From an uncultured Alphaproteobacteria bacterium (GTDB lineage Bacteria; Pseudomonadota; Alphaproteobacteria; MPNO01; DASWLB01): a stretch of 64,000 bases of DNA. The translations under genes were made by a program, and so were the position numbers. The first letter of the stretch is position 1, and each line of letters starts with the position of its first letter. A model generated the notes under the pieces. That model had not been told where the DNA came from. It searched no databases and saw only the letters and a list, made by a program, of their open reading frames with translations. Below are positions 1-64,000 of the stretch, in pieces. The stretch is from assembly GCA_963822575.1 (NCBI GenBank), contig CAWGHZ010000007.1, positions 1,375,655-1,439,654 on the forward strand, in the 5' to 3' direction.

Positions 1-649
1 CTGGCGGCTGTGGCAGCAGAATTTGCTCGACAAGGCATTCGACAAGGTGAAGGTGCTTTCGCTGTTCACCTTCCCCGCCCCGGTCATCAACACGCGCAAG
101 CCGGTCAAGACCGCCGAGGACATGAAGGGCCTGAAGTTCGCCGTGGCAGGGCGCGTCCTCGCGGACCTGATTACCGCCCTTGGCGCCGCGCCGGTCACAT
201 TGGGCCCGCCCGAATTCTACCAAGCCGCACAGCGCGGCGTCGTCGACGGCGTGTTCGTCGGCTGGTCGGCCATCACGACCTTCAAGATCGACGACGTGAC
301 GAACTACCACACCAATACCAGCGCCGGATATGCGCCGGCCTTCATGTTCATGAACAAGCGGAAGTTCGCGAGCCTGCCGAAGAAGGCCCAGGACGCCATC
401 GACAAGTATTCGGGCGCCCCTTACTTCAAACGCATGGGCGAGGTGACCGACCGGATGGACAAGGCGGGCGAACAGATCACCTCGGCAAAGAAGGGCCAGG
501 TCATCCTCAGCCTGTCGCCGCAAGAGAAGGCCAAGTGGAAGAAGCTCGCCGAGCCGATCGTCGACGATTGGGTCAAGCGCACGCCGGACGGCGCCCAGGT
601 GCTTGCCGCGTTCCGCAAGGCGCTGGACGAGATCCGCGCCGGCAAGTAG
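1..649 (+). CDS. DctP-like (TRAP-type) periplasmic solute-binding protein, C-terminal fragment (5' end outside window)
   Basis: ORF in frame to window edge; DLKGLK... and GA.P..MP..E.Y.A.QRGVVDG motifs shared with the three downstream paralogs. Confidence 0.7.
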   Translation, partial: WRLWQQNLLDKAFDKVKVLSLFTFPAPVINTRKPVKTAEDMKGLKFAVAGRVLADLITALGAAPVTLGPPEFYQAAQRGVVDGVFVGWSAITTFKIDDVTNYHTNTSAGYAPAFMFMNKRKFASLPKKAQDAIDKYSGAPYFKRMGEVTDRMDKAGEQITSAKKGQVILSLSPQEKAKWKKLAEPIVDDWVKRTPDGAQVLAAFRKALDEIRAGK

Positions 650-812
650 GCGCGCATCCCGTGTGCGAAGGTCCCGCGCTGACGCGCGGGACCTTCGCCG
701 TGCCGGCTTGCCGTCGCGATGGGCGCCGGCCCATAATGGCCGCAAAAGAGGCAATGCCGCCCACCGAGGAAACGCCGGCCATCCGGGCTGCGACCTGTCG
801 AGGGAGTGGATC

Positions 813-1820
813 ATGAAACGGACCGTTTTCGCCGCGCTTGCCGCGCTTGCCTTCGTCGCCGCCCCGGTCGCCGACGCCCGCGCCAAGGTGACGCTCAAGC
901 TCGCCTTTCCTGCCCCGCCGCAGTCGCAGGTCTATACCTGGGGGATCGGGCCTTGGATCAAGGACGTGGAGAAGGCGGCCGGCGGCGCCTTGGAGATCAA
1001 GTTCTTCCCCGGCCCGGCGCTCGCCACCTTCGGCAACGCGTTGGACCGGGTGACCAGCAACGTCACCCAGATCGCGTTCGGCGTGGAAGGCCCCTACGCC
1101 AACCTGTTCCGCAAGTCAGACGTCGCCGAAATCCCGTTCCTGTCGGAAAGCGACGAGAATGCGAGCGTCGCGCTGTGGCGGCTCTACAAACAGGGACTTC
1201 TCGACAAGGCGTACGAGCGGGTCGAGCCGCTCGCCCTGTTCGTGTTTCCGGGGTCGGGCATCCACACCCATTTCCGCGTCAAGTCCCTCGACGATCTGAA
1301 GGGCCTCAAGATGGCGGTCTTCGCCCGCTCGTCGGCGGAGTACGCCGAGCTTCTGGGCGCGACGCCGATCACCATGACGCCGTCCGACGCCTACCAGGCG
1401 ACCCAGCGCGGCCTGGTCCAATCCATCATGGTCGGCTGGTCGGCCATCCTGCCCTTCAAGCTGCAGGAGGTGGTGAATTTCCACCTTCAGCTCGCCCTCG
1501 GACAGGCGCCGGCCTTCGTGTTCATGAACAAGGGCGCCTATGCCGGCCTGCCCGCCGACGTGAAGCGGGTGATGGACGAATATAGCGGCGAGCCGTTCTC
1601 GCGCCGCATGGGCCACACCACCGACCGGCAGAACGAGCTGGGGGCAACCGTCGTGGGCAAGATGCCGGGCCACACGATCTATCGCCTGCCGCCCGAGCAG
1701 TCCGAGGTCTGGCATAAGCGCCTGGCGCCGGCCGAGGAGAAGTGGGTGAAGGCGACGCCCGACGGCGCCAAGATCCTGGCCGCCTACAAGGCCGAGCTCA
1801 CCAAGCTGGAAAAGAAGTAG
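813..1820 (+). CDS. DctP-like (TRAP-type) periplasmic solute-binding protein, paralog 2
   Basis: ATG at 813 with GAGGGAG RBS; signal peptide MKRTVFAALAALAFVAAPVADA; SBP_bac_7-like motifs (DDLKGLK, MVGWSAI, KWVKATPDG). Confidence 0.8.
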   Translation: MKRTVFAALAALAFVAAPVADARAKVTLKLAFPAPPQSQVYTWGIGPWIKDVEKAAGGALEIKFFPGPALATFGNALDRVTSNVTQIAFGVEGPYANLFRKSDVAEIPFLSESDENASVALWRLYKQGLLDKAYERVEPLALFVFPGSGIHTHFRVKSLDDLKGLKMAVFARSSAEYAELLGATPITMTPSDAYQATQRGLVQSIMVGWSAILPFKLQEVVNFHLQLALGQAPAFVFMNKGAYAGLPADVKRVMDEYSGEPFSRRMGHTTDRQNELGATVVGKMPGHTIYRLPPEQSEVWHKRLAPAEEKWVKATPDGAKILAAYKAELTKLEKK

Positions 1821-1836
1821 GCGCAGGAGCCTCCCG

Positions 1837-2841
1837 ATGAAAACCGTTGCCGTCGCCGCGGCGGTTGCCACAATGCTCGCCTTCGCCGCGCCCGGCAAGG
1901 CGGCGGAGCCCATGCAGCTCAAGTTTGCGAGCCCTGGCCCGCCCGTTGGCGCAATCTTTCGCGGGCTCTCCGCCTTCGCCGCCGACCTCGACAAGGAGGC
2001 CGGCGGCACGCTGGACGTGAAGATGTTCGCGGGCGCGTCGATCGCCAATTTCGGCAACGTCTACGACCGCACGATCAACGGCGTCGCCGACATCGGCTGG
2101 GGCATCATCGGCCCGATCTCCTCGCTGTTTCCCAAGACCAACGTCGTCACCCTGCCGTTCGAGGTGGATTCGGGCCAGGTTGCCGCGATGGCGCTATGGA
2201 ACCTCTACAAGAGCGGCGTGATCGCGAGCGAGTATCAGAGGGTGCAGCCGCTCGGCTTCGTCGTGTTCCCCAAGATATCGCTGCACGCGCACAAGCCAAT
2301 CCGCACGATGGCCGACCTCGACGGCCTCAAGGTCAGCGCCGAGGGGCGGGTGCTTACGCACAGCCTCGAGGCGCTCGGCGCGACGCCGATCACGATGCCG
2401 GTCACCGACATCTACCAGAGCCTGCAGCGCGGGCTGGTCGATGCCACCGCCATCGCGTGGCCCGCCATCCTCGCTTTCAAGCTCAACGACGTGACGCGCT
2501 ATCACCTGGACGTCAGCCTCGGCAACGACGACGGCTTCATCTTCATGAACAAGGGCGCCTATGGGCGGCTGCCGGCCAAGGGGCGCGCGGCGCTCGACAA
2601 GCTCACCGGCCCTGCGCTGGTCACGCGCATGGAGAAGCAGGTAGCGGACGAGACCGAGGGGGCGAAGACGTTCACCGAGCACAAGATGCATCAGCCCATT
2701 GCCACGCTCGCGCCCGACGAGGCGGCACGCTGGAAGGCCAAGGTCGCACCCTCGATCGAGCAATGGGTGAAGGCGACGCCCGACGGTGCACATGTCCTGG
2801 CGGCCTTCCGCGCGGAGGTGCCGAAGCTCAGCGCCAAGTAG
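1837..2841 (+). CDS. DctP-like periplasmic solute-binding protein, paralog 3
   Basis: Signal peptide; paralogous to the two upstream ORFs. Confidence 0.8.
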   Translation: MKTVAVAAAVATMLAFAAPGKAAEPMQLKFASPGPPVGAIFRGLSAFAADLDKEAGGTLDVKMFAGASIANFGNVYDRTINGVADIGWGIIGPISSLFPKTNVVTLPFEVDSGQVAAMALWNLYKSGVIASEYQRVQPLGFVVFPKISLHAHKPIRTMADLDGLKVSAEGRVLTHSLEALGATPITMPVTDIYQSLQRGLVDATAIAWPAILAFKLNDVTRYHLDVSLGNDDGFIFMNKGAYGRLPAKGRAALDKLTGPALVTRMEKQVADETEGAKTFTEHKMHQPIATLAPDEAARWKAKVAPSIEQWVKATPDGAHVLAAFRAEVPKLSAK

Positions 2842-2975
2842 CCCCATCGACCAGGACAAGCCGGCCGCCCGATCCACGCGGCCGCGACGGTTGCGGCGGC
2901 GCGCCGCGCCGGTGCGCGGCATCCGTCGTCTAACCCGAAGCGACCCATCCCGTCTGTCATGTCACGGAGAAGCAC

Positions 2976-3983
2976 ATGTACCGAACGAAGTTGTTGGCCC
3001 TTTGCGCCGCCGCACTGATCGCCACGCCGGCCCTTGCCCAGGAGCCGGCGAAGCTGAAATACGCATCACCCGCGCCGCCGCAGTCGCTGATCACCGTCTG
3101 GGGCGTCGGCCCCTGGCTCAAGGATGTGGTCAAGGAGTCCGGCGGCACCATCCAGATCCAGTCGTACCTCGGCGCCGTTCTCGGCAATTTCAATCAGGTG
3201 CTCGACCGAACCCGGGCCGGCGTCGACGATATCGGCTGGGGTATCCTGGGCCCGTATTCCGGCGAATTCCCGCAGACCGACGTCGCCTCCCTGCCGTTCA
3301 TCGCGCCGGAATCCAAGGCCTCGAGCATCGCGCTGTGGCGGCTCCTGAAGCGGGGCGTGATCAAGGACCAGTGGGACAGGGTGAAGGTGCTCGGCCTGTT
3401 CAACTTCCCGCCCGCGAGCTTCCACTCGAACAAGCCGATCCGCGGCCTCGCCGACTTCAAGGGGTTGAAGATCGGCGTGTCGGTGCGCGTCATCGCCGAG
3501 CTGGTGCGGGTCGCCGGTGCCGCCGCCGTCACCATGCAGCCCTCCGACATGTACCAGGCCGGGCAGCGCGGCGTGGTCGACGGGGTTGCCATCGGCTGGC
3601 CGGCCTTCTACCCGTTCAAGCTGCAGGAAGTGACGAAGTACCATATCGACGGCCCGTTCGGCGGCACGCCGTCGTTCGTCATCATGAACAAGAACTCGTA
3701 CGCCCGGCTTCCCGCCAAGGCGCGCGCCGCCTTCGACAAGCTGGGCGGCGAGACCCTGTCGGCCCACATGGGCGCCACGACCGACAAGATGGACAAGGAG
3801 GGCGAAGCCCGCGTGCGGGCGATGAAGGGTCACGAGTTCTTCACCCTCGCGCCGGCCGAGGAAGCAGCCTGGAAGAAAAAGGCTCAGCCGATCGTCGAGA
3901 AATGGATCAAGGCGACGCCGAACGGCCGCGCCGTCCTCGACGCCTACGAGGGCGAGTACGAAAAGTTGCTGAAGGGCCAGTGA
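2976..3983 (+). CDS. DctP-like periplasmic solute-binding protein, paralog 4
   Basis: Signal peptide MYRTKLLALCAAALIATPALAQE; same motif set. Confidence 0.8.
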   Translation: MYRTKLLALCAAALIATPALAQEPAKLKYASPAPPQSLITVWGVGPWLKDVVKESGGTIQIQSYLGAVLGNFNQVLDRTRAGVDDIGWGILGPYSGEFPQTDVASLPFIAPESKASSIALWRLLKRGVIKDQWDRVKVLGLFNFPPASFHSNKPIRGLADFKGLKIGVSVRVIAELVRVAGAAAVTMQPSDMYQAGQRGVVDGVAIGWPAFYPFKLQEVTKYHIDGPFGGTPSFVIMNKNSYARLPAKARAAFDKLGGETLSAHMGATTDKMDKEGEARVRAMKGHEFFTLAPAEEAAWKKKAQPIVEKWIKATPNGRAVLDAYEGEYEKLLKGQ

Positions 3984-4006
3984 CGCGGCGCGCCCCTGCC
4001 GTCATC

Positions 4007-4036
4007 GCGACCCTCGGGCCACGGCCTGAGGGTCGC
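4007..4036. terminator. 9-bp stem hairpin (GCGACCCTC...GAGGGTCGC) between convergent genes; possible bidirectional terminator
   Basis: Inverted repeat read directly; no U-tract. Confidence 0.35.
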
Positions 4037-4043
4037 GAATTCG

Positions 4044-5657
4044 CTAGGCCGTCCCGAGCGGCAGGGGGCTCGATTCCGACTGGTCGATCATGGCGTGGGC
4101 GAGACGCTCTGCCATTTCGCCGCGCACGTCGCGGTGGGCCGGGTCGTCCCACAGATTGACCTTCTCGTCCGGGTCGTTCGCGACGTCGTAGAGTTCTCCC
4201 CACGCCTCGCCGCGATAGATGGTCATCCGCCAGCGTCGCGTGATCAGCGAGCGCATGGCGAGGATGCCAGCCCTGCCCATGAACGGCCGCTGCGCGCCGT
4301 ACTCGACGATGATGCCGTCGTGCCCCTCGGCGTCCTCGCCCGCGATGGCGGGGACGAGGCTCCGCCCCTGGATGCCGTTGTACGGCTCGAGCCCCGACCG
4401 GTCGAGATAGGTGGCGGCGAGGTCGAGCGTGCCGCAGAGCGCGTCGCTGGTGGCGCCCGCGCGGTTCGCCAGCGCGGGATCGGCCCAGAGGAACGGCACC
4501 TGCACGAGCCCGCGATTGGCGAACGAGCCTTTCAGCATCAACTGGTGGTCGCCCATCAGGTCGCCGTGGTCGGAGGTGAAGGCGACGATCGTGTCCCCCT
4601 CCAATCCCAACGCACGAAGCTTGGCGAGCACCGTGCCGATCGCGTCGTCGACCAGCGTGATCATGCCGTAGGTCAGCGCCAGCGCCTCCTTCGTCTCCTC
4701 GGCGGTCACCGCGAAGGCCGCCTGCGCCTTGGCGAAGCGCGTGCCGTCGTCGCGCTGGGCATGGAGCCATGCCTCCTGCGGCGTCGGCCGGCCGTTTCCG
4801 AGGTCGAACGCGGAGGGCAGCGGCATGTCCTTGGGGTCGTACATGTCCCAGTACTTGCCCGGCGGGGTGAACGGGTGGTGCGGGTCGTTGAACGAGCATT
4901 GGATCATGAAGGGCCGCGACCGGTCGGACTTCGCCCAGTCATCGAGGATCGCGTTGGTGCGCTCGGCGATGAACGTCGTCGGGTAGAGCTCGACGGGCAC
5001 CGCGGTGCGCCAGGCCTGCGGCACGGTCATATTGTTGCCGGGAAGCTGGTTCTCCGGCCCCATCAGCGCGCGCATGTTGGAATGCCGCGCCTCGGCCCAG
5101 CGCAGATAGTCGCCATGGCAGAGATCGCCGTGCCCGTCGCACAGCTCCACCCGCTCGAACCCGTAGAACGGCAGGCGCATGCGGTGCGCCGTGTCCGCCC
5201 AGCGCGACGGGATCTCCTGCTCGTAGCCGGCGGGATCGTCGTCGTCGCGCAGCGCCTCGCGCAGCCCTTCAGGCGGCGGCGCCTTGCCCTCCTTCCCCCA
5301 CTCGCGCTTATAGGCGGGCGGCGGGCCGACCATGTTCTGGATATGGCTCTTGCCCACCAGCGCGGTGCGCCAGCCGGCGACGCGCATCAGCTCGACGAAC
5401 GTGTTGGCGCGGAGCGACAGCGCGAGGCCGTTATGCCGCACGCCGTGCAGCGAGGGCAGCCGTCCGGTCATCAGGGTCGCGCGGTTCGGCTGGCATACCG
5501 GGCTCGCTACCGTGAAGCGGGTGAACCGGACGCCCCTCGCCGCGATGGAATCGATATTCGGCGTGCGGACGATTGGATTGCCCGCGCAGGCGATGTGATC
5601 GGCGCGCTGCTGGTCGGTGATGAACAGGAGGAAGTTCGGACGCTCGGACGTGGCCAT
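4044..5657 (-). CDS. Sulfatase (arylsulfatase family), no signal peptide
   Basis: N-terminal LLFITDQQRAD and C-x-P-x-R formylglycine motif (SPVCQPNRATLMTGR); 537 aa. Confidence 0.85.
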   Translation of the reverse strand: MATSERPNFLLFITDQQRADHIACAGNPIVRTPNIDSIAARGVRFTRFTVASPVCQPNRATLMTGRLPSLHGVRHNGLALSLRANTFVELMRVAGWRTALVGKSHIQNMVGPPPAYKREWGKEGKAPPPEGLREALRDDDDPAGYEQEIPSRWADTAHRMRLPFYGFERVELCDGHGDLCHGDYLRWAEARHSNMRALMGPENQLPGNNMTVPQAWRTAVPVELYPTTFIAERTNAILDDWAKSDRSRPFMIQCSFNDPHHPFTPPGKYWDMYDPKDMPLPSAFDLGNGRPTPQEAWLHAQRDDGTRFAKAQAAFAVTAEETKEALALTYGMITLVDDAIGTVLAKLRALGLEGDTIVAFTSDHGDLMGDHQLMLKGSFANRGLVQVPFLWADPALANRAGATSDALCGTLDLAATYLDRSGLEPYNGIQGRSLVPAIAGEDAEGHDGIIVEYGAQRPFMGRAGILAMRSLITRRWRMTIYRGEAWGELYDVANDPDEKVNLWDDPAHRDVRGEMAERLAHAMIDQSESSPLPLGTA

Positions 5658-5778
5658 GATGCTCCCCTTCGGTTATGGGACGATAACCGGCGGCGCGGCC
5701 GGGAACAACGGCGCCGCTGCCCTTCCACACTTCGGCCAACAATGCGATAACCGCGGCGAGGCAAGGAGGGAGGGTCGC

Positions 5779-6570
5779 ATGCTCGAGCTCTATCACCACG
5801 GCACGTCGGTCTGCGCCGCCAAGATCCGCATCGCGCTCGCCGACAAGGCGCTCGACTGGAAGGGCCACTACATCGACATCCTGGCGGGCGACCAGCTCAA
5901 GCCCGAATATCTCAAGATCAACCCCAAGGGCGTGGTGCCCACCCTGGTGCATGACGGGCACATCGTCCGCGAGTTGACCGTGATCGGCGAATATCTGGAC
6001 GACGCGTTCCCCGACAAGCCGCTCAAGCCCGCCGCCGCGCTCGACCGTGCCGCCATGCGCATGTGGACCAAGCGCCTGGATGAGGAGCTGCACCCGGCCA
6101 CCGCCATCGTCACCTTCGCCGTGTCGCACCGCCACGCGGTGCTCGCCAACCCACCGGCGGTGATCGACGAGTACGTCAACAAGTTCGGGCCGGCCGAGGC
6201 GTTGCGCCGCCGTGCGCGGCTCGAGCGCGGTATCGACAGCCCGGAGGCCGCGCCGGCGATCCGCACCTACGACAAGTTCCTCGCCGACATGGAGACAAGC
6301 TTGGCCGAGCGCGGGCCGTGGCTCGCCGGCTCCACCTTCTCGCTCGCCGAGACGGGGGTGATCCCCTACGTCAACCGGCTCGACATGCTGCAGCTTTCCG
6401 GCATGTGGACCGAGAAGCGCCCGCACCTCACCGACTGGTGGGCGCGCGTCAAGACGCGTCCGTGGTTCGAGCGCGAGATGCTCAGCTACGCGCCGGCACC
6501 CCTGCGCGCCATGATGAAGGAGAAGGGCGACGAGGCCTGGCCGACGGTGAAAGCCATCCTCGCCGCGTAA
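5779..6570 (+). CDS. Glutathione S-transferase family protein
   Basis: ATG 5779 preceded by AAGGAGGGAGGG RBS; N-terminal MLELYHHGTSVCAAKIRIAL thioredoxin-like GST fold. Confidence 0.8.
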   Translation: MLELYHHGTSVCAAKIRIALADKALDWKGHYIDILAGDQLKPEYLKINPKGVVPTLVHDGHIVRELTVIGEYLDDAFPDKPLKPAAALDRAAMRMWTKRLDEELHPATAIVTFAVSHRHAVLANPPAVIDEYVNKFGPAEALRRRARLERGIDSPEAAPAIRTYDKFLADMETSLAERGPWLAGSTFSLAETGVIPYVNRLDMLQLSGMWTEKRPHLTDWWARVKTRPWFEREMLSYAPAPLRAMMKEKGDEAWPTVKAILAA

Positions 6571-6583
6571 CCGCGTCGCCGCG

Positions 6584-6760
6584 TTACGGCACGACGCTCG
6601 AAACCTGGTCGGCGGCGTAGGTAAACAGCCGCGCGATCGATGTGCCCATCGCGGACGCGGCGCCGATGATGCCGACCGAAACCAGGACAGCGATCAGGGC
6701 GTACTCGATCGCCGTCGCACCCTCTTCGTCGCGCCAGAGACGCCCGATTGCCCTTGCCAT
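6584..6760 (-). CDS. flp: Flp/Fap family type IVb pilin (58 aa, below ORF-track cutoff)
   Basis: Translation MARAIGRLWRDEEGATAIEYALIAVLVSVGIIGAASAMGTSIARLFTYAADQVSSVVP contains the Flp motif (E-G-ATAIEY-ALIA); GAGGAGACC RBS before ATG. Confidence 0.85.
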   Translation of the reverse strand: MARAIGRLWRDEEGATAIEYALIAVLVSVGIIGAASAMGTSIARLFTYAADQVSSVVP

Positions 6761-6809
6761 GCCGGTCTCCTCAGGCTGGTCACCCGGGACGAACCGTAGC
6801 GCCGCCGGA

Positions 6810-6825
6810 TTAACCGAACGTTCAC
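6810..6825. promoter_or_regulatory. Candidate CtrA-type box TTAA-N7-TTCAC about 50-65 bp upstream of the Flp pilin start
   Basis: TTAACCGAACGTTCAC approximates TTAA-N7-TTAAC; Flp pilin genes are CtrA-regulated in Caulobacter. Confidence 0.25.
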
Positions 6826-6885
6826 GAGAACCGGCGGGTTCGAACGAGAACCCTGCCGAATTCGAACCTTCGGCGCGCGCCGGCG

Positions 6886-7272
6886 TCAGTCCTTGGCGGC
6901 GATGGCCTCGACCTCGATCTGGTACTCGGGCCGGGCGAGGCGGCTCACGAACAGCAGCGTCGAGGCCGGCACGTTGCCGCCGAACGCCTGCTTCTGGATC
7001 GACCGCCAGCTATCCATCTGAGCGGGGTCGAGGAGGAAGGTCGTCACCTTGACTACGTTCGACCAGTCCATACCGCATTCCTTCAGCACCTGGGTGATGT
7101 TTGCATAGACCTGCCGCGCCTGGGTGGCGAAGTCTGACGAGACCGTGCCGTCCATGGCGCCACCGGTCTGGCCCGCCAGGTGGAAGATGCGGGCGTTGGG
7201 GCCGATCTCGCCGACGTGCGAGAAGCGTCCCTGCGGGTCGTTGACGCCCTTGACGTTGTAGCGCTTGACCAT
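6886..7272 (-). CDS. ridA: RidA/YjgF family reactive intermediate deaminase
   Basis: 128 aa, YjgF-like sequence; strong AGGAGG RBS. Confidence 0.85.
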   Translation of the reverse strand: MVKRYNVKGVNDPQGRFSHVGEIGPNARIFHLAGQTGGAMDGTVSSDFATQARQVYANITQVLKECGMDWSNVVKVTTFLLDPAQMDSWRSIQKQAFGGNVPASTLLFVSRLARPEYQIEVEAIAAKD

Positions 7273-7287
7273 CGTTTCCTCCTTCCG

Positions 7288-8505
7288 TCATTCCGCCGGG
7301 GTGGCCGCGGCGCTGCGTCGGCCCCAGGCGATCTCGTTGCCCGGCGTCGGATCGTGCGGAACCAGCGCCGCGCAGGCAAGCGAGCAGCAGGCGAAGCCGG
7401 CGCCGATCAGGAACACCGCCGACGGCGAGGTCAACCATACGAAGCCGAGCCCCGCCGGCAGTAATACCGCCGCGATGTGGTTGATGGTCGAGCTGACGCC
7501 CGCCGAGTTCGCCATGTCGGCCGGGTCGGCGATCTTCTGGTAATAGGTGCGCACCGCGATCGCCATGGCGAACAGCACGTTGTCGAGGATGTAGAGCCCG
7601 ACGGCGAGCCAGGGCGTCGCCACGAACGCATAGGCGACGAACAGGCCGATCAGCGCGGCGTATTCCACCAACAGCGCGCGCCGCTCGCCCCAGCGGACGA
7701 TCAGCCGCCCCACGTTCGCGCCGAGGAACACGTTGATCGCGTAGTTGGTGAGCAGCATCAGCGTCATCGTGGCGGCGTCGAACCCGAAGCGCTGCACCAT
7801 CAGGAAGGGTGCGAACACGCTGATGATCTGGCGCCGGCCGCCGGAGAGGAAGATCAGCGCATAGAATAGCTTGTAGCGGCTGCGCAGGACCAGCTTGCGG
7901 CTCTGGCGCACCGCGCCCTCATAGCGCGGGTAGAGCGCCCAGGCGGCGAGCGCCACGGCGATCGCGATGGCGCCGCCTGTCAAATAGACGTACTTCATGT
8001 CGAGTTCGGCGACGCGCAGCAGAAGCCAGATCCCGCCGAAGCTCGCCAGCGAGGCGAAGGACGTGAAGCCGATGATCCGGCCCATCGTCTCGGGCGCGCG
8101 CGACTTGTCGACCCACTGGAACACCAGCGACTGGCGGATCGCCTCGAGATAGTGGAAGCCGACCGAGGCGATCAGCGCCACGGTGTAGAGCCCGGCGATC
8201 GACGGGAAGAAGCCGGTGATCGCCGTCCCGAGACCGAGGACGGCGAGCGAGAAATACGCGAGCGCCTGCTCGCGCACGACGAGAAGCACGAGCAGGACCG
8301 AGACCGCGAGCAGGCCCGGGATCTCGCGCACGGTCTGCAGGAAACCGATATCGACACCGTTGAAGCCGATTCGCTCCACCGCGAAATTGTTGATCAGCGC
8401 CTGCGACGTGGCGAGCGCGACGGCCATCGCCACCGACAGCACGTAGAGCAGGACCGACGGGCGGCGCCAGGCCGCCGCGCCGGCCCCGAGAGCTCCGGAC
8501 GGCAT
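7288..8505 (-). CDS. MFS transporter
   Basis: About 12 predicted TM segments; start chosen at ATG (MPSGALG) with GGGAG RBS; track start is TTG. Confidence 0.75.
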   Translation of the reverse strand: MPSGALGAGAAAWRRPSVLLYVLSVAMAVALATSQALINNFAVERIGFNGVDIGFLQTVREIPGLLAVSVLLVLLVVREQALAYFSLAVLGLGTAITGFFPSIAGLYTVALIASVGFHYLEAIRQSLVFQWVDKSRAPETMGRIIGFTSFASLASFGGIWLLLRVAELDMKYVYLTGGAIAIAVALAAWALYPRYEGAVRQSRKLVLRSRYKLFYALIFLSGGRRQIISVFAPFLMVQRFGFDAATMTLMLLTNYAINVFLGANVGRLIVRWGERRALLVEYAALIGLFVAYAFVATPWLAVGLYILDNVLFAMAIAVRTYYQKIADPADMANSAGVSSTINHIAAVLLPAGLGFVWLTSPSAVFLIGAGFACCSLACAALVPHDPTPGNEIAWGRRSAAATPAE

Positions 8506-8639
8506 CGGGATACTCCCGCGTTTCGATAGCAATTCGATATATCTATCGGCGACGCGCCGTCAAGCGCCGCCGTTCGCCGTTGCCACTTGCCGGCGCCGGG
8601 GGATACGATCCCGCCAATCGCCGTATAGGGAGACGAAAC

Positions 8640-10199
8640 GTGCAGCAGGCCGCCCTCAAGTCCCGCATCTCGTGGGATTCCGACAAGTTCCGCCTGCGTC
8701 GCCTAGTCGAGCGCCTGATCGAGCTCGGCGAGGTCGAGGTCCATGACGAGCCCGTCGCGCTCTCCGAAATGAGCCCGATGATCGAGGCGACGACCAAGGC
8801 CCTGCTGTTCCGCAAGGCGGGTCCCGAGGGGCACGAGGTTGCGGCCGCCGTCTCGGCGAGCCGCACGCGCCTCGCCGCCGCGCTCGGCGTGCCCGTGGAG
8901 AAGATGCGCGACGAGTATCTCCGCCGCATGGCGAACCCGCAGAGGACGTTCGAGGTGCCGGGCGACGAGGCACCGGTGCAGGAGATCGTGCTGACCGGCG
9001 ACGATATCGACCTCACCGCCCTGCCCTTCCACGTGCAGCACGAATACGACGGCGCGCCCTACATTTCGTCCGGCGTCGATTTCGTCACCGACCCGGCGAC
9101 CGGCCGGTCGAACGTCGGCTGCCGCAGGCTGATGCTGCGCGGCAAGGACAGATGCGGCTTCAACCTGACCGCGCCGTCCGACCTGCGCCAGATCTATCTC
9201 GGCTGCGTCGAGCGCGGCCAGAAGATGCCGATGGCCTTCACCATCGGCCAGCATCCGATGGACACGATGGCCGCCGCCTCGCGCACCCGCGGCCAGGAGA
9301 TCGAGGCGCTGGGCACCTATCGCGGCGAGCCGCTGCCGCTGGTCAAGTGCGTGACCAACGACATCTACGTGCCGGCCGACGCCGAGATCGTGCTCGAAGG
9401 CTATGCCGACGAGCGCGGCTACATCGACCACGAGGGTCCGTACGGCGAGTACATGGGCTTCTACGGCCCGATGCACGGCGACCCGGTGTTCCACGTGACC
9501 GCCATCACGCGCAGGCGCGACGTGCTCTACCAGTCGATCAAGCACGGCGTCGGCCGCCATCTGGGCGAGTGCGACGGCTCGCCGCTGGGCGGGCTCCAGG
9601 GCGAGGCGCGGGCCTGGACACTCCTGAAGCAGGCGGGGCTCGACCCGGTCGATACCTGCATCGTCGGCGCGTCCGGCGTCGGCCATCACCTGCGCGTCAG
9701 CCTTCGCAAGCACACCGACGGCGACGCGCGCGCGGCGATTGCGGTGCTTCTCGGCAACATTATGACCGCCAAGCATGTGTTCGTGACCGACGAGGACGTC
9801 GACATCCGCTCGAGCGAGCAGATGGAATGGGCCATGTCCACCCGCTTCCAGGCGGACAAGGACATCGTCGTTCTCTCGAACATGCGCGAGATGCCGATGG
9901 ACCCGTCCACCGCGGTGCGCGGCGTCGGCGCCAAGGCCGGGTTCGACTGCACCTTCCCCTTCCCGCGCTCCAAGGCGGTGACCGCGCGCGTGCCCGAGGC
10001 GCCCCGGATCGGCGGGCCGGCGCGCTACCAGAACGTGCGCCAGGCGCTCGAGGAAGGCGGGCCGACGCATTTCGCCCGGCTGATGAGCGTCCTCGGCTCG
10101 CGCGACGGCCGCGAGGTCGTGCTCGAGATCGAGAAGCTGCGCGACGCCGGGCTCATCGACCGCAATTCCGACGGCGAGTATTTCATCAAGAAGGGCTAG
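8640..10199 (+). CDS. UbiD-family (prFMN-dependent) decarboxylase, paralog 1
   Basis: UbiD-like sequence with EGPYGEY motif; GTG start 8640 after GGGAGACGAA; C-terminal extension about 50 aa. Confidence 0.75.
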   Translation: MQQAALKSRISWDSDKFRLRRLVERLIELGEVEVHDEPVALSEMSPMIEATTKALLFRKAGPEGHEVAAAVSASRTRLAAALGVPVEKMRDEYLRRMANPQRTFEVPGDEAPVQEIVLTGDDIDLTALPFHVQHEYDGAPYISSGVDFVTDPATGRSNVGCRRLMLRGKDRCGFNLTAPSDLRQIYLGCVERGQKMPMAFTIGQHPMDTMAAASRTRGQEIEALGTYRGEPLPLVKCVTNDIYVPADAEIVLEGYADERGYIDHEGPYGEYMGFYGPMHGDPVFHVTAITRRRDVLYQSIKHGVGRHLGECDGSPLGGLQGEARAWTLLKQAGLDPVDTCIVGASGVGHHLRVSLRKHTDGDARAAIAVLLGNIMTAKHVFVTDEDVDIRSSEQMEWAMSTRFQADKDIVVLSNMREMPMDPSTAVRGVGAKAGFDCTFPFPRSKAVTARVPEAPRIGGPARYQNVRQALEEGGPTHFARLMSVLGSRDGREVVLEIEKLRDAGLIDRNSDGEYFIKKG

Positions 10200-10328
10200 G
10201 CTCGACCTGCCTGGCATGTTCCGCTATTCCGTTCGCCCAGGGTAGCGCCCCAAGTGCGCGCATTGAAAAGCGAACGAATACGTTGTGAGGCCCTCGGGAG
10301 CTAGCGCACGGGGACCTCGGAGGTTTCG

Positions 10329-11777
10329 TTGTCCGACTGGAAGCCGGTCTTCTACGTGCTCGGCTGGATGCTGATCGCGCTGGCGGTGGCGATGGCGGTG
10401 CCGACGCTCGCCGACGCGGCGGTCGACAACACGGACTGGCGCAATTTCGCTGCCTCGGGCGCGATGACGCTCGCGATCGGCGGGTTGCTGGTCACCGCCA
10501 ACCGCGCGACAAACATGCGGGTGGGGGTACGCCAGGCCTTCGTGCTCACCACGCTCGCCTGGATGGCGGTGTCGGCCTTCGCCGCGCTGCCGTTCGTGTT
10601 CTCCAACATCAAGCTCGACTACGCCGACGCGTTCTTCGAAGCGATCTCCGGCCTGACCACCACCGGCTCCACCATCCTGATCGGGCTGTCGACCCAACCG
10701 CCCGGCATCCTGCTGTGGCGTTCGATCCTGCAGTGGCTGGGCGGCATCGGCATCATCGCTATGGCGGTGATCATGCTGCCGTTCCTCAATGTCGGCGGGA
10801 TGCAGCTTTTCCGCATGGAATCCTCGGACCGGTCGGAGAAGATCCTGCCGCGCCCGCGCCAGATCGCCGCCTGGCTGTTCTTCGCCTACGTCGGCATATC
10901 CGTGCTGTGCGTCGGGACCTACTGGGCGCTCGGCATGACCTTCTTCGAGGCGATGTGCCACGCCATGACGACCATCTCGACCGGCGGCTATTCCACCTCC
11001 GACGCCTCGTTCGGGTACTTCCAGAACCCGCCGCTCGAATGGGCGGCGGTGGTGTTCATGCTCGCGGGCGGGCTGCCCTTCGTGCTCTATGTCGGGGCGC
11101 TTCGCGGCCGGTTCCGCGATCTCGTCACTAACGCCCAGGTGAAGGGGCTCGTCGGATTCCTGGCGGTGGTCTCGCTCGCCATCGCCTGCTGGCTCGCCAT
11201 CGTGCACCATGCCCCATTCTTGGAAGCGCTGCGCCTCGCCACGTTCAACGTCGTCTCGGTGGTCACCACGACCGGCTATGCCAGCACCGATTACAATAGC
11301 TGGGGCGGCTTCCCCGTGCTGACGCTGCTGCTGCTCAGCTTCGTCGGCGGCTGCGCTGGCTCGACCGCGGGCGGCATCAAGTTCTATCGGCTGCAGGTGC
11401 TGTGGGACATGATGACGAAGCGCGTGCGCCAGCTCATTTTCAGCCATGCCGTCACCACGCCGACCTACGACGGAAGGCCGCTCTCGGTCGAGGTGCGGCT
11501 TTCCATCGGCGTGTTCTTCTTCGTCTACGTCATGACGGTGGTTATCATCGCGGTAGCGCTCGCCGCGCTCGGGCTCGACCCGATCACGGCGTTGAGCGGC
11601 GCGGCCGCCACGGTGGGCAATGTCGGCCCCGGGCTCGGGCCGATCATCGGGCCGGCCGGCACCTACGCCAGCCTGCCCGATGCCGCCAAGTGGCTGATGT
11701 CGGCCGGCATGCTGCTCGGCCGGCTCGAGATGTTCACCGTCCTGGTGCTGATGTCGCCGACGTTTTGGCGCGCCTAA
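10329..11777 (+). CDS. trkH: TrkH/KtrB family potassium uptake protein
   Basis: 482 aa polytopic membrane protein with repeated TTGS/TGG selectivity motifs. Confidence 0.85.
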   Translation: MSDWKPVFYVLGWMLIALAVAMAVPTLADAAVDNTDWRNFAASGAMTLAIGGLLVTANRATNMRVGVRQAFVLTTLAWMAVSAFAALPFVFSNIKLDYADAFFEAISGLTTTGSTILIGLSTQPPGILLWRSILQWLGGIGIIAMAVIMLPFLNVGGMQLFRMESSDRSEKILPRPRQIAAWLFFAYVGISVLCVGTYWALGMTFFEAMCHAMTTISTGGYSTSDASFGYFQNPPLEWAAVVFMLAGGLPFVLYVGALRGRFRDLVTNAQVKGLVGFLAVVSLAIACWLAIVHHAPFLEALRLATFNVVSVVTTTGYASTDYNSWGGFPVLTLLLLSFVGGCAGSTAGGIKFYRLQVLWDMMTKRVRQLIFSHAVTTPTYDGRPLSVEVRLSIGVFFFVYVMTVVIIAVALAALGLDPITALSGAAATVGNVGPGLGPIIGPAGTYASLPDAAKWLMSAGMLLGRLEMFTVLVLMSPTFWRA

Positions 11778-14401
11778 GATCGCGTCTTCGCGCGCGTCTC
11801 GCGGCAGAGCTGCGCCACGGCAGCGTGCAACCGGGCAGCGATGTGCGCCTCGACGTCCGGCCCCGCCCCTGCCCTCAGCGTCGCAGCCGGGATCGGATCG
11901 CCGAACCGCACGCGCAACGGCGCCGGCCATGGGAAATGCCCGGTGCGCGGCATGGAACGGATCGAGCCCTCGATCCAGCACGGCACCACCGCCGCGCCGG
12001 TGTCGATCACGAGCCGCCCGATGCCACGCTGGAACGGCTGGATCTCGCCGTCGGGCGACCGGTAGCTCTCCGGAAACCAGACCAGGATGTGGCCGCGCCC
12101 GAGCATCTCCTTCGCCATGGCGAGGCTCGCACCCGGCGTGCGGTCGTCGACCGGGAACATGCGGACGGGCCGTGCGATCAGCCGTCCGATCGGGCGGAAG
12201 AACACCTGCACCACGTCGGCGCTCCACGCGATGTTCCGCATATGGGCGCGGGTCAGCGCCCCGCCGATGGCGAACGGATCGACGTCCGAGACATGGTTGG
12301 CGGCGATCAGCAGCGGCCCCGCCGTCGGCACCTTGTCGCGTCCGGAGACGCGCAGCCAGAAATAGAGCCGGATCAGCGGCAGGGCGATGGCGTAGAGCGT
12401 CTGTCCGATGGCGCGGACGAAGGCCGATTGCGGCGCGGCCCAGCGCGCGCGGTCGGCCATCAGCGCTTGGCGATAGGCATTCTCGGGGCTTGGCACCGTA
12501 TCGGATGCGGCGCCCGCCGCCACCGCCTCGCGCAGGAGGTCGCGGACGGTGACGGCACGGGCGATGGCGTCCTCGGTCAGCCGAACGCCGAGCCGGTCTT
12601 CGATCTCGAGCCCGAGACCGATCCACGCCAGCGAGTCGATGCCGAGGTCGAGCTGCGGTGTGGTGTCGGGCGTGACGACATGGCCGGGAAAGCGCGATTT
12701 CAGCCAGTCGAGCAGCTTGGCCGCAACCGGATCGGCGAGCAGGGCGCGGTCCGCTTCCGTCAACGGCGGCGCGACCGATGGCTCGGCGCGTTGTGCGCGG
12801 GCGTAGATCGCGGGCAAGGCGAAGCGCTGCAGCTTGCCGAGCCGCGTGCGCGGCAGTCGCTCGCGGGTCAGGGCGAAGCGCGTCACCCGCTCGTGGCTCG
12901 GGAGCGTCCGCGACACCTCGCCCAAGGCGACCCGCACCATGTCCTCGATGCGCCCGCCGCCCTCTTGTCTGACGACATCGAGCTCGGGCACGACCAGGGC
13001 GGCGAGCGCGTCGCCGTCTTCGACCACGGCGATCTCCCGGATCACCGGGCGCGTCGCGTAGGCGCGCTCGACATCCTCCGGCGAAAGCTTCTTGCCGCTG
13101 GCGGTGACGATCACCTCCTTCACGCGCCCGACGATGTGGAGGAACCCGTCCCCGTCGATCCGCCCCACGTCGCCGGTGCGGAACCAGCCGTCATGGAACG
13201 CGGCGCGGTTGGCCGCCTCGTCGTCCCGGTAGCCGGCGAAGATCAGCGGCCCCGCGATCTCGATCTCGCCGGTGCCAGGCTCGTCCCAGCCCTCGGCCGG
13301 TTCGATGCGCAGCCGCGTGTGCGGGGCGGGCTCGCCGGCGGTGCCGGGCCGCGGCCGGCCCGGCCGCTCGAACGTCGCGATCGAGGCGGTCTCGACGAGC
13401 CCGTACCCGTTCAGCACCTCCCAGCCGAGCCCTTCAAGGCGGAGGGCGAGTCCGGCGTCGAGCTTCGCCCCGCCGGACGCCAGAAGCCGCAGCCGCGGCC
13501 CGAGGCGCGCGTGCAGGGCGCTGAACAGAACCTTACCGACGCGGCGCCCTGTGCGTCTTCGGATTGCGATCGAAAGCGCGAGCAGCGCGCGGAAGCCGAG
13601 CCGTGCGGCGCGCCCGCCGGTCCGCACCCGCGCCGCGATGCCGTCGTACAGGGCTGCATAGAGGCGCGGCACGCCGACCATCACGCTGACTTCGCCCTCG
13701 GTCAGGGCGCGCGCCAGCTCCGGCCCGCTGACTCCCGCGGGCAGCACGACCGGGATGCCGGCGGCGAGCGGCACCAGGAGTTCCACGATGAAGGGATAGG
13801 CGTGGTAGAGTGGCAACGGCAGGAGCGCCCGGTCGTCGGGCCGGACCAGCCCGATCTCCAGCAGCGCCTCGACGTTGCAGAGGATGTTGCGATGACTGAG
13901 CGGCACGGCCTTGGGCAGCCCCGTGGTCCCCGAGGTGAAGAACAAAGCTGCCACTTCGTCGGGCGCGGGCGTCGCGACCGCTGCCAAAGGCGCGCCGTCC
14001 AGCGCCGCGTCGCCGAGCACGAGTATCTCCGCCTCCGGCATGGCCTCGGTCACGCGCGGCGCCAGCTCCGCGTCGGCGAACACTCGCCGCGCTTGGCCGA
14101 GCGCGAGGGCGTGGGCGACCCGCTCGCCGCGCCACTCCGGATCGAGATGCACGGCGACCGCGCCCATCGTCGCCAACGCGAGCCGCGCGACGATCCAGTC
14201 GACCGAGTTGGCGCCGAACAGCCCGACCGCCTCATTCGCCGTCACGCCACGCGCCGCAAGGCCGCCGGCGAGCCGCATCGACCGTCCCGCCAGCGCCGCA
14301 AACGACACGGCCGGCATCCCATCGTGTTCGAATGCGACCAGCGCCGGCGCTTCGCCCCGCGCCACCAGCCCCGCCACCAGCCTGCTCAATGTCTCGGTCA
14401 C
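11774..14401 (-). CDS. Tri-domain fusion: acyl-AMP ligase (AMP-binding) / carrier (PP-binding) domain / PlsC-type lysophospholipid acyltransferase
   Basis: N-terminal FFTSGTTGLPKAV AMP-binding motif; central LGIDSL phosphopantetheine site; C-terminal NHVSDVD (HX4D) acyltransferase motif; GTG start with GGAAGGTGG RBS. Confidence 0.8.
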   Translation of the reverse strand: MTETLSRLVAGLVARGEAPALVAFEHDGMPAVSFAALAGRSMRLAGGLAARGVTANEAVGLFGANSVDWIVARLALATMGAVAVHLDPEWRGERVAHALALGQARRVFADAELAPRVTEAMPEAEILVLGDAALDGAPLAAVATPAPDEVAALFFTSGTTGLPKAVPLSHRNILCNVEALLEIGLVRPDDRALLPLPLYHAYPFIVELLVPLAAGIPVVLPAGVSGPELARALTEGEVSVMVGVPRLYAALYDGIAARVRTGGRAARLGFRALLALSIAIRRRTGRRVGKVLFSALHARLGPRLRLLASGGAKLDAGLALRLEGLGWEVLNGYGLVETASIATFERPGRPRPGTAGEPAPHTRLRIEPAEGWDEPGTGEIEIAGPLIFAGYRDDEAANRAAFHDGWFRTGDVGRIDGDGFLHIVGRVKEVIVTASGKKLSPEDVERAYATRPVIREIAVVEDGDALAALVVPELDVVRQEGGGRIEDMVRVALGEVSRTLPSHERVTRFALTRERLPRTRLGKLQRFALPAIYARAQRAEPSVAPPLTEADRALLADPVAAKLLDWLKSRFPGHVVTPDTTPQLDLGIDSLAWIGLGLEIEDRLGVRLTEDAIARAVTVRDLLREAVAAGAASDTVPSPENAYRQALMADRARWAAPQSAFVRAIGQTLYAIALPLIRLYFWLRVSGRDKVPTAGPLLIAANHVSDVDPFAIGGALTRAHMRNIAWSADVVQVFFRPIGRLIARPVRMFPVDDRTPGASLAMAKEMLGRGHILVWFPESYRSPDGEIQPFQRGIGRLVIDTGAAVVPCWIEGSIRSMPRTGHFPWPAPLRVRFGDPIPAATLRAGAGPDVEAHIAARLHAAVAQLCRETRAKTRS

Positions 14402-14513
14402 GCCACCACCTTCCGGCGCTGTTCTACTTCAGTTGCCTTTACGCGTCATTGCACGGCGAGAAGGGCGGAATCGCCCGGATGACAACGCCCCCGAGTCCGG
14501 CTAAAGAGGCGGG

Positions 14514-15251
14514 ATGTTTTCGCTGGAGGGAAAGCGCGCCCTGGTCACCGGGGCGAGCGGCGGGATCGGCGCCGCCATCGCCCGCGCGCTGCACGTGCAG
14601 GGCGCTGCCGTGGTACTGAGCGGGCGCAACCGCGCTGCGCTCAATTCGCTGGCGGCCGAGCTGGGCGGGCGGGCGCACGTCGCCGTCGCCGATCTGGCGA
14701 CCGCCGCGGGGTGCGACACGCTCGCCGATGCCGCGCAGAGGGCCGCAGGCGGGCTCGACATCCTGGTCAACAATGCCGGGCTCACCCGCGACGGGCTCGC
14801 CATGCGCATGTCCGACGAGGACTTCGCGTCCGTGCTCGACGTGAACCTCGCCGCCGCCTTCCGTCTCGCGCGCGCCGCGATGCGCGGGATGATTCGCCAG
14901 CGCTGGGGCCGCATCGTCAACATCACATCGGTCGTCGGCCAGACCGGCAATGCCGGCCAGGCCAACTACGCCGCCTCCAAGGCCGGGCTCGTCGGCATGT
15001 CGAAGTCCCTCGCGGCCGAGCTCGCCGGGCGCAACATCACGGTGAATTGCGTCGCCCCCGGTTTCATCGAGACGGCGATGACCGCTTCGCTCGACGAGGC
15101 GCAGCGCGCCCGCCTCCTGGCGCAGATCCCCGCCGGCCGGTTCGGCGCGCCCGAGGACGTCGCCGCCTGCGTCGCGTTCCTGGCCAGCGAGGACGCCAGC
15201 TACGTGACCGGCGCCACCTTGCACGTCAATGGCGGAATGGCCATGATATGA
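14514..15251 (+). CDS. fabG: 3-oxoacyl-ACP reductase FabG
   Basis: SDR with TGASGGIG, NNAG and YAASK motifs; upstream of acpP. Confidence 0.9.
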   Translation: MFSLEGKRALVTGASGGIGAAIARALHVQGAAVVLSGRNRAALNSLAAELGGRAHVAVADLATAAGCDTLADAAQRAAGGLDILVNNAGLTRDGLAMRMSDEDFASVLDVNLAAAFRLARAAMRGMIRQRWGRIVNITSVVGQTGNAGQANYAASKAGLVGMSKSLAAELAGRNITVNCVAPGFIETAMTASLDEAQRARLLAQIPAGRFGAPEDVAACVAFLASEDASYVTGATLHVNGGMAMI

Positions 15252-15408
15252 GCGCGAATCGGGCCGATTTCCGGGGGATTTTCCGGGCGCGCCGAGTGGT
15301 GGCGACTGTTTTCGAAGTGTGCTAGGTAGGTTCGCTTTCTCGCCGCGGTTACGTGCCGAAACAAGGGCGCGAGCGGACAGAACTCGTGGGATTCAAGGGA
15401 TTTAGGGC

Positions 15409-15645
15409 ATGAGCGATACGGCTGAGCGCGTGAAGAAGATCGTCGTGGAGCACCTCGGCGTGGACGAATCGAAGGTCAGCGAGAACGCGAGCTTCATCGA
15501 CGATCTGGGGGCCGACAGCCTGGATACCGTCGAGCTGGTCATGGCGTTCGAAGAGGAGTTCGGCTGCGAGATTCCGGATGACGCCGCGGAGAAGATCCTG
15601 ACGGTGAAGGACGCCATCAACTTCATCGAGGCGCATGCGGCTTGA
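15409..15645 (+). CDS. acpP: Acyl carrier protein
   Basis: 78 aa, [20 protein letters not shown]. Confidence 0.95.
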
Positions 15646-15693
15646 GGCCGCGCTTCGGCGCACGATCCGCCCCGGCAAGTTGAGCGAACGCCC

Positions 15694-16959
15694 ATGAGAC
15701 GTGTCGTCGTCACCGGCCTCGGAATGGTCACGCCGCTGGGGTCGGGTGTGAAGGCCACGTGGGAGCGGCTGATCGACGGCCAGTCCGGCGTGCGCGCGAT
15801 CCAGTCGTTCGACGTCACCGATTTGCCGTCCAAGATCGCCGGCCAGGTGCCCAAGGGCGACCAGTCGGCCGGGCTGTTCAACTCCGACGACTGGGTGCCG
15901 CCGGCCGAGCGGCGCAAGATGGGCGAGTTCGTGCTCTACGCCGTCGCCGCCGCGACCGAGGCGCTCGCCGATTCGGGCTGGACGCCGGCGAGCGAGGAGG
16001 ACCGCGAACGGACCGGCGTGATGATCGGCTCGGGCATCGGCGGGCTCCCCGAAATCTATGACGGCTCGATCATCCTGCACGAGCGCGGACCGCGCCGCAT
16101 CACACCCTTCTTCATCCCGGCGAGCCTGATCAATCTCGCCTCGGGCCATGTCTCGATCAAGTTCGGCCTCAAGGGGCCGAACCATTCGGTGGTCACCGCC
16201 TGCTCGACCGGCGCGCACGCGATCGGCGACGCGACGCGGCTGATCCAGCTCGACGATGCCGATGTGATGGTCGCGGGCGGCACCGAGGCCGCGATCTGCC
16301 GGCTGGGCGTCGCGGGCTTCGCCGCCGCCCGGGCGCTCTCGACCGGCTTCAATGACGAGCCGGAGCGCGCCTCGCGCCCGTGGGACAAGGACCGCGACGG
16401 GTTCGTCATGGGCGAGGGCTCGGGCATCGTGGTGCTCGAGGAGTTGGAGCACGCGAAGAAGCGCGGCGCCAAGATCTATGCCGAGGTGATCGGCTACGGG
16501 CTCTCGGGCGACGCGTTCCACATCACCGCCCCCGCGCCCGACGGCAATGGCGGGTTCCGCTCGATGAAGGCCGCGCTCAAGCGCGCCGGGCTCAACCCCG
16601 ACGACATCGACTACATCAACGCGCACGGCACCTCGACGCCCAAGGGCGACGAGATCGAGCTGGGCGCGGTGAAGCGGCTGTTCGGCGACGCGGCGCACAA
16701 GCTCTCGATGTCGTCGACCAAGTCGGCCATCGGCCATCTCCTGGGCGCGGCGGGCAGCGTGGAGGCGATCTTCTCGATCAAGGCGATCGAGAACGGCGTC
16801 GTGCCGCCGACGCTCAACCTCGAGAACCCGTCCGAGGGATGTCAGGACGTGGACCTCGTGCCGCTCGCCGCCAAGGAGCGCAAGGTGCGGAACGCGCTCT
16901 CCAACTCGTTCGGGTTCGGCGGCACCAACGCCACGCTGATCTTCACCGCGGCACCGTAG
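15694..16959 (+). CDS. fabF: 3-oxoacyl-ACP synthase II
   Basis: 421 aa KAS II; active-site region VVTACSTGAHAIG; follows acpP. Confidence 0.9.
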   Translation: MRRVVVTGLGMVTPLGSGVKATWERLIDGQSGVRAIQSFDVTDLPSKIAGQVPKGDQSAGLFNSDDWVPPAERRKMGEFVLYAVAAATEALADSGWTPASEEDRERTGVMIGSGIGGLPEIYDGSIILHERGPRRITPFFIPASLINLASGHVSIKFGLKGPNHSVVTACSTGAHAIGDATRLIQLDDADVMVAGGTEAAICRLGVAGFAAARALSTGFNDEPERASRPWDKDRDGFVMGEGSGIVVLEELEHAKKRGAKIYAEVIGYGLSGDAFHITAPAPDGNGGFRSMKAALKRAGLNPDDIDYINAHGTSTPKGDEIELGAVKRLFGDAAHKLSMSSTKSAIGHLLGAAGSVEAIFSIKAIENGVVPPTLNLENPSEGCQDVDLVPLAAKERKVRNALSNSFGFGGTNATLIFTAAP

Positions 16960-16972
16960 CCGCCGCGCCGCC

Positions 16973-17953
16973 GTGCGCGCCTCCCGCCTCGCCGCCTGGA
17001 CCGTTGCCCTGGTCCTGCTCGCCGCGCTCGGCGCAGGCGCGTGGGGCTGGTACGACTACACGCGCCCGGGCCCGCTCGCCCAAAGCCGCACCGTCATCGT
17101 GCCCAAGGGCGTGGGGCTCGACACGATCTCGCGCCTCCTCGCCGAGAAGGGGATCGTCCGCCACGCGACGGTGTTCGTTCTCGGCGCGCGCGCGACCGGC
17201 ACCGCCCGCAAGCTGCGCGCCGGCGAGTTCGCCTTCGCGCCGCACGCCAGCATGGATGCGGCAGCGCGCCACCTCGCCTTCGGCCAGCCGGTCATGCGCA
17301 AGTTCACCATCCCCGAGGGCGAGACCACGCCCGAGGCGCTCGCCCGGCTCGCCGCCGCCGCCGGGCTCGAGGGCACGGCGCCCCAGGATGTGGCCGAAGG
17401 CGCGCTGATGCCCGAGACCTACCTCTACACCTGGGGCGACGAGCGCCCGGCGCTGGTCGCGCGCATGCGCCGCGCCATGCGCCGGACGCTCGACAAGCTG
17501 TGGTCCGACCGCGCCTCCAGCCTTGCCATCGCGTCCGAGCATGACGCGCTGGTGCTCGCCTCGATCATCGAGAAGGAGACGGCGGTCCCGGCGGAGAGAC
17601 CGATGATCTCCGCCGTGTTCCAGAACCGGCTGCGCAAGGGGATGAAGCTGCAATCCGACCCGACGGTGATGTTCGCTCTCACCCACGGTGCGGGGCGGCT
17701 CGACCGGAAGCTGAGCCACGCCGACCTCGAAACCAATTCGCCCTACAACACCTATCGCGTGACGGGCCTGCCGCCCGGACCGATCGGCAATCCCGGCCGC
17801 GCCTCGATCGAGGCGGCGCTGCATCCGGCGGAAAGCGACGCGCTCTACTTCGTCGCCGACGGCACGGGCGGGCACGTCTTCGCCAAGACCCTCGCCGAGC
17901 ACAACCGCAACGTCGCCCGCTGGCGCAAGATCGAGGAGCAGAAGAAGCCGTAA
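16973..17953 (+). CDS. mltG: Endolytic murein transglycosylase MltG (YceG-like)
   Basis: GTG start; YceG-like C-terminal region (QSDPTVMFAL, YNTYRVTGLPPGPIGNPG). Confidence 0.85.
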   Translation: MRASRLAAWTVALVLLAALGAGAWGWYDYTRPGPLAQSRTVIVPKGVGLDTISRLLAEKGIVRHATVFVLGARATGTARKLRAGEFAFAPHASMDAAARHLAFGQPVMRKFTIPEGETTPEALARLAAAAGLEGTAPQDVAEGALMPETYLYTWGDERPALVARMRRAMRRTLDKLWSDRASSLAIASEHDALVLASIIEKETAVPAERPMISAVFQNRLRKGMKLQSDPTVMFALTHGAGRLDRKLSHADLETNSPYNTYRVTGLPPGPIGNPGRASIEAALHPAESDALYFVADGTGGHVFAKTLAEHNRNVARWRKIEEQKKP

Positions 17954-17956
17954 CCG

Positions 17957-18733
17957 CTATTCCCGTCGCGCCATCCGGCGGAGGGCCGGGTCGGTCATGC
18001 GCTCGGGCAGCGTTGCGCCAAGCCAAGCGAGAAAATAGGTCGGGAACGGGAAGGCGATGCGGCCGCGGTCACGCGCGAGGCCGCTTCGGACGATCCGCAC
18101 GGCGCGCTCGGCCGAAATCTTGAACGGCTGCGGGAAATGGCCGCCCTCGGTCATCGGCGTTGCGACGAACCCGGGACAGATCACCGACACCAGGATGCCC
18201 TCGGCATGGTGGCGGGCGCGGAGCGATTCGCCCCACACGCGTATCGCCGCCTTCGAGGCGGCATAGGCGGGCGCCCCGGGATAGCCGCGGAAGCCCGCGA
18301 GCGAGCTCATGATCGCGATCTGGCCGCGCACGCCGTCTTGCGCCGGGCGCGCCTGCATGAGCTCGATCGCCGGCAGCACGGTGTTCACCACCCCGTCGAT
18401 GTTGACGGCCAAGATATGCCCGGTCTCGTCCTCCGATTCGCCGCCGTCGGGCGGCCCGTCCGAGATGCCCGCATTGGCGACCACCAGGTCGAGCGGCGCG
18501 GTCCGGTCGGCCTCGGCGATCCAGGCCCGCATGTCGCCGCGGTCGGTGACGTCGCAGATACGCCCGGTCGCCGCCGCGCCCTTCGCCCGGCACAACTCGG
18601 CCACCGCCTCGGTCCGCGCCGGGTCGCGGCCCGAGAGCGCCAGCGCGACGCCGGGCGCGGCGTAGGCCAGCGCCAGCGCCGCGCCGAGGCCCGACGAGCC
18701 GCCCGTGATCAGGATCGAGCGCGGCGCACGCAT
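17957..18733 (-). CDS. SDR family oxidoreductase
   Basis: ILITGGSSGLGAALA Rossmann motif; CAGGAGAG RBS before ATG at 18733. Confidence 0.8.
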   Translation of the reverse strand: MRAPRSILITGGSSGLGAALALAYAAPGVALALSGRDPARTEAVAELCRAKGAAATGRICDVTDRGDMRAWIAEADRTAPLDLVVANAGISDGPPDGGESEDETGHILAVNIDGVVNTVLPAIELMQARPAQDGVRGQIAIMSSLAGFRGYPGAPAYAASKAAIRVWGESLRARHHAEGILVSVICPGFVATPMTEGGHFPQPFKISAERAVRIVRSGLARDRGRIAFPFPTYFLAWLGATLPERMTDPALRRMARRE

Positions 18734-18822
18734 GGTCTCTCCTGCAATTCTCCGCCCCGTGTTGGCGCTTGGGGCAGGCGCGGCTATAGTCGCGCCACCC
18801 CGCGCCAAGCTATGAGGTTTCG

Positions 18823-19711
18823 TTGACCGTCGCCAGCATGACCGGATTCGCCCGCGCCGAGGGATTCCAGGACGGCTATGCCTGGTCGTGGGAGATCCGC
18901 AGCGTCAACGGCCGCAACCTCGACGTCCGCGCCAAGCTTCCGCCCGGCAACGAGGCGCTGGAGATGAAGGCGCGCACGCTCTGCGCCGAGCGCTTCCGCC
19001 GCGGCTCGATCTCGCTCACCTTGAACCTCACGCTGCACCGAACGGGCCGCTTCCGTACGGGTCAACCGCGATGCGCTCGACCGCATGGTGGCGCTGGCCC
19101 GCGAGGTCGGCGCCGGGATCGGCGCGCCGCCGCCCCGCATCGAAGGCCTCCTGGGGCTTTACGGCGTGGTCGAGCGCATCGAGGAGGAGGAGACCGAGGA
19201 CGTCCGCGCGGCGCGCGAGGCGGCCATGGAACGGACGCTCGCCGACGCGCTCGATGCGCTCGCCCGCATGCGCGCGGACGAGGGCGCGCGGCTCCACGAC
19301 ACGGTGGCGGGCCACCTCGCCCGTATCGCCGCCCTGGCCCAGGACGCCGCCAAATCCGCCGCCGCCCAGCCCGAGGCGCTGAAGCGCCGGCTTGCCGAGC
19401 AGGTCGCGGCGCTCCTGGACGCGCGCGTCGGCGTTTCGGAGGAGCGCCTGGCGCAGGAGGCGGCGCTCCTCGCCACCAAGGCCGACGTACGCGAGGAAAT
19501 CGACCGGCTCAACGCGCACGTCACCGCGGCGCGCGAGCTGCTCGCCGCCGGCGAGGCGGTCGGGCGGCGGCTCGACTTCCTGTGCCAGGAGTTCAACCGC
19601 GAAGCCAACACGCTGTGCTCGAAAGCGACCGATATTGACCTCACCCGCATCGGGCTCGACCTCAAGGCGTCGATCGAGCAGCTCCGCGAGCAGGTCCAGA
19701 ACATCGAGTAG
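18823..19711 (+). pseudogene. yicC: YicC-family stress-induced protein; frame broken by two apparent single-base deletions at C/G homopolymers near 19040-19065
   Basis: YicC N-domain in frame 1 and DUF1732 C-domain in frame 2; the third frame reads HPNGPLPYG across the junction, implying CCC->CC and GGGG->GGG. Confidence 0.75.
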
Positions 19712-19715
19712 CGCC

Positions 19716-20354
19716 ATGCCGTCCGACCCCATCGCCCGCCGCGGGCTCATGCTGGTGCTGTCCTCACCCTCGGGCGCAGGCAAGACCACCATCTCGCGCG
19801 CACTGCTCGAACGCGACCCGACGCTGGAGATGTCGGTCTCGGTGACCACGCGCCCGCGCCGCCCCGGCGAGAAGGAGGGGCGCGACTACTACTTCATCGA
19901 TCCGACCGAGTTCGCCCTGATGCGCAACCGTCAGGAGCTGCTCGAGCACGCCAAGGTGTTCGACCACTATTACGGCACGCCACGCGCGCCGGTGGAGGAC
20001 GCCATCGCACGCGGGCGCGACATCGTGTTCGACATCGACTGGCAGGGCACCCAGCAGCTCAAGCAGACCGCGCGCGACGACCTCGTCAGCGTATTCATCC
20101 TGCCGCCCTCGACCGCCGAGCTGGAGCGGCGGCTGCAGACCCGCGCGCGGGACCCCAAGGACGTGGTGGCGCGCCGCATGGCCAAGGTGGTGGACGAAAT
20201 CAGCCACTGGGCCGAGTACGACTACATCATCGTCAATCGCGACGTGGAGGAAAGCGTGCGCCACGTCGAGGCCATCGTCACGGCCGAGCGCCTGCGCCGC
20301 GAGCGCCAGACCGGCATCACCGATTTTGTCGCACGGCTGCGCGAGGGACAGTAG
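19716..20354 (+). CDS. gmk: Guanylate kinase
   Basis: P-loop SSPSGAGKTT; conserved yicC-gmk order. Confidence 0.9.
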   Translation: MPSDPIARRGLMLVLSSPSGAGKTTISRALLERDPTLEMSVSVTTRPRRPGEKEGRDYYFIDPTEFALMRNRQELLEHAKVFDHYYGTPRAPVEDAIARGRDIVFDIDWQGTQQLKQTARDDLVSVFILPPSTAELERRLQTRARDPKDVVARRMAKVVDEISHWAEYDYIIVNRDVEESVRHVEAIVTAERLRRERQTGITDFVARLREGQ

Positions 20355-20362
20355 GTTTAGTC

Positions 20363-20443
20363 GTCATTGCGACGCGCGCAGCGCCGAAGCAATCCAGTGG
20401 CCGCAGACGTTGCCTAGGATTGCTTTGCTTCGCCCGCAATGAC
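20363..20443. repeat. ~80-bp imperfect-palindrome intergenic repeat (copy A), forms a long hairpin; REP/MITE-like
   Basis: GTCATTGCGA...GCAATCCAG..GGCCGCAGACG..CTGGATTGC...TCGCAATGAC; near-identical copy at 34817-34897. Confidence 0.75.
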
Positions 20444-20449
20444 GGAAAC

Positions 20450-21301
20450 CTATGCGCCTTCCCGCTCTACGACCGCCCTGGCCAGGGCACAGAACTGTTC
20501 GACAGCGAGCTCCTCGGCGCGGGCGGTGGGGGGCACGTCAGCGGCAGCGAGGAGCGCCAGCGGGTCGCCGCCCAGAGACGCGAGGGACGAGCGCAGCATC
20601 TTGCGGCGCTGGCCGAAGGCGGCGGCGGTGACGCGCTCGAAGGCGGAGAACTCGGCCGCGGCAAGCGGCGCGGGGCGTGGCACGATCCGAACGACCGAGG
20701 AGACGACGCGCGGCGGCGGGGTGAAGGCCCGCGGATCGACGTCGAACAGCCGCTTCGCCGCGGCGCGCCAGCCGACCAGCGCGCCGAGCCGGCCGTAGGC
20801 CGCCGTGCGCGGTGCGGCGCAGAGCCGCTCGGCCACCTCCTTCTGCACCATGACGGTAAGGCTCTCGTAGGCCGCGATGTCGCGCAGCCAGCGGACGATC
20901 AGCGGCGTCGCCACGTTGTAGGGCAGGTTGGCGACGACGCGCCGCGGCACCGTCGCGAGCACCACCATGTCGATCTCGCGCGCGTCCCCCTCGATCACCG
21001 TGAGGTGGCCAGGATAGGCTGCGGCCAGCTCCCCGAGCGCGGCGATGCACCGCCGGTCGAGCTCGATGGCGAGCACGCTCGCCCCCTCCGCCAGCAGCGC
21101 GCGGGTAAGGCCGCCAGGGCCGGGCCCGATCTCGATTGTCGTGCCTGCGCCCAATGGGCCGGCGGCGCGGGCGATCCGGCGCGTCAGGTTCAAATCGTTG
21201 AGGAAGTGCTGGCCGAGCGATTTGCGCGCGGCGAGCCCATACCGGGCGATGATTTCGCGGAGCGGCGGCAGCGTCGCCGCCTCGGCCGGCCGGTCAGGCA
21301 A
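20450..21301 (-). CDS. rsmA: 16S rRNA (adenine1518/1519-N6)-dimethyltransferase RsmA/KsgA
   Basis: LGQHFL, EIGPGPGGLT and NLPYNVATP motifs. Confidence 0.9.
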   Translation of the reverse strand: MPDRPAEAATLPPLREIIARYGLAARKSLGQHFLNDLNLTRRIARAAGPLGAGTTIEIGPGPGGLTRALLAEGASVLAIELDRRCIAALGELAAAYPGHLTVIEGDAREIDMVVLATVPRRVVANLPYNVATPLIVRWLRDIAAYESLTVMVQKEVAERLCAAPRTAAYGRLGALVGWRAAAKRLFDVDPRAFTPPPRVVSSVVRIVPRPAPLAAAEFSAFERVTAAAFGQRRKMLRSSLASLGGDPLALLAAADVPPTARAEELAVEQFCALARAVVEREGA

Positions 21302-22319
21302 CGGGCGCGGCGGCGGCCGCCCGGTTCCGCGCCATCTCGGCCGCCATGCGGAGCGCCGCGATCAGGCTTTCCGGGCTCGCGCGGAACGTGCCGGCGATGT
21401 CGAATGCGGTCCCGTGGTCGGGCGAGGTGCGCACGAAGGGCAGGCCCAGCGTCGCGTTGACGCCGCGGTCGAAGTCGAGCGTCTTGAGCGGGATCAGCGC
21501 CTGGTCGTGGTACATGCAGATCGCCGCGTCGTAGCCCCCACGCGCCGCGGCCGAGAACATCGTGTCGGGCGGGAGCGGCCCGAACGCCTCGATTCCCTCT
21601 CCCTTCAGCGCCGCGACCGCGGGCGCGACGATGTCGATGTCCTCGCGCCCGAGATGGCCGTCCTCGCCGGCATGCGGGTTGAGCCCGGCGACGGCGAGGC
21701 GCGGCCGGGCGATGCCGAAATCGGTCCGGAGCGCTGCCGCCGTCACCCGCGCCGCGTGCAGGATCAGCGGCGTCGAGAGACGGCGGATCGCTTCCGTGAG
21801 CGCGACATGGATGGTGACCGGCACGACGCGCAGGCCGGGAATCGCCAGCAACATGATCGGCGCCGTCGCGATCCCGGCAAGGCGCGCGAGATATTCCGTG
21901 TGGCCCGGATCGGGGAAGCCTGCCCGGTAGAGCGCCGCCTTGTGGATCGGGTTGGTCACCACCGCCGCCGCGTGTCCCGCCTGGACGAGCGCGACCGCGC
22001 GGTCGATGGCGGCGACGACCGCGGGCCCATGCGCCGGATCGGGCTTGCCCGCCGTGGCCTGAACGTCGTGGCCGAGCGGCAACACCGGCAGGGCCGTCGC
22101 GAACACGCCGGCGGCGTCCTCTGGCGCTGCGATCTCCGCGACCGGCACGTCGGGCGCGCCCGCGGCGGCAAGCCGGCGGAGCCTCGCCGGGTCGTCGATC
22201 GCGAAGAAGACCGGCAGGTCGGCGCGGCGCCGCCAGGCCAACAGCGCGATCTCGCCGCCGATCCCGGCGGGATCGCCCATGGTGAGGGCAAGCGGCAGGG
22301 GCGCCCGGCCGGTCATACC
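21294..22319 (-). CDS. pdxA: 4-hydroxythreonine-4-phosphate dehydrogenase PdxA
   Basis: PdxA family sequence (TMGDPAGIG..., HTEYLA); start MTGRAPL at 22319. Confidence 0.85.
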   Translation of the reverse strand, partial: GMTGRAPLPLALTMGDPAGIGGEIALLAWRRRADLPVFFAIDDPARLRRLAAAGAPDVPVAEIAAPEDAAGVFATALPVLPLGHDVQATAGKPDPAHGPAVVAAIDRAVALVQAGHAAAVVTNPIHKAALYRAGFPDPGHTEYLARLAGIATAPIMLLAIPGLRVVPVTIHVALTEAIRRLSTPLILHAARVTAAALRTDFGIARPRLAVAGLNPHAGEDGHLGREDIDIVAPAVAALKGEGIEAFGPLPPDTMFSAAARGGYDAAICMYHDQALIPLKTLDFDRGVNATLGLPFVRTSPDHGTAFDIAGTFRASPESLIAALRMAAEMARNRAAAAAPVA

Positions 22320-23551
22320 CGCACGTCGATCACGGCGGCGAGGTGCAGGTCGCGCAGGTGGCGCCGCGCCAGCATGTTGAGCCGCTGCAGCATCAGGTTG
22401 TTCTCGATCTGCTCGCGCGTCGGGATAGGCACCTTGGGCTCGTCGCGCTTGCACACCATCACCATCAGGAGCCCACCGTCGGTGGAGATGGGCTTCGACA
22501 GGACGCCGACCTTGAGGGGCCGGACGACATTGCGCATCTCGGCGGAGAGCTCGGCCAGCGTGAACTGGCCGAGATGCGGCGGGCGCGCCGAGCGCGCCTC
22601 CTTCGCCATGCGCTCGATGTCGCCGCAGCCCTCCACGTTCTGGGCGAGCGCGTGCGCCAGATCCTCGCTGGCCTTGCCGTCATTCGCCAGGAACAGCTGG
22701 TCGAGCGTGACCTTGACCTGGCTCGGGTCCGGCGCCATCGCGCGGCGGCGGTCCATCAGCTTCAAAATGTGATAGCCGGCGATGGTGCGCACCGGGTCGG
22801 ACACCGCGCCCGGCTGGAGCTTGGCGATGGCGGCGGCGAGGGGCGGATCGAGCTCGGGCGGGCGCACCCAGCCGAGGTCGCCGCCGACCGCGGCGGTCGC
22901 GCCGCGCGAGAACTGGCGCGCCAGCGCGTCGAACCGCGCGCCCTTGCGGATCTGTTCGGCGAGGCGGCGTGCGTTCTCGAGGACCGCGTGGTCCTCATTC
23001 GGCGAGTTGACGTTGAGCAGGATCTCGGAGACGCGGTCCTCCTCCTCGCCCTGCGCCGCCTTGATCTTCGCCAGTTCCTCGTCGACCTCCTCGTTCGTCA
23101 CCGTCACCGTATCGCGGTACTGCCGCGTGATGAGCTTCTGCCAGGCGACGTTGGCGCGGATCTGGTCCATCAAGGTCGCCGGCCGAAGCCCCGCGTTCTC
23201 GAGATACTTCACCAGCCCACCCTTAGGCAGGTGGTTCTCCTCTTCGATAACGCCGACCGCGCGGTCCATATCGGCCTTTGTGACCGATACGTTGCGCTTC
23301 TTCGCCTCCTGGAGCTGCAGCCGCTCGTCGATCAGCGAGCGCAGCACCTGGGGCCTGAGGCGCGCGCGCGTCTCCGGCGTATCGGGGAGCTGCGATGTCG
23401 CAATCACCAGGTCGACCCGCGAGGTGAGGTCGAACATCGAGATGATGTCGTCGTTGACGATGGCGGCGATGCGCTGCAGGTCCTGCGCGCGCGCCGTGCC
23501 CTGCGCGGCCAGGAGGGCGAAGGCGAGCAAGACGATCCGGACAAACATCAT
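22313..23551 (-). CDS. surA: Periplasmic chaperone / PPIase SurA
   Basis: Signal peptide MMFVRIVLLAFALLAAQGTARA; SurA-N and parvulin domains; conserved lptD-surA-pdxA-ksgA order. Confidence 0.85.
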   Translation of the reverse strand: MMFVRIVLLAFALLAAQGTARAQDLQRIAAIVNDDIISMFDLTSRVDLVIATSQLPDTPETRARLRPQVLRSLIDERLQLQEAKKRNVSVTKADMDRAVGVIEEENHLPKGGLVKYLENAGLRPATLMDQIRANVAWQKLITRQYRDTVTVTNEEVDEELAKIKAAQGEEEDRVSEILLNVNSPNEDHAVLENARRLAEQIRKGARFDALARQFSRGATAAVGGDLGWVRPPELDPPLAAAIAKLQPGAVSDPVRTIAGYHILKLMDRRRAMAPDPSQVKVTLDQLFLANDGKASEDLAHALAQNVEGCGDIERMAKEARSARPPHLGQFTLAELSAEMRNVVRPLKVGVLSKPISTDGGLLMVMVCKRDEPKVPIPTREQIENNLMLQRLNMLARRHLRDLHLAAVIDVRV

Positions 23552-23676
23552 GGACTTCAAGGACTTCCGGCCACCCCGGCGCGCCCGCCAAGCGCGCGCG
23601 CCGCACGTCTGAGAGCCGCCCCTATATAGGCCCGGCTCCGGTCCGACGCAAACCCCGCGGGCTTGTCCGGCCGCGC

Positions 23677-25872
23677 TCAGAACTGCACCTGGCCGAGATT
23701 CTTGAATGCCACCTGGAAAAAAATCGTGGTGCTCGGCACCAGATCCCGGTCGAAGCCGAAGTTGCGGACATAGTTCCCGGTGACCACGAAGCACTCGTCT
23801 TCGTAGGTCAGCCCGAACCCATGCGACAGTTCGCCGCCAGGGTTCGCCAGGTTGCGCACCATGTGGGCGTTGAACCGCCAGTGCGGCGTGAGTTGCGCCG
23901 TGATGCCGGCCTGCACCTCCTCGCGCGCGTCGAACTCGGGCTGATCGATCCGCTTATCGATCGAGAGGTAGTTCACCGACAGCTTGACCGCCTGGGGCCC
24001 GACGGTCGCCCCCACCTCCTGGCGCCGGACGGCCAGGGTCTTGTGATCGAGACGGAAACGGTAGAGGAAATTCAGAAGCTCGGAGGGCGACGCCTGGACC
24101 CGGCCGACGATGTCGGACAAATTGTTGTCGAGGCCCGTCCCCGCGGCGAATGCCGCGTTGCGTTCGCGGCTGTAGCTCTGCCCGACAAGGATCGAGCCGG
24201 ATGCGTTATCAGGCGCCAGCACCGTTCCGCGCACGCCATAATAGACCCGCTGGCCGCCATCGACCCGGTCGAGCCCGCCGAAGCGGTTGGCGGCGAAGAT
24301 GTTGGTATCCTGCAGCTCGAAATCCTGGCTGTCCTCGTTCGGGATGTCGGACGGGTTGCCCCCGGTCGGCGCCACGACGACGCCGACGATCGGCTCCACT
24401 ACCTCGCTCGTCTTGCCGTCGTGGCGGACCAGGGGATAGCGCCAGTCGACGCCGGCCTGCGGGAAGACGCGGCCTGAGGTGCCGCTCTTCGTCGGCCCGG
24501 CCGCGCTGAACGGGTCGGCCAGATCGTCGAACTGGTAGAGGTCGGTCTGCAGCGTGGCGAAAATCGTATAGACCTCACCGTCGTCGGCGACCACGGGCAG
24601 GCGCCAGCCCGGTGTCAGCGAGACATGGCGGCTGTCGGTGCCCTGGCTGCGGGTGACCTGCAACGCCTCGGCGTTCAGCTCCCAGCGCCCGCCGAAGCGC
24701 CCCGGATCCCCGACGAAGTTATAGTGGGCGAGCGGCAGAACCAGCGGCGTCTGCCCGCCGATGTCGTTGGACCGGAGCCCCTGGAACGAGTAGCCCTCGA
24801 TCACCGAGTAATCGCGTCCGTGGAAGCCTTCGAGATAGGCCCGCGAAGTCAGGAGGGAGTCCGAACCGAACCCGTAGCTCGGAAGATATGTGTCGTCGGA
24901 GGTCCGGTAAATGTTGGCGCCGGTGCGCCAGTGCGGACCGAGGTCGAAGTGCGCGAAGCCCTTGATATGGCCGCGGATCGCGTCGTGGCCGTTGGGCGAG
25001 GTGCCGTCCGTCGCGCTGCCGTCCAGGCGGAGCTCGCCGTGGGCGTAGCGCTCGCGGTACTCGCCTGCCAGCACCGGCCCCTCGCTTGTGGTGATGATCG
25101 GTTCGATGGTCGCGTCGCGGTTCGGCGCGAGATTGAGGAAGTAGGGTATGCGGAATATCTTGCCGAGGATGCTGTCGCTGCCGAACGACGGCGTGAGAAA
25201 GCCGGTCTTGCGCTCGACCGTCGGGTCCGGGTGCTGGAAGTAGGGCAGATACATCACCGGGACGCCGAACATCTCCATCGTCGCGTCGTAGTATTTGATC
25301 TCGTGCGCGACCTCGTCATGGACCACCCGGTCGGCGCGCAGCTGCCAGAGCGGCGGGCGGTCCGGGTGCGCGGCGCAGGCGGCGCAGGGCGTGTAGACCC
25401 CCTTGGCCATCTCGTTGCGCACACCGGCCACGCGCTTGGCGCCGTTGGCGGCGAGGCGTGAATTGTCGGTGAGCCGCGCCCTGAGGTTGCGGATCAGCGC
25501 GTCCTTAAGATCGCCCGAGAGCGCCATGTAATCGGCGAAGAACACCTCGCCCGAGGCGGCCAGCAGCGTAACGTTGCCCGAGGCGGTAGCGGTGTCCTCG
25601 CGCTGGTTGTAGGTCACCGTGTCGGCCATCAGGACGTTGTCGTCGCGCGAGAACTCGACGTGGCCGGTGGCCACCACCACACCCAGCTCGCGGTCGTAGC
25701 GCAGCAAGTCGGCCTTGAACAGCACCGGCCCGTTCCCCTTGAGGGACTTGCCGATGTCCTGCGCGCCCGCAACCCCTGCAACGAGAGCCGCGCAGATCGC
25801 CAGCACCGCGATGGCGAGCCCCCCCCGCACCCCGTCAGCCGTCTTCGAGGTGGAACAGCATCGAGAGCCCAA
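23677..25872 (-). CDS. lptD: LPS assembly outer-membrane protein LptD
   Basis: 731 aa OstA/LptD family; alternative GTG start at 25830 would remove the overlap with lptG. Confidence 0.85.
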   Translation of the reverse strand: MGSRCCSTSKTADGVRGGLAIAVLAICAALVAGVAGAQDIGKSLKGNGPVLFKADLLRYDRELGVVVATGHVEFSRDDNVLMADTVTYNQREDTATASGNVTLLAASGEVFFADYMALSGDLKDALIRNLRARLTDNSRLAANGAKRVAGVRNEMAKGVYTPCAACAAHPDRPPLWQLRADRVVHDEVAHEIKYYDATMEMFGVPVMYLPYFQHPDPTVERKTGFLTPSFGSDSILGKIFRIPYFLNLAPNRDATIEPIITTSEGPVLAGEYRERYAHGELRLDGSATDGTSPNGHDAIRGHIKGFAHFDLGPHWRTGANIYRTSDDTYLPSYGFGSDSLLTSRAYLEGFHGRDYSVIEGYSFQGLRSNDIGGQTPLVLPLAHYNFVGDPGRFGGRWELNAEALQVTRSQGTDSRHVSLTPGWRLPVVADDGEVYTIFATLQTDLYQFDDLADPFSAAGPTKSGTSGRVFPQAGVDWRYPLVRHDGKTSEVVEPIVGVVVAPTGGNPSDIPNEDSQDFELQDTNIFAANRFGGLDRVDGGQRVYYGVRGTVLAPDNASGSILVGQSYSRERNAAFAAGTGLDNNLSDIVGRVQASPSELLNFLYRFRLDHKTLAVRRQEVGATVGPQAVKLSVNYLSIDKRIDQPEFDAREEVQAGITAQLTPHWRFNAHMVRNLANPGGELSHGFGLTYEDECFVVTGNYVRNFGFDRDLVPSTTIFFQVAFKNLGQVQF

Positions 25873-26929
25873 GAAGCGAGGCCACCCCGGCCGGCGTCCA
25901 GGCGGCCAGCACCACCGGGATGCGCGCCGAAAGCCCGAGGGCGAACACCACGTCGGTGAGGAAGTAGAGCACCAGCCCGGCCGCCACGCCGGCCGCGAAT
26001 ACGATCCCGGTGCCGCGCCGCCGCCCGTGGCGCAGCGAGAAAGTGGCAGCGATCAGGATCATTGCGCACAGCAGAAGCGGGTCGGAGAGAAGCGAGTTCC
26101 AGTAGAGCCTGTGGCGCAGCCCGGAGAAGCCCGCCTGCTCGAGTTGCTGGATGAAGGCCGGCAGCGCCCAGAACGACATGGTCCCGGGCTCGGCGAAGCC
26201 GTCATAGATCGTGTTGGGCGTGATGTCGGTCTTGAGGCGATACTCTGCCTCGGTGTGCGGCACACCATCGCGCGTGGTGATGCGCGCGTCTTGCAGGATC
26301 CATTGGCCGTTGCCCAGCCGGGCGTGCGGCGCATCGATCCGCTCCTCAAAATGGTCGACGCCGCGGAATAGGAAGATGGTGATGTCGGTGAAGCTCATGT
26401 CGCGCGGCGAGACACGCACGGCGTGCACGATCGACTGGCCCTGGTCCGTCCCCTGGCGCAGCCACAGCCCGGTCGAAGAGACCGACATCAGGCTCTGGCG
26501 GCCCTCGATGTAGCGCGCCTCCATCTGGTCGTAGCGCAGAAGAAGGACAGAGGCGAGCGGGTTCACCACCATCACGCGGAACGCGCCGATCGCGACAGCC
26601 ATCACCAGCGCCGGCAGCAGGAACTGCCACGCCGACACGCCGGCCGCACGCGCCACCACGAACTCGTGGCTGCGATTGAGTCGCCAGAACGCCATCAGCG
26701 CGCCGAACAGGACGGCGAACGGCACCACCCTCTGCGCGGTGTCCGAGAGCTTGAGGAGCGCCATCTCGAGCGCGATGCCGAACCCCGCATCGGCGTGGCC
26801 GGCGACGCGGCGCACGAGCTCGATCACGTCGAGCATGAATACGATGCTGACCAGCATGAGGAACACGATGGCGAACCAGATCAGAAACTGGCGGCCGAGA
26901 TAGAGCGACAGGATTGCCGAGACCCGCAC
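25835..26929 (-). CDS. lptG: LPS export ABC permease LptG
   Basis: YjgP/YjgQ permease family; GTG start about 26929. Confidence 0.8.
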   Translation of the reverse strand: MRVSAILSLYLGRQFLIWFAIVFLMLVSIVFMLDVIELVRRVAGHADAGFGIALEMALLKLSDTAQRVVPFAVLFGALMAFWRLNRSHEFVVARAAGVSAWQFLLPALVMAVAIGAFRVMVVNPLASVLLLRYDQMEARYIEGRQSLMSVSSTGLWLRQGTDQGQSIVHAVRVSPRDMSFTDITIFLFRGVDHFEERIDAPHARLGNGQWILQDARITTRDGVPHTEAEYRLKTDITPNTIYDGFAEPGTMSFWALPAFIQQLEQAGFSGLRHRLYWNSLLSDPLLLCAMILIAATFSLRHGRRRGTGIVFAAGVAAGLVLYFLTDVVFALGLSARIPVVLAAWTPAGVASLLGLSMLFHLEDG

Positions 26930-26937
26930 GTCGTGCC

Positions 26938-28068
26938 TCAGCCGGCCGACAACGCGGCCGGCGCCGCCTCGGCGCCGCGCCGACGCCGCTTGCCGGTGAC
27001 GGCAAGGGCGAGCGCGCATATGACGATCGGCACGATCGGGTCGGCATAGAGCAGCGGCCATATCGCGAGCATCTTCTCGCCGACGCTCTTGATCACCAGC
27101 GCGCCGCCCTCGGTCACCGCCACCGCCGCGATGGCGATGGCGATGCGCCGCCCCTGGCCGCGCCGGTCGAACTCGCCGGTCAGGAGGCAGGCGAGCGCCA
27201 CCAGCGCCGCCGCCAGCGACAGAAGCGGCCCGGCAAGACGCGAATGCCCCTCCATGTGGAGCTTGGCATAGGTCCAGTCCTGGCCGGGCCCGCCGCGCGG
27301 CACGAACAATTCGTCAAGATAGCGCTCGCGCGGCTCGCGCCAGCGGGTCTGCGGCGCCGAATTGGCGGCACCGACATCGAACACGTAGCGGTCGAAATAG
27401 AGGATCGACGTGCGGCCGGTCCGCGCGTCGACCTCCTGACGATTGCCCTTGATCATGAGGACGCGCGGCCCGTCGCTGCCTTGCACCAGTGCGCCGCGCT
27501 CCGCCATCATCGTTTCGTGCTGGCGCGGATTGCGCTCGTCCTGCACGATGACGCCCAGAAGCTCGCCGTCCGGCGCGCGGTCGCGCACATATACGGTGAC
27601 GTTCTTCATCAGCGTGGTGAACACGCCTTCCTGCAGCAGCACGCTGTTGTACGTGTCGCGAATCGCGAACTGGGTATCCTTGAACTGGCGATAGGACGCG
27701 GGAAGGAGCCATAGCGACAACACATAGCCAAGCGCGGTGCAGCCGAGCGCCAGCACGATAGCCGGAGTCGCGAGGCGGCGCTGGCTGAGACCGGTGGCGC
27801 GCATCGCCACAAGTTCGGAATCGGCGGTCAGCCGGTTGTAGGTGAACACCACCCCGATGAACAGCGCGATGGGGAGGATGATGCTGATCAGCGACGGTAG
27901 CATGAGCGCCGTGAAATAGACGAACAGCGGCACCGAGAGGCCGCGATTGACGATCAGCTCGACGAAGCGCAGCGACTGCATCAGCCACACCACGCAGGTG
28001 AGGCTCGCGAGCACGAGCAGTGTGATCCAGAAGAGCTGGCGGAAGACGTAGCGGTTCAATCGCGACAT
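26938..28068 (-). CDS. lptF: LPS export ABC permease LptF
   Basis: YjgP/YjgQ family; start MSRLNRYVFRQ. Confidence 0.8.
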   Translation of the reverse strand: MSRLNRYVFRQLFWITLLVLASLTCVVWLMQSLRFVELIVNRGLSVPLFVYFTALMLPSLISIILPIALFIGVVFTYNRLTADSELVAMRATGLSQRRLATPAIVLALGCTALGYVLSLWLLPASYRQFKDTQFAIRDTYNSVLLQEGVFTTLMKNVTVYVRDRAPDGELLGVIVQDERNPRQHETMMAERGALVQGSDGPRVLMIKGNRQEVDARTGRTSILYFDRYVFDVGAANSAPQTRWREPRERYLDELFVPRGGPGQDWTYAKLHMEGHSRLAGPLLSLAAALVALACLLTGEFDRRGQGRRIAIAIAAVAVTEGGALVIKSVGEKMLAIWPLLYADPIVPIVICALALAVTGKRRRRGAEAAPAALSAG

Positions 28069-28316
28069 GACGCTGCCGGTGCCCTGTTCGCCCTGTCCCC
28101 CGCACGGGCGCGCCGCCCGCGCGTGGCCCGACCCGGGCTTGATATTGCGCGCGGCGAGCCCGCGCAAGGACTAGATTGTGGCCCGGGCTCCAGCCCCCCG
28201 ACCGCGCGCGGTGCGAGGCGCTTCTCGGCGCGTGATCCGATTCCGTCACTTTCCGGCCCCATCGCCGCCGTTCGGCGCTAAAGTGCCCGCGCCGATGGAC
28301 CCCCGATGGTGAAATC

Positions 28317-29819
28317 ATGAAGATCAGCTTCGCCCAGCCCGCTTTGCCCCGCTCCGGCGCCGTGGTCGCCTTCGTCCTCGATGGCGGTACGCTCTCGGCG
28401 ACCGCCCAGCAGATCGACAAGGCGACCGGCGGGGCGCTCGCTCGGGCGATCAAGGCGGGGCGGTTCCGCGGCCGCGCGGCGCAGGCGCTGCACATCCCCG
28501 CGCCCGACGGCATTGGCGCGGCCCGCGTGCTGCTGCTCGGTGTCGGAAAGCCCGACTCGCTCGACGCGCTGGCGGCCGAATCGCTCGGCGGCAAGGTTGT
28601 GCAGGAGCTGGGCGGCTCGGGGCTCTCCGCGGCGCACGTCGCCGCCGACCCGATCAAGGACTCCAAGCTCGCCGCCGCCGAATTCGCCGCCCACCTCGCC
28701 TACGGCGCAGAGCTCGGCAGCTACCGGTTCGACAAGTACCGTACCAAGGAGAAGCCGGAGGACAAGCCGAGCCTCAACGCCATCGTGGTGGCGACGCGCG
28801 ACCCGGCGGCGGCGCGGCGCGCCCATGCACCCCTCGCCAGGATCGCCGAGGGTGTGTTCTTCACCCGCGACCTGGTCTCCGAGCCGGCGAACGTCCTCTA
28901 CCCCGCCACCCTCGCCGCCCGCGCGCGCGAACTCGCCAGGCTCGGCGTCAAGGTCGAGGTGCTCGACAAGCGCCGCATGACCGAGCTCGGCATGGGTGCG
29001 CTGCTCGGCGTAGCGCAGGGCAGCGTGCACGACCCGCGCCTCGTCGTCCTACGCTGGAACGGCGCGCCGCGCGCGGCCGACAAGCGCCCGATCGCCTTCG
29101 TCGGCAAGGGGGTGACGTTCGATTCGGGCGGCATCTCCATCAAGCCCGCCGGCGGCATGGAAGACATGAAGTGGGACATGGGCGGCGCCGGCGTCGTGAT
29201 CGGGCTGATGCGGGCCCTCGCCGGCCGCAAGGCCCAGGTCAATGCCGTCGGCATCGCCGGCTGCGTCGAGAACATGCCGGGCGGCAATGCCCAGCGCCCG
29301 GGCGACGTCGTAAAGACCATGTCGGGCCAGACGGTCGAGGTGATCAACACCGACGCCGAGGGACGGCTCGTGCTCGGCGACGCCATGTGGTACTGCCAGC
29401 AGCGCTTCAAGCCGCGGGCGATGATCGACCTCGCGACGCTCACCGGCGCCATCATCGTCTCGCTCGGCCACGAGATGGCCGGCCTGTTCGCCAACGACGA
29501 GGCGCTGGCCGACCGGCTGATCGCCGCCGGCAAGGCGGTGGGCGAGCCGGTCTGGCGCATGCCGCTCGGCGAGGGCTACGACAAGATGATTTCGTCCGAC
29601 ATCGCCGACTTCAAGAATATCGGCGGCCGGCCGGCGGGCTCGATCACCGCGGCGCAGTTCCTCAAGCGCTTCATCCAGGACGGTGTCGCCTGGGCGCATC
29701 TCGACATCGCCGGCGTCACCTGGTCGTCGAAAGCGAAGCCCACCGTGCCCAAGGGCGGCACCGCGTTCGGCGTGCGCCTCTTGGACCGGCTGGTCGCCGA
29801 GCACTACGAGGGAAGCTGA
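28317..29819 (+). CDS. pepA: Leucyl aminopeptidase
   Basis: M17 peptidase motif NTDAEGRLVLGD; 500 aa. Confidence 0.9.
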   Translation: MKISFAQPALPRSGAVVAFVLDGGTLSATAQQIDKATGGALARAIKAGRFRGRAAQALHIPAPDGIGAARVLLLGVGKPDSLDALAAESLGGKVVQELGGSGLSAAHVAADPIKDSKLAAAEFAAHLAYGAELGSYRFDKYRTKEKPEDKPSLNAIVVATRDPAAARRAHAPLARIAEGVFFTRDLVSEPANVLYPATLAARARELARLGVKVEVLDKRRMTELGMGALLGVAQGSVHDPRLVVLRWNGAPRAADKRPIAFVGKGVTFDSGGISIKPAGGMEDMKWDMGGAGVVIGLMRALAGRKAQVNAVGIAGCVENMPGGNAQRPGDVVKTMSGQTVEVINTDAEGRLVLGDAMWYCQQRFKPRAMIDLATLTGAIIVSLGHEMAGLFANDEALADRLIAAGKAVGEPVWRMPLGEGYDKMISSDIADFKNIGGRPAGSITAAQFLKRFIQDGVAWAHLDIAGVTWSSKAKPTVPKGGTAFGVRLLDRLVAEHYEGS

Positions 29820-29827
29820 CGGAACGC

Positions 29828-30280
29828 ATGACCGACATCGGCTTCTACCACTTGACGCGCACGCCGCTCGAACGGGCGCTCCCCAAGCTCCTCGAGAAGG
29901 CGCTCGGCCAGGGGCTGCGCGCGGTGGTGATCGCCGGGTCGGAGGAGCGGGTGGCGGCGCTCGACACCGCGCTATGGACCTACGAACAGCTCGCCTTCCT
30001 GCCGCACGGCACCGCGAAGGACGGCGACGCGGAGGCGCAGCCGGTCTTCCTCACCACCGAGGACGAGAACCCGAACGGCGCGAAGCTGCTGGTCCTCACC
30101 GACGGCGTCGCGAGCGCGCGGATCGAGGGGTTCGAGCGCTGCATCGACATGTTCGACGGCGCCGACCCCGACGCGGTCGCCAGGGCACGCGAGCGCTGGC
30201 GCGCCCTCAAGGCCGCCGGCCACAGCCTCGCCTATTGGCAACAGACCGACCGCGGCGGCTGGGAAAAGAAGGAGGGGTAG
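29828..30280 (+). CDS. holC: DNA polymerase III subunit chi
   Basis: 150 aa HolC-like; conserved pepA-holC pair. Confidence 0.8.
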   Translation: MTDIGFYHLTRTPLERALPKLLEKALGQGLRAVVIAGSEERVAALDTALWTYEQLAFLPHGTAKDGDAEAQPVFLTTEDENPNGAKLLVLTDGVASARIEGFERCIDMFDGADPDAVARARERWRALKAAGHSLAYWQQTDRGGWEKKEG

Positions 30281-30296
30281 AGTCCGCCTCAGCGGG

Positions 30297-30342
30297 TTGC
30301 CGGCCCGGCGCGATGCGGCTATAAGGCCGCGCCGGCGCGGCC
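30297..30342 (+). promoter_or_regulatory. Candidate sigma70-type promoter for ndk (TTGCCG-17-TATAAG) followed by a perfect 18-bp palindrome GGCCGCGCCGGCGCGGCC
   Basis: Hexamers and spacing read directly; the palindrome overlaps the predicted TSS (operator or holC terminator). Confidence 0.3.
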
Positions 30343-30372
30343 CGGCCCCCATTCCCACGGAGTTTCGCACGC

Positions 30373-30795
30373 ATGGCCATCGAACGGACCTTTTCGATCA
30401 TCAAGCCGGACGCGACGCGCCGCAACGTGACCGGCCAGATCAACGCCCGGCTCGAGGCGGCGGGGCTGCGCATCATTGCCCAAAAGCGGCTGCAGCTCAC
30501 CCGCGCTCAGGCGGAACAGTTCTATGCCGTGCACAGAGCGCGGCCGTTCTTCGGCGACTTGTGCGCGTTCATGGTCTCCGGCCCGGTGGTGGTGCAGGTA
30601 CTGGAAGGCAAGGACGCCATCGCCAAGAACCGCGAGGTGATGGGGGCGACCGACCCGGCCAAGGCAGCGGCCGGCACCATCCGCAAGGAGTTCGGCGAGT
30701 CGATCGAGGCGAATTCGGTGCACGGCTCGGACTCGGCCGAGACGGCGGCGAACGAAATCGCGTTCTTTTTCAGTGGCCTGGAACTCGTCGGCTAA
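30373..30795 (+). CDS. ndk: Nucleoside diphosphate kinase
   Basis: 140 aa; NIIHGSD-type active site region (NSVHGSDS). Confidence 0.95.
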
Positions 30796-30808
30796 GACAT
30801 CGGTTGAA

Positions 30809-30940
30809 CTAAAGCGTGAACAAGGCGAGCCCGCCCAAGATGATCACCAGCCCGACGATCGAGTACCCGAGCAACCGGGCGAAGCTCTTCCAGCCCTGCA
30901 TGTGAACCTGGGTCTGCGGGTCCAGCTCGGTCGTCGCCAT
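30809..30940 (-). CDS. Small single-TM membrane protein (43 aa), possibly aa3-type cytochrome oxidase subunit IV-like
   Basis: ATG preceded by AGGGGAGGACGAG RBS; MATTELDPQTQVHMQGWKSFARLLGYSIVGLVIILGGLALFTL; the longer track ORF is an upstream extension. Confidence 0.5.
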   Translation of the reverse strand: MATTELDPQTQVHMQGWKSFARLLGYSIVGLVIILGGLALFTL

Positions 30941-31109
30941 CTCGTCCTCCCCTGAAACCCCGCCGCAACGCGGGCGCGACAAAAAGGGAACCACAAGATC
31001 GCCCGCCCGGCAAGCGGCGGCGCCCGGCCCGCCGGCGGGGCGCTGGCGCGGTAAGACTTCGTTCATCCCGGCGGGGCGATCATTTGTCTCTTCACACCGG
31101 TGAGCGGTC

Positions 31110-31496
31110 ATGAAGAGATACCTTGCCGAGGCGCCCGAGCGGAGGCATCACGGCCTCTGGGGGCGTGACATGAACCCCAGGGCCCTCGCCGCGCATCACA
31201 AGTTTGTCGAGGAGTTGGACCTTTCGGTCGCCGTCGCGAACCGCGAGGTGATCCAGAGGCACATCCCGAACCTGACCCGCGAGACGTTCCAGCAAATCGC
31301 CGTCATGGTGGCCCGCTTCCGCGCGGAGTATCTCGAGGCGGCCATCCGCCTTGCCAACTCGGACGGCTGCCGCGACGGGGCCTGCCTCGTCGAGCTAAAG
31401 CACAAACGCGAGCTCTACGATCAGGGCTGCGCTGCGTTCGAGGCGCTGGAACGCGCCATCGAGCGCGGCTACGTCGACCTCGACCCGCCGGTCTGA
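31110..31496 (+). CDS. Hypothetical protein (128 aa)
   Basis: High GC3 ORF with no recognisable family. Confidence 0.4.
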
Positions 31497-31545
31497 GGCT
31501 TCCCTCGCGCCGTCCCGGCGGTGCCTGGCCGCCCCGCACCTCGCC

Positions 31546-31573
31546 TTGCGCCCCCTTCGAATCCGTGTATATT
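31546..31573 (+). promoter_or_regulatory. Candidate sigma70-type promoter for rpsF operon (TTGCGC-16-TATATT)
   Basis: Hexamers read directly, about 115 nt upstream of rpsF ATG. Confidence 0.35.
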
Positions 31574-31687
31574 CCGCCCCTTCGCAACTCCTTGCTCCCG
31601 CTTGGCCGGGGGCTGGGCTCGGGCGGCCGATGATGCGGTCCAGAGGGGCCGCGCCGGCGCCGGGCCATGCAAGCCGAAAGGAGACAC

Positions 31688-32185
31688 ATGCCGTTCTACG
31701 AGAGCGTGTTCATCGCGCGCCAGGACATCTCCGCCGCCCAGGTGGAGGCGCTGTCCCAGCGGGTCACCGAAATCATCGCCGGTCAGGGCGGGCAGGTCAC
31801 CAAGAACGAATATTGGGGCCTGAAGAACCTTTCCTACCGCATCAAGAAGAACCGCAAGGGCCACTACACCTTGCTGAACATCGACGCGCCTGCTCCCGCC
31901 ATTGCCGAGATGGAGCGCAATTTGCGCCTCGACGAGGATGTGCTGCGCTTCATGACGGTGCGCGTCGAAGAGCTGGAGGAAGGCCCGTCGGCGATGATGC
32001 GGAGCCGCGAAGACCGCGGGCGCCGATTCGGCGACCGGGACCGCGGCGATCGGGATCGCGGCGACCGGGATCGCGGCGACCGTGGCGGGCGCGAGCGCGA
32101 CCGCGACCGGGGCGACCGGCCTTATCGCGACCGCCCGCCGCGCGAACGCGCCGAGGCCAGCGCCGACGAGGGAGAGTCCGAATGA
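31688..32185 (+). CDS. rpsF: 30S ribosomal protein S6 with Asp/Arg-rich repetitive C-terminal extension
   Basis: [13 protein letters not shown]...; C-terminal DRDRGDR repeats encoded by a 15-nt tandem DNA repeat. Confidence 0.95.
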
Positions 32186-32421
32186 GCGCCGCGCCTGCCC
32201 GCCGGCCCTTCTTCCGCCGGCAGAAATCCTGCCCGTTCTCCGGCCCGAACGCACCGAAGATCGACTACAAGGACGTGAAGCTCCTGCAGCGCTTCGTCTC
32301 CGAGCGCGGCAAGATCGTGCCGTCGCGAATCACCGCCGTCTCGGCAAAAAAGCAGCGGGAGCTCGCCCAAGCGATCAAGCGGGCGCGCAACCTCGCCCTT
32401 CTCCCCTATTTGCTGAAGTAG
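32182..32421 (+). CDS. rpsR: 30S ribosomal protein S18
   Basis: ATG overlaps the rpsF stop (ATGA); S18 sequence. Confidence 0.95.
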
Positions 32422-32452
32422 GCGGACGGCAGCGGCCGGCCGGGACCGTGCA

Positions 32453-33364
32453 ATGAATCGACAGAGCCTTTATGCGCTGGCCGCCGGTGTGGCCAGCGCG
32501 CTTCTGTACCTCGCGATCCTGTCGGGATCGCCCGGCTCGTTCGTGCTCGCCTATTTCAGCCAGGCGCCCTTGTTCCTCGCCGGGCTCGCGCTCGGCGTCA
32601 CGCCGGCAGCCATTGCCTGCGGCATCGCGCTGGTGGGGCTCGTCGCCGCCACCGAGATCGCGACCGCGGCCTTGTTCGTGCTGCTGACCGCGCTTCCCGT
32701 CATCTACGTGGTACGCCAGACGCTCTTGTCGCGCCAGGATGCGGCCGGACGGACCGAATGGTACCCGCCCGGGCTGATCCTCGCCGGGCTCACCGCCTAC
32801 GGTCTCGTGCTGCTGGCCGCCGCCGCCGCCTACTACGCGGGCACGGCGGGCGGGCTCGAGGCCGCCGCCCGGCACTACCTCGAGACCGTGCTGCAGGTCT
32901 CGTCCGGCGGCGACAAGACGAGCGTCCGGCCGATGGTCGAGTTGGTCGCGCGCTTCATCCCGGGGACGGTGATCGCCTCGGCGGTGATCATGGTTGTGGT
33001 GAACGCGGCCATCGCCCAGGGCGCGCTCGCCAAGACCGGGCACGCGCTGCGGCCGAGCCCCGCCTATCGCCAGGTCAGCCTGCCCGCGTGGCCGGCCTAT
33101 GCCTTGCCGATCGTCGTCGCGGCCGCCTTCGTGCCGGGGCAAATCGGGTTCCTCGGCGGCAACGCCGCGGTCATCGTCGCGGTGCCGTTCGCCCTCGTCG
33201 GGCTCGCGGTGCTACACTCGGTTTCGCGCCACTGGCCCGCGCGCGGGCTGGCGCTCGGATTTATTTATCTGACCACCCTCCTGTTAGGATGGCCGGCGAT
33301 ACTGGTCGCGGGCATCGGCGTGGTCGATCACTGGTCCCCGCTGCGGCGGGGGGAGGACGACTGA
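32453..33364 (+). CDS. DUF2232-type polytopic membrane protein (conserved between rpsR and rplI in alphaproteobacteria)
   Basis: 303 aa hydrophobic protein; conserved position. Confidence 0.75.
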
Positions 33365-34017
33365 TGCAAGTCATATTGTTGGAACGAGTCGAGAAGCTGG
33401 GCCAGATGGGCGACGTCGTCGACGTCAGGCCTGGCTTCGCGCGCAACTACCTCCTGCCCCAGGGCAAGGCGCTGCGCGCGACCGACGACAACCGCAAGCG
33501 CTTCGATGAGCGCCGCACCCAGCTCGAGGCGACGAACCTCACCCGCCGCCAGGAGGCCGAGGCGGTCGCCGGCAAGATCGTGGGGATGGTGCTGTCGCTG
33601 ATCCGCCAGGCGAGCGAATCCGACCAGCTTTACGGCTCGGTCAGCGCGCGCGACCTGCACAAGGGCCTCGCCGACGCCGGCATCACGCTGGAGCGGCGCC
33701 AGGTGCTCCTGGACCAGACCATCAAGTCGGTCGGGCTGCACAAGTTCCGCGTGGCGCTGCACCCCGAGGTCATCGTTGAGCTCACCGCCAACGTCGCGCG
33801 CTCGCCCGACGAGCTGGAGATCCAGGCGCGCGGCGAGCGTCCGGCCGACGTCGCCGAACGCCAGGCCGAGCAGGAGGCACGGCTCGCCGCCGAGGAGGTG
33901 TTCGAGCGCGGCGCCGCACCGGAAGAGTTGTCCGAGGGCCGGCCCGAACCGGCCGCCGGAGACGAGGAGGACGAGGACAAGCCGTCGGAGACTACCCTCG
34001 CCCGCCGCCGTCGATAG
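33364..34017 (+). CDS. rplI: 50S ribosomal protein L9 with acidic C-terminal extension
   Basis: [36 protein letters not shown]. Confidence 0.95.
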
Positions 34018-34045
34018 ACGCGCCCGCACGGCGCGAGGGGGCTCC

Positions 34046-34813
34046 GTGCCGTTCGAAACGATCGCCTTCGTCGCCGCCGAGACCGCGACGGCCCAGTCGG
34101 CACTCAAGCGCCTGCGCAAGCGCTACGGCAACTCGCCGCCCGAAACGGCGGACGTGATCGTCACTCTCGGCGGCGACGGCACGATGCTCGAGACGCTGCA
34201 CCGCTATCTCGACCGCGAGGTGCCGTTCTACGGCATGAACCGCGGCACGGTCGGATTTCTCCTCAACGAGTTCAGCGAGACGAAGCTGCGCGAGCGGCTC
34301 GCGCGCGCGACGCCGGTGCGCCTCCACCCGCTGCGCATGACCGCCCGCACCATCGCCGGCGGCGCATCCGAGGCCATCGCCATCAACGAGGTGTCGCTGC
34401 TGCGCGAGAGCCGCCAGGCGGCGAAGCTCCGCATCCGGATCGACTCGCGCGTGCGCATGTCCGAGCTCGTCTGCGACGGGGTGGTCATCGCGACGCCGGC
34501 CGGCTCGACCGCCTACAACCTCTCGGCGCACGGGCCGATCGTGCCGCTCGGCACCGGGCTCCTCGCGCTGACCCCGATCAGTGCGTTCCGCCCGCGGCGC
34601 TGGCGGGGTGCGCTTCTGCCCGCCTCGGCGCAGGTGACCATCCAGATATTGGAACCGGCGAAGCGGCCGGTCTCGGCCGTCGCCGACTATACCGAGGTGC
34701 GCGACGTGCGCGAGGTGCGCGTCCGCGAGGCCAAGGACATCCGCCTCACGATCCTGTTCGACCCCGAGCACAATCTCGAGGAGCGCATCCTGAACGAGCA
34801 GTTCATCCCATAG
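34046..34813 (+). CDS. nadK: NAD+ kinase
   Basis: GGDGTML motif and NEVSL motif; GTG start. Confidence 0.85.
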
Positions 34814-34816
34814 ACC

Positions 34817-34897
34817 GTCATTGCGAGGACCGCAGCGACGGAGCAATCCAGGGGCCGCAGACGTAGCCCTGGATTGCTCCGCTTCGCTCGCAATGAC
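34817..34897. repeat. ~80-bp imperfect-palindrome intergenic repeat (copy B)
   Basis: Matches the 20363-20443 copy at about 85% identity and keeps the stem; sits just after the nadK stop. Confidence 0.75.
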
Positions 34898-34939
34898 GAC
34901 CCAGGCGGGTATAATCGCTACGACGAAACGGAGGACCGA

Positions 34940-36601
34940 ATGACCGCGGCCGCCCGGGGCTACGCCGACCTGCACGACCATATCGAGGCCCTGGAGAAGG
35001 CGGGGCTGCTCACCACCATCGACGCGCCGGTGAACAAGGACACCGAGCTGCACCCGCTGGTGCGCTGGCAGTTCCTCGGCGGCATCGCAGAGCCCGAGCG
35101 CAAGGCGTTCCTGTTCAAGAACGTCGTCGATGGGCACGGCCGCAAGTACGACATGCCCGTCGTGGTCGGCGCGCTCGCCGCCAACGCCGCCGTCTACGCC
35201 ACCGGCATGGGCGTGAAGGTCGCCGAAATCCAGGCGAAGTGGGACCACGCGATGGACCATCCCGTCGCGCCGCGCCTGGTGAACGAGGCGCCGTGCCACG
35301 AAGTGGTGGTCGAGGGGGCCGACCTGATGGGCCCCGGCAAGGGGCTCGACGCGCTGCCCATCCCCGTTTCGACGCCGGGCTTCGATTCCGCCCCGACGCT
35401 CACCGCCACCAACGTCATCACTAAGGACCCGGAAACCGGCGTGCAGAACATGGGCACGTACCGTGCCGGGCTGAAGGCGTCGGACCGGCTGGTGGTGCGC
35501 ATGGCGACGCGCATCGGCGGTGCCGGCGGGTATCTCCACTGGCAGAAATACAAGAAGCGCGGCGAAAAGATGGAATGCGCCATCGTCGTCGGCTGCCCGC
35601 CCTACGTCGCCTATGTCGCGCCGCAGAAGCTGCCGCTCGACATGGACGAGATCGAGCTCGCGGGCGGGCTCGCCGGCGCGCCGATCAACGTCGTCCGCGC
35701 CCGCACGGTGGACCTGATGGTGCCGGCCGAGGCGGAGCTGGTGATCGAGGGCATCATCGACCCCGAGATGGTCGAGCCCGAAGGCCCGTTCGGCGAGTCG
35801 CACGGCCACGTCGCGCTCGAGGAGTTCAACATGCCGATGCGGGTGACGGCCATCACCCACCGGCGGAACGCCGTGATCCCGTCCTATATCAGCCAGGTCG
35901 CGCCGTCGGAATCCTCGGTCATCAAGCGCGTCGCCTACGAGCCGATCTTCCTCCATCATCTGCGCGACCAGCTCGGCATCCGCGGCGTCAGCCGCGTCTC
36001 CATGCACGAGAAACTGACCGGGCTTCTCCGCATCACCATCATCAGCTTCAAGCGTGCAACGCCGAAGACGGAGGTGTGGCGCGCGCTCTACGCCGCCGCG
36101 GCCTACCGCTCGGACTGGTCGAAGATCTGCATCGCCGTGTCGGAGGACATCGACCCCGACAACGCCGACGCGATCCTATGGGCCATGGCCTACCGCATCA
36201 ATCCGGTGGAGGACGTGAAGACGCTGGGCCACCGCGCCCAGGGGCACGGACCGAAACGCGAGCATCACGGCGAGGAGGACTCGACGCTGCTGATCGACGC
36301 CACGATGAAAAGCGACATGCCGCCCCTTGCCCTGCCCGCTCGCGAATACATGGAGGGCGCGAAGAAGCTGTGGGAGAAGATCGGCCTGCCCAAGCTCAAC
36401 CCGGAATCGCCTTGGCACGGCTACTCGCTCGGCGACTGGACCGAGCAGTGGGCCGACATGGCGAAGCGCGCCGCCGCGAGCGATTGGCTCGAGAATGGCA
36501 AGCGCACGCTGCAGCGCCAGCGCAAGAACATCGTGCCCGAGACCTCCGTCCGCGACGTGGAGGAGGGCTGGGACGGCAAGAATGGCGACGCCAAGAAATG
36601 A
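34940..36601 (+). CDS. UbiD-family (prFMN-dependent) decarboxylase, paralog 2, first gene of a 4-gene operon
   Basis: GGAGGACC RBS; UbiD-like with EGPFGESHGH motif; stop overlaps next start (ATGA). Confidence 0.8.
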   Translation: MTAAARGYADLHDHIEALEKAGLLTTIDAPVNKDTELHPLVRWQFLGGIAEPERKAFLFKNVVDGHGRKYDMPVVVGALAANAAVYATGMGVKVAEIQAKWDHAMDHPVAPRLVNEAPCHEVVVEGADLMGPGKGLDALPIPVSTPGFDSAPTLTATNVITKDPETGVQNMGTYRAGLKASDRLVVRMATRIGGAGGYLHWQKYKKRGEKMECAIVVGCPPYVAYVAPQKLPLDMDEIELAGGLAGAPINVVRARTVDLMVPAEAELVIEGIIDPEMVEPEGPFGESHGHVALEEFNMPMRVTAITHRRNAVIPSYISQVAPSESSVIKRVAYEPIFLHHLRDQLGIRGVSRVSMHEKLTGLLRITIISFKRATPKTEVWRALYAAAAYRSDWSKICIAVSEDIDPDNADAILWAMAYRINPVEDVKTLGHRAQGHGPKREHHGEEDSTLLIDATMKSDMPPLALPAREYMEGAKKLWEKIGLPKLNPESPWHGYSLGDWTEQWADMAKRAAASDWLENGKRTLQRQRKNIVPETSVRDVEEGWDGKNGDAKK

Positions 36602-37467
36602 AGGCCGCGCCGTTCGCCTATCGCCGCGCCGAAAGCATCGCCGACGCCTGCGCCGCGCTCGAATCCGACGACGCGATGATCATCGCGGGCGGCCAGACGC
36701 TCGTGCCGCTGATGGCGATGCGCTTCGCCCGGCCGGCGCTGCTGATCGACATCAACGACATCGCCGACCTCAAGGGCATCGAGGCCCGCCCCGACCGGCT
36801 GGTGATCAGGGCCGCCACGCGCCAGGCGGACGCGCTCGCTGCCACCGATGTGAAGCGCGCCGCACCGCTCCTCGCCAAGGCCCTGCCCTGGGTCGGCCAC
36901 GGCCAGACCCGGGCGCGCGGCACAATCGGGGGCTCCGTCGCGCTCGCGGATCCCTCCGCGGAAATCCCGCTGGTCGCGGTTGCCCTCGGCGCGGCGATCA
37001 CGCTGCACGCCACGCGCGACGACCGCGTCGTGCCGGCCGAGGGGTTCTTCCTCGGCGCGATGGAGACGGCCCGCCGGTCGCACGAATGCCTGACCGCGGT
37101 GGCCTTCCCGGTTTGGACCGAGGCCGGACGCATCGGCACGGGCTTCACCGAGATCGCCGAGCGCCACGGCGACTTCGCCATCGTCGCCGCGGCGGCGCAG
37201 CTTCTGGTGGACGCCGATGGCGTGTGCCGGCGCGCTTCGGTCGCGGTCGGCGGCGCCGCGCCCGCGCCCGTCCGCGCCAAGGCAGCGGAGGCGGCGCTGG
37301 TCGGGTCGAAGCTGGACGACGCCGCCATCAAGAAGGCTGCGGCAGAGGTCGCGTCGCTGCTCGACCCGCCCGAGGACGGCCACGCCAGCGCCGCGTACCG
37401 CCGCCGCGTCGCGCCCGAACTGGTGCGCCGCGCCATTTCAGAAGCCGCGCGGGAGGCGCGGGCATGA
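36598..37467 (+). CDS. Molybdenum hydroxylase FAD-binding medium subunit (CoxM/XdhB family)
   Basis: IIAGGQTLVPLM FAD-binding motif; CO-DH flavoprotein C-terminal domain. Confidence 0.85.
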   Translation: MKAAPFAYRRAESIADACAALESDDAMIIAGGQTLVPLMAMRFARPALLIDINDIADLKGIEARPDRLVIRAATRQADALAATDVKRAAPLLAKALPWVGHGQTRARGTIGGSVALADPSAEIPLVAVALGAAITLHATRDDRVVPAEGFFLGAMETARRSHECLTAVAFPVWTEAGRIGTGFTEIAERHGDFAIVAAAAQLLVDADGVCRRASVAVGGAAPAPVRAKAAEAALVGSKLDDAAIKKAAAEVASLLDPPEDGHASAAYRRRVAPELVRRAISEAAREARA

Positions 37468-37949
37468 CCGCGCCCGTTCCCGTCCGCCTCACTGTCAATG
37501 GCCGCGCGCGCGAGGCCGAGGCCGAGCCGCGCGTCACGCTGCTCGATTTCCTGCGCGACCATCTCGGCCTCACCGGCACGCACATGGGTTGCGAGCACGG
37601 CGTGTGCGGCGCCTGCTCGGTGCTGCTCGACGGCGTCGCCGTGCGCTCCTGCCTAATCTTCGCCGTCATGGCCGCGGGGCACGAGGTGACGACGGTCGAG
37701 GGGCTCTGCATGGAGGACGGCTCGCCCGGCGTGCTGCAGGAATGCTTCTGGGATGGCCACGCGCAGCAATGCGGCTATTGCACGCCCGGCATGCTGATCG
37801 CCGCCGAGGCGCTGCTCGCGCACAACCCGACGCCAACGCGCGACGAGATCGAGGAGGCGATCTCCGGCAATCTCTGCCGCTGCACAGGCTATGTGCAGAT
37901 CGTGGAATCGATCGCCCGCGCCGCCGAGCGCAGGAAGGCAGGCGAGTGA
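37464..37949 (+). CDS. Molybdenum hydroxylase 2Fe-2S small subunit (CoxS family)
   Basis: C-x4-C-x2-C (CEHGVCGACSV) and C-x2-C...C-x-C (QCGYCTPG...CRCTGY) clusters. Confidence 0.9.
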   Translation: MTAPVPVRLTVNGRAREAEAEPRVTLLDFLRDHLGLTGTHMGCEHGVCGACSVLLDGVAVRSCLIFAVMAAGHEVTTVEGLCMEDGSPGVLQECFWDGHAQQCGYCTPGMLIAAEALLAHNPTPTRDEIEEAISGNLCRCTGYVQIVESIARAAERRKAGE

Positions 37950-40342
37950 TGGACGACGCGCCGCACCTCAAGAACTACCGCTTCGTCGCCCGGCCGCGCC
38001 GCACCAAGGAGGCCGAGCGCTTCGTCACCGGCGCCGGCACCTACGTGCAGGACGTGAAGCTGCCGGGCACCAAGCATATTGCGCCGGTGGCGAGCCCCTA
38101 CCCGCGCGCGAAGATCCTCTCCATCGACGCGTCGGAGGCGCTGGCGATGGACGGCGTGCACGCCGTCGTCACCGGCGCTGAGCTCGCCCGCGACACCGAG
38201 CCGATGTTCCAGGGGCTCGATATCCCCAAGGTGCGCTGGTACCCGCTGGCGCACGAGATCACCCGCTATGCCGGGGAGTGGGTGGCGGCGGTCTGCGCCG
38301 ACAGCCGGGCGCTGGCCGAGGATGCCGCCGAGAAGGTGGTGGTCGAGTACGAGCCCTTAGAGCCCGTGATCGATCCCGAGGCGGCGCTCGCGCCCGACGC
38401 GCCGCTGGTCCATCCCGACCACGGCACGAACCTCCTCTATTCCGGACGGTTCGTGTGGGGTCCGGTCGACGACGATTTCGCCGCCGCCGAGCACCGGCTG
38501 AAATTCCGCGCGCGTTGGGGGCGCAGCGCGACCGTACCGATCGAGACGTTCGGCGCACTGGCGCAATGGAACCGCGGCACCAAGATCCTCGACGTCTGGG
38601 CCTCGATCCAGATGACCAATTACGCCGAGCAGCTCGCCCACGCGCTGCGCCTGCCGGTCAATTCCGTCGCCGTGCACCAGGAGGTCGACGTCGGCGGCAG
38701 CTACGGTACCAAGCGCGGCATGAAGCACACCATCCTGTGCGGCCATCTCGCGCGCAAGCTCGGGTTCCCCGTGCGCTTCATCGAGGACCGGATCGACAAT
38801 CTGGCCGCGGGCGATTCGCACGGCCCGGACCGCATCTTCGACATGGAGGTCGCGTTCGAGTCCGACGGGCGCATCCTCTCGCTGAAAATCTTCGCCATCG
38901 ACGACGCCGGCGCGTATCCGGGCCGCGCGCCATTCCAGCTCGCCAAGCCGATCACCGCCATCGTCGGGCCGTACCAGATCAATTCCGTCGAATACCGCCC
39001 GACCTCGGTCACCACCAATAAGTCGGGCGAGGTGGCGGTGCGCGGCTTCGGCCAGTCGCCGACCAACTGGGCGATCGAGACCGCGGTCGACAAGGTGGCG
39101 CGGCACTTGGGCATGGACCGGCTGGAGCTGCGCCGCAGGAACCTGATCCGCAAGGACCAGTTCCCCTACGAGATCCCGTCGGGCACCAAGTACGATTCCG
39201 GCGACTACCACACGGTGCTGGACAAGGCCCTGGCGCTTGCCGACTACGACGCGCTGGTGAAGCGGCGTGACGCGATCCGCGCCGCGGGGCGGCTCGCCGG
39301 AATCGGCATCGCCTGCTGCCTGGAGCCCTCTGGCGGCAACAACATCCACGAGAACCTGATCAACCCCAAGCTCGCCGTCACGACCTTCATGGAGGCGTGC
39401 CAGGTGCGCATCGACCTCAACGGCGTGGTCACCGCGATGATGGGCACGACGACCTCGGGCCAGGGGCACGAGACGCTGGTCGCCACCATCGTCGCCGAAG
39501 AGCTGGAGCGCGACCCCGACGCGATCCGCGTGGTACACGCGGACTCGCTTGTCGGCCTCGTCACGCGGAGCCCGGTGGCGAGCCGCATGGCGATCATGCT
39601 GGGCGGCGCGGCGGCGGGCGCGGCGCAGAAGCTCAAGCGGAAGCTCCTCACGATCGCCGCCCATAATCTCGGCGTGCCGGCGGAGGCGCTGGAGTACGAA
39701 AGCGGCGATATCGTCGTTGCGTCCGACCGGTCGAAGAAGCTCACCTGGGCGGAGCTCTGCCGCATCGCTCATCAGCGGCTCGACCTGATGCCGGAGGGGA
39801 TGGAGCCCGCGCTGAACGAACTCCACGTCATGTCGGTGCCGCTCGGCGGGAAGCTTCCCGACGAGAACAAGCGGGTGCAGATCTACCCCTGCTTCGCCTT
39901 CCAGGCGCACGTGCCGTTCGTCGAGATCGACCCGGTGACCGGCAAGGTGACGATCTTGGACTACGTGATCGCGCACGATTGCGGCACGGTGATCAACCCC
40001 GGCATCGTGCGCGGCATGATCATAGGTGGCATCGCCCATGGGATCGGCGCGGCGCTCTACGAGAAGTTCGCCTACGGCCCGGACGGGCAGTTCTTCGCCG
40101 CGTCGTTCATGGACTATCTGCTGCCATCGGTGCACGAGATACCGCGCGTGCGCGATGTCGAGCACTGCACCCCCTCGCCGCTGACCTCGCACGGCCAGAA
40201 GGGCTCGGGCGAAGGCGGCTATCTCGGCGCGCCCGCCGCCATCGCCAGCGCCGTGAACGACGCGTTGGCGCCCCTGGGCCTGTCGCTCGACGAGACGCCG
40301 ATGCGCCCCGCGCTGGTCGAGGCGCTGCTCAACGCCGGATAG
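37949..40342 (+). CDS. Molybdenum hydroxylase large molybdopterin-binding subunit (CoxL/XdhA family; lacks the form I CODH AYRCSFR motif)
   Basis: 797 aa aldehyde oxidase/xanthine dehydrogenase a/b-hammerhead plus MoCo-binding domains; start overlaps coxS stop (TGATG). Confidence 0.85.
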
Positions 40343-40399
40343 GAAAGGGCGCCCGCTTGCGCGGGCGCCCTTCGGCCGGATAGCACTTCGGCTGGTGCG

Positions 40400-42518
40400 T
40401 CAGTGCGGCAGCAGCCCGGCGAGGATGGCGAGCAGCAGCAGCGCCACGATGTTGATGATCTTGATCATCGGGTTGACCGCCGGTCCCGCCGTGTCCTTGT
40501 ACGGGTCGCCGACCGTGTCGCCGGTCACCGCCGCCTTGTGCGCGTCGGAGCCCTTGCCGCCGTAATGGTCGTCCTCGATATACTTCTTGGCGTTGTCCCA
40601 GGCGCCGCCGCCCGAGGTCATCGAGATCGCGACGAACAGGCCGGTGACAATGGTGCCGAGCAGCAGTGCGCCGAGGGTGGTGAACGCCGCCACCTCGCCG
40701 GCGATCCACCAGATCACCAGCCAGACGACGATCGGCGCCAGCACCGGTAGCAGCGACGGCAGGATCATCTCGCGGATCGCCGCCCTGGTCAGCAGATCGA
40801 CGGCGCGGCCGTACTCGGGCTTGGCCGTGCCCGCCATGATGCCGGGGATCTCCTTGAACTGGCGGCGCACCTCGACGACCACGCTGCCCGCCGCGCGGCC
40901 GACCGCCTGCATGCCGAGCGAGCCGAACAGATAGGGCAGCAGACCGCCGAGCAGCAGACCGACGACGACGTAGGGGTCCTGCAGGCGGAACTCGATCTGG
41001 CCGGCGAGGTTCGGGAAGTAGTGCTTGAGGTCCTGGGTGTAGGCGGCGAACAGCACCAGCGCGGCGAGGCCCGCCGAGCCGATGGCATAACCCTTGGTCA
41101 CCGCCTTGGTGGTGTTGCCTACGGCGTCGAGCGCGTCGGTCGAGGTGCGCACTTCGGCCGGCAGGTCGGCCATCTCGGCGATGCCGCCCGCGTTGTCCGT
41201 GACCGGCCCGTAGGCGTCGAGCGCGATCACCACCCCGGCGAGCGCCAGCATGGTGGTCGCGGCGAGCGCGATGCCGAACAGCCCGGCCGCGTAATAGGCG
41301 AGCAGGATGCCGGCGCAGATCACAACCACCGGCAGGGCCGTCGCTTCCATCGACACGGCGAGCCCCTGGATCACGTTCGTGCCGTGGCCGGTCTGCGAGG
41401 CGCGGGCGACCGACAGCACCGGCTTGTGGTCGGTGCCCGTGTAGTACTCTGTAATCCACACCAGGAGGCCGGTGACGCCCAACCCGACCAGGACGCATTC
41501 CATCAGGGAGAAGCCGGTGAGCTGGACGGCGCCCATCGCGATCGGCGCCGAAAAGCCCCCGAACAGGACCCAGGTGGCGATACCGACCAGCACGAACGAG
41601 ATCGCCGCCGAGGCGATGAAGCCCTTGTAGAGCGCGCCCATGATGTTGTTGGACGGGCCCAGCCGGACGAAGAACACGCCGATCACCGAGGCGATGATGC
41701 ACACCCCGCCGATCACCAGCGGGTAGACCATCATCGTCTCCAGCGGCGCACCGGTGAAGAAGATGCCGGCGAGCAGCATGGTCGCCACCATGGTGACCGC
41801 ATAGGTCTCGAACAGGTCGGCCGCCATGCCGGCGCAGTCGCCCACGTTGTCGCCCACGTTGTCGGCGATCACGGCGGCGTTGCGGGGGTCGTCCTCGGGG
41901 ATACCCGCCTCGATCTTGCCGACCAGGTCGGCGCCGACGTCGGCGCCCTTGGTGAAGATGCCGCCGCCGAGCCGCGCGAAGATCGAGATCAGCGAGCCGC
42001 CGAACCCGAGCGCGACCAGCGCCTCGAGGATGTGGCGGAGCCCCGCGGGGTCGGCCGCGTTGAAGATGCCGCGCAGCACGAAATAATAGCCGGCGACACC
42101 CAACAGCCCGAGCCCGACCACCAGCATGCCGGTGATCGCACCCGACTTGAAGGCAATGTCGAGCGCCGGGCGAAGCCCGCCGGAGCGTGCCGCCTCGGCC
42201 GTCCGCACATTGGCCCGGACCGAGACGTTCATGCCGAGATAGCCCGCCGCGCCCGACAGGATGGCGCCGATGGCGAACCCGATCGCGCTGTAGACGCTCA
42301 GCAGGAATCCGAAGAATCAGGCAAACCACGATGCCGACGATGCCGATGGTGGTGTATTGCCGGTTGAGGTAGGCCTTCGCGCCCTCCTGGACCGCGGCCG
42401 CGATCTCCTGCATGCGCGCGGTGCCGGCGCTGGCGGCGAGGATCGCGCGGGACGCCCAGGCGCCGTAGCCGAGCGCCACGATCCCGCACGCGATCACAAA
42501 CCAGTAAGTCGATGTCAT
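40400..42518 (-). pseudogene. hppA: K+/H+-translocating membrane pyrophosphatase (HppA), frameshifted near 42311-42322
   Basis: N-terminal 70 aa ([21 protein letters not shown]...) in one frame, the remaining 610 aa (..[24 protein letters not shown]..) in the +1 frame. Confidence 0.8.
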
Positions 42519-42677
42519 CGGTTTTTCCTTGTGATTGGCTTGCCGGAGCGCGGCGTCCCTGATCCACGCCGCGCGCCGGGGAACGTCGAGCCCCTCGGAC
42601 GAAAAATCGCGCGGAACATGCCAGATAAGGCCTGGCAAGGCAAACGGATGGTAGGGGGCGGAGGACGGCCGTCTTGC

Positions 42678-43881
42678 CTATTTCAAGGCCAACTCCCGCC
42701 GAAACGAATCGATGGCGAACTTCGCTGCCCAGTTCAGGTACTGGAACCGCCCGTACCAGCCGGAAATGGGGAACGAGCCGCGTACGCCGCCAATGCGGTC
42801 GGGATGCTCCGACGTCGCGATGGTCCGCCGGACGAAGGCGTTGGCGCGCAGGGCGGCGTCGCGGTATCGCGGTTCGCCCGTCCAGTCGAAAAGCTGCAGC
42901 CAGCACCAAGCAATCTGCACCGAACCGGTCAAGCAGGCCCACGGTGCCGCAGGCCGCCAGTCGGCATAGAAGCGGCCGGCAAGGTAGCCGTCGTGCCGGA
43001 CGCGAGGGACCAAGGCGTCGGCCGTCTTCCGCGCCGCCCCCAGCAGCGCGTCGTCGGGCCGCAATCGGTATGCCTCGATCAATCCGCGCAGCACGTACCC
43101 GATCGTGTGCGTGAGTGGGCGCGACGAAGTCGAGAAGGCAGCAGTCCGCGAACCAGCCGTTGGGGCGCTGCTTCGTCAGGGCCCAGCGCACTTGCTTGAG
43201 GCCGGCCTCACCATAGCCGCGCCCCGGCGCGACCCGGTCCGCCTCGAACAGCCCCCAGGCGACATGCGTTTCGTAGGCCTTTTCGCTCGCCAACGCGAAG
43301 GGTGTCGGGAAGCGGCGCCAGCAGCCGTCGTCGTCCTGCGTGGCGACCAGCCACGCCGCCGCCCGGTTCATGGCGTCGTGGTAGGCCTGCTTTCCCAGCG
43401 TCGCGGCGCCGGCGGCGAGGCCGAGCAGTATCTGGCCCGTATTGAAGGTCACGGGCTGCACGGGGCGCTGGACCATCGTGCCCCCCTGAAAGCCGCCTTC
43501 CGGGAACTGGATCGACACCAGCCAGTCGAGCATGCGCTCGGCGCGCTGCCGCAGCGAGGCATCGCTGCAAATGTCGGCCTCGCTCAGCAATGTCGGGACG
43601 ATGTATCCGGTCGTCTCCGGATAGGACGCGGCCCAGCCGTCGATCAGGCTGAAATGGCGTGCGACCCCGCCATCCCCCGTCGCCGACCGGTCCTGCGCCC
43701 GGCCGAGCCATGCCAGGCAGGCCGCGATCGCCGCCTCGCAGCCTGGATCGGACGAGGGCGGGCCGCGACGGTCCGCGCGGTCTTGCGCCCGCGCCGCGTC
43801 CGTTACGTCGTTGAGCTGCAGGTAGTAGCGTTCGGCGAGCGTCTCGGGCAGGAGGCGCTTGATGCCCGCTCTAATGTCCAC
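42678..43881 (-). pseudogene. Prenyltransferase / terpene-cyclase-like alpha-alpha toroid protein with QW (QxxDGxW) repeats, frameshifted near 43095-43115
   Basis: QW motifs TQDDDGCW, SIQFPEGGF, KQRPNGWF; two frames join at ..CCLLDFV / PLTHTIGYVLRGL.. Confidence 0.6.
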
Positions 43882-45072
43882 GTCTCCTCGCCCCGGAAAG
43901 AGCGCCCGCGCGGGACCTATAGGGCCGCGCAAACAATTTCGACAGCCTCGATCCGAGACGGTCCAAAGCCGTGTAGCACCAGGGCATGGGATCGTCCAGC
44001 CGCCACACGGCGTCCCGCGGCCGCACGCCGTCCGGGAAACCGCGTTGCGTCCCGGGCTGCATCTCGGCCGACCACCGGTCGATCGGCGAAACGGTCCAGC
44101 CCACCGGCCGGGCCGGGGGGCATGGCGGCGGAACCGGCTGGCCCACGGCGCTGCAATAGGCGGCATTCGGAATGTTCACGCCGTTCAGCGTGGCCACCTC
44201 CTCCTGGAAATCGGACCGCCCCACGGTGGGCTCGATCATGACGAACCGGCCCGTACGGGCGTCACGCTTGTATTCCATGCTTCCCATCCCGACGAATCCG
44301 ACCGCGGTGAAAAACGCGTCGGTCAGGCGCTCGAGCTCGGCCGCATGCTCCGGGGCCGGCATGCAGCTCGCCGTGCCGCCGGTCTGGGGCGGCCAGGAGC
44401 GCAACTTGCGACCAGTGAATCGCGCCACAGCGCGGTCGGGCGCATCGCGGTACTGCAGGCAGAAAAAGATCGCATCGTCACCGCCTTCGATCCATTCCTG
44501 GACGATCAGTTCGGCGGCCCCATCGATCTCGGTGACCAATTCGCGCAGCCGGACGAGGCTCTCGATCTTGTAAGCCTTCTTGAACAGCCTCTGATAGCGC
44601 TCTGTCTTCACAACAGGTTTGAGCACGCAGGGAAAGGCGAGCCCCTCGGACGCGGCAAGATCGGCCGGTCCGACGATGTGCACGGCCCGCGGCACGGGAA
44701 AGCCGAGCCGCTCGGCCGCGTCCTGGAACCGTGCCTTGTCCATCAGGACGCGCATGATCGCGTCGTCCGACATGGCGATGCGATAGTGCGCGGCGACGCG
44801 CGCGTAGTCGGATGACACCGTCTCGACGCTCGCTTCCTGGGTCAAGATCAGGACCGGGTCGGCTTCGAAGCGTGCGCGCAGCGCGATCAGCGCATCGACG
44901 AAGCCTGGCCCGGAAAGCAACGGGATTTCGAGGTAGCGCGCATGCCGGCTGCGCAGCGCGATATCGGCCGGGTTGCGTTCGGCCAGCCAGACCGGTATCC
45001 TTGCCTTGCCAGGCTGCGGACGATACCCAGCCCGTTGATGTCGCCGCCTATGATGAGCGCAAGAGCATCCAT
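43871..45072 (-). pseudogene. ATP-grasp domain carboxylate-amine ligase, frameshifted near 44995-45005
   Basis: N-terminal MDALALIIGGDINGLGIVRSLARQG continues in the other frame as IPVWLAERNP...; ATP-grasp core downstream. Confidence 0.7.
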
Positions 45073-45207
45073 CGAGAATCCGCGCCCGCAGCTACCCGGA
45101 CGCGCTGCCGGAGGTTGCCTGTCGGGCACCTCCCGACCCGGCGATTACCGTCGCCGACGCCAGCGCGCGGCCGAGTGCCGCACAGATATCGGCGACCTCT
45201 TCTTCCG

Positions 45208-46332
45208 TCATCCGTGAATGGCTCGGAAGTTCGAGAGACGTGGCGCAACGGCGGTCGCAAAGGGAAAGGTTCCGCCGTGGCTGAAGTCCAGTGCATAGCC
45301 CCGGCGCGTCGCGACCCCCAACCGTAGTAGCGCCGCCCGTAAATCCTCGCGATCCGTACCGTCCGGCAGCACCACCATGATGCGGGTCAAGTACCGCCCG
45401 GGCTTAAATTGTGGGAAGCGCACGCCCGGTATTCCGGCAAGATGGCGATGAAACAGGCCACCGACGCGAACACGCCCTTCGATCCGCGCGGTACAAGTCT
45501 CGAGCTGGGTCAACGCGATCGCCGCGCTGATATTGGGCATGCGCGTCGGAGGAAAGTAAGGGGGCGCCCATTTCTTGCCGAAGGCACGCTGCAATATTTC
45601 CCGCCAGTAATAAGTCGCCAAAGAAAAAATGGACTCGAATTGATAGTCCTTGAGATATGCCAACAAGTTGTTCAGTTTGTAGCTTGGGTCAGGGAGTTCC
45701 TCCCATTGCACTTGTGCCGCGCCCGCAAGGTCGGGGTTATTCCAAACCACGAGACCACCGGCCTCATAGCAACCTGTCACGAGAGTCTTAGACGTCGCGA
45801 AGCTGATGATCCCTGCGTCCCCGAAACCCCCGAAAGCTCTTCGGCGACTCGCGCGCACCCCGATCAAATTGGCCGCATCGTCGATGAGGAAGATGCCCTT
45901 ATTGCGACACAGGGCTTCGATCTTTTCGATTTCGCAAGGACATCCATATGCGTGAACCGCTATGACGGCGTGCGTTCGTTCCGAGATTGCCCGCTCCAGA
46001 CAGTCCACCGAGACGTTAAGGTCAGGTTCGATATCGACCGGTACCGGCGAAAGTCCCGCCTTCACTATGGCCTCGATCACGCTATCGCAAATGTATGCCG
46101 GATAAATGACCTCGCTTTTCCCGGGACGGTTTTGGGAAGACGCCTTCAACGCAAACCAGATGGCGGATCGCGCCCGATTGACCGGAAATATCGTTGCGTT
46201 TGGATAGCTGTCGCGAAAATGCGCGACGATTGAATCCACTGACCGGCCGACATTCGCGCGACCCAGAACGACGGCCCCTAAAGCGGCCACATAGTCCCGC
46301 CGCCCCCATTCTCCATAAATCATCGGGTGCAT
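45208..46332 (-). CDS. DegT/DnrJ/EryC1/StrS family PLP-dependent sugar aminotransferase
   Basis: 374 aa; SFATSKTL lysine motif; lower-GC region. Confidence 0.8.
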   Translation of the reverse strand: MHPMIYGEWGRRDYVAALGAVVLGRANVGRSVDSIVAHFRDSYPNATIFPVNRARSAIWFALKASSQNRPGKSEVIYPAYICDSVIEAIVKAGLSPVPVDIEPDLNVSVDCLERAISERTHAVIAVHAYGCPCEIEKIEALCRNKGIFLIDDAANLIGVRASRRRAFGGFGDAGIISFATSKTLVTGCYEAGGLVVWNNPDLAGAAQVQWEELPDPSYKLNNLLAYLKDYQFESIFSLATYYWREILQRAFGKKWAPPYFPPTRMPNISAAIALTQLETCTARIEGRVRVGGLFHRHLAGIPGVRFPQFKPGRYLTRIMVVLPDGTDREDLRAALLRLGVATRRGYALDFSHGGTFPFATAVAPRLSNFRAIHG

Positions 46333-46362
46333 AAGGGACCTTCTCGAAGACCTAGCTTTTAT

Positions 46363-47036
46363 CTAGGCGAACGCCGGAAAATACGAACCACCCGGCATTC
46401 CACTCGAACTTGTTGATCCCCAGCTTGCCCAAGAACCTCTTGGGATCGTCCGAGCCCACCGCAGATCTCGGAAATATTCGCGGAACGTCATTCCGCGGAA
46501 CAGAGGCTTTGCGGTCCGCACGATCAAATCGATTGCGATAAGACCACCGTACCTTTCGCGCACTTCTTTCTCGTTCTGAAAAAATCGCACATGCGTGGAA
46601 TAATCGAAATTCGGCACGGTGCAGATACAGAACGTTCCCGGCTTCCATAGCTTGACCGCAGAAATGTCCTGTTCGATATGTTCAAGAACCTCCGTGCAGA
46701 CGATACAGTCATAATCATACGAGCTGTAAGCTTCCGGCTCTAGAGCGTTTCCGACAAACACGACGCCGCTCTTGCCAAGACGCTGCGCCGCATTTTTTAC
46801 CGCAATCTGGCTAAAATCGAACCCACGATACTCGATGGCACATTTTTGGACGATCATCTCCGCGAGTCGGCCGCTTCCGCATCCGACTTCGAGGACGTGC
46901 CACGTTGCGCGCGTTGCACCTTATCCACAATATCGCAATACATAGGATAGTATTCTGATTTCGTGACCGGAAGGTCCGGGCGTCCCCATTCGGCATGAAG
47001 TTCATCGTAGACAGTAAGATCCGCTTCTTTTCCCAT
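46363..47036 (-). pseudogene. Class I SAM-dependent methyltransferase, frameshifted near 46895-46905 (CGCGCG run)
   Basis: N-terminal 45 aa in one frame up to ..VDKVQRA; motif I LEVGCGSGRLAEMIVQK continues in the other frame. Confidence 0.65.
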
Positions 47037-47047
47037 GTCACATGGTC

Positions 47048-48525
47048 CTATAGGTATTGCGGCTGGCGCTGAATCAATCTTCGAAGCCCGATCAGCAACG
47101 TGCGCTCTGCCCCACCCGGTCGTCCGGACATTAGCCACATAGTCAACGTCACCGCCGAAAACACGACCACACCAGAGACTACCGAAGCTCCAAGGACCAT
47201 GCCCCATCCAAGAGCATCATGCGAATGGGGTAGCTGCGCTTGGCACTCGAGAACGACGACGACCATCACGAGAGATCCTATCAATGGCCGATATAGGACC
47301 CCAAGAAGCCTTCCTGGAGCGAGGTTAAGAATTCGGCAAACAAGTAGAAAGTCAATGAATGACGAAACCGCTGCACCGCCGGTAACCGCCCATGCCGCTC
47401 CAACAACTCCAAGGTGGCTCACACCTATAACAAGCAATGGCAACATCACGATGGCGCCACCACCAAAAACCCATGCGGGATATTGCGGCCGCGAACATGC
47501 CATGAACAAGGGATGACTGCACGAGGTTAAGCAGGCAAGCAGCGCATAAACGGAAAGGACATGCATGATAGGTATCGCGGCGACCCATTTTTCGCCAAGC
47601 GCCAAGTGAACCACGGAACTGGCAACAAGGCCCAAGCCGACGGCAACGGGCACGGCAAAAAGGCTCGCGAGGCCGAATACTCCGAGGAAAGCCTGACGTA
47701 GCTCCGGCAGGTCTCCAGAAATCTTCGCGAAAGCAGGATAGATGCCACGCCTCATGGGCGCCAAGAGAAGACCGGTCACCATATCCATGATTTCAAGTGC
47801 AATCGTGTATACACCGACCGACTGGGCTCCCGCGAGCCGGCCCAGCACGAAGACATCGCTCTTTCTATATAAAAAGACACCAGAATTGACTAGGATCAGC
47901 CATTTCGAAAAATGCATGATCTCGCGCCAATGCTGGAACTCAGCCGCGGGCGCATGGGCTGCATCGTGTAGCTGAGGACAAGCGCACCACGGAGAGGCCG
48001 CGATTCCGGCCACCAATGCCCAATAGCTCGCGAAATGATGGCCAGCGGGATGATCACGACGAAACCGCCCAGCTTCGTAACCACCATGTAAATGAAGTCG
48101 CGGCGGAAATTGAGCTGCTTGCGGAAATCTACGAGGCCGATGTTCTGGAACCCATCGATCAATGTCGTGCCCGCCAGGCAATACACGATCGCCTCGAGCC
48201 GCGCGTCGCCGAACAACTCGGCGAAACGAACGGCGCGGCGGGAAGGAGCGCCAGCGCCAGGACCGCGTTGCGGCAGATGGCGAGCGTCCACGCCGTATCG
48301 TAATGCTGGCGTGTCGCCTTCTGGTTCTGGATCAGGACCGTGTCGAGGCTGAACTCGGTCACCGCCTGAAGGGCCCCGGAAAAGGTAGTGGCGAGCGCGA
48401 CGAGGCCGAAATCGGCCGGGACGAGCAGTCGCGCCAGAATGATCGTGCTGAGCATCCCGATCCCCTGCGACGGCGAGCCGCGCGCCGACAGTCCAGGCGG
48501 TGCCCTTGGCCATCTCGCGGCCCAT
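47048..48525 (-). pseudogene. wzx: Wzx-like polysaccharide flippase (polysaccharide biosynthesis protein family), at least three frameshifts
   Basis: Flippase N-terminus ..AWTVGARLAVAG / GIGMLSTIILARLLVPADFGLVALA split at a GGGG run (48462); further shifts near 48240 and 48000; C-terminal 370 aa intact. Confidence 0.65.
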
Positions 48526-49954
48526 GCCCTGGGTCGCCGCGCGGCACTCGGCTCGGACGACGGTGCCGTCGGGTCGCGACGGGCGTGCGGACGACGTCAT
48601 ATCTATGCGCGCCGGCATAGCGCCTTCCCCGATAAGGCCGTTCGAGAAACGCCTCCGCACGGGCGAACTGCAAGTCGCGGGCCAACCCCTCGCGCGCGGC
48701 GACCGGAAGGCGTGGGATGACCCCCTGCGCCGCTTTCTCGCGCGCCCAATCCCGCAAGTGTCCGGCGATGACGTCGGGATCCGTCGACACGGCCCCGGCC
48801 CGGCGGGCGCGCACGAAGTCCGCAGGCACCCCCTTGTCATATCCCATCACCAGGATCGGTCGCAGGCTCGCCAGATATTCGAACAGCTTGCCGGGGCAGT
48901 TGCCGGTCTCCATCGGGTTGTCCCACTGCATGAGAAGCAGGACGTCGGCATCCCATTGGAGCTGCAGCGATTTGTCGTACGGCACCGCCGGGTGTACCTC
49001 CACCAGGTGCCGTACGCCCGCCCTTTCGGCAAGCGGCCAGACCGCTTCGGGAGCGGTCCCATAAAATTCGAGAACGAAACGTTCGCCCTCGGGATCGATC
49101 TGCCGCAACGCCTGGAACAAGGGCGTCGGGTCGCGGCGCCCGACATAGATCGCCCCGGTGTAGACGATCCGCACCTTCGCCGAGACGGATTTCGGCGGCG
49201 CGCTCGGGTCGAACGAAAAATCCTTGGGATCGTAGCCGTTATAGACCGTCGCGACAGGCTTGCCGTATTTGGCACGATAGAACTCGCACCACGGCTCGGT
49301 GACGGTAACGATGCCCGTGGCGTTACGCAGCGTGCGCCGCTCCACCCACTGTTCCAGCCTGTGGCGCCAGCGCGGCCAATCCAGGAAGCGGTAGGGATCG
49401 TCCGCCCAACGATCGCGGAGCTCCGCGAGCCATGGCACGCCGAGCCGGGCACTCGCGCGGTGCGCGACGAGGAAGGCGGTGAAGGACGGGCCGCTGGCAT
49501 AGATCGCATCCGGCCGCCATGCCCGCCCCAGGCGCAGCACGTCGCGCAACGCGTACGGGTACCACCCGACCCGTTGGTCCGGGATGTTCAGCAGATTCGT
49601 GTAGCAGTCGGACAGACGCCGCAGCAACGCCGGGCGCGACGTGCCGTTATCCGCTGCGCCCGTCTCGGCTTGGGGCGCGGCGGTTTCGGCGAGGGAGGCC
49701 GGCGGCTGCCCGGTCATCCGGGTCCACAGCCCGCTGCCCAGCCGGACGGGCGCGTTGACGTCGAACCAGTTGGAATACGAAAGCCGCTTCAGCTCGATTC
49801 CCAGCGGCATGGTCTCGGGCATGCCCCAGTCGCGGCCCGCCACAACGCCGACTTCGTGCCCCCGCTCGACCAGGTAACGGGTGAACTTGCCGACACGCAC
49901 TGCGCCGATCGCATTGACCGGAGGAAAGTACCACGAAACGATCAGAATTCGCAT
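48359..49954 (-). CDS. Glycosyltransferase family 4 (C-terminal boundary uncertain; the ORF runs on into wzx N-terminal region in another frame)
   Basis: Start MRILIVSWYFPP; GT4 N-terminal and C-terminal sugar-binding domains; true stop probably near 48550-48700. Confidence 0.7.
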   Translation of the reverse strand: MRILIVSWYFPPVNAIGAVRVGKFTRYLVERGHEVGVVAGRDWGMPETMPLGIELKRLSYSNWFDVNAPVRLGSGLWTRMTGQPPASLAETAAPQAETGAADNGTSRPALLRRLSDCYTNLLNIPDQRVGWYPYALRDVLRLGRAWRPDAIYASGPSFTAFLVAHRASARLGVPWLAELRDRWADDPYRFLDWPRWRHRLEQWVERRTLRNATGIVTVTEPWCEFYRAKYGKPVATVYNGYDPKDFSFDPSAPPKSVSAKVRIVYTGAIYVGRRDPTPLFQALRQIDPEGERFVLEFYGTAPEAVWPLAERAGVRHLVEVHPAVPYDKSLQLQWDADVLLLMQWDNPMETGNCPGKLFEYLASLRPILVMGYDKGVPADFVRARRAGAVSTDPDVIAGHLRDWAREKAAQGVIPRLPVAAREGLARDLQFARAEAFLERPYRGRRYAGAHRYDVVRTPVATRRHRRPSRVPRGDPGHGPRDGQGHRLDCRRAARRRRGSGCSARSFWRDCSSRPISASSRSPLPFPGPFRR

Positions 49955-50145
49955 GCCCGGGCCGTCGCGGTGGGCCGCCGAATGAACTGCCACGTCGGCG
50001 GTCACGTTGGGTCCCGACTTCGTCGGTTCTTGCCAAGCGATGAACGTCCCCCGCGACGGGGCCTCCGGCGGTGCCGCCCTTATAGCGGCGCCCCATCATC
50101 CCGTCAAAGCGCCACGAAATCGTTACCGGACGGAGGGTAAGGCCG

Positions 50146-51255
50146 TCAGCCTGCGAAATCTGCCAGGCGCACCGGCTGGCGGCGCGGGCCCCAGTCGCCG
50201 GGGCGCGGCTCGAACACGCCGGGAAGCCTGGCGCCGCAGCCGGTGCAGCATCCCTCCGCGTCCAGGTTCCACGCCCCCAGCGCGTACCAGTCGCGTTCGA
50301 TCAGGAGCGTGCCGCAGGCGGGGCACCACGTGCTGCCGCCGGCGGCGTCGTGCACGTTGCCGGTATAGACAAAGCGGAGCCCACGGGCCCGGGCGATCTC
50401 GCGCGCGCGGCCAAGGGTCGCAGCCGGGGTGGCATGCTTGCCGGTCATCTTCCAATCGGGATGGAAGGCGGTGAAGTGCACCGGCACGTCCGGGCCCAAA
50501 TGATCGCCAATCCACGCACATTCGGCGTCGATCTCGCCCGGCGAGTCGTTCTCGCCGGGGATCAGGAGCGTGGTGATCTCGAACCAGACCTTTGATTCGG
50601 CAAGATATTCTAGCGTCTCCAGAACTGGCGTCAGCGATCCGCCGCAGATCTTCCGGTAGAAATCGTCGGTGAACGCCTTCAGGTCCACGTTCGCCGCGTC
50701 CATGTGGGCGTAGAACTCGGCCCGCGCGGCGGGAAGCTGGTAGCCGGCCGTCACCGCGACGGTCTTGATCCCCCGCGCGCGGCACGCCTCGGCCACGTCG
50801 ATCGCGTATTCATGGAAGATGACGGGATCGTTGTAGGTGAAGGCGACCGACCGGCAGCCGAGCGCCTGGGCGGCGCGGGCGATGGTGTCGGGCGCGGCCT
50901 CGTCGGCCAGCGTATCCATCTCGCGCGATTTCGAGATGTCCCAGTTCTGGCAGAACTTGCAGGCGAGGTTGCAGCCCGCCGTGCCGAACGACAGGACCGG
51001 CGTTCCCGGCAGGAAATGGTTGAGCGGCTTCTTCTCGATCGGGTCGACGCAAAAGCCCGACGAGCGGCCGTAGGTGTCGAGCACGATGGAATCGCCCGCG
51101 CGCGACCGCACGAAACAGAGCCCGCGCTGGCCGTCGGCCAGCCGGCAGCGGCGCGGGCAGATCTCACACTCGATCCGCTGGTCGGCGAGCTTGCGGAAAT
51201 GGCGGCCCGGCGCGGGCGCCGGCCGGGCCGTCGGTCGACTCAGTATGCGTGCCAT
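50146..51255 (-). CDS. AmmeMemoRadiSam system radical SAM enzyme
   Basis: CNLACKFC (CxxxCxxC) radical SAM motif plus N-terminal Cys cluster ECEICPRRC; divergent from the Memo/AMMECR1 pair. Confidence 0.8.
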   Translation of the reverse strand: MARILSRPTARPAPAPGRHFRKLADQRIECEICPRRCRLADGQRGLCFVRSRAGDSIVLDTYGRSSGFCVDPIEKKPLNHFLPGTPVLSFGTAGCNLACKFCQNWDISKSREMDTLADEAAPDTIARAAQALGCRSVAFTYNDPVIFHEYAIDVAEACRARGIKTVAVTAGYQLPAARAEFYAHMDAANVDLKAFTDDFYRKICGGSLTPVLETLEYLAESKVWFEITTLLIPGENDSPGEIDAECAWIGDHLGPDVPVHFTAFHPDWKMTGKHATPAATLGRAREIARARGLRFVYTGNVHDAAGGSTWCPACGTLLIERDWYALGAWNLDAEGCCTGCGARLPGVFEPRPGDWGPRRQPVRLADFAG

Positions 51256-51338
51256 GGAGCGATTCCTCGCCTTGCAGATAGGCGGGCGAGACCACAGATT
51301 CAACAACATCTAGGCCACTCTTGCGAGGGGACATCAAT

Positions 51339-52130
51339 ATGCCGGTCGTCCAGCGCGCTGCCGTCGCCGGCACGTTCTATCCGGGCGAGCCGGACGTTCT
51401 CGCCCGCACGTTGGCGACGCTCCTCGCCACGGCCGAGCCCGAGACCGAGGGGCCGGTGCCCGCGGCGATCGTCGCGCCGCACGCGGGCTACGTCTATTCC
51501 GGCCCGATCGCGGCCAGCGCCTATGCCCGTCTCGCGCCCCTCAAGGGCACGGTGCGGCGTGTCGTTCTGATCGGGCCCGCGCACCAGCTCTATTTCCACG
51601 GCATCGCCGCGCCCACCGCGGACCAGTTCGAGACGCCGCTCGGCGCGATCCCGGTCGACCGCGCGGCGGTCGCGCGCCTCCTCGCGCTGCCGCACGTCGC
51701 CGAGAACGACGCCGCCTTTGCGGGCGAGCACTGCCTGGAAGTGCATCTTCCCTTCCTCCAGACCGTGCTGGGCGATTTCACGCTGGTGCCGCTGATCGCG
51801 GGCCATGCCGGCGGGCGCGACGTGGCCGAGGTGCTGGAGCTGTTGTGGGCCGGTCCCGACACGCTGCCGGTGATCTCGTCCGACCTCAGCCACTACCACG
51901 ATTACGAGACGGCCCGCCGGCGCGACGCCGAGACCGCTCGCGCCATCGAGGCGTTGGCCGGCGAACGGCTCGACTACGACGATGCCTGCGGCCGCACCCC
52001 GATTGCCGGGCTTCTGCAGGTCGCGCGGGCGCGCGGCCTTGCCGCCCGCACCGTCGACCTCCGCAACTCGGGCGACACGGCCGGCCCGCGCGGCGAGGTG
52101 GTGGGCTACGGCGCCTGGGTCGTGGAATGA
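51339..52130 (+). CDS. AmmeMemoRadiSam system protein B (MEMO1 family)
   Basis: MEMO-like sequence (IVAPHAGYVYSG, HCLEVHLPFLQ, SSDLSHY); GAGGGGACA RBS. Confidence 0.8.
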   Translation: MPVVQRAAVAGTFYPGEPDVLARTLATLLATAEPETEGPVPAAIVAPHAGYVYSGPIAASAYARLAPLKGTVRRVVLIGPAHQLYFHGIAAPTADQFETPLGAIPVDRAAVARLLALPHVAENDAAFAGEHCLEVHLPFLQTVLGDFTLVPLIAGHAGGRDVAEVLELLWAGPDTLPVISSDLSHYHDYETARRRDAETARAIEALAGERLDYDDACGRTPIAGLLQVARARGLAARTVDLRNSGDTAGPRGEVVGYGAWVVE

Positions 52131-52729
52131 CGGCGACCGCCCTCGCCGCGCCGCTCGATGCGCTGATCGAGGCATACGGCGCGGCGCTTCTCGACCTCGC
52201 CGTCGCCTCGGTGCGGCACGGGCTGGAACGCGGCTGCCCGCTCGCGGTCGACGCCGTGCCGGCGGCCCTCGGCGAGGCTGGGGCGTCCTTCGTAACGCTG
52301 CACCGGCTGGGCGAGCTGCGCGGCTGCATCGGCAGCGCGCGGGCGTGGCGTGCGCTCGCCGCCGACGTCGCGGACAACGCCTTCGGTTCGGCATTCCACG
52401 ATCCCCGCTTCGCGCCGCTCACGGAAGACGAGCTCGAGGCGCTCGACCTCGACCTCTCGCTCCTTGGCGCGCCCGAGCCGTTCCCGGTCGACTCCGAGGC
52501 CGGGCTGATCGCGGCGCTGACGCCCGGCCGCGACGGGCTGATCCTCTCCGAGGGCGGGCGACGCGGGCTGTTCCTGCCGGCGGTGTGGGAGCAGGTCGAC
52601 GACCCGGGCGAATTCGTTCGTCACCTGAAATACAAGGCGGGGCTTCCCGCCGACCATTGGTCGGACCGCATTGTCGTCGAGCGGTTCGAGACCCGCTCGA
52701 TCGCGCGCGAGCGCGCCTGGGCGGCGTGA
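52127..52729 (+). CDS. AmmeMemoRadiSam system protein A (AMMECR1 domain)
   Basis: AMMECR1 hallmark ..GELRGCIGS..; start overlaps the Memo stop (ATGA). Confidence 0.8.
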   Translation: MTATALAAPLDALIEAYGAALLDLAVASVRHGLERGCPLAVDAVPAALGEAGASFVTLHRLGELRGCIGSARAWRALAADVADNAFGSAFHDPRFAPLTEDELEALDLDLSLLGAPEPFPVDSEAGLIAALTPGRDGLILSEGGRRGLFLPAVWEQVDDPGEFVRHLKYKAGLPADHWSDRIVVERFETRSIARERAWAA

Positions 52730-52738
52730 CCCGACGGC

Positions 52739-53002
52739 TCAGGAGGTCTTCGGCTTGCGGGGACGGCTGGCGGGGCGCTTCGCGGCGGGGGCGTCGGTGG
52801 TGAGCTTCGCCGCGCGGGGCGTGCGCGGCTTGCGGGCCGGCTCGGCCTCTGCGGGCGCGCCTGCCGGGGGCGCCTGCGCGCGCTCGGCGGCGAGTTCGGC
52901 CTCTGCGGCCAGCCAGTGGTCGAAGTCGCGGCCGCTCGGCCGGCCTTCGCGTTCCCAGATCTCGTAGGCCCGACGTTGAATCTCGCCCCGGTCGCCATCC
53001 AT
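52739..53002 (-). CDS. DUF2934 family small protein
   Basis: RAYEIWEREGRPSGRDFDHWLAAEAEL motif; Ala/Pro/Lys-rich tail. Confidence 0.6.
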   Translation of the reverse strand: MDGDRGEIQRRAYEIWEREGRPSGRDFDHWLAAEAELAAERAQAPPAGAPAEAEPARKPRTPRAAKLTTDAPAAKRPASRPRKPKTS

Positions 53003-53184
53003 CGGCGTTCTCCCCTTCGGCCTCGCCGCGTCCCGCCACCCCTCGGCAGGGACTCCTCGATCTCCATATGGTAAGCGATTTCCGGTTCGGCGAGGATACC
53101 GGTTGATCGAGGTCCTCGCGCCACCTCGCCGGCCGTTGTAACCAGTCCCGTCGCCCGCCCGTTTCGCCGCCCGAAGGATCCGCC

Positions 53185-54879
53185 ATGCCGATCCACCCGT
53201 TCATCAATGCGACGCGCATCGCCTATTTCTCGATGGAGATCGCGCTGCGCTCGGAAATCCACACCTATAGCGGCGGGCTCGGTGTGCTGGCCGGCGACAT
53301 CGTCCGGAGCTGCGCCGACCTGGAAATCCCGGTGGTGTTCGTCACGCTGGTCAGCCGCGACGGCTATTTCCGCCAGGAGATCGGACCGGACGGCCAGCAA
53401 ATCGAGCGAGACGACACGTGGGACCCGGCGAGCTGGGCGAAGCCGCTGCCCGCCATGGTCGCGGTCGAGATCGAGAAGCGCGAGGTATGGATCAAGGCGT
53501 GGCTCTACATCCATTCGGCGCCGCACGGCAAGGACGTGCCGGTGCTGTTCCTCGATACCGACTTCGCCGAGAACGACCCGCGCGACCGCGACATCACCCA
53601 CCATTTGTACGGCGACGGCGAAGTCTACCGGCTGAAGCAGGAGATCGTGCTCGGCATCGGCGGCGTGCGCATGCTCCAGGCGCTCGGGTTCTCCATCCAC
53701 ACCTATCACTTGAACGAGGGGCACGCGGCGCTGCTGGCCGTCGAGCTGCTGCACCGCTTCCGCCATCCCATTGGCCCCGTGCCCGGCGAGACGGCCTACG
53801 ACATCCAGCGGATTCGCGACATGTGCATCTTCACCACCCATACGCCGGTCGAGGCCGCCACCGACCGCTTCACATACGAAACCGTCGCGCAGGTGATGGA
53901 GGAGCTGATCGAGCCCGGCGAGCTGAAAGCGCTGGCCGGCGCCGACCGGATGAACATGACCTCGCTCGCCCTCGCTCTCGCCGGCTACGTCAACGGCGTC
54001 GCGCGCCGCCACGCCGAGACGGCGACCCACATGCATCCCGGCTACCACATCCGGGCGATCACCAACGGGGTGCACGCGCCGACCTGGACGCATTTGAGCT
54101 TCTGCAAGCTCTACAACGCCCTGCTTCCCAACTGGTCGCACGAGCCCGAGCTGCTGGTCCGCGCCGACCAGCTCGACGACGACGCGGTGTGGCGGGCCCA
54201 TAGCGAGGCAAAGCGCGATCTTATCGCGCTGGTCGAGACGCGTTGCGGCCTCAAGCTCGATCCCGAGAAGCCGCTCCTCGCCTTCGCCCGGCGGATGACC
54301 AGCTACAAGCGGCCCGACCTGCTGTTCACCGACCTCGACCGGCTCACGGCGATCGCCCGCAAATACCCCTTCCAGATCGTTATGTCCGGCAAGGCGCACC
54401 CGCGCGACCAGGAGGGCAAGCGGCTGATCGCCGAGATCGAGGGCCGCATGCGCGAGCTGGGCGGCGCGCTACCGGCGACGTTCCTCGCCGGTTACGACCT
54501 CGACCTCGCCAAGGTGCTGGTCGCGGGCGCCGACATCTGGCTCAACACGCCGCAGCCGCCGATGGAGGCCTCGGGCACCAGCGGCATGAAGGCGGCGCTG
54601 AACGGCGTCCTCAACATGAGCGTGCTGGACGGCTGGTGGGTGGAGGCATGGATCGAAGGGGTGACCGGCTGGTCGATCGGCGTCGACGGCGTGGGCGACT
54701 CGCGCGCCGCCGACGCGGCCTCGCTCTACGACAAGCTGGAGAACCTGGTGCTGCCGCTCTACGCCCACGACCGGGCGCGCTGGATCTGGATGATGAAGCA
54801 GGGCATCAGCAAGATCGCGAGCTACTTCAACAGCCAGCGCATGATGCGCCGCTACGCCTCCGAGGCCTATATCCGCTGA
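53185..54879 (+). CDS. glgP: Alpha-glucan family phosphorylase (GT35, glycogen/maltodextrin phosphorylase)
   Basis: 564 aa; EASGTSGMKAALNG PLP-lysine motif; YFSMEIAL N-terminus. Confidence 0.85.
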   Translation: MPIHPFINATRIAYFSMEIALRSEIHTYSGGLGVLAGDIVRSCADLEIPVVFVTLVSRDGYFRQEIGPDGQQIERDDTWDPASWAKPLPAMVAVEIEKREVWIKAWLYIHSAPHGKDVPVLFLDTDFAENDPRDRDITHHLYGDGEVYRLKQEIVLGIGGVRMLQALGFSIHTYHLNEGHAALLAVELLHRFRHPIGPVPGETAYDIQRIRDMCIFTTHTPVEAATDRFTYETVAQVMEELIEPGELKALAGADRMNMTSLALALAGYVNGVARRHAETATHMHPGYHIRAITNGVHAPTWTHLSFCKLYNALLPNWSHEPELLVRADQLDDDAVWRAHSEAKRDLIALVETRCGLKLDPEKPLLAFARRMTSYKRPDLLFTDLDRLTAIARKYPFQIVMSGKAHPRDQEGKRLIAEIEGRMRELGGALPATFLAGYDLDLAKVLVAGADIWLNTPQPPMEASGTSGMKAALNGVLNMSVLDGWWVEAWIEGVTGWSIGVDGVGDSRAADAASLYDKLENLVLPLYAHDRARWIWMMKQGISKIASYFNSQRMMRRYASEAYIR

Positions 54880-54937
54880 AACGGAAAACCCTCCCCGCCG
54901 GGAAAGCGGGGAGGGCCGTCTGGCGTTAGTGCCGGCG

Positions 54938-55645
54938 TTAGTGATCGAGGCCGCTGCCGATCGCCCCGACGTGCCCGCTCGCGCCCGCCCCCTCGTTCTC
55001 GGGGACGTTGTAGAGCGCATTGGGGTTGCGCGTCGGTTGGGCGTTATAGGTTGTCAGGTCCGAGATCTGGTCGCGGCTCAGGTCCGTGCCGATCATCAGC
55101 GCGCCATTCACGCGGTTGATCCGCACGTGATCCGACCGCAACAGCACCTCGTGCTGGCCCATGCCGAGGAACTGGCCGGTGCTGACCACCAGCCCGTCGT
55201 CGAGCGCGCGCACCACGTTGCCGATCTGCTGGCCCTGCTGGTCGAGCACCGGGCGGCCGATCAGCGCCGCCCTGCGGTGCAGCCGGTCCGACATGTTCGC
55301 GCTCATGCCCTCGTTGGCCTTGTTCTCGACGCCGTGGTTTCCCTTGTTGAACTCGTTCCCGGCGCCGAGGTTCGACCGGCTGCCGTTGCCCTCCTCGTTG
55401 CTCAGGTAGGGCCCGTTCTCGCCATTGCCGTTCTGCTTGTCCTGCATGGTGAGCGGGGTGGTCTCGCGCCCCGACTGGTCCGTCTTGTCGATCGGGTGGA
55501 CGCCCTGGACCTGCGGCGTGATCTCGCCGCCCGCGCTGCTCGTCGAGCTGCCGGTGTAGTGGTCACCTTTAAACGCGGCCATGCCGGCGCCCGACGTGGC
55601 CATCAGCGCGGCGCTCGCGACCGCGATCATCAGTTTGTAACGCAT
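54938..55645 (-). CDS. Secreted PRC-barrel domain protein with Gly/Asn/Glu-rich central region
   Basis: Signal peptide; C-terminal PRC-barrel-like LIGRPVLDQQGQQIGNVVRALDDGLVV; AAGGAG RBS. Confidence 0.6.
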   Translation of the reverse strand: MRYKLMIAVASAALMATSGAGMAAFKGDHYTGSSTSSAGGEITPQVQGVHPIDKTDQSGRETTPLTMQDKQNGNGENGPYLSNEEGNGSRSNLGAGNEFNKGNHGVENKANEGMSANMSDRLHRRAALIGRPVLDQQGQQIGNVVRALDDGLVVSTGQFLGMGQHEVLLRSDHVRINRVNGALMIGTDLSRDQISDLTTYNAQPTRNPNALYNVPENEGAGASGHVGAIGSGLDH

Positions 55646-55715
55646 CTGCTACTCCTTTCCGCCCCCTCGTCCTGTGGCGGTCGGGCGCGGACCGAAGCCC
55701 GCGCCCGTCGAATTA

Positions 55716-56168
55716 TCAACGCATGGAGCCGCCTACCGCTCCGCCCGGCTGGTATTCGGGCATATTTTCGAGCTGGCCGGCGTTGAGGCTGGAGATCACG
55801 GAGAGCTTGCCGCGCGCGCGGGTGGCCGTGAGGTTGACCGGCTTCACGAGCACCTTGTGCGTGCCGATGCCCATCGTGCGCCCGACGCTGATCACGACCC
55901 CGTCGGGGGTGATGCGCGTGACCTCGCCGATCTGGTGGCCGTCCGCGCTGAGCACTGGGGCGTCGAGCAGCGCCCGGTCGCTCGGCACCATCTCCACATT
56001 GCGGATGCCCTTGAGATAGCTGTTCTCCTGAATCTGCTCAGGATTCTGCGCCGCAGGATTGGGCTCGCCCATATTGCCCATCTTGTCGTGGTGTTCCGCT
56101 GCGATCGCCGCCCCCGAGGCCGACAGCAGGACCGCGCTGGCGAGCGCCAGCATCGTCTTGTACGTCAT
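55716..56168 (-). CDS. Secreted PRC-barrel domain protein (paralog)
   Basis: Signal peptide; VLSADGHQIGEVTRITPDGVVISVG PRC-barrel-like; GGAAGGAG RBS. Confidence 0.6.
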   Translation of the reverse strand: MTYKTMLALASAVLLSASGAAIAAEHHDKMGNMGEPNPAAQNPEQIQENSYLKGIRNVEMVPSDRALLDAPVLSADGHQIGEVTRITPDGVVISVGRTMGIGTHKVLVKPVNLTATRARGKLSVISSLNAGQLENMPEYQPGGAVGGSMR

Positions 56169-56269
56169 GATACGCTCCTTCCGTTTGGCCGGCTTGCTTC
56201 AAGGGGAAACGCCGAGACCCGGCGATCGTTCCTGTTGCGGGCCGGCCCCGCGCGGCCGTGGGATACAAA

Positions 56270-58618
56270 ATGTCACATCGGGACAGCACGTTCGCGCCGG
56301 GCGCTCCCGGCATCCCCCCGACCTGGTCGTCCAGCGCCAAGGACATGGTGGGCACCGCGCTCGGCCCGGCGCGGCTCTGGTTCACCATCGGCTACGGCAT
56401 CGTCAACGAGGTGTACTGGCCCCGGGTCGACCTGCCGCAGATCCGCGACCTCGGCTTCATCGTCGGCGACGGCCAGGGCTTCTGGTGCGAGGTCAAGCGG
56501 CTGGGCAACCATGTCGTCACCACCCCTGCGTCGGGCATCCCGGCGGTCGAGATCGTCCATGCCCACGACCGGTTCCGCCTGATCCAGCGCATCGCGCCCG
56601 ACCCCGAGCGCGACGTGCTGTTGATCGACGTGACCCTGGAGGGCGACCCCACCCTCGCCCCCTACGCGCTGATCGCGCCGCACCTCGGCGGGTCGGGCCA
56701 TGACAATGTCGCCATGGTCTATAGCGAGCGCGGCCGCACCGTGCTCGGCGCCGAGCTGGGGCCGTTCGGCCTCGCCCTCGCCGCGGCGGACAAGGGCCAG
56801 TGCGACGCCTGGCTCGGCGCCAGCGCCGGCTATGTCGGAACCAGCGACGGCTGGCAGGATTTCTGGGCGAACGGCGCGATGACCTGGCGCTGGCACCGGG
56901 CCGGGCCGGGCAACGTGGCGCTGATGGGCGCGCTGCCGCGGCGGGCGACCCTCGCCCTCGCCTTCGCCGGCTCGACCATGTCCGCGGCGACCCTCGCCAT
57001 CTCGGCGCTGATCCAGGATTTCGACACGGTGTGGCACCACCATGTCGCGCGCTGGCGCGCGTGGCACCCGGCGCCGCATGTCGACGCCCATCTGTCCCCG
57101 GAGTTGCGCCACCAGCATCGCCAGTCGGCGATGGTGCTGCGCGCCCACCAGGACAAGACCTATCCCGGCGCCATGGTGGCGAGCCTGTCGATCCCCTGGG
57201 GCAGCGCCAAGGACGACATCGGCGGCTATCACCTGGTCTGGCCGCGCGACCTGGTGGAAAGCGCCCTGGCGCTGGTCGCGCTCAGTGCGTTCGGCGAAGC
57301 GCGCGACATATTGCGCTACTTGATCGCGACGCAACTCGCCGACGGGCGCTGGCAGCAGAACCAGTGGCTCGGCGGCACGCCGGGCTGGCACGGCGTGCAG
57401 CTCGACGAGGTGGCGTGGCCCGTGATCCTCGCCGCGGCGCTCGCCGAGCGGGATGCGCTCGGCGACATCGAGGCGGCGGACATGATCCGCCGCGCGGTCT
57501 GCTTCATCCTCCGCACCGGGCCCGCCACCGACCAGGACCGGTGGGAGGAGATCGCGGGCCTCAACCCGTTCACACTGGCCGCCTGCGTCGCCGCGCTGGT
57601 GGCGGGCGCGGAGATGCTGCCGGCCCCGCTCGACGGGCTGGTGCGGGATGTGGCCGACGACTGGGCGTCGCATGTCGAGGACTGGACGGCCGCGCGCGGC
57701 AGCGCGCTGGCGGCCCGGTTCGGCGTCGCGACGCATTACGTGCGTACCGCGCCCATCCGCATCCTGGAGGACGCCTCGGCGATGGCGGACGCGATCGAGC
57801 TGCGCAACCTCGGCCCGGGCCGGACCATCGCGGCGTCCGAGCTGGTCTCGACCGATTTCCTGCAGCTCGTGCGGTTCGGCATCCGCCCGGCGGACCATCC
57901 CGTGGTGCGTGACACCCTCACCGTGATCGACGGCGTGCTGAAGGTGGACACGCCGAACGGCCCCTCCTGGCACCGCTACAACGAGGACGGCTACGGCGAG
58001 CAGGCTGACGGCAGCGCGTTCCTCGGCATTGGCATCGGCCGGGCGTGGCCGCTGCTCACCGGCGAGCGGGGTCACTTTGCCCTGTGCGCCGGCGAGGATC
58101 CCCTGCCCTACCTCGAGGCGATGGACCGCATGGCGGGCCGCGGCAAGCTGATTCCGGAACAGGTATGGGACACCGACGCGCTGCCGGCGAAGTACCTCTA
58201 TCCCGGCCAGCCGACCGGCTCGGCCATGCCGCTCGTCTGGGCGCACGCCGAGTTCGTCAAGCTGGTCGCCGCGCGCACCGCCGGCGCACCCGTGGACCGG
58301 CTGACCGTGGTCGCGGCTCGCTACGCCCGACCGCGCACGCCGCGCTGGGCACACTGGTCGCGGCGCGCCCGCATCGCGCGCATCGCGGCGGGGTGCGGGC
58401 TCCGTGTGCTTCTCGACGCGCCCGCGACCGTGCACTGGTCGGCAGACGGCTGGGCGCAGTTCGAAGATACGCAGACCCACCCGACCGGCTTGGCGCTTCA
58501 CCTCGCCGAGATTCCCGCGCGCCGCCTTCCCATCGGCACCAGGCTCGTCTTCACACTGCGCGACCGCACCACCGGCCAGTGGGAGGGGCGGGACTACGTG
58601 GTGACGGTGGAGGGGTAA
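56270..58618 (+). CDS. Glucoamylase / glucodextranase (glycoside hydrolase family 15) with N-terminal beta-sandwich domain
   Basis: About 780 aa; GH15 catalytic (alpha/alpha)6 region (YHLVWPRDLVESALAL, WEEIAGLNPFTLAA); alternative GTG start at 56258. Confidence 0.8.
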   Translation: MSHRDSTFAPGAPGIPPTWSSSAKDMVGTALGPARLWFTIGYGIVNEVYWPRVDLPQIRDLGFIVGDGQGFWCEVKRLGNHVVTTPASGIPAVEIVHAHDRFRLIQRIAPDPERDVLLIDVTLEGDPTLAPYALIAPHLGGSGHDNVAMVYSERGRTVLGAELGPFGLALAAADKGQCDAWLGASAGYVGTSDGWQDFWANGAMTWRWHRAGPGNVALMGALPRRATLALAFAGSTMSAATLAISALIQDFDTVWHHHVARWRAWHPAPHVDAHLSPELRHQHRQSAMVLRAHQDKTYPGAMVASLSIPWGSAKDDIGGYHLVWPRDLVESALALVALSAFGEARDILRYLIATQLADGRWQQNQWLGGTPGWHGVQLDEVAWPVILAAALAERDALGDIEAADMIRRAVCFILRTGPATDQDRWEEIAGLNPFTLAACVAALVAGAEMLPAPLDGLVRDVADDWASHVEDWTAARGSALAARFGVATHYVRTAPIRILEDASAMADAIELRNLGPGRTIAASELVSTDFLQLVRFGIRPADHPVVRDTLTVIDGVLKVDTPNGPSWHRYNEDGYGEQADGSAFLGIGIGRAWPLLTGERGHFALCAGEDPLPYLEAMDRMAGRGKLIPEQVWDTDALPAKYLYPGQPTGSAMPLVWAHAEFVKLVAARTAGAPVDRLTVVAARYARPRTPRWAHWSRRARIARIAAGCGLRVLLDAPATVHWSADGWAQFEDTQTHPTGLALHLAEIPARRLPIGTRLVFTLRDRTTGQWEGRDYVVTVEG

Positions 58619-58630
58619 GGGCTTCGCGCC

Positions 58631-59329
58631 CTACGGCATCTTGGGGAGCTTGCCGCGGTCGGCGATGGCCGAGGTGACCTTTTCGGCGCGCGCCGGGTCC
58701 ATCTGGGCAAGGATCGCGCCCGACTTCTGCACCCGCATCCCCTCGATCACGTCGAGCACGATGGGCAGGTCGAGCTTCTCGAAGATCGCCGCGGCGTCCT
58801 TCGGCTTCATGTTCTCGTAGATCTTGACCAGATTCTTGAGCTTCGCCGCCTGCTCGGTGTCGTGCTGCTTGAGCAGGGCCCCGATCTTCGCCTCGATCGC
58901 CTTCAGCTCCGCGAGCTTGGCGGTGATGCGCTTTTCGGTGGCCGCAAGCAGGTTCGCGCGGAGATCGATCGCGCGCGCGCGCGCGTCGAGCGCGTCGCGT
59001 CGCGCCGAAAGCTTTTCGAGGACGGCGATCTCCTGCTCGGTCAGCGCCGGGCCCTCCGACCCGAAGCGCTGCGGCTCGACGGCGGACTGGCCGGCGGGCG
59101 TCGCCGGCATCTTGTCGGCCATCGCCGGCTTCGGTGCCGCCTGATCCGGCTTTGCGGCCGGCGCGGACGCGGCGGGGCGCGCCGACTGGGCCTCGCCCGG
59201 CGCGCCGACCGCGAGCGAGACGTCGTGCCAGAGATGGCCGACCCGCACGCTCAACAGCGCGGCGGCGGCGAACATCACCGCCGGCACCAGGCGCAAGCGG
59301 GGCACGCGGAAACGCGGAACGAATGTCAT
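58631..59329 (-). CDS. motE: MotE-family flagellar motility protein
   Basis: N-terminal TM, coiled-coil, C-terminal KPKDAAAIFEKLD...ILAQMDPARAEKV MotE-like region; flagellar neighbourhood. Confidence 0.6.
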   Translation of the reverse strand: MTFVPRFRVPRLRLVPAVMFAAAALLSVRVGHLWHDVSLAVGAPGEAQSARPAASAPAAKPDQAAPKPAMADKMPATPAGQSAVEPQRFGSEGPALTEQEIAVLEKLSARRDALDARARAIDLRANLLAATEKRITAKLAELKAIEAKIGALLKQHDTEQAAKLKNLVKIYENMKPKDAAAIFEKLDLPIVLDVIEGMRVQKSGAILAQMDPARAEKVTSAIADRGKLPKMP

Positions 59330-59339
59330 CGGATGGCGC

Positions 59340-59801
59340 TCACCCCGTGGCGCGCGCCTTCTGCATCGCCTGCAGAAGCTCGCGCTCGGCCGAGGAGTCG
59401 GCCGCGAGCGGCGCGGCCGGCCGGGGCGTATCGGAGACGACGGTCGGGCGCGGCCGCGGCTTTGCCGCCGCCGCCTTGGGCGCGGCGATGCCGGCGAGGC
59501 GCTGGGCGATGGCGTCGCCGCGTTCGGTCAGGAACACGAGCTCGTCGCGCAGCGCGGTCGCCTCGCCGATGGCAGCGTTGAGCCCGTCGCCCGCCAGAGA
59601 TGCCGCGGCGCCCATCTGGGCCACCGTGCGCTCGGCATGAGCGGCGGCCTCGTCGAACCGGGCGATAGTGGCGGCGAGCTCCGCCTTGCCATCGCGCAGC
59701 GACGAGAGCAGACGGTTGAGCCGCCAGGCATAAGCGATCACGGCGACGAGCAGGCACGCGACCAGCCCGTCGAGCCCGATAGATACGAGAGGGGACGTCA
59801 C
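59340..59801 (-). CDS. Hypothetical membrane-anchored protein in flagellar locus (154 aa)
   Basis: GTG start overlapping the fliM stop (GTGA) with AAGGAGG RBS; one N-terminal TM then coiled-coil and Ala/Pro-rich tail. Confidence 0.5.
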   Translation of the reverse strand: MTSPLVSIGLDGLVACLLVAVIAYAWRLNRLLSSLRDGKAELAATIARFDEAAAHAERTVAQMGAAASLAGDGLNAAIGEATALRDELVFLTERGDAIAQRLAGIAAPKAAAAKPRPRPTVVSDTPRPAAPLAADSSAERELLQAMQKARATG

Positions 59802-60848
59802 AGCGGCCTCCTTCGTTGCGCACGGTCCTCGACGCGCACCGAGATGTTCGCGCCCTTGCGACCCATGGCGCCGGAAAACAAGGGTATGTCGCCGCAGCGC
59901 AGCTCGATCTCGGACTCCGGCGTGGCGTTCAGCATGACCCGGCTGCCGACCTTGAGGTTCAGCACCTCGTTGAGCGACAGCGTAACCTGGTCGAGCACCG
60001 CCTCGATCTCGACGCCGGTCTTCCACAACTCCTGCGCCAGGTGCACCTCCCAGATCGAGTCGCGGCCGAACTTCTCGCCCATGAACATCTGCAGCAGAAG
60101 CTCGCGCACCGGCTCGAGCGTGGCGTAGGGCAGGCAGAGCTCCAGCCGGCCGCCACGATCCTCCATGTCGATGCGCAGCTTGGCGAGGATCGCCGCATTG
60201 GCGGCGCGCGCGATGGTCGCGAAGCGCGGGTTGGTCTCCAGCCGCTCGAAGCGGAACGTGACCGGCGACAGCGGATCGAACGCGGCGCACAAATCGTTGA
60301 GCACGACCTGCACCATGCGCTCGACCAGCGTGCGCTCGATCGTGGTGTAGGGCCGCCCCTCGATGCGCATCTGCGCGGTGCCGCGCCGCCCGCCGAGCAG
60401 CACGTCGACGATCGAGTAGATCATCGGCGAGTCGACGGTGAGCAACCCGAAATTGTCCCATTCCTCCGCCTTGAACACGCTGAGGATGGCGGGCAGCGGG
60501 ATCGAGTTGAGGTAATCGCCGAAGCGGATCGAGGTAATGGCGTCGAGCGAGACCTCGACATTGTCCGAGGTGAAGTTGCGCAGGCTTGTCGTCAGCATGC
60601 GGACGAGGCGGTCGAACACCACCTCGAGCATCGGCAGTCGCTCGTAGGACACCAGCGCGGAGTTGACGATCGCCTGGATGCCCGAGCGCGCGCCGTCGGT
60701 CTCGCCATCGTCGGTGAGCCCGAGCAGCGAGTTCGATCTCGTCCTGGTTGAGGACGCGCTGGGTACTTTCGCTGGCGCCGTCGCCGAGCGCCGCCTCCCA
60801 GTCCGCGGCCGTAGCCGGCGCGGCGCCCTCCTCAGGCTGATCGGCCAT
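59798..60848 (-). pseudogene. fliM: Flagellar motor switch protein FliM, frameshifted near 60720-60726 (extra A: GAA vs GA)
   Basis: N-terminus MADQ...STQRVLNQDEI continues in the other frame as DSLLGLTDDGETDGARSGIQAIVNSALVSYERLPMLEVVFDRL. Confidence 0.8.
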
Positions 60849-60862
60849 AATACCCCCTACGC

Positions 60863-61393
60863 CTACTGGACCAGCATTTCCTTGAACAGCACGTCACGCA
60901 CCTTGACCGGCGCCACCGCGGCGTTCACCCGCGCCAACAGCTCCTCGCGCAGCCGGTACATGCCGGCCGAGCCGCGCAAATCGTCGAGGCGGAGCTCGCG
61001 CAGATAGACCTGGAAATTGTCCATGATCCGCGGCAGCACCTCCTTGATGCGCGGGATGTCCTCCGCCTTGGCGATCTCCAGGCTGACCGTGATCTTGAGG
61101 AAGCTCGTGCGCGAGCCCTGGCTGTTCAGGTTGACCAGCATCTCGGGCAGGTCGAAGAACACCGAGGGCGCGTCCGGCGCCTTTTTGCCCGTCTCGACCG
61201 CGTCCGGCTTCGCGCCGAACATCGAATCGAGCGCGCCCGAGAACATGAGCCCGGCGCCGCCGCCGATGACCAGCAGAGCGGGCAGCGCCACGAAGAGGAC
61301 AAGCTTCTTGCCGCTCCACCCCGCGCGCCCGGCGGCGGGCTCGGCGAGTGCCCCCTCGGGAACGTCGTCTTCGGTGATTGCCGGATTCGCCAC
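60863..61393 (-). CDS. fliL: Flagellar basal body-associated protein FliL
   Basis: 176 aa; single TM; FliL C-terminal region (VFFDLPEMLVNL..., LREELLARVN). Confidence 0.8.
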   Translation of the reverse strand: MANPAITEDDVPEGALAEPAAGRAGWSGKKLVLFVALPALLVIGGGAGLMFSGALDSMFGAKPDAVETGKKAPDAPSVFFDLPEMLVNLNSQGSRTSFLKITVSLEIAKAEDIPRIKEVLPRIMDNFQVYLRELRLDDLRGSAGMYRLREELLARVNAAVAPVKVRDVLFKEMLVQ

Positions 61394-61502
61394 GGGCCTC
61401 GCGCCCTCCCCTTCCGCATCTCTCGACGGGTTGGACGGAGGCTAGGCCAACGATGTTAACAAGAGGTTGAAACGCACGGCGCGGGCCCCGCGGCCGGCGC
61501 CG

Positions 61503-61646
61503 CTACTTCACGTCGAGCCCGACGCCCGCGCAGATGGTGACCAGGATCGTCTGGATCTTGTTGACGTTAAGATAGGCGGGAAAGGCGAGCCCGCCGAGGA
61601 AGATCAGCACCAGGATCAGCACGTATTCGCCCTTGATCTTCGGCAT
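61503..61646 (-). CDS. Candidate small hydrophobic protein (47 aa) upstream of fliL
   Basis: MPKIKGEYVLILVLIFLGGLAFPAYLNVNKIQTILVTICAGVGLDVK; weak RBS. Confidence 0.25.
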   Translation of the reverse strand: MPKIKGEYVLILVLIFLGGLAFPAYLNVNKIQTILVTICAGVGLDVK

Positions 61647-61697
61647 GCGGCCAGTCTAGCGCGGACGGGCACCGCGCGCGAGCGGGTCGGCCAGGCC

Positions 61698-61808
61698 TCA
61701 GCCGACGAAACGGCGCCGCCAGCGGCGGCGCGAAATCTCGCTCCGCGTCGCGTAGCCCGCCCCGAAGCCGAGCCCGATCGGGACGACCCCGACCACGACC
61801 AGTTCCAT
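61698..61808 (-). CDS. Candidate small single-TM peptide (36 aa) with Arg-rich tail
   Basis: Strong RBS GGAAGGAGCG 7 nt before ATG; MELVVVGVVPIGLGFGAGYATRSEISRRRWRRRFVG. Confidence 0.35.
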   Translation of the reverse strand: MELVVVGVVPIGLGFGAGYATRSEISRRRWRRRFVG

Positions 61809-61851
61809 TGCCCGTCGCTCCTTCCGCCGGCGCGAGTGAAGCAGCGCGGCA

Positions 61852-61867
61852 TTAACCCACAGTTACC
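61852..61867. promoter_or_regulatory. Candidate CtrA-type box TTAA-N7-TTAC upstream of the flagellar-locus small ORFs
   Basis: TTAACCCACAGTTACC about 45-60 bp upstream of the 61808 start; same spacing as the box upstream of flp. Confidence 0.25.
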
Positions 61868-61924
61868 GCCGTATGCCCCGGAACGACCACAGAACGCCAC
61901 CCGGCCGCTCACCAGATTACCGAG

Positions 61925-62314
61925 ATGGCTTTGCCCAAACGAAATGGCGGTGGGCACAGCGGACAGCGGCTGTGGCTGGTCGTCGTGTTCCTTCTGGGCC
62001 TCGGGGGCACGGCCGCCGCCTTCGTGGTCGCGGCGCGCGGGGCCGAGCCCGCGCCCGCGCACGCGCCGTCCGGGATGGTCCCGGGCCACTACGCCCGCCA
62101 ATGCCTGCCGGGCGCCGGACGCGCCTGCTACCGGACTTACGTGCCGCCCCGCTTCCGGCCCTCGCTGCCGGAGGGGCAGCCCCGGCAGGGGCCTCCGGCC
62201 CGCCGCCCCGATTTGCAACCGGACCCGTCGGACGCGGGGCGACCGGGACCCGACATCTCCACGCGCAGCTATGGCAGCGGCTATTTCGACCTGCCCCGGC
62301 GGGACGCGCCGTAG
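61925..62314 (+). CDS. Hypothetical membrane-anchored Pro-rich protein
   Basis: High GC3 ORF with N-terminal TM (RLWLVVVFLLGLGGTAAAFVVAA); weak RBS. Confidence 0.35.
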   Translation: MALPKRNGGGHSGQRLWLVVVFLLGLGGTAAAFVVAARGAEPAPAHAPSGMVPGHYARQCLPGAGRACYRTYVPPRFRPSLPEGQPRQGPPARRPDLQPDPSDAGRPGPDISTRSYGSGYFDLPRRDAP

Positions 62315-62316
62315 CC

Positions 62317-62709
62317 TCAGCCCTTGCCGTCGAGCCTGTCGAACACCTCGCGCATGTGGCGGAAGGCGTTCACCCCTGCGGGCACGCCGCAATACACCAT
62401 CGCGTGCAAGAGCGTCTCGGCGATCTCCTCGCGCGTGCACCCGTTGGTCAGCGCGCCGCGCACGTGGGTCTTCAGCTCCTCGGGCTTGTCGAGCGCGGTC
62501 AGCATGGCGAGGTTCAACAGGCTCCGCGTCTTGCGCGGAAGGCCGGGCCGGGTCCACGCCGCGCCCCAGCAGAATTCGGTCACGAAATCCTGCAGCATCG
62601 CGGCCAGGGGGTCGGTCTCGGCGCGCTTGATCTGCGGGTCGACATAGTCGGTCCCCAGCACCTCGCGCCGCACCTTAAGGCCTTCCTCGTAGAGCTTGGT
62701 CTTCGCCAT
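62317..62709 (-). CDS. Carboxymuconolactone decarboxylase (AhpD-like/PcaC) family protein
   Basis: 130 aa CMD domain; AGGAGG RBS. Confidence 0.8.
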   Translation of the reverse strand: MAKTKLYEEGLKVRREVLGTDYVDPQIKRAETDPLAAMLQDFVTEFCWGAAWTRPGLPRKTRSLLNLAMLTALDKPEELKTHVRGALTNGCTREEIAETLLHAMVYCGVPAGVNAFRHMREVFDRLDGKG

Positions 62710-62726
62710 CTTTTCCTCCTTTGCGT

Positions 62727-63416
62727 TCAATCGCCCACCGGCGCGAGCTGGAACTCCAAGACCTCGGGCCGGGTCAGGAGATGGCGCGCCAGCCGGTCGA
62801 CATTGTGGGGGTCGCGGCTGTGGATGACCATGCGATATTCGAGGATTTTGCCGCCGTCGCTCAGCGCATAGCCCAGCTCGGCGACGCGGAAGCCCTGCGC
62901 CGCGATCATTTCGCGCACCTCGTCTTCCGTGAGCGCCTGAGCCCGGTCGAAGCGCAGGCGGTGATGGGTATAGAAGTCGGTCGCCATATGGCGTTCGATC
63001 CGCAGGAACAGGGCCAGCATCACGAGGATCGCACCGGTGGCTAGCAGCGCGGTGTAATACATGCCGACGCCGATCACGATGCCGAGCGCCGCCGTCGCCC
63101 AGATCGACGCCGCCGTCGTTAGCCCGCGCACCGAAGGGCCATCCCTGAAGATCACACCGGCGCCGAGGAAGCCGATGCCGGTCATGATGCCCTGGGCGAC
63201 ACGTGTCGGATCGATATGGATGTCAGCCGGCAGCGCCTTGAGCCAGCCCTCGGCGTTCACCCCCATCAGCATGAGCATCGCCGAGGCGAGGCACACCAGC
63301 GCGTGGGTGCGGAAGCCCGCGGGCCGGCCGCGGAAGGTACGCTCGATCCCGATCAGCGCGCCGGCGGCGATGGCGGCGCCCAGCCGCAGCCCGATCTCGA
63401 TCTGAAGGTCGGTCAT
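62727..63416 (-). CDS. mgtC: MgtC/SapB family membrane protein
   Basis: MgtC N-terminal TM region plus C-terminal ACT-like domain. Confidence 0.8.
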   Translation of the reverse strand: MTDLQIEIGLRLGAAIAAGALIGIERTFRGRPAGFRTHALVCLASAMLMLMGVNAEGWLKALPADIHIDPTRVAQGIMTGIGFLGAGVIFRDGPSVRGLTTAASIWATAALGIVIGVGMYYTALLATGAILVMLALFLRIERHMATDFYTHHRLRFDRAQALTEDEVREMIAAQGFRVAELGYALSDGGKILEYRMVIHSRDPHNVDRLARHLLTRPEVLEFQLAPVGD

Positions 63417-63424
63417 GGTTGCGG

Positions 63425-64000
63425 TCAATGATGCGCTGCGGGCGCCGCCTCGTCCACGCAGGCGCCCTGCTCGACCTGGATCGTGGTGTGGCCGATCCCG
63501 TAGTGCTTGACCAGGTAGTCGTGCACGCCGCCCAGCACCTTGTCGCGGTCGGCGCCCGGGGCGACCGCCGCGTGCAGCGTGATCAGCGGCCGCTCGGTGG
63601 TCAGCGACCAGACATGGACGTGATGGATGTCCTCGACCCCCGGCACGGCGGCGGCAAGCTCGGCGCGCAGCGCGCCGACGTCGAGCCAGTCGGGCGTGCC
63701 CTCGAGCAGGATGTGGCCGGAGCGGCGGATGATCGCCCAGGCGCTCTTCAGCACCAGCGCGCCGACCGCGATCGAGAGGATCGGATCGATCGGCATCCAG
63801 CCGGTCTCGATGATGACGATCGCGGCGGCCACCGCCGCGCCCGAGCCCAACAGGTCGCCCAGAACGTGCAGCGCCGCGCTCTTGACGTTGAGGTTCTCCT
63901 CGCCGCTCAGGAGCCCGAAGGCGACGATATTGACCAGGAGCCCCAGCGCGCCCACCGCGAGCATCGTGGTGCCGTCGACCTCGATCGGGTTGGCGAGACG
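63425..64000 (-). CDS. Cation diffusion facilitator (CzcD/ZitB) family transporter, C-terminal part (N-terminus beyond window)
   Basis: CDF TM5-6 (HVLGDLLGS) and cytoplasmic C-terminal domain; His-rich tail. Confidence 0.8.
   Translation of the reverse strand, partial: RLANPIEVDGTTMLAVGALGLLVNIVAFGLLSGEENLNVKSAALHVLGDLLGSGAAVAAAIVIIETGWMPIDPILSIAVGALVLKSAWAIIRRSGHILLEGTPDWLDVGALRAELAAAVPGVEDIHHVHVWSLTTERPLITLHAAVAPGADRDKVLGGVHDYLVKHYGIGHTTIQVEQGACVDEAAPAAHH

Follow-up and report, generated by a model that had tools for sequence, protein, structure and literature searches.

Between the hppA and amrS genes of an uncultured alphaproteobacterium lie six genes that are partly of low GC content and all broken in their reading frames. 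What kind of locus is this, how did it come to occupy this site, and do its broken genes reflect biology or assembly? The window analyzed here is a stretch of 64,000 nucleotides from a lineage of uncultured soil alphaproteobacteria, kin of Stella, Azospirillum and Geminicoccaceae. A preliminary description had seen in the six genes a horizontally acquired island for the synthesis and export of a decorated amino sugar on a lipid-linked glycan. Our preferred explanation, to which we assign a probability of about 0.7, is a hypervariable Wzx-dependent surface-polysaccharide locus of the O-antigen or EPS type, which occupies the slot between hppA and amrS and has been remodelled by recombination. 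The type of locus is ordinary: a textbook swappable surface-polysaccharide cassette at a fixed site. Within it lies an enzyme pair, ATP-grasp and QW, for which we found no description and which turns up in many other bacteria.

The comparisons of this site rely on three genus-level relatives, L086, L087 and L088, whose amrS genes are 86, 84 and 82% identical to that of the window, respectively. The six gene families named in the preliminary description are all present on the minus strand, and their limits were exact: position 42678 is the last base of the stop codon of the QW gene and position 49954 the first base of the start codon of the GT4 gene. The features of the region are as follows.

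40400..42518, minus strand: hppA (H+-pyrophosphatase), left flank; PF03030, 789 bits
~42313: extra base in hppA, a 1-bp insertion relative to both L086 and L087 (89-90% nucleotide identity)
42678..43881, minus strand: 'QW' protein of ~400 aa with a six-hairpin (alpha/alpha)6 barrel; frameshifted once, at ~43121-43126
43871..45072, minus strand: putative ATP-grasp carboxylate-amine ligase, ~400 aa; one frameshift at ~44998
45092..46332, minus strand: DegT/DnrJ/EryC1-family sugar aminotransferase, ~413 aa; frameshift at ~45235; GC3 0.66
46352..47036, minus strand: class I SAM-dependent methyltransferase, ~228 aa; two frameshifts at ~46900 and ~46453; GC3 0.60
47048..48525 (start maybe 48600), minus strand: wzx (Polysacc_synt_3 flippase), ~490 aa; 5-6 frameshifting indels, mosaic
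47940..48030: mosaic junction in wzx, where the high-GC3 5' part joins the low-GC3 3' part
45100..48030: low-GC block, comprising the 3' part of wzx, the methyltransferase and DegT
48641..49954, minus strand: GT4-family glycosyltransferase, ~440-450 aa; PF13439/PF13579
50146..51255, minus strand: amrS (AmmeMemoRadiSam radical SAM enzyme), right flank; PF04055; identical (100%) to the gene call of the source genome (P0143, 369 aa)

After stitching of the broken frames, Wzx covers positions 1-293 of the 293 of profile PF13440 and the methyltransferase matches Methyltransf_12/23/25/11. DegT, whose C-terminus LELPSHSRMTEEEVADICAALG lies in a different frame, passes PF01041 with 141 bits (cut-off 19.8) and falls far under the cut-offs of the NCBIfam equivalogs WecE, LegC, DesI and PseC. 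The earlier view that the six families belong together in glycan biosynthesis is borne out by two unrelated metagenome contigs in which the same set recurs co-directionally, in the orders GT4-QW-Wzx-GT2-ATPgrasp-DegT-MTase (L120) and QW-Wzx-ATPgrasp-DegT-GT2-MTase (L130).

To learn what occupies the same site in other genomes, we looked at relatives from both flanks. The route through hppA was uninformative as an empty-site test: in 80 genomes, the best of them only 79% identical, no other gene of the window was found within +/-10 kb of hppA. We therefore replaced it by a route through amrS. Each of the three relatives carries a different GT/Wzx cassette adjoining amrS. The far side of the cassette is bounded by hppA in L086 and L087, while the cassette of L088 is longer than the 10 kb flank examined, within which hppA was not reached. 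The flanks align with those of the relatives at 76-90% nucleotide identity (blastn). Against L086, the alignment runs from amrS to position 47773 of the window and picks up again at 42650; the segment 42651-47772 is missing from all three relatives.

O-antigen clusters are located at fixed chromosomal sites, for example between galF and gnd in E. coli and Salmonella. With them the locus shares conserved flanks around a gene set that varies between close relatives, the presence of glycosyltransferases, Wzx and sugar-modifying enzymes, a GC content below that of the genome, and a mosaic structure with recombination breakpoints and no mobility genes. It differs in its flanks, which here are hppA and amrS, in the broken frame of every gene as assembled, including the Wzx, GT4, DegT and methyltransferase genes that are all in the cassette, and in its content. 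This copy lacks Wzy, Wzz, an initiating transferase and nucleotide-sugar synthesis genes, and represents at most a partial pathway, which may lead to an O-antigen, a capsule or an EPS. Among the six genes of the cassette, the ORFs scanned at 0.6-30 kb and the flanks annotated through colinear sister loci, which together cover 0.6-30 and ~34-59.5 kb of the window, we detected no Wzy, no chain-length regulator, no initiating phosphoglycosyl transferase and no sugar-nucleotide dehydratase. The cassette cannot make a polymer by itself. Wzy and the initiating transferase may sit elsewhere in the genome. Genes lptD/F/G are intact in the window, and the organism makes LPS.

All six genes of the cassette are frameshifted, with 11-12 indels where 0.26 are expected. 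Only two frame breaks, in hppA and yicC, occur in the ~56.7 kb outside the cassette, compared to the 11-12 within its 7.3 kb, which corresponds to a ~40-fold excess (Poisson P ~1e-16). A further candidate at 32.0-32.2 kb, proposed by a codon-position HMM, turned out to be the normal rpsF/rpsR boundary. The indels of wzx relative to L086 lie at 48469, 48217, 48029, 47997, 47984 and 47940. The GT4 gene is orthologous to the L086 GT4 (448 aa), from which it differs by two in-frame 6-nt gaps and one 1-bp gap near the 3' end; a 1-bp insertion at ~48639 removes its true stop, so that the ORF continues to 48359. The N-terminus of the ATP-grasp protein, MDALALIIGGDINGLGIVRSLARQG, is in a different frame. 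The gene calls of the source genome are likewise truncated forms (hppA 610 aa, DegT 374 aa, ATP-grasp 349 aa). As no gene of the cassette is intact, the 'synthesis and export' of a glycan proposed earlier is not readable from the assembly.

In our view the 11-12 frameshifts probably stem from consensus errors in a long-read metagenome assembly, accumulated where strains differ, rather than from real decay. Consensus indels are documented in long-read metagenome-assembled genomes, above all below ~40x coverage (PMC9262707), and the sibling records are Mb-scale metagenome contigs called 'contig_N'. The platform is deduced from this contig naming and size, and lower coverage or strain mixing as the source of the local indel excess is our assumption. 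The inspected breaks fall outside long homopolymers; the simple Nanopore signature is thus absent, which leaves the artefact reading neither strengthened nor weakened.

Genuine decay, which we consider rather unlikely, would mean a non-functional cassette that was no longer under selection, either since one inactivating event or since recombination made wzx chimeric, and that then collected real frameshifts in six genes. It agrees with the breakage of six genes out of six, in extreme excess over what the remainder of the window shows, with the densest damage at the chimeric wzx junction, with the truncated gene calls and with the absence of polymerase and initiating genes from the cassette. 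The sister cassette of L086 shows no comparable surplus of broken genes, which counts against an artefact. The absence of nonsense codons and the retention of conserved residues nonetheless favour consensus error over decay. The 7,098 repaired coding nucleotides contain no in-frame stop, while a 10:1 substitution:indel ratio predicts ~4 (P of no stops = 0.018 at 10:1 and 0.13 at 5:1). Positions invariant among homologs show no excess of change after repair, with 0 deviations out of 60 in the QW protein and 1 out of 72 in the ATP-grasp protein. Large deletions and IS elements are absent as well, and no gene is shortened in comparison with its homologs. That three to four 1-bp deletions should arise by independent mutation within 90 bp is improbable, and the independent single-base insertions in the conserved hppA of two sibling assemblies indicate an error background. 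A scan based on ORF calls would report the cassette as a pseudogene graveyard or as a set of truncated proteins; the indel-only pattern suggests that consensus errors in long-read metagenome-assembled genomes can accumulate in strain-variable regions and imitate gene decay.

The composition of the window is not uniform and, as the preliminary description had noticed, it dips once in the whole 64 kb. Between 45250 and 48249, the GC content of 500-nt windows is 0.516-0.588, compared to 0.65-0.70 on either side. Over 1-kb windows, the mean is 0.685 (SD 0.036), and the only ones below 0.62 are six consecutive windows starting at 45001-47501 (~45.0-48.0 kb), the lowest of which (0.531) is ~4.3 SD under the mean. 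Only the 3' two-thirds of wzx and the two genes that follow it, for the methyltransferase and DegT, lie in the dip, while the GC3 of QW, ATP-grasp and GT4 (0.81-0.87) is slightly under the host range of 0.87-0.94. Along wzx, GC3 changes across 47940..48030 from 0.87 and 0.84 to 0.62, 0.53 and 0.56. The identity of the protein to the L086 Wzx is 86/82/80% over residues 1-150 and 40-50% past residue 250, and the blastn alignment to L086 stops at 47773, ~170 nt 3' of the junction. The 3-4 one-base deletions are bunched within the junction stretch. By these sequence comparisons, the part native to the lineage and common to the nearest relative appears to consist of GT4 with the 5' third of wzx (its first ~170 codons); what remains of wzx appears, together with the methyltransferase and DegT, to be a low-GC import of ~2.9 kb.

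The coincidence of the identity break, the GC3 break and the cluster of one-base deletions within ~90 bp could also come from an assembly chimera, in which reads of two co-occurring strains were joined inside wzx to give a gene order present in no single genome. The hypervariability of the locus among relatives from the same ENA assemblies would fit such a join, and the chimera would be compatible with our main explanation of the locus type. We regard it as improbable, because synteny is cleanly restored at hppA on the far side, inside a 1.5 Mb contig, and several kb are normally spanned by long reads. In addition, the C-terminal half of Wzx is collinear and 40-50% identical with that of L086 and the protein has a full-length Pfam match, as in a real recombinant, and the same gene families accompany Wzx elsewhere.

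From family membership, gene adjacency and fold we infer the chemistry that such a pathway may perform. DegT would aminate a keto-sugar nucleotide produced elsewhere in the genome. The ATP-grasp enzyme would then form an amide: it would either attach a carboxylic acid or an amino acid to the amine made by DegT, or amidate a uronic acid. The N-acyl sugar so formed may be the substrate of the six-hairpin QW protein, for which an epimerase/isomerase or hydrolase activity is the most plausible. The methyltransferase would decorate the sugar, GT4 would transfer it and Wzx would flip the lipid-linked unit.

The stop codon of the ATP-grasp gene overlaps the QW start. Homologs of the stitched ATP-grasp protein (~60% identity, covering 93-97% of it) are named carboxylate-amine ligase, ATP-grasp carboligase or D-aspartate ligase by their sources. 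The protein matches no Pfam family at E <= 1, no PDB sequence, and the NCBIfam models PRK12767 (1.4e-9) and LysX (9e-4) only far below cut-off. In the amidation of the Campylobacter jejuni HS:2 capsule, the C-terminal TupA-like ATP-grasp of Cj1438 acts with the transaminase Cj1437 and the phosphatase Cj1435 (PMC11800379). In both cases an ATP-grasp enzyme lies in a polysaccharide locus beside a PLP-dependent aminotransferase; the C. jejuni enzyme forms an amide on the sugar (PMC11800379), whereas for the window amide formation is what we infer. The window protein differs in matching no Pfam ATP-grasp model. It is also free-standing, ~400 aa long and akin to proteins named 'D-aspartate ligase / carboxylate-amine ligase', and it is paired with a six-hairpin protein, an arrangement missing from the account of the Cj1432-Cj1438 reactions (PMC11800379). 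Apart from this analogue, a literature search on ATP-grasp amide formation in capsular polysaccharides returned nothing on the QW family.

The QW protein carries the motifs WLVSIQFPEGGF and WLVATQDDDGCW and had been described as prenyltransferase- or terpene-cyclase-like. This holds at the level of motifs and fails at that of fold: the protein is a six-hairpin (alpha/alpha)6 barrel, closest to sugar epimerases and GH88. Its nearest structures are the AGE superfamily (N-acyl-glucosamine 2-epimerase, cellobiose 2-epimerase, YihS) and the GH88 unsaturated glucuronyl hydrolase, with sequence identities of only 9-15%; the likeness compared here is one of fold. Unlike these enzymes, the family has invariants of its own (SYPETTGY, FNTGQ, YETHV, PLTHT, CLTG, NWAAKF), and no GH88 or AGE Pfam model exceeds its cut-off (GH88 22.1 bits compared to 26.6, in one fusion protein only). 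With squalene-hopene and other class II terpene cyclases it shares the two QW-type motifs, an alpha-hairpin barrel, a borderline match to PF13243 (26.8 bits, cut-off 26.1) and a squalene-hopene cyclase profile match of 2.9e-5 across ~100 residues. A true prenyl or terpenoid enzyme, acting on the polyprenyl carrier or a hopanoid-type lipid instead of a sugar, is nevertheless very unlikely. The protein consists of a single barrel of ~400 aa and not of two domains, it lacks the DxDD motif (QDDDG in the window, QDxDG in the family consensus), and it scores far under the NCBIfam cut-offs (TIGR01787, 27 bits compared to 322.7; TIGR03463, 19.3 compared to 851). Structurally it is nearer to sugar enzymes, and its genomic context is glycan rather than isoprenoid, with N-acyltransferases, methyltransferases and glycosyltransferases as partners or fusions.

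The QW protein had also been called an unusual member of such loci, but its family is recurrent there. Clustering at 50% identity yields at least 706 clusters of it, and, like the ATP-grasp family, it has no solved or characterised relative detectable by sequence. No description of it was found in the literature on squalene-cyclase-like proteins with glycan partners, a coverage that is incomplete and amounts to absence of evidence only. The gene directly next to QW codes, in 41 of 86 loci, for an enzyme that N-acylates or forms amides; these enzymes belong to three unrelated superfamilies. These neighbours and fusions are AAC(3)-like, FemAB-like and ATP-grasp amide-forming enzymes, and glycosyltransferases are also found. 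In L169, a GT4/UDP-Glc-DH/Wzy locus, an ATP-grasp gene (62% identity) and QW have 4 bp in common, and a natural ATP-grasp-QW fusion exists (P0412, E 2e-50). Another fusion, with an N-terminal half of unknown nature (P0389), is not related to the window ATP-grasp (E 0.33). We tentatively propose, at somewhat less than even odds, that QW is an unrecognised glycan-tailoring enzyme and the obligate partner of an interchangeable amide-forming enzyme, the window pair being one instance of a widespread two-enzyme module. The interchangeable partner types would be an AAC(3)-type acyl-CoA N-acyltransferase, a FemAB-type GNAT and an ATP-grasp ligase. If so, QW could be, for example, an epimerase, an isomerase or a hydrolytic enzyme for the N-acylated amino sugar that its partner makes, and the ATP-grasp/QW module would serve the N-acyl or aminoacyl decoration of surface polysaccharides. 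The family is large, well conserved and unstudied, and offers a testable lead for a missing step in bacterial glycan decoration.

A classical horizontally transferred island, brought in whole by a transposase or a site-specific integrase, would explain the low GC across ~2.9 kb and the absence of 42651-47772 from the three relatives, but it is hardly credible given that the 64 kb hold no tRNA, that flanking direct repeats were not found, the repeats being short and at chance level, that no integrase or transposase occurs among the six genes, the two flanking genes and the other ORFs scanned, that the site is filled by other cassettes in the relatives rather than empty, that one border falls within a gene (wzx), and that composition is heterogeneous inside the segment. 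The different cassettes of the relatives between the same flanks, together with the lack of mobility marks, argue for a hypervariable locus at a fixed site, and we rejected the mobile-element reading. The horizontal acquisition proposed in the preliminary description stands in the sense of replacement or acquisition, as supported by the different cassettes of the three relatives and by the end of DNA homology to the nearest of them inside wzx, where GC3 falls from ~0.85 to ~0.55. It does not stand in the sense of a mobile element, the locus being resident and hypervariable with only ~2.9 kb compositionally foreign. The ATP-grasp and QW genes have a host-like GC content and yet are missing from the relatives.

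Six genes, all on the minus strand, lie between hppA and amrS. Searches with Pfam and NCBIfam confirmed the six families listed in the preliminary description. Its functional grouping of the genes is also right, and its outer coordinates are the start of the GT4 gene and the stop of the gene for QW, a six-hairpin protein of about 400 aa. Translation in all frames revealed that each of the six is a single gene divided between frames:

Start at 49954, minus strand: GT4 glycosyltransferase (Pfam/NCBIfam); frame break at about 48639, close to the 3' end
Minus strand: wzx, Polysacc_synt_3 (Wzx-type) flippase (Pfam/NCBIfam); frame breaks at five to six places
Minus strand: class I methyltransferase (Pfam/NCBIfam); two frame breaks, at about 46900 and 46453
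Minus strand: DegT aminotransferase (Pfam/NCBIfam); frame break at about 45235
Minus strand: ATP-grasp-like ligase (sub-threshold profile matches only); frame break at about 44998
Stop at 42678, minus strand: QW protein (borderline squalene-hopene-cyclase C-domain match); frame break at about 43121-43126

As it stands, the deposited sequence encodes no intact gene in this region, and the source genome's own gene calls include truncated hppA, DegT and ATP-grasp (1.53 Mb contig, protein collection). Stitching the genes across their frame breaks gave full-length proteins: Wzx spans positions 1-293 of the 293 in its Pfam profile, QW spans its 400-408 aa homologs end to end, and 93-97% of ATP-grasp is covered by homologs.

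Through amrS homologs we found three genus-level relatives, whose flanks are colinear with those of the window at 76-90% nucleotide identity. The cassette adjoining amrS differs in each of them:

L086, amrS identity 86%: GT4-Wzx-hyp-GT2-hyp-hppA
L087, amrS identity 84%: Wzx-GT2-hppA
L088, amrS identity 82%: MTase-Wzx-GT4-MTase-GT4-GT2-hyp-rmlD-rmlC-rmlA, more than 10 kb, hppA not reached

Different cassettes between colinear flanks mark the region as a conserved slot occupied by a polysaccharide locus that is putatively hypervariable. This type of locus is already known: O-antigen clusters sit between fixed flanking genes and are variable, as is the locus of the window. The presence of lptD, lptF and lptG in the window (Pfam scan) indicates that the organism makes LPS.

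The GC drop claimed for this region was borne out by sliding-window GC over 64 kb. In 1-kb windows the mean is 0.685 (SD 0.036), and values below 0.62 occur solely in six consecutive windows starting at 45001-47501 (minimum 0.531; 64 kb scanned); in 500-nt windows, GC is 0.516-0.588 across 45250-48249 and 0.65-0.70 on both sides. GC3 is 0.60 in the methyltransferase and 0.66 in DegT; ATP-grasp (0.81), QW (0.87) and GT4 (0.83) are slightly under the 0.87-0.94 of host genes. Along successive segments of wzx it is 0.87 and 0.84, then 0.62, 0.53 and 0.56. This drop through wzx, methyltransferase and DegT delimits a block at about 48.03-45.1 kb, containing the 3' part of wzx and the two following genes, which is compositionally foreign and represents a predicted low-GC import of 2.9 kb. 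With L086, the blastn alignment (77% identity) extends from amrS across GT4 as far as 47773 within wzx, and restarts at 42650, just beyond the QW stop. Per 50 residues, the identity between the stitched Wzx and that of L086 is 86, 82, 80, 62, 62, 46, 50, 40, 42 and 40%. Low-GC patches (0.51 and 0.55, versus about 0.70) are also found at 15001-18000 of L088, in its large rmlA/rmlC/rmlD cassette, so patchy composition would be a property of the slot. The scanned genes include neither an integrase nor a transposase, no tRNA was found in the 64-kb window, and a repeat search of the window gave only chance-level repeats. The 'island' of the preliminary description is better seen as a resident variable cassette of the conserved slot, containing the 2.9 kb import, than as a mobile-type island.

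Frame breaks were surveyed with a codon-position HMM across the whole window and a check of ORF boundaries. Outside the island, just two occur in about 56.7 kb: a 1-bp insertion at about 42313 in hppA (40400-42518, minus strand), and a break at about 19050 in a yicC-like gene (18838-19711, plus strand), which is divided between two frames at about 19045-19055. Twenty other genes of the window matched Pfam with no signs of fragmentation, and most span the profile end to end. Compared with the 0.26 frameshifts expected at the background rate, 11-12 were observed in the island (Poisson P ~1e-16).

Judged from the assembled sequence, these frameshifts are probably assembly artefacts (probability about 0.7). 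True pseudogenisation of the island genes is less likely. The inspected breaks lie outside long homopolymers, which weakens the case for error. Against true decay, there are zero in-frame stops across the 7,098 nt of repaired genes. With a probability of 0.0335 that a random substitution in these genes creates a stop, 12 neutral indels would be accompanied by about 4 nonsense mutations at a substitution:indel ratio of 10:1 (P(0) = 0.018), and by about 2 at 5:1 (P(0) = 0.13), the ratio being assumed from bacterial mutation spectra in general. Columns invariant in homologs are also kept, with 0/60 deviations in the repaired QW and 1/72 in the repaired ATP-grasp, both within the homologs' own range. 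Moreover, no island gene is shortened by deletion, and three to four 1-bp deletions fall inside 90 bp, right at the wzx mosaic junction. Decay is likewise disfavored by hppA, which is 89-90% identical among the relatives and intact in L087 (705 aa): the L086 copy carries a different 1-bp insertion, at the equivalent of 41737. These differing insertions suggest that the assemblies carry some background of consensus indels. Less probable again is a chimeric join within wzx, which would be compatible with artefact and decay alike.

In L086, a FAD_binding_3 monooxygenase gene (6818-8465) is in pieces of 253 and 311 aa, versus a single 550 aa gene in L088; the AMMECR1 gene at 8554-9288 of L088 was apparently not called, and is present in L086. 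Both are likely further frameshift artefacts. Their Mb scale and 'contig_N' names suggest that the relatives' metagenome contigs (in ERZ25039483 and ERZ25039495) are long-read assemblies. Assemblies of this kind are known to contain consensus indels that break up gene calls, above all where coverage is under about 40x (PMC9262707). At a locus that varies between strains, reads would be fewer or mixed, and a local excess of indels could result.

In the chemistry that we propose for the cassette, DegT would convert a keto-sugar nucleotide to an amino sugar, the ATP-grasp ligase would form an amide, and QW would modify the ligase product. The methyltransferase may then decorate the product, GT4 transfer it, and Wzx flip the lipid-linked unit. 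Precursor genes for the DegT substrate are absent from the island and its annotated flanks. As the cassette has no Wzy, initiating transferase or dehydratase, it could do no more than contribute accessory steps to a pathway. The nearest characterised analogy to the ligase is Cj1438C of the C. jejuni capsule, a TupA-like ATP-grasp that amidates glucuronate and lies beside a transaminase (PMC11800379). Since the window's ATP-grasp has no Pfam match whatever, it would be an analogue of Cj1438C rather than a member of its family.

The QW protein, which carries the QW-type motifs WLVSIQFPEGGF and WLVATQDDDGCW, had been described as prenyltransferase/terpene-cyclase-like and as unusual in such loci. 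Its PF13243 match is borderline, its scores against the NCBIfam models for cyclases are an order of magnitude too low to pass, and the class II DxDD motif is absent. The AlphaFold2 model of its homolog P0003 (pLDDT 93.5, pTM 0.92; 38-sequence alignment) best matches GH88 unsaturated glucuronyl hydrolase and cellobiose/glucose 2-epimerases in Foldseek (TM 0.66-0.70), and squalene-hopene cyclase ranks 35th (TM 0.56). Residues H208, H260, E271, D187 and C318 (P0003 numbering) are invariant. Among solved structures, the sequence relation is limited to a 100-residue cyclase-like stretch. A single search returned at least 4,827 family members, and there are at least 706 clusters at 50% identity (E <= 1e-30); two loci, L120 and L130, hold all six families of the window in one co-directional cluster. 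From its sequence and predicted fold, QW is very unlikely to be a terpenoid enzyme; it is no rarity either.

We scored the co-directional gene abutting QW in 86 loci (5 + 80 + 1):

AAC(3)-type Antibiotic_NAT: 24/86
FemAB/Acetyltransf_6-type GNAT: 13/86
Wzx: 8/86
GT4-type glycosyltransferase: 4/86 (tblastn only)
ATP-grasp of the window's type: 4/86

Wzx occurs within 10 kb of QW in 17/85 loci (tblastn). The best ATP-grasp homolog (62%) overlaps a QW gene by 4 bp, in a locus (L169) that also has GT4, epimerase, UDP-glucose dehydrogenase, Wzy_C, methyltransferases and a sulfotransferase. Natural fusions include NAT-QW and QW-NAT, MTase-QW, QW-GT4/GT1, QW-LicD-GT4, and ATP-grasp-QW, the last with 35% identity to the window's ligase (E 2e-50; fusion proteins P0385, P0391, P0393, P0427, P0499, P0387, P0432, P0522 and, for ATP-grasp-QW, P0412). 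Among the QW partners, enzymes of three unrelated types, each forming an amide bond on an amine, are interchangeable. Considered alongside the AGE/GH88-like fold, this points to an N-acylated amino sugar as the putative substrate of QW. The QW/amide-ligase module is the part of the locus worth pursuing.

The closest QW homologs (66-68%) lie outside obvious polysaccharide loci, in two-gene cassettes with an AAC(3)-like N-acetyltransferase (L081 9033-11215, L083 9036-11227, L084 9058-11212), so the family is not restricted to such loci. The neighbourhoods of these cassettes are unrelated and non-polysaccharide, for example beside argJ and a NUDIX gene. L170, a Wzy/Wzx/GT4 locus with a 59%-identical ATP-grasp homolog (10001-11295), has only a 35 aa ORF at the position after this gene where QW is expected, which may be a case of QW loss; a DDE transposase is 5 kb off. 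The N-terminal 420 aa or so of a further QW fusion, P0389 (836 aa), match no known family.

Elsewhere in the window, three tandem paralogs encode DctP-type (TRAP transporter) solute-binding proteins (603-3983, plus strand), followed on the opposite strand by a sulfatase (4044-5657). An 875 aa AMP-binding/PP-binding/acyltransferase fusion (11774-14401, minus strand) lies near fabG- and fabF-like genes, with a domain order that we take to be like that of Aas-type acyl-ACP synthetase/acyltransferases. Ribosomal protein S6 closes with an Arg/Asp-rich repeat tail (rpsF 3' end, 32030-32089, plus strand), and is 165 aa long, versus 170 aa in the sister genome.

Follow-up and report, generated by a model that had tools for sequence, protein, structure and literature searches.

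Two questions are raised by the three neighbouring genes for a radical SAM enzyme, a Memo-like protein and an AMMECR1-domain protein described here: do they form a genuine and intact AmmeMemoRadiSam system, and what might such a system do next to a group of polysaccharide genes? The genes lie in a stretch of 64,000 nucleotides (hereafter the window), and their host chromosome is alphaproteobacterial with a high G+C content. The association of the three genes was described by Balaji and Aravind in 2007 (PMC2034487), and "Memo-Ammecr1 systems" is the name used in PMC7159879. A first-pass annotation had claimed a complete trio, which is confirmed by the following features:

50146-51255, minus strand: amrS, AmmeMemoRadiSam system radical SAM enzyme, 369 aa (ORF; TIGR04337, PF04055)
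51256-51338, no strand: divergent spacer of 83 bp with the presumed Shine-Dalgarno sequences GAGGAA (before amrS) and GAGGGGA (before amrB) (sequence)
51339-52130, plus strand: amrB, AmmeMemoRadiSam system protein B (Memo-like), 263 aa (ORF; TIGR04336, PF01875)
52127-52729, plus strand: amrA, AmmeMemoRadiSam system protein A (AMMECR1 domain), 200 aa (ORF; TIGR04335, PF01871)

The whole trio is clustered within 2.6 kb. As described before, amrS is divergent from amrB-amrA, although the spacer between them is one of 83 bp and not of 84 bp. The ATGA overlap reported for the Memo and AMMECR1 genes is found at 52127-52130 (4 bp; GTGGAATGACGG at 52121-52132), where the start codon of amrA (ATG, 52127-52129) runs into the stop codon of amrB (TGA, 52128-52130). 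The start codons ATG 51255 (amrS) and ATG 51339 (amrB) are kept in related genomes (four supporting), and NCBI/ENA records contain identical proteins of 369, 263 and 200 aa. Two longer ORF starts from a mechanical listing, ATG 51309 and TTG 51321, were rejected as they are not conserved in related genomes. No additional copies of amrS, amrB or amrA were found within the 64-kb window.

Each of the three proteins has its own AmmeMemoRadiSam family model (TIGR04335-TIGR04337, all typed "hypoth_equivalog") as the top match, aligned end to end and at 2-10x the curated cutoff. AmrS reaches 620.7 bits with TIGR04337 (cutoff 220, E 6e-187, profile positions 2-349 of 349) and also matches PF04055 (Radical_SAM, Pfam). 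For AmrB the score with TIGR04336 is 252.2 bits (cutoff 26, E 5e-75; PF01875, Memo, 3.7e-48), and for AmrA 184.6 bits with TIGR04335 (cutoff 99, E 1e-54; PF01871, AMMECR1, 1.5e-43). The G+C content of the three genes ranges from 0.69 to 0.74, compared to a window mean of 0.685. It is close to certain that 50146-52729 is a bona fide and intact AmmeMemoRadiSam locus.

Three cysteine motifs characterize AmrS:

50950-50973, minus strand: radical SAM cluster motif CNLACKFC (C95, C99, C102; residues 95-102), from a regular-expression search of the translation and inside the PF04055 match
51115-51168, minus strand: N-terminal Cys4, C30-x2-C33-x3-C37-x9-C47, from the alignment of homologues
50236-50325, minus strand: C-terminal Cys4, C311-x2-C314 ... 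C337-x2-C340, zinc-ribbon-like, from the alignment of homologues

The CX3CX2C motif and both Cys4 sets are invariant in 21 homologues with 68-84% identity. The CxxxCxxC motif and the extra N-terminal Cys cluster of the first-pass annotation are both present, as CNLACKFC and as C30/C33/C37/C47; the C-terminal C311/C314...C337/C340 set was absent from it. The N-terminal Cys4 is a probable auxiliary Fe-S or metal site, while the C-terminal set looks zinc-ribbon-like, the metal in both being a prediction. In the PDB, the top match of an AlphaFold model of AmrS is the PFL-activating enzyme 3c8f (Foldseek E 4.7e-11, TMt 0.74-0.75).

The functional residues of the two partner proteins are likewise in place:

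51477-51491, plus strand: PHAGY (H48), Memo pocket, aligned with human MEMO1
51573-51584, plus strand: GPAH (H82), Memo pocket, aligned with human MEMO1
51876-51893, plus strand: SSDLSH (D182, H185), Memo pocket, aligned with human MEMO1
51984-51995, plus strand: ACGR (C217), Memo pocket, with the CGR motif shared by human MEMO1
52316-52333, plus strand: AMMECR1 signature LRGCIG, which contains the conserved Cys67, from the alignment with the same motif in 1zq7 and 1vaj

The His/His/Asp/His/Cys pocket of Memo is complete in AmrB, which is homologous to human MEMO1 (PDB 3bcz, 7kq8; LigB-type extradiol dioxygenase-like superfamily) over residues 4-188 (E 7e-18) and conserves its metal-pocket motifs PHAGY, GPxH, SSDxxH and CGR. 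In contrast to the human protein, AmrB is linked in the genome to a radical SAM gene, is shorter (263 aa versus the crystallised chain of ~294 aa) and stays under the cutoff of the "MEMO1 family protein" equivalog (155 versus 295 bits). AmrA carries the same domain as the archaeal AMMECR1 proteins PH0010 (1vaj) and MM0484 (1zq7), with conservation of the LRGCIG Cys and of G-L-x-LP-x-V; although it also passes TIGR00296, the archaeal AMMECR1 family (100.2 versus 91.05 bits), its score with the system-specific model for protein A is higher (184.6 bits).

Among the matches listed, the divergent arrangement of amrS and amrB-amrA is the commonest one (47 of 80 genomes, many phyla), and it is also present in the three nearest relatives. 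In 29 of the 80 genomes listed, no Memo or AMMECR1 gene lies within ~6 kb of the radical SAM gene, or the contig end is reached, and tight linkage is therefore common, not universal. The reading frames of Memo and AMMECR1 are broken in the close relative L083; the same assembly series shows indel errors elsewhere. All-against-all ORF clustering of 82 neighbourhoods (among the matches listed) revealed no fourth conserved gene, as none is present in more than 6 of them. Minor recurrent neighbours, assigned by sequence only, are CysQ/inositol-monophosphatase-like, RpoD, glutamate dehydrogenase, RelA/SpoT, phosphoribosyltransferase and TreS-like proteins. Measured against AmmeMemoRadiSam (TIGR04335/TIGR04336/TIGR04337; amrA/amrB/amrS), the window copy shares the models end to end, the signature residues and the commonest layout. 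Nothing of substance differs, and the local particulars are a genus-specific spacer and a variable glycan island.

Single-chain fusions occur in both orders, as rSAM-AMMECR1-Memo proteins of ~1050-1150 aa and, reversed, as Memo-AMMECR1-rSAM, with each domain passing its TIGR model. Given these fusions in both orders, AmrS, AmrA and AmrB very probably belong to one complex or pathway. The AMMECR1-Memo linker of the triple fusions (~190 aa) was considered as an extra domain and discarded, since it is poorly conserved from one fusion to another and has neither a Pfam match nor a homologue in the window. Bona fide TIGR04337 domains (368-416 bits) are also found fused to membrane redox modules, namely DsbD_2 transmembrane, FMN_bind/RnfG-like and NapH/NosR-type Fer4_5 domains.

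The spacer was screened for a regulator site shared by both transcription units, which the first-pass annotation had proposed to look for, and none conserved beyond the genus was found. Two further elements were located within it:

51270-51306, no strand: best-conserved spacer block, on the amrS sense strand TTGTTGAATCTGTG...CCTATCTGCAAGG, from the comparison with relatives
51266-51271 and 51285-51290, no strand: 6-bp inverted repeat CTCGCC/GGCGAG, from the sequence

Identity of the spacer to the relatives amounts to 76-82%, compared to 66-69% for third codon positions in the genes on either side, and the motifs TTGTTGAATCTGTG and CCTATCTGCAAGG are invariant in the window and in the related loci L001, L082 and L083. 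Back-to-back promoters and both Shine-Dalgarno sites are presumed to share the spacer, and the conserved block is a candidate amrS promoter (-35 TTGAAT, 16-17 nt, -10 CTATCT). This candidate goes without the support of the promoter scanner, which gave no sigma-70 consensus match in the spacer. FixK/Fnr, RirA, Irr and IscR boxes were discarded as by eye none of them fits, and no Rfam match was obtained in the spacer or across the locus at E <= 1. The best-conserved block is missing from more distant loci, and the spacers of ~50 divergent loci (among the matches listed) have no motif in common with the window; by eye, only generic -35-like words (TTGACA/TTGCAA) recur in them. Conservation of the spacer is limited to close relatives and is genus-specific.

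The first-pass annotation called the biochemical function of the system unknown, which still holds: our full-text literature searches found no experimental function for AmmeMemoRadiSam, only computational predictions. A modification initiated by radical SAM chemistry and carried out by a three-part complex is our best inference. AmrS, with a PFL-activase-like radical SAM core and two extra Cys4 metal sites, would use its [4Fe-4S] cluster for the reductive cleavage of SAM, yielding a 5'-deoxyadenosyl radical that would take a hydrogen from the substrate. AmrA, with Cys67 in LRGCIG, might present this substrate, and AmrB could perform a subsequent redox or hydrolytic step at its mononuclear His/His/Asp/His/Cys metal site. 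As the target, a conserved housekeeping molecule seems more likely than anything made by the adjacent glycan genes. It might be an RNA base, an isoprenoid lipid or a residue within the partner proteins themselves, any single substrate class being at best a tentative choice.

If AmrS is of the activase type, its substrate might be a residue in one of the two partner proteins, for instance in the AMMECR1 RGC loop, and the three together would make up a self-contained radical enzyme. This is possible, if rather unlikely. It agrees with the PFL-AE-like core of AmrS (by HMM and by fold), with the single-chain fusions in either order and with the absence of any conserved neighbouring gene that could encode a separate substrate (82 neighbourhoods, among the matches listed). 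However, eukaryotic AMMECR1 and MEMO1 are generally known to work without a radical SAM partner. To our knowledge eukaryotes have kept MEMO1 and AMMECR1 and lack an AmrS homologue, so both can function without radical SAM chemistry. For relatives of this rSAM clade, peptides have been predicted as substrates (PMC7159879), which again favours a partner residue as the target. The narrower proposal that AmrS modifies a residue of AMMECR1 within or close to its invariant RGC loop, or else one of Memo, which would make the trio a previously unrecognised radical enzyme, is distinctly improbable.

Installation of an RNA base modification has also been put forward (PMC2034487, Balaji and Aravind 2007; PMC4075521), with AMMECR1 as a nucleic-acid-binding RAGNYA module that would transfer a group via its conserved Cys. 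The proposal builds on the RAGNYA fold, the conserved Cys and the linkage of archaeal AMMECR1 genes to NFACT and PIN-RNase genes (PMC4075521; PMC6393860), and a universal macromolecular target would fit the very high conservation of AmrS across phyla (64-73% identity, among the matches listed). We nevertheless hold it to be fairly unlikely, as it is purely computational and the 82 bacterial neighbourhoods (among the matches listed) contain no recurrent RNA-processing gene. The similarity of the radical SAM protein to MiaB claimed in its favour is not borne out here, because the nearest relatives of AmrS are PFL-AE-type activases by both HMM and fold.

As a third substrate, a membrane isoprenoid or another lipid comes into consideration. 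Burroughs et al. are said to have proposed such a lipid or membrane isoprenoid modification by the trio (JBC, 2019), and the fusion of genuine TIGR04337 domains to membrane redox modules is consistent with it. Yet these modules may merely feed electrons to the cluster, the three proteins of the system in the window are without a membrane module, and isoprenoid genes were not noticed among the recurrent neighbours (82 neighbourhoods, among the matches listed), which leaves a lipid target unlikely.

Returning to the locus itself, the system had been described as lying directly beside a lower-GC polysaccharide island. Such an island is indeed nearby, as a low-GC stretch (GC 0.56) at ~45.1-48.2 kb, but it does not adjoin the system: the gene next to amrS encodes a GT4 glycosyltransferase of normal GC, and the low-GC stretch starts ~2 kb beyond it. 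Within ~±6 kb of the locus we found GT4, flippase, methyltransferase, DegT, DUF2934, phosphorylase and GH15 genes. In the source assembly the flippase and an H+-PPase gene carry apparent frameshifts. A joint function with the island or with alpha-glucan genes, for instance in modifying a sugar or a glycolipid by radical chemistry, could be read from this neighbourhood, since the GT4 glycosyltransferase and then the flippase follow amrS on the same strand, an adjacency of amrS to glycan genes that recurs in L001, and the opposite flank carries alpha-glucan phosphorylase and GH15 glucoamylase; in five Steroidobacteraceae loci a TreS-maltokinase-like gene is located beside AMMECR1. The conserved tie suggested by this proximity did not hold up, as island content and orientation vary among close relatives (in L082 and L083, amrS is followed by a convergent gene of other content) and the island is absent from 80 distant loci (among the matches listed). 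Homologues of the GT4, phosphorylase and GH15 genes of the window were likewise missing from these 80 more distant loci and occurred only in the three nearest relatives, and the alpha-glucan link was rejected as lineage synteny. With every neighbour family confined to at most 6 of the 82 loci (among the matches listed) and a GC of 0.56 in the island versus 0.69-0.74 in the trio, a shared function is very improbable. Judged from sequence, the nearness of the AmmeMemoRadiSam locus to the polysaccharide island is incidental.

That amrS encodes an activase of pyruvate formate-lyase or of another glycyl-radical enzyme, or an anSME-type maturase, merely situated beside the Memo and AMMECR1 genes, is effectively refuted: most homologues bear the JGI label "pyruvate formate lyase activating enzyme", PflA and the GRE-activase models are the second-best HMM matches and PFL-AE is the closest structure, but AmrS reaches only 58.3 bits with PflA (cutoff 231.75) as against 620.7 with TIGR04337, stays 3-10x under the cutoffs of the other activase models (PFLE_PFLC 54.7 versus 174.35, NrdG2 42.2 versus 131.15, YjjW 46.8 versus 250.2) and has no SPASM (PF13186) or anSME match among its Pfam and NCBIfam matches at E <= 0.001. 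While AmrS shares the radical SAM fold and an equivalent position of the cluster motif with PflA (TIGR02493; PDB 3c8f/3cb8) and other GRE activases, it is ~120 residues longer than PFL-AE, contains two extra invariant Cys4 motifs (the N-terminal set and the C-terminal CxxC...CxxC) and is paired with Memo and AMMECR1, not with a glycyl-radical enzyme, none of which is encoded within ~±6 kb.

Taken as a whole, we consider it highly probable that the locus is a typical AmmeMemoRadiSam set, native in composition, independent in function of the neighbouring polysaccharide island and acting through a single complex. In kind it is already known, as a named and widespread bacterial trio, and little is added beyond a confirmed annotation. 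Two of the three proteins have disease-linked human homologues, AMMECR1 being connected with the AMME contiguous-deletion syndrome and MEMO1 with cell motility and metal homeostasis. If the partner proteins were indeed the substrate of AmrS, the biochemistry of human AMMECR1 and MEMO1 would become accessible for the first time, an idea that the copy in the window makes no more testable than thousands of others do. Since the locus is one typical copy among these thousands, its main value lies in correct annotation: amrS is neither a PFL activase, as many pipelines label it, nor part of a glycan island. For the biochemistry of the family, the frequent single-chain three-domain fusions and the AmrS domains fused to membrane redox modules offer leads.

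All three reading frames named in the first-pass annotation are present in the mechanical ORF list of the window:

50146-51255, minus strand: amrS, radical SAM gene, 369 aa, start ATG 51255 with GAGGAA upstream; TIGR04337, 620.7 bits (cutoff 220), E 5.8e-187, profile positions 2-349 of 349
51339-52130, plus strand: amrB, Memo-like gene, conserved start ATG 51339 with GAGGGGA upstream; TIGR04336, 252.2 bits (cutoff 26), E 5.2e-75
52127 (start), plus strand: amrA, AMMECR1-like gene, start overlapping the amrB stop; TIGR04335, 184.6 bits (cutoff 99), E 1e-54

The scores come from searches of the three window proteins against NCBIfam; with all products above the cutoffs of the models suggested at first pass, family membership is established, and the Pfam domains are Radical_SAM, Memo and AMMECR1, respectively. 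The longer mechanical amrS ORF (50146-51309, minus strand) starts at an ATG found only in the window and not in the loci of its three nearest relatives (L001, L082, L083), whereas ATG 51255, preceded by GAGGAA, is kept in all of them (82-86% protein identity), and we therefore set the gene at 50146-51255 with 369 aa. The amrB/amrA overlap by ATGA, as first described, is visible in GTGGAATGACGG. The amrS and amrB frames are favoured as coding by GC3-based frame analysis, in which the amrA frame fell below the filter set. NCBI/ENA records hold proteins identical to AmrS, AmrB and AmrA, all from one contig.

An anSME or PflA identity of the radical SAM protein had been named at first pass as speaking against the three-gene reading. 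No SPASM/anSME model in NCBIfam or Pfam matches AmrS, every other glycyl-radical activase model there stays far under its cutoff, and PflA, the NCBIfam model for pyruvate formate-lyase activating enzyme (PFL-AE), reaches 58.3 bits against a cutoff of 231.75. Most listed AmrS homologues are called 'pyruvate formate lyase activating enzyme' in JGI/IMG, a name that this PflA score (58 versus 232 bits) does not support. The catalytic signatures of the AmmeMemoRadiSam proteins are intact. Both the CxxxCxxC motif (CNLACKFC, C95/C99/C102) and the extra N-terminal cysteine cluster (C30-x2-C33-x3-C37-x9-C47) noticed earlier are invariant in an alignment with 21 AmrS homologues, as are C69 and the C-terminal C311-x2-C314...C337-x2-C340. 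AmrB retains all pocket motifs aligned with human MEMO1 (PHAGY, GPAH, SSDLSH, ACGR), and AmrA retains LRGCIG (Cys67) and GLFLPAV. There is no solved AmrS structure, the closest PDB entries by sequence being PFL-activating enzyme. The AlphaFold model (pLDDT 78, pTM 0.83) has a PFL-AE-like core, with PFL-AE as best structural match (E 4.7e-11, TMt 0.74-0.75), followed by lipoyl synthase, MoaA and HydE.

The AmrS family is, judged by sequence, large and tight, with at least 8000 90%-identity clusters at E <= 1e-20, the best 120 of which are each at least 69% identical and stem from Alpha- and Gammaproteobacteria, Planctomycetota and Myxococcota. GTDB species genomes contain at least 80 amrS loci, the listed matches being 64-73% identical; these 80 include Gemmatimonadota, Acidobacteriota, Nitrospirota, Chloroflexota and Actinomycetota. 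Clustering is conserved: 47 of the 80 have exactly the layout of the window (amrB followed by amrA, both pointing away from amrS) and 4 another adjacent layout, while in 29 neither partner lies in the flanking sequence retrieved. When all ORFs of 90 aa or more from 82 neighbourhoods were clustered all against all, no additional gene family appeared in more than 6 loci; there is no conserved fourth component. The 64-73% AmrS identity extends to Gemmatimonadota, Planctomycetota, Acidobacteriota, Nitrospirota, Chloroflexota and Actinomycetota (L002-L081), and among these listed matches other Alphaproteobacteria are no nearer than distant phyla. The partners diverge more (Memo 46-61%, AMMECR1 34-60%, mostly 42-56%), which points either to unusually strong constraint on AmrS or to one AmrS clade having spread horizontally.

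Natural fusions of the domains were found outside the window, in a library of 50%-identity representatives in which 1867 clusters match AmrS at E <= 1e-30:

P0126, P0128, P0131, P0136, P0146, P0242: single-chain fusions of all three domains, both orders
P0197, P0216, P0177, P0222: TIGR04337 fusions to a membrane redox module or beta-propeller

All five scanned matches of ~1050-1150 aa are radical SAM-AMMECR1-Memo fusions; in one protein of 835 aa the domains run Memo-AMMECR1-radical SAM. Every domain passes its own TIGR model in two triple fusions checked (NCBIfam); the radical SAM-AMMECR1-Memo chains have ~190 poorly conserved residues between their AMMECR1 and Memo domains, without a Pfam match. 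The second group carries genuine TIGR04337 domains (368-416 bits), and its membrane modules (DsbD_2 transmembrane, FMN_bind/RnfG-like, NapH/NosR-type Fer4_5 ferredoxin) hint that electrons are supplied from the membrane or that the reaction is located there.

We infer that AmrS, AmrB and AmrA form one complex. AmrS would reductively cleave SAM and then abstract a hydrogen atom, AMMECR1 would bind or carry the substrate via its conserved Cys, and a later step would use a mononuclear metal site in Memo. Isoprenoid lipids were reportedly proposed as substrate by Burroughs et al. in 2019. A reaction directed at a partner protein is also compatible with the fusions, with a core of the activase type and with the absence of further conserved genes. 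An RNA base has been proposed as well (PMC2034487; PMC4075521). Taken singly, each of these three classes seems to us rather unlikely to be the right one.

The divergent spacer (51256-51338) measures 83 bp, one less than first stated. Among the window and its three nearest relatives it is 76-82% identical; the corresponding value for third codon positions in amrS and amrB is 66-69%. As to a shared regulator site, TTGTTGAATCTGTG and CCTATCTGCAAGG (51270-51306, amrS sense strand) are invariant in these four genomes; no motif is common to the window spacer and those of the distant loci (0 to ~390 bp, one exception ~1.3 kb), so that any regulation is lineage-specific. Read on the amrS strand, the motifs give TTGAAT, 16-17 nt and CTATCT, a plausible candidate alphaproteobacterial sigma-70 promoter for amrS, left unflagged by a promoter scanner with a stricter consensus. 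A 6-bp inverted repeat (CTCGCC/GGCGAG) flanks the -10-like element on both sides; in L001 one of its G:C pairs is apparently replaced by A:T through a compensating change, four sequences being too few for a structure claim. The spacer has no Rfam match.

The low-GC island noted beside the system is present (GC 0.54-0.60 over ~45-48 kb, 0.69-0.74 in the three amr genes), but begins one gene away. The genes that follow amrS on its own strand encode a GT4 glycosyltransferase, a Wzx-type flippase, a methyltransferase and a DegT-family aminotransferase; the other side holds DUF2934, alpha-glucan phosphorylase, two unannotated proteins and GH15 glucoamylase. The polysaccharide cluster between amrS and the H+-translocating pyrophosphatase (H+-PPase) gene occupies:

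window, ~42.5-50.0 kb
L001:11282-16920
L082:11110-21113
L083:11113-13931

Its gene content and orientation vary across these four genomes between constant flanks: L001 resembles the window, whereas L082 and L083 differ and retain amrS and the H+-PPase/aldehyde-oxidase flank. Because, in addition, none of the window's flanking genes recurs in the 80 distant loci, we read the adjacency, from sequence comparison, as a variable surface-glycan island inserted at a fixed chromosomal site, not as a functional partnership.

The flippase gene (47060-48540, minus strand) matches the intact 524-aa L001 protein in three frames, hence at least two frameshifts, and identity is 88% over residues 44-112 but only 45% over residues 176-513, so that the island edge looks to fall inside this gene. 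The H+-PPase (40403-42518, minus strand) is 93-95% identical to that of L083 with one frameshift near 42312. Such a break in a housekeeping gene suggests assembly indel errors, probably long-read, and frameshifts in the window should therefore not be taken as pseudogenes by default without polishing. In L083 (8537-9779) the Memo and AMMECR1 genes are broken across frames beside an intact amrS (83% identical), either by partner decay or by an assembly error like those of the window. Between the phosphorylase and glucoamylase genes, two paralogous ORFs (54938-55645 and 55716-56168, minus strand; mutually 29-36% identical, no Pfam matches) have hydrophobic N-termini resembling signal peptides and occur also in L001 and L082. 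Five Steroidobacteraceae (L022, L024, L027, L063, L074; about 1100-4570 each) carry a ~1150-aa ORF convergent with AMMECR1 that by sequence alone resembles trehalose-synthase/maltokinase, on the side where the window lineage has alpha-glucan phosphorylase and GH15 glucoamylase; this is probably coincidental lineage synteny.

Apart from spacer length and island position, the first-pass observation and its interpretation as a three-gene AmmeMemoRadiSam system were right. The system has had a name and family models for more than 10 years, and the window copy is typical of it in sequence, motifs and arrangement.
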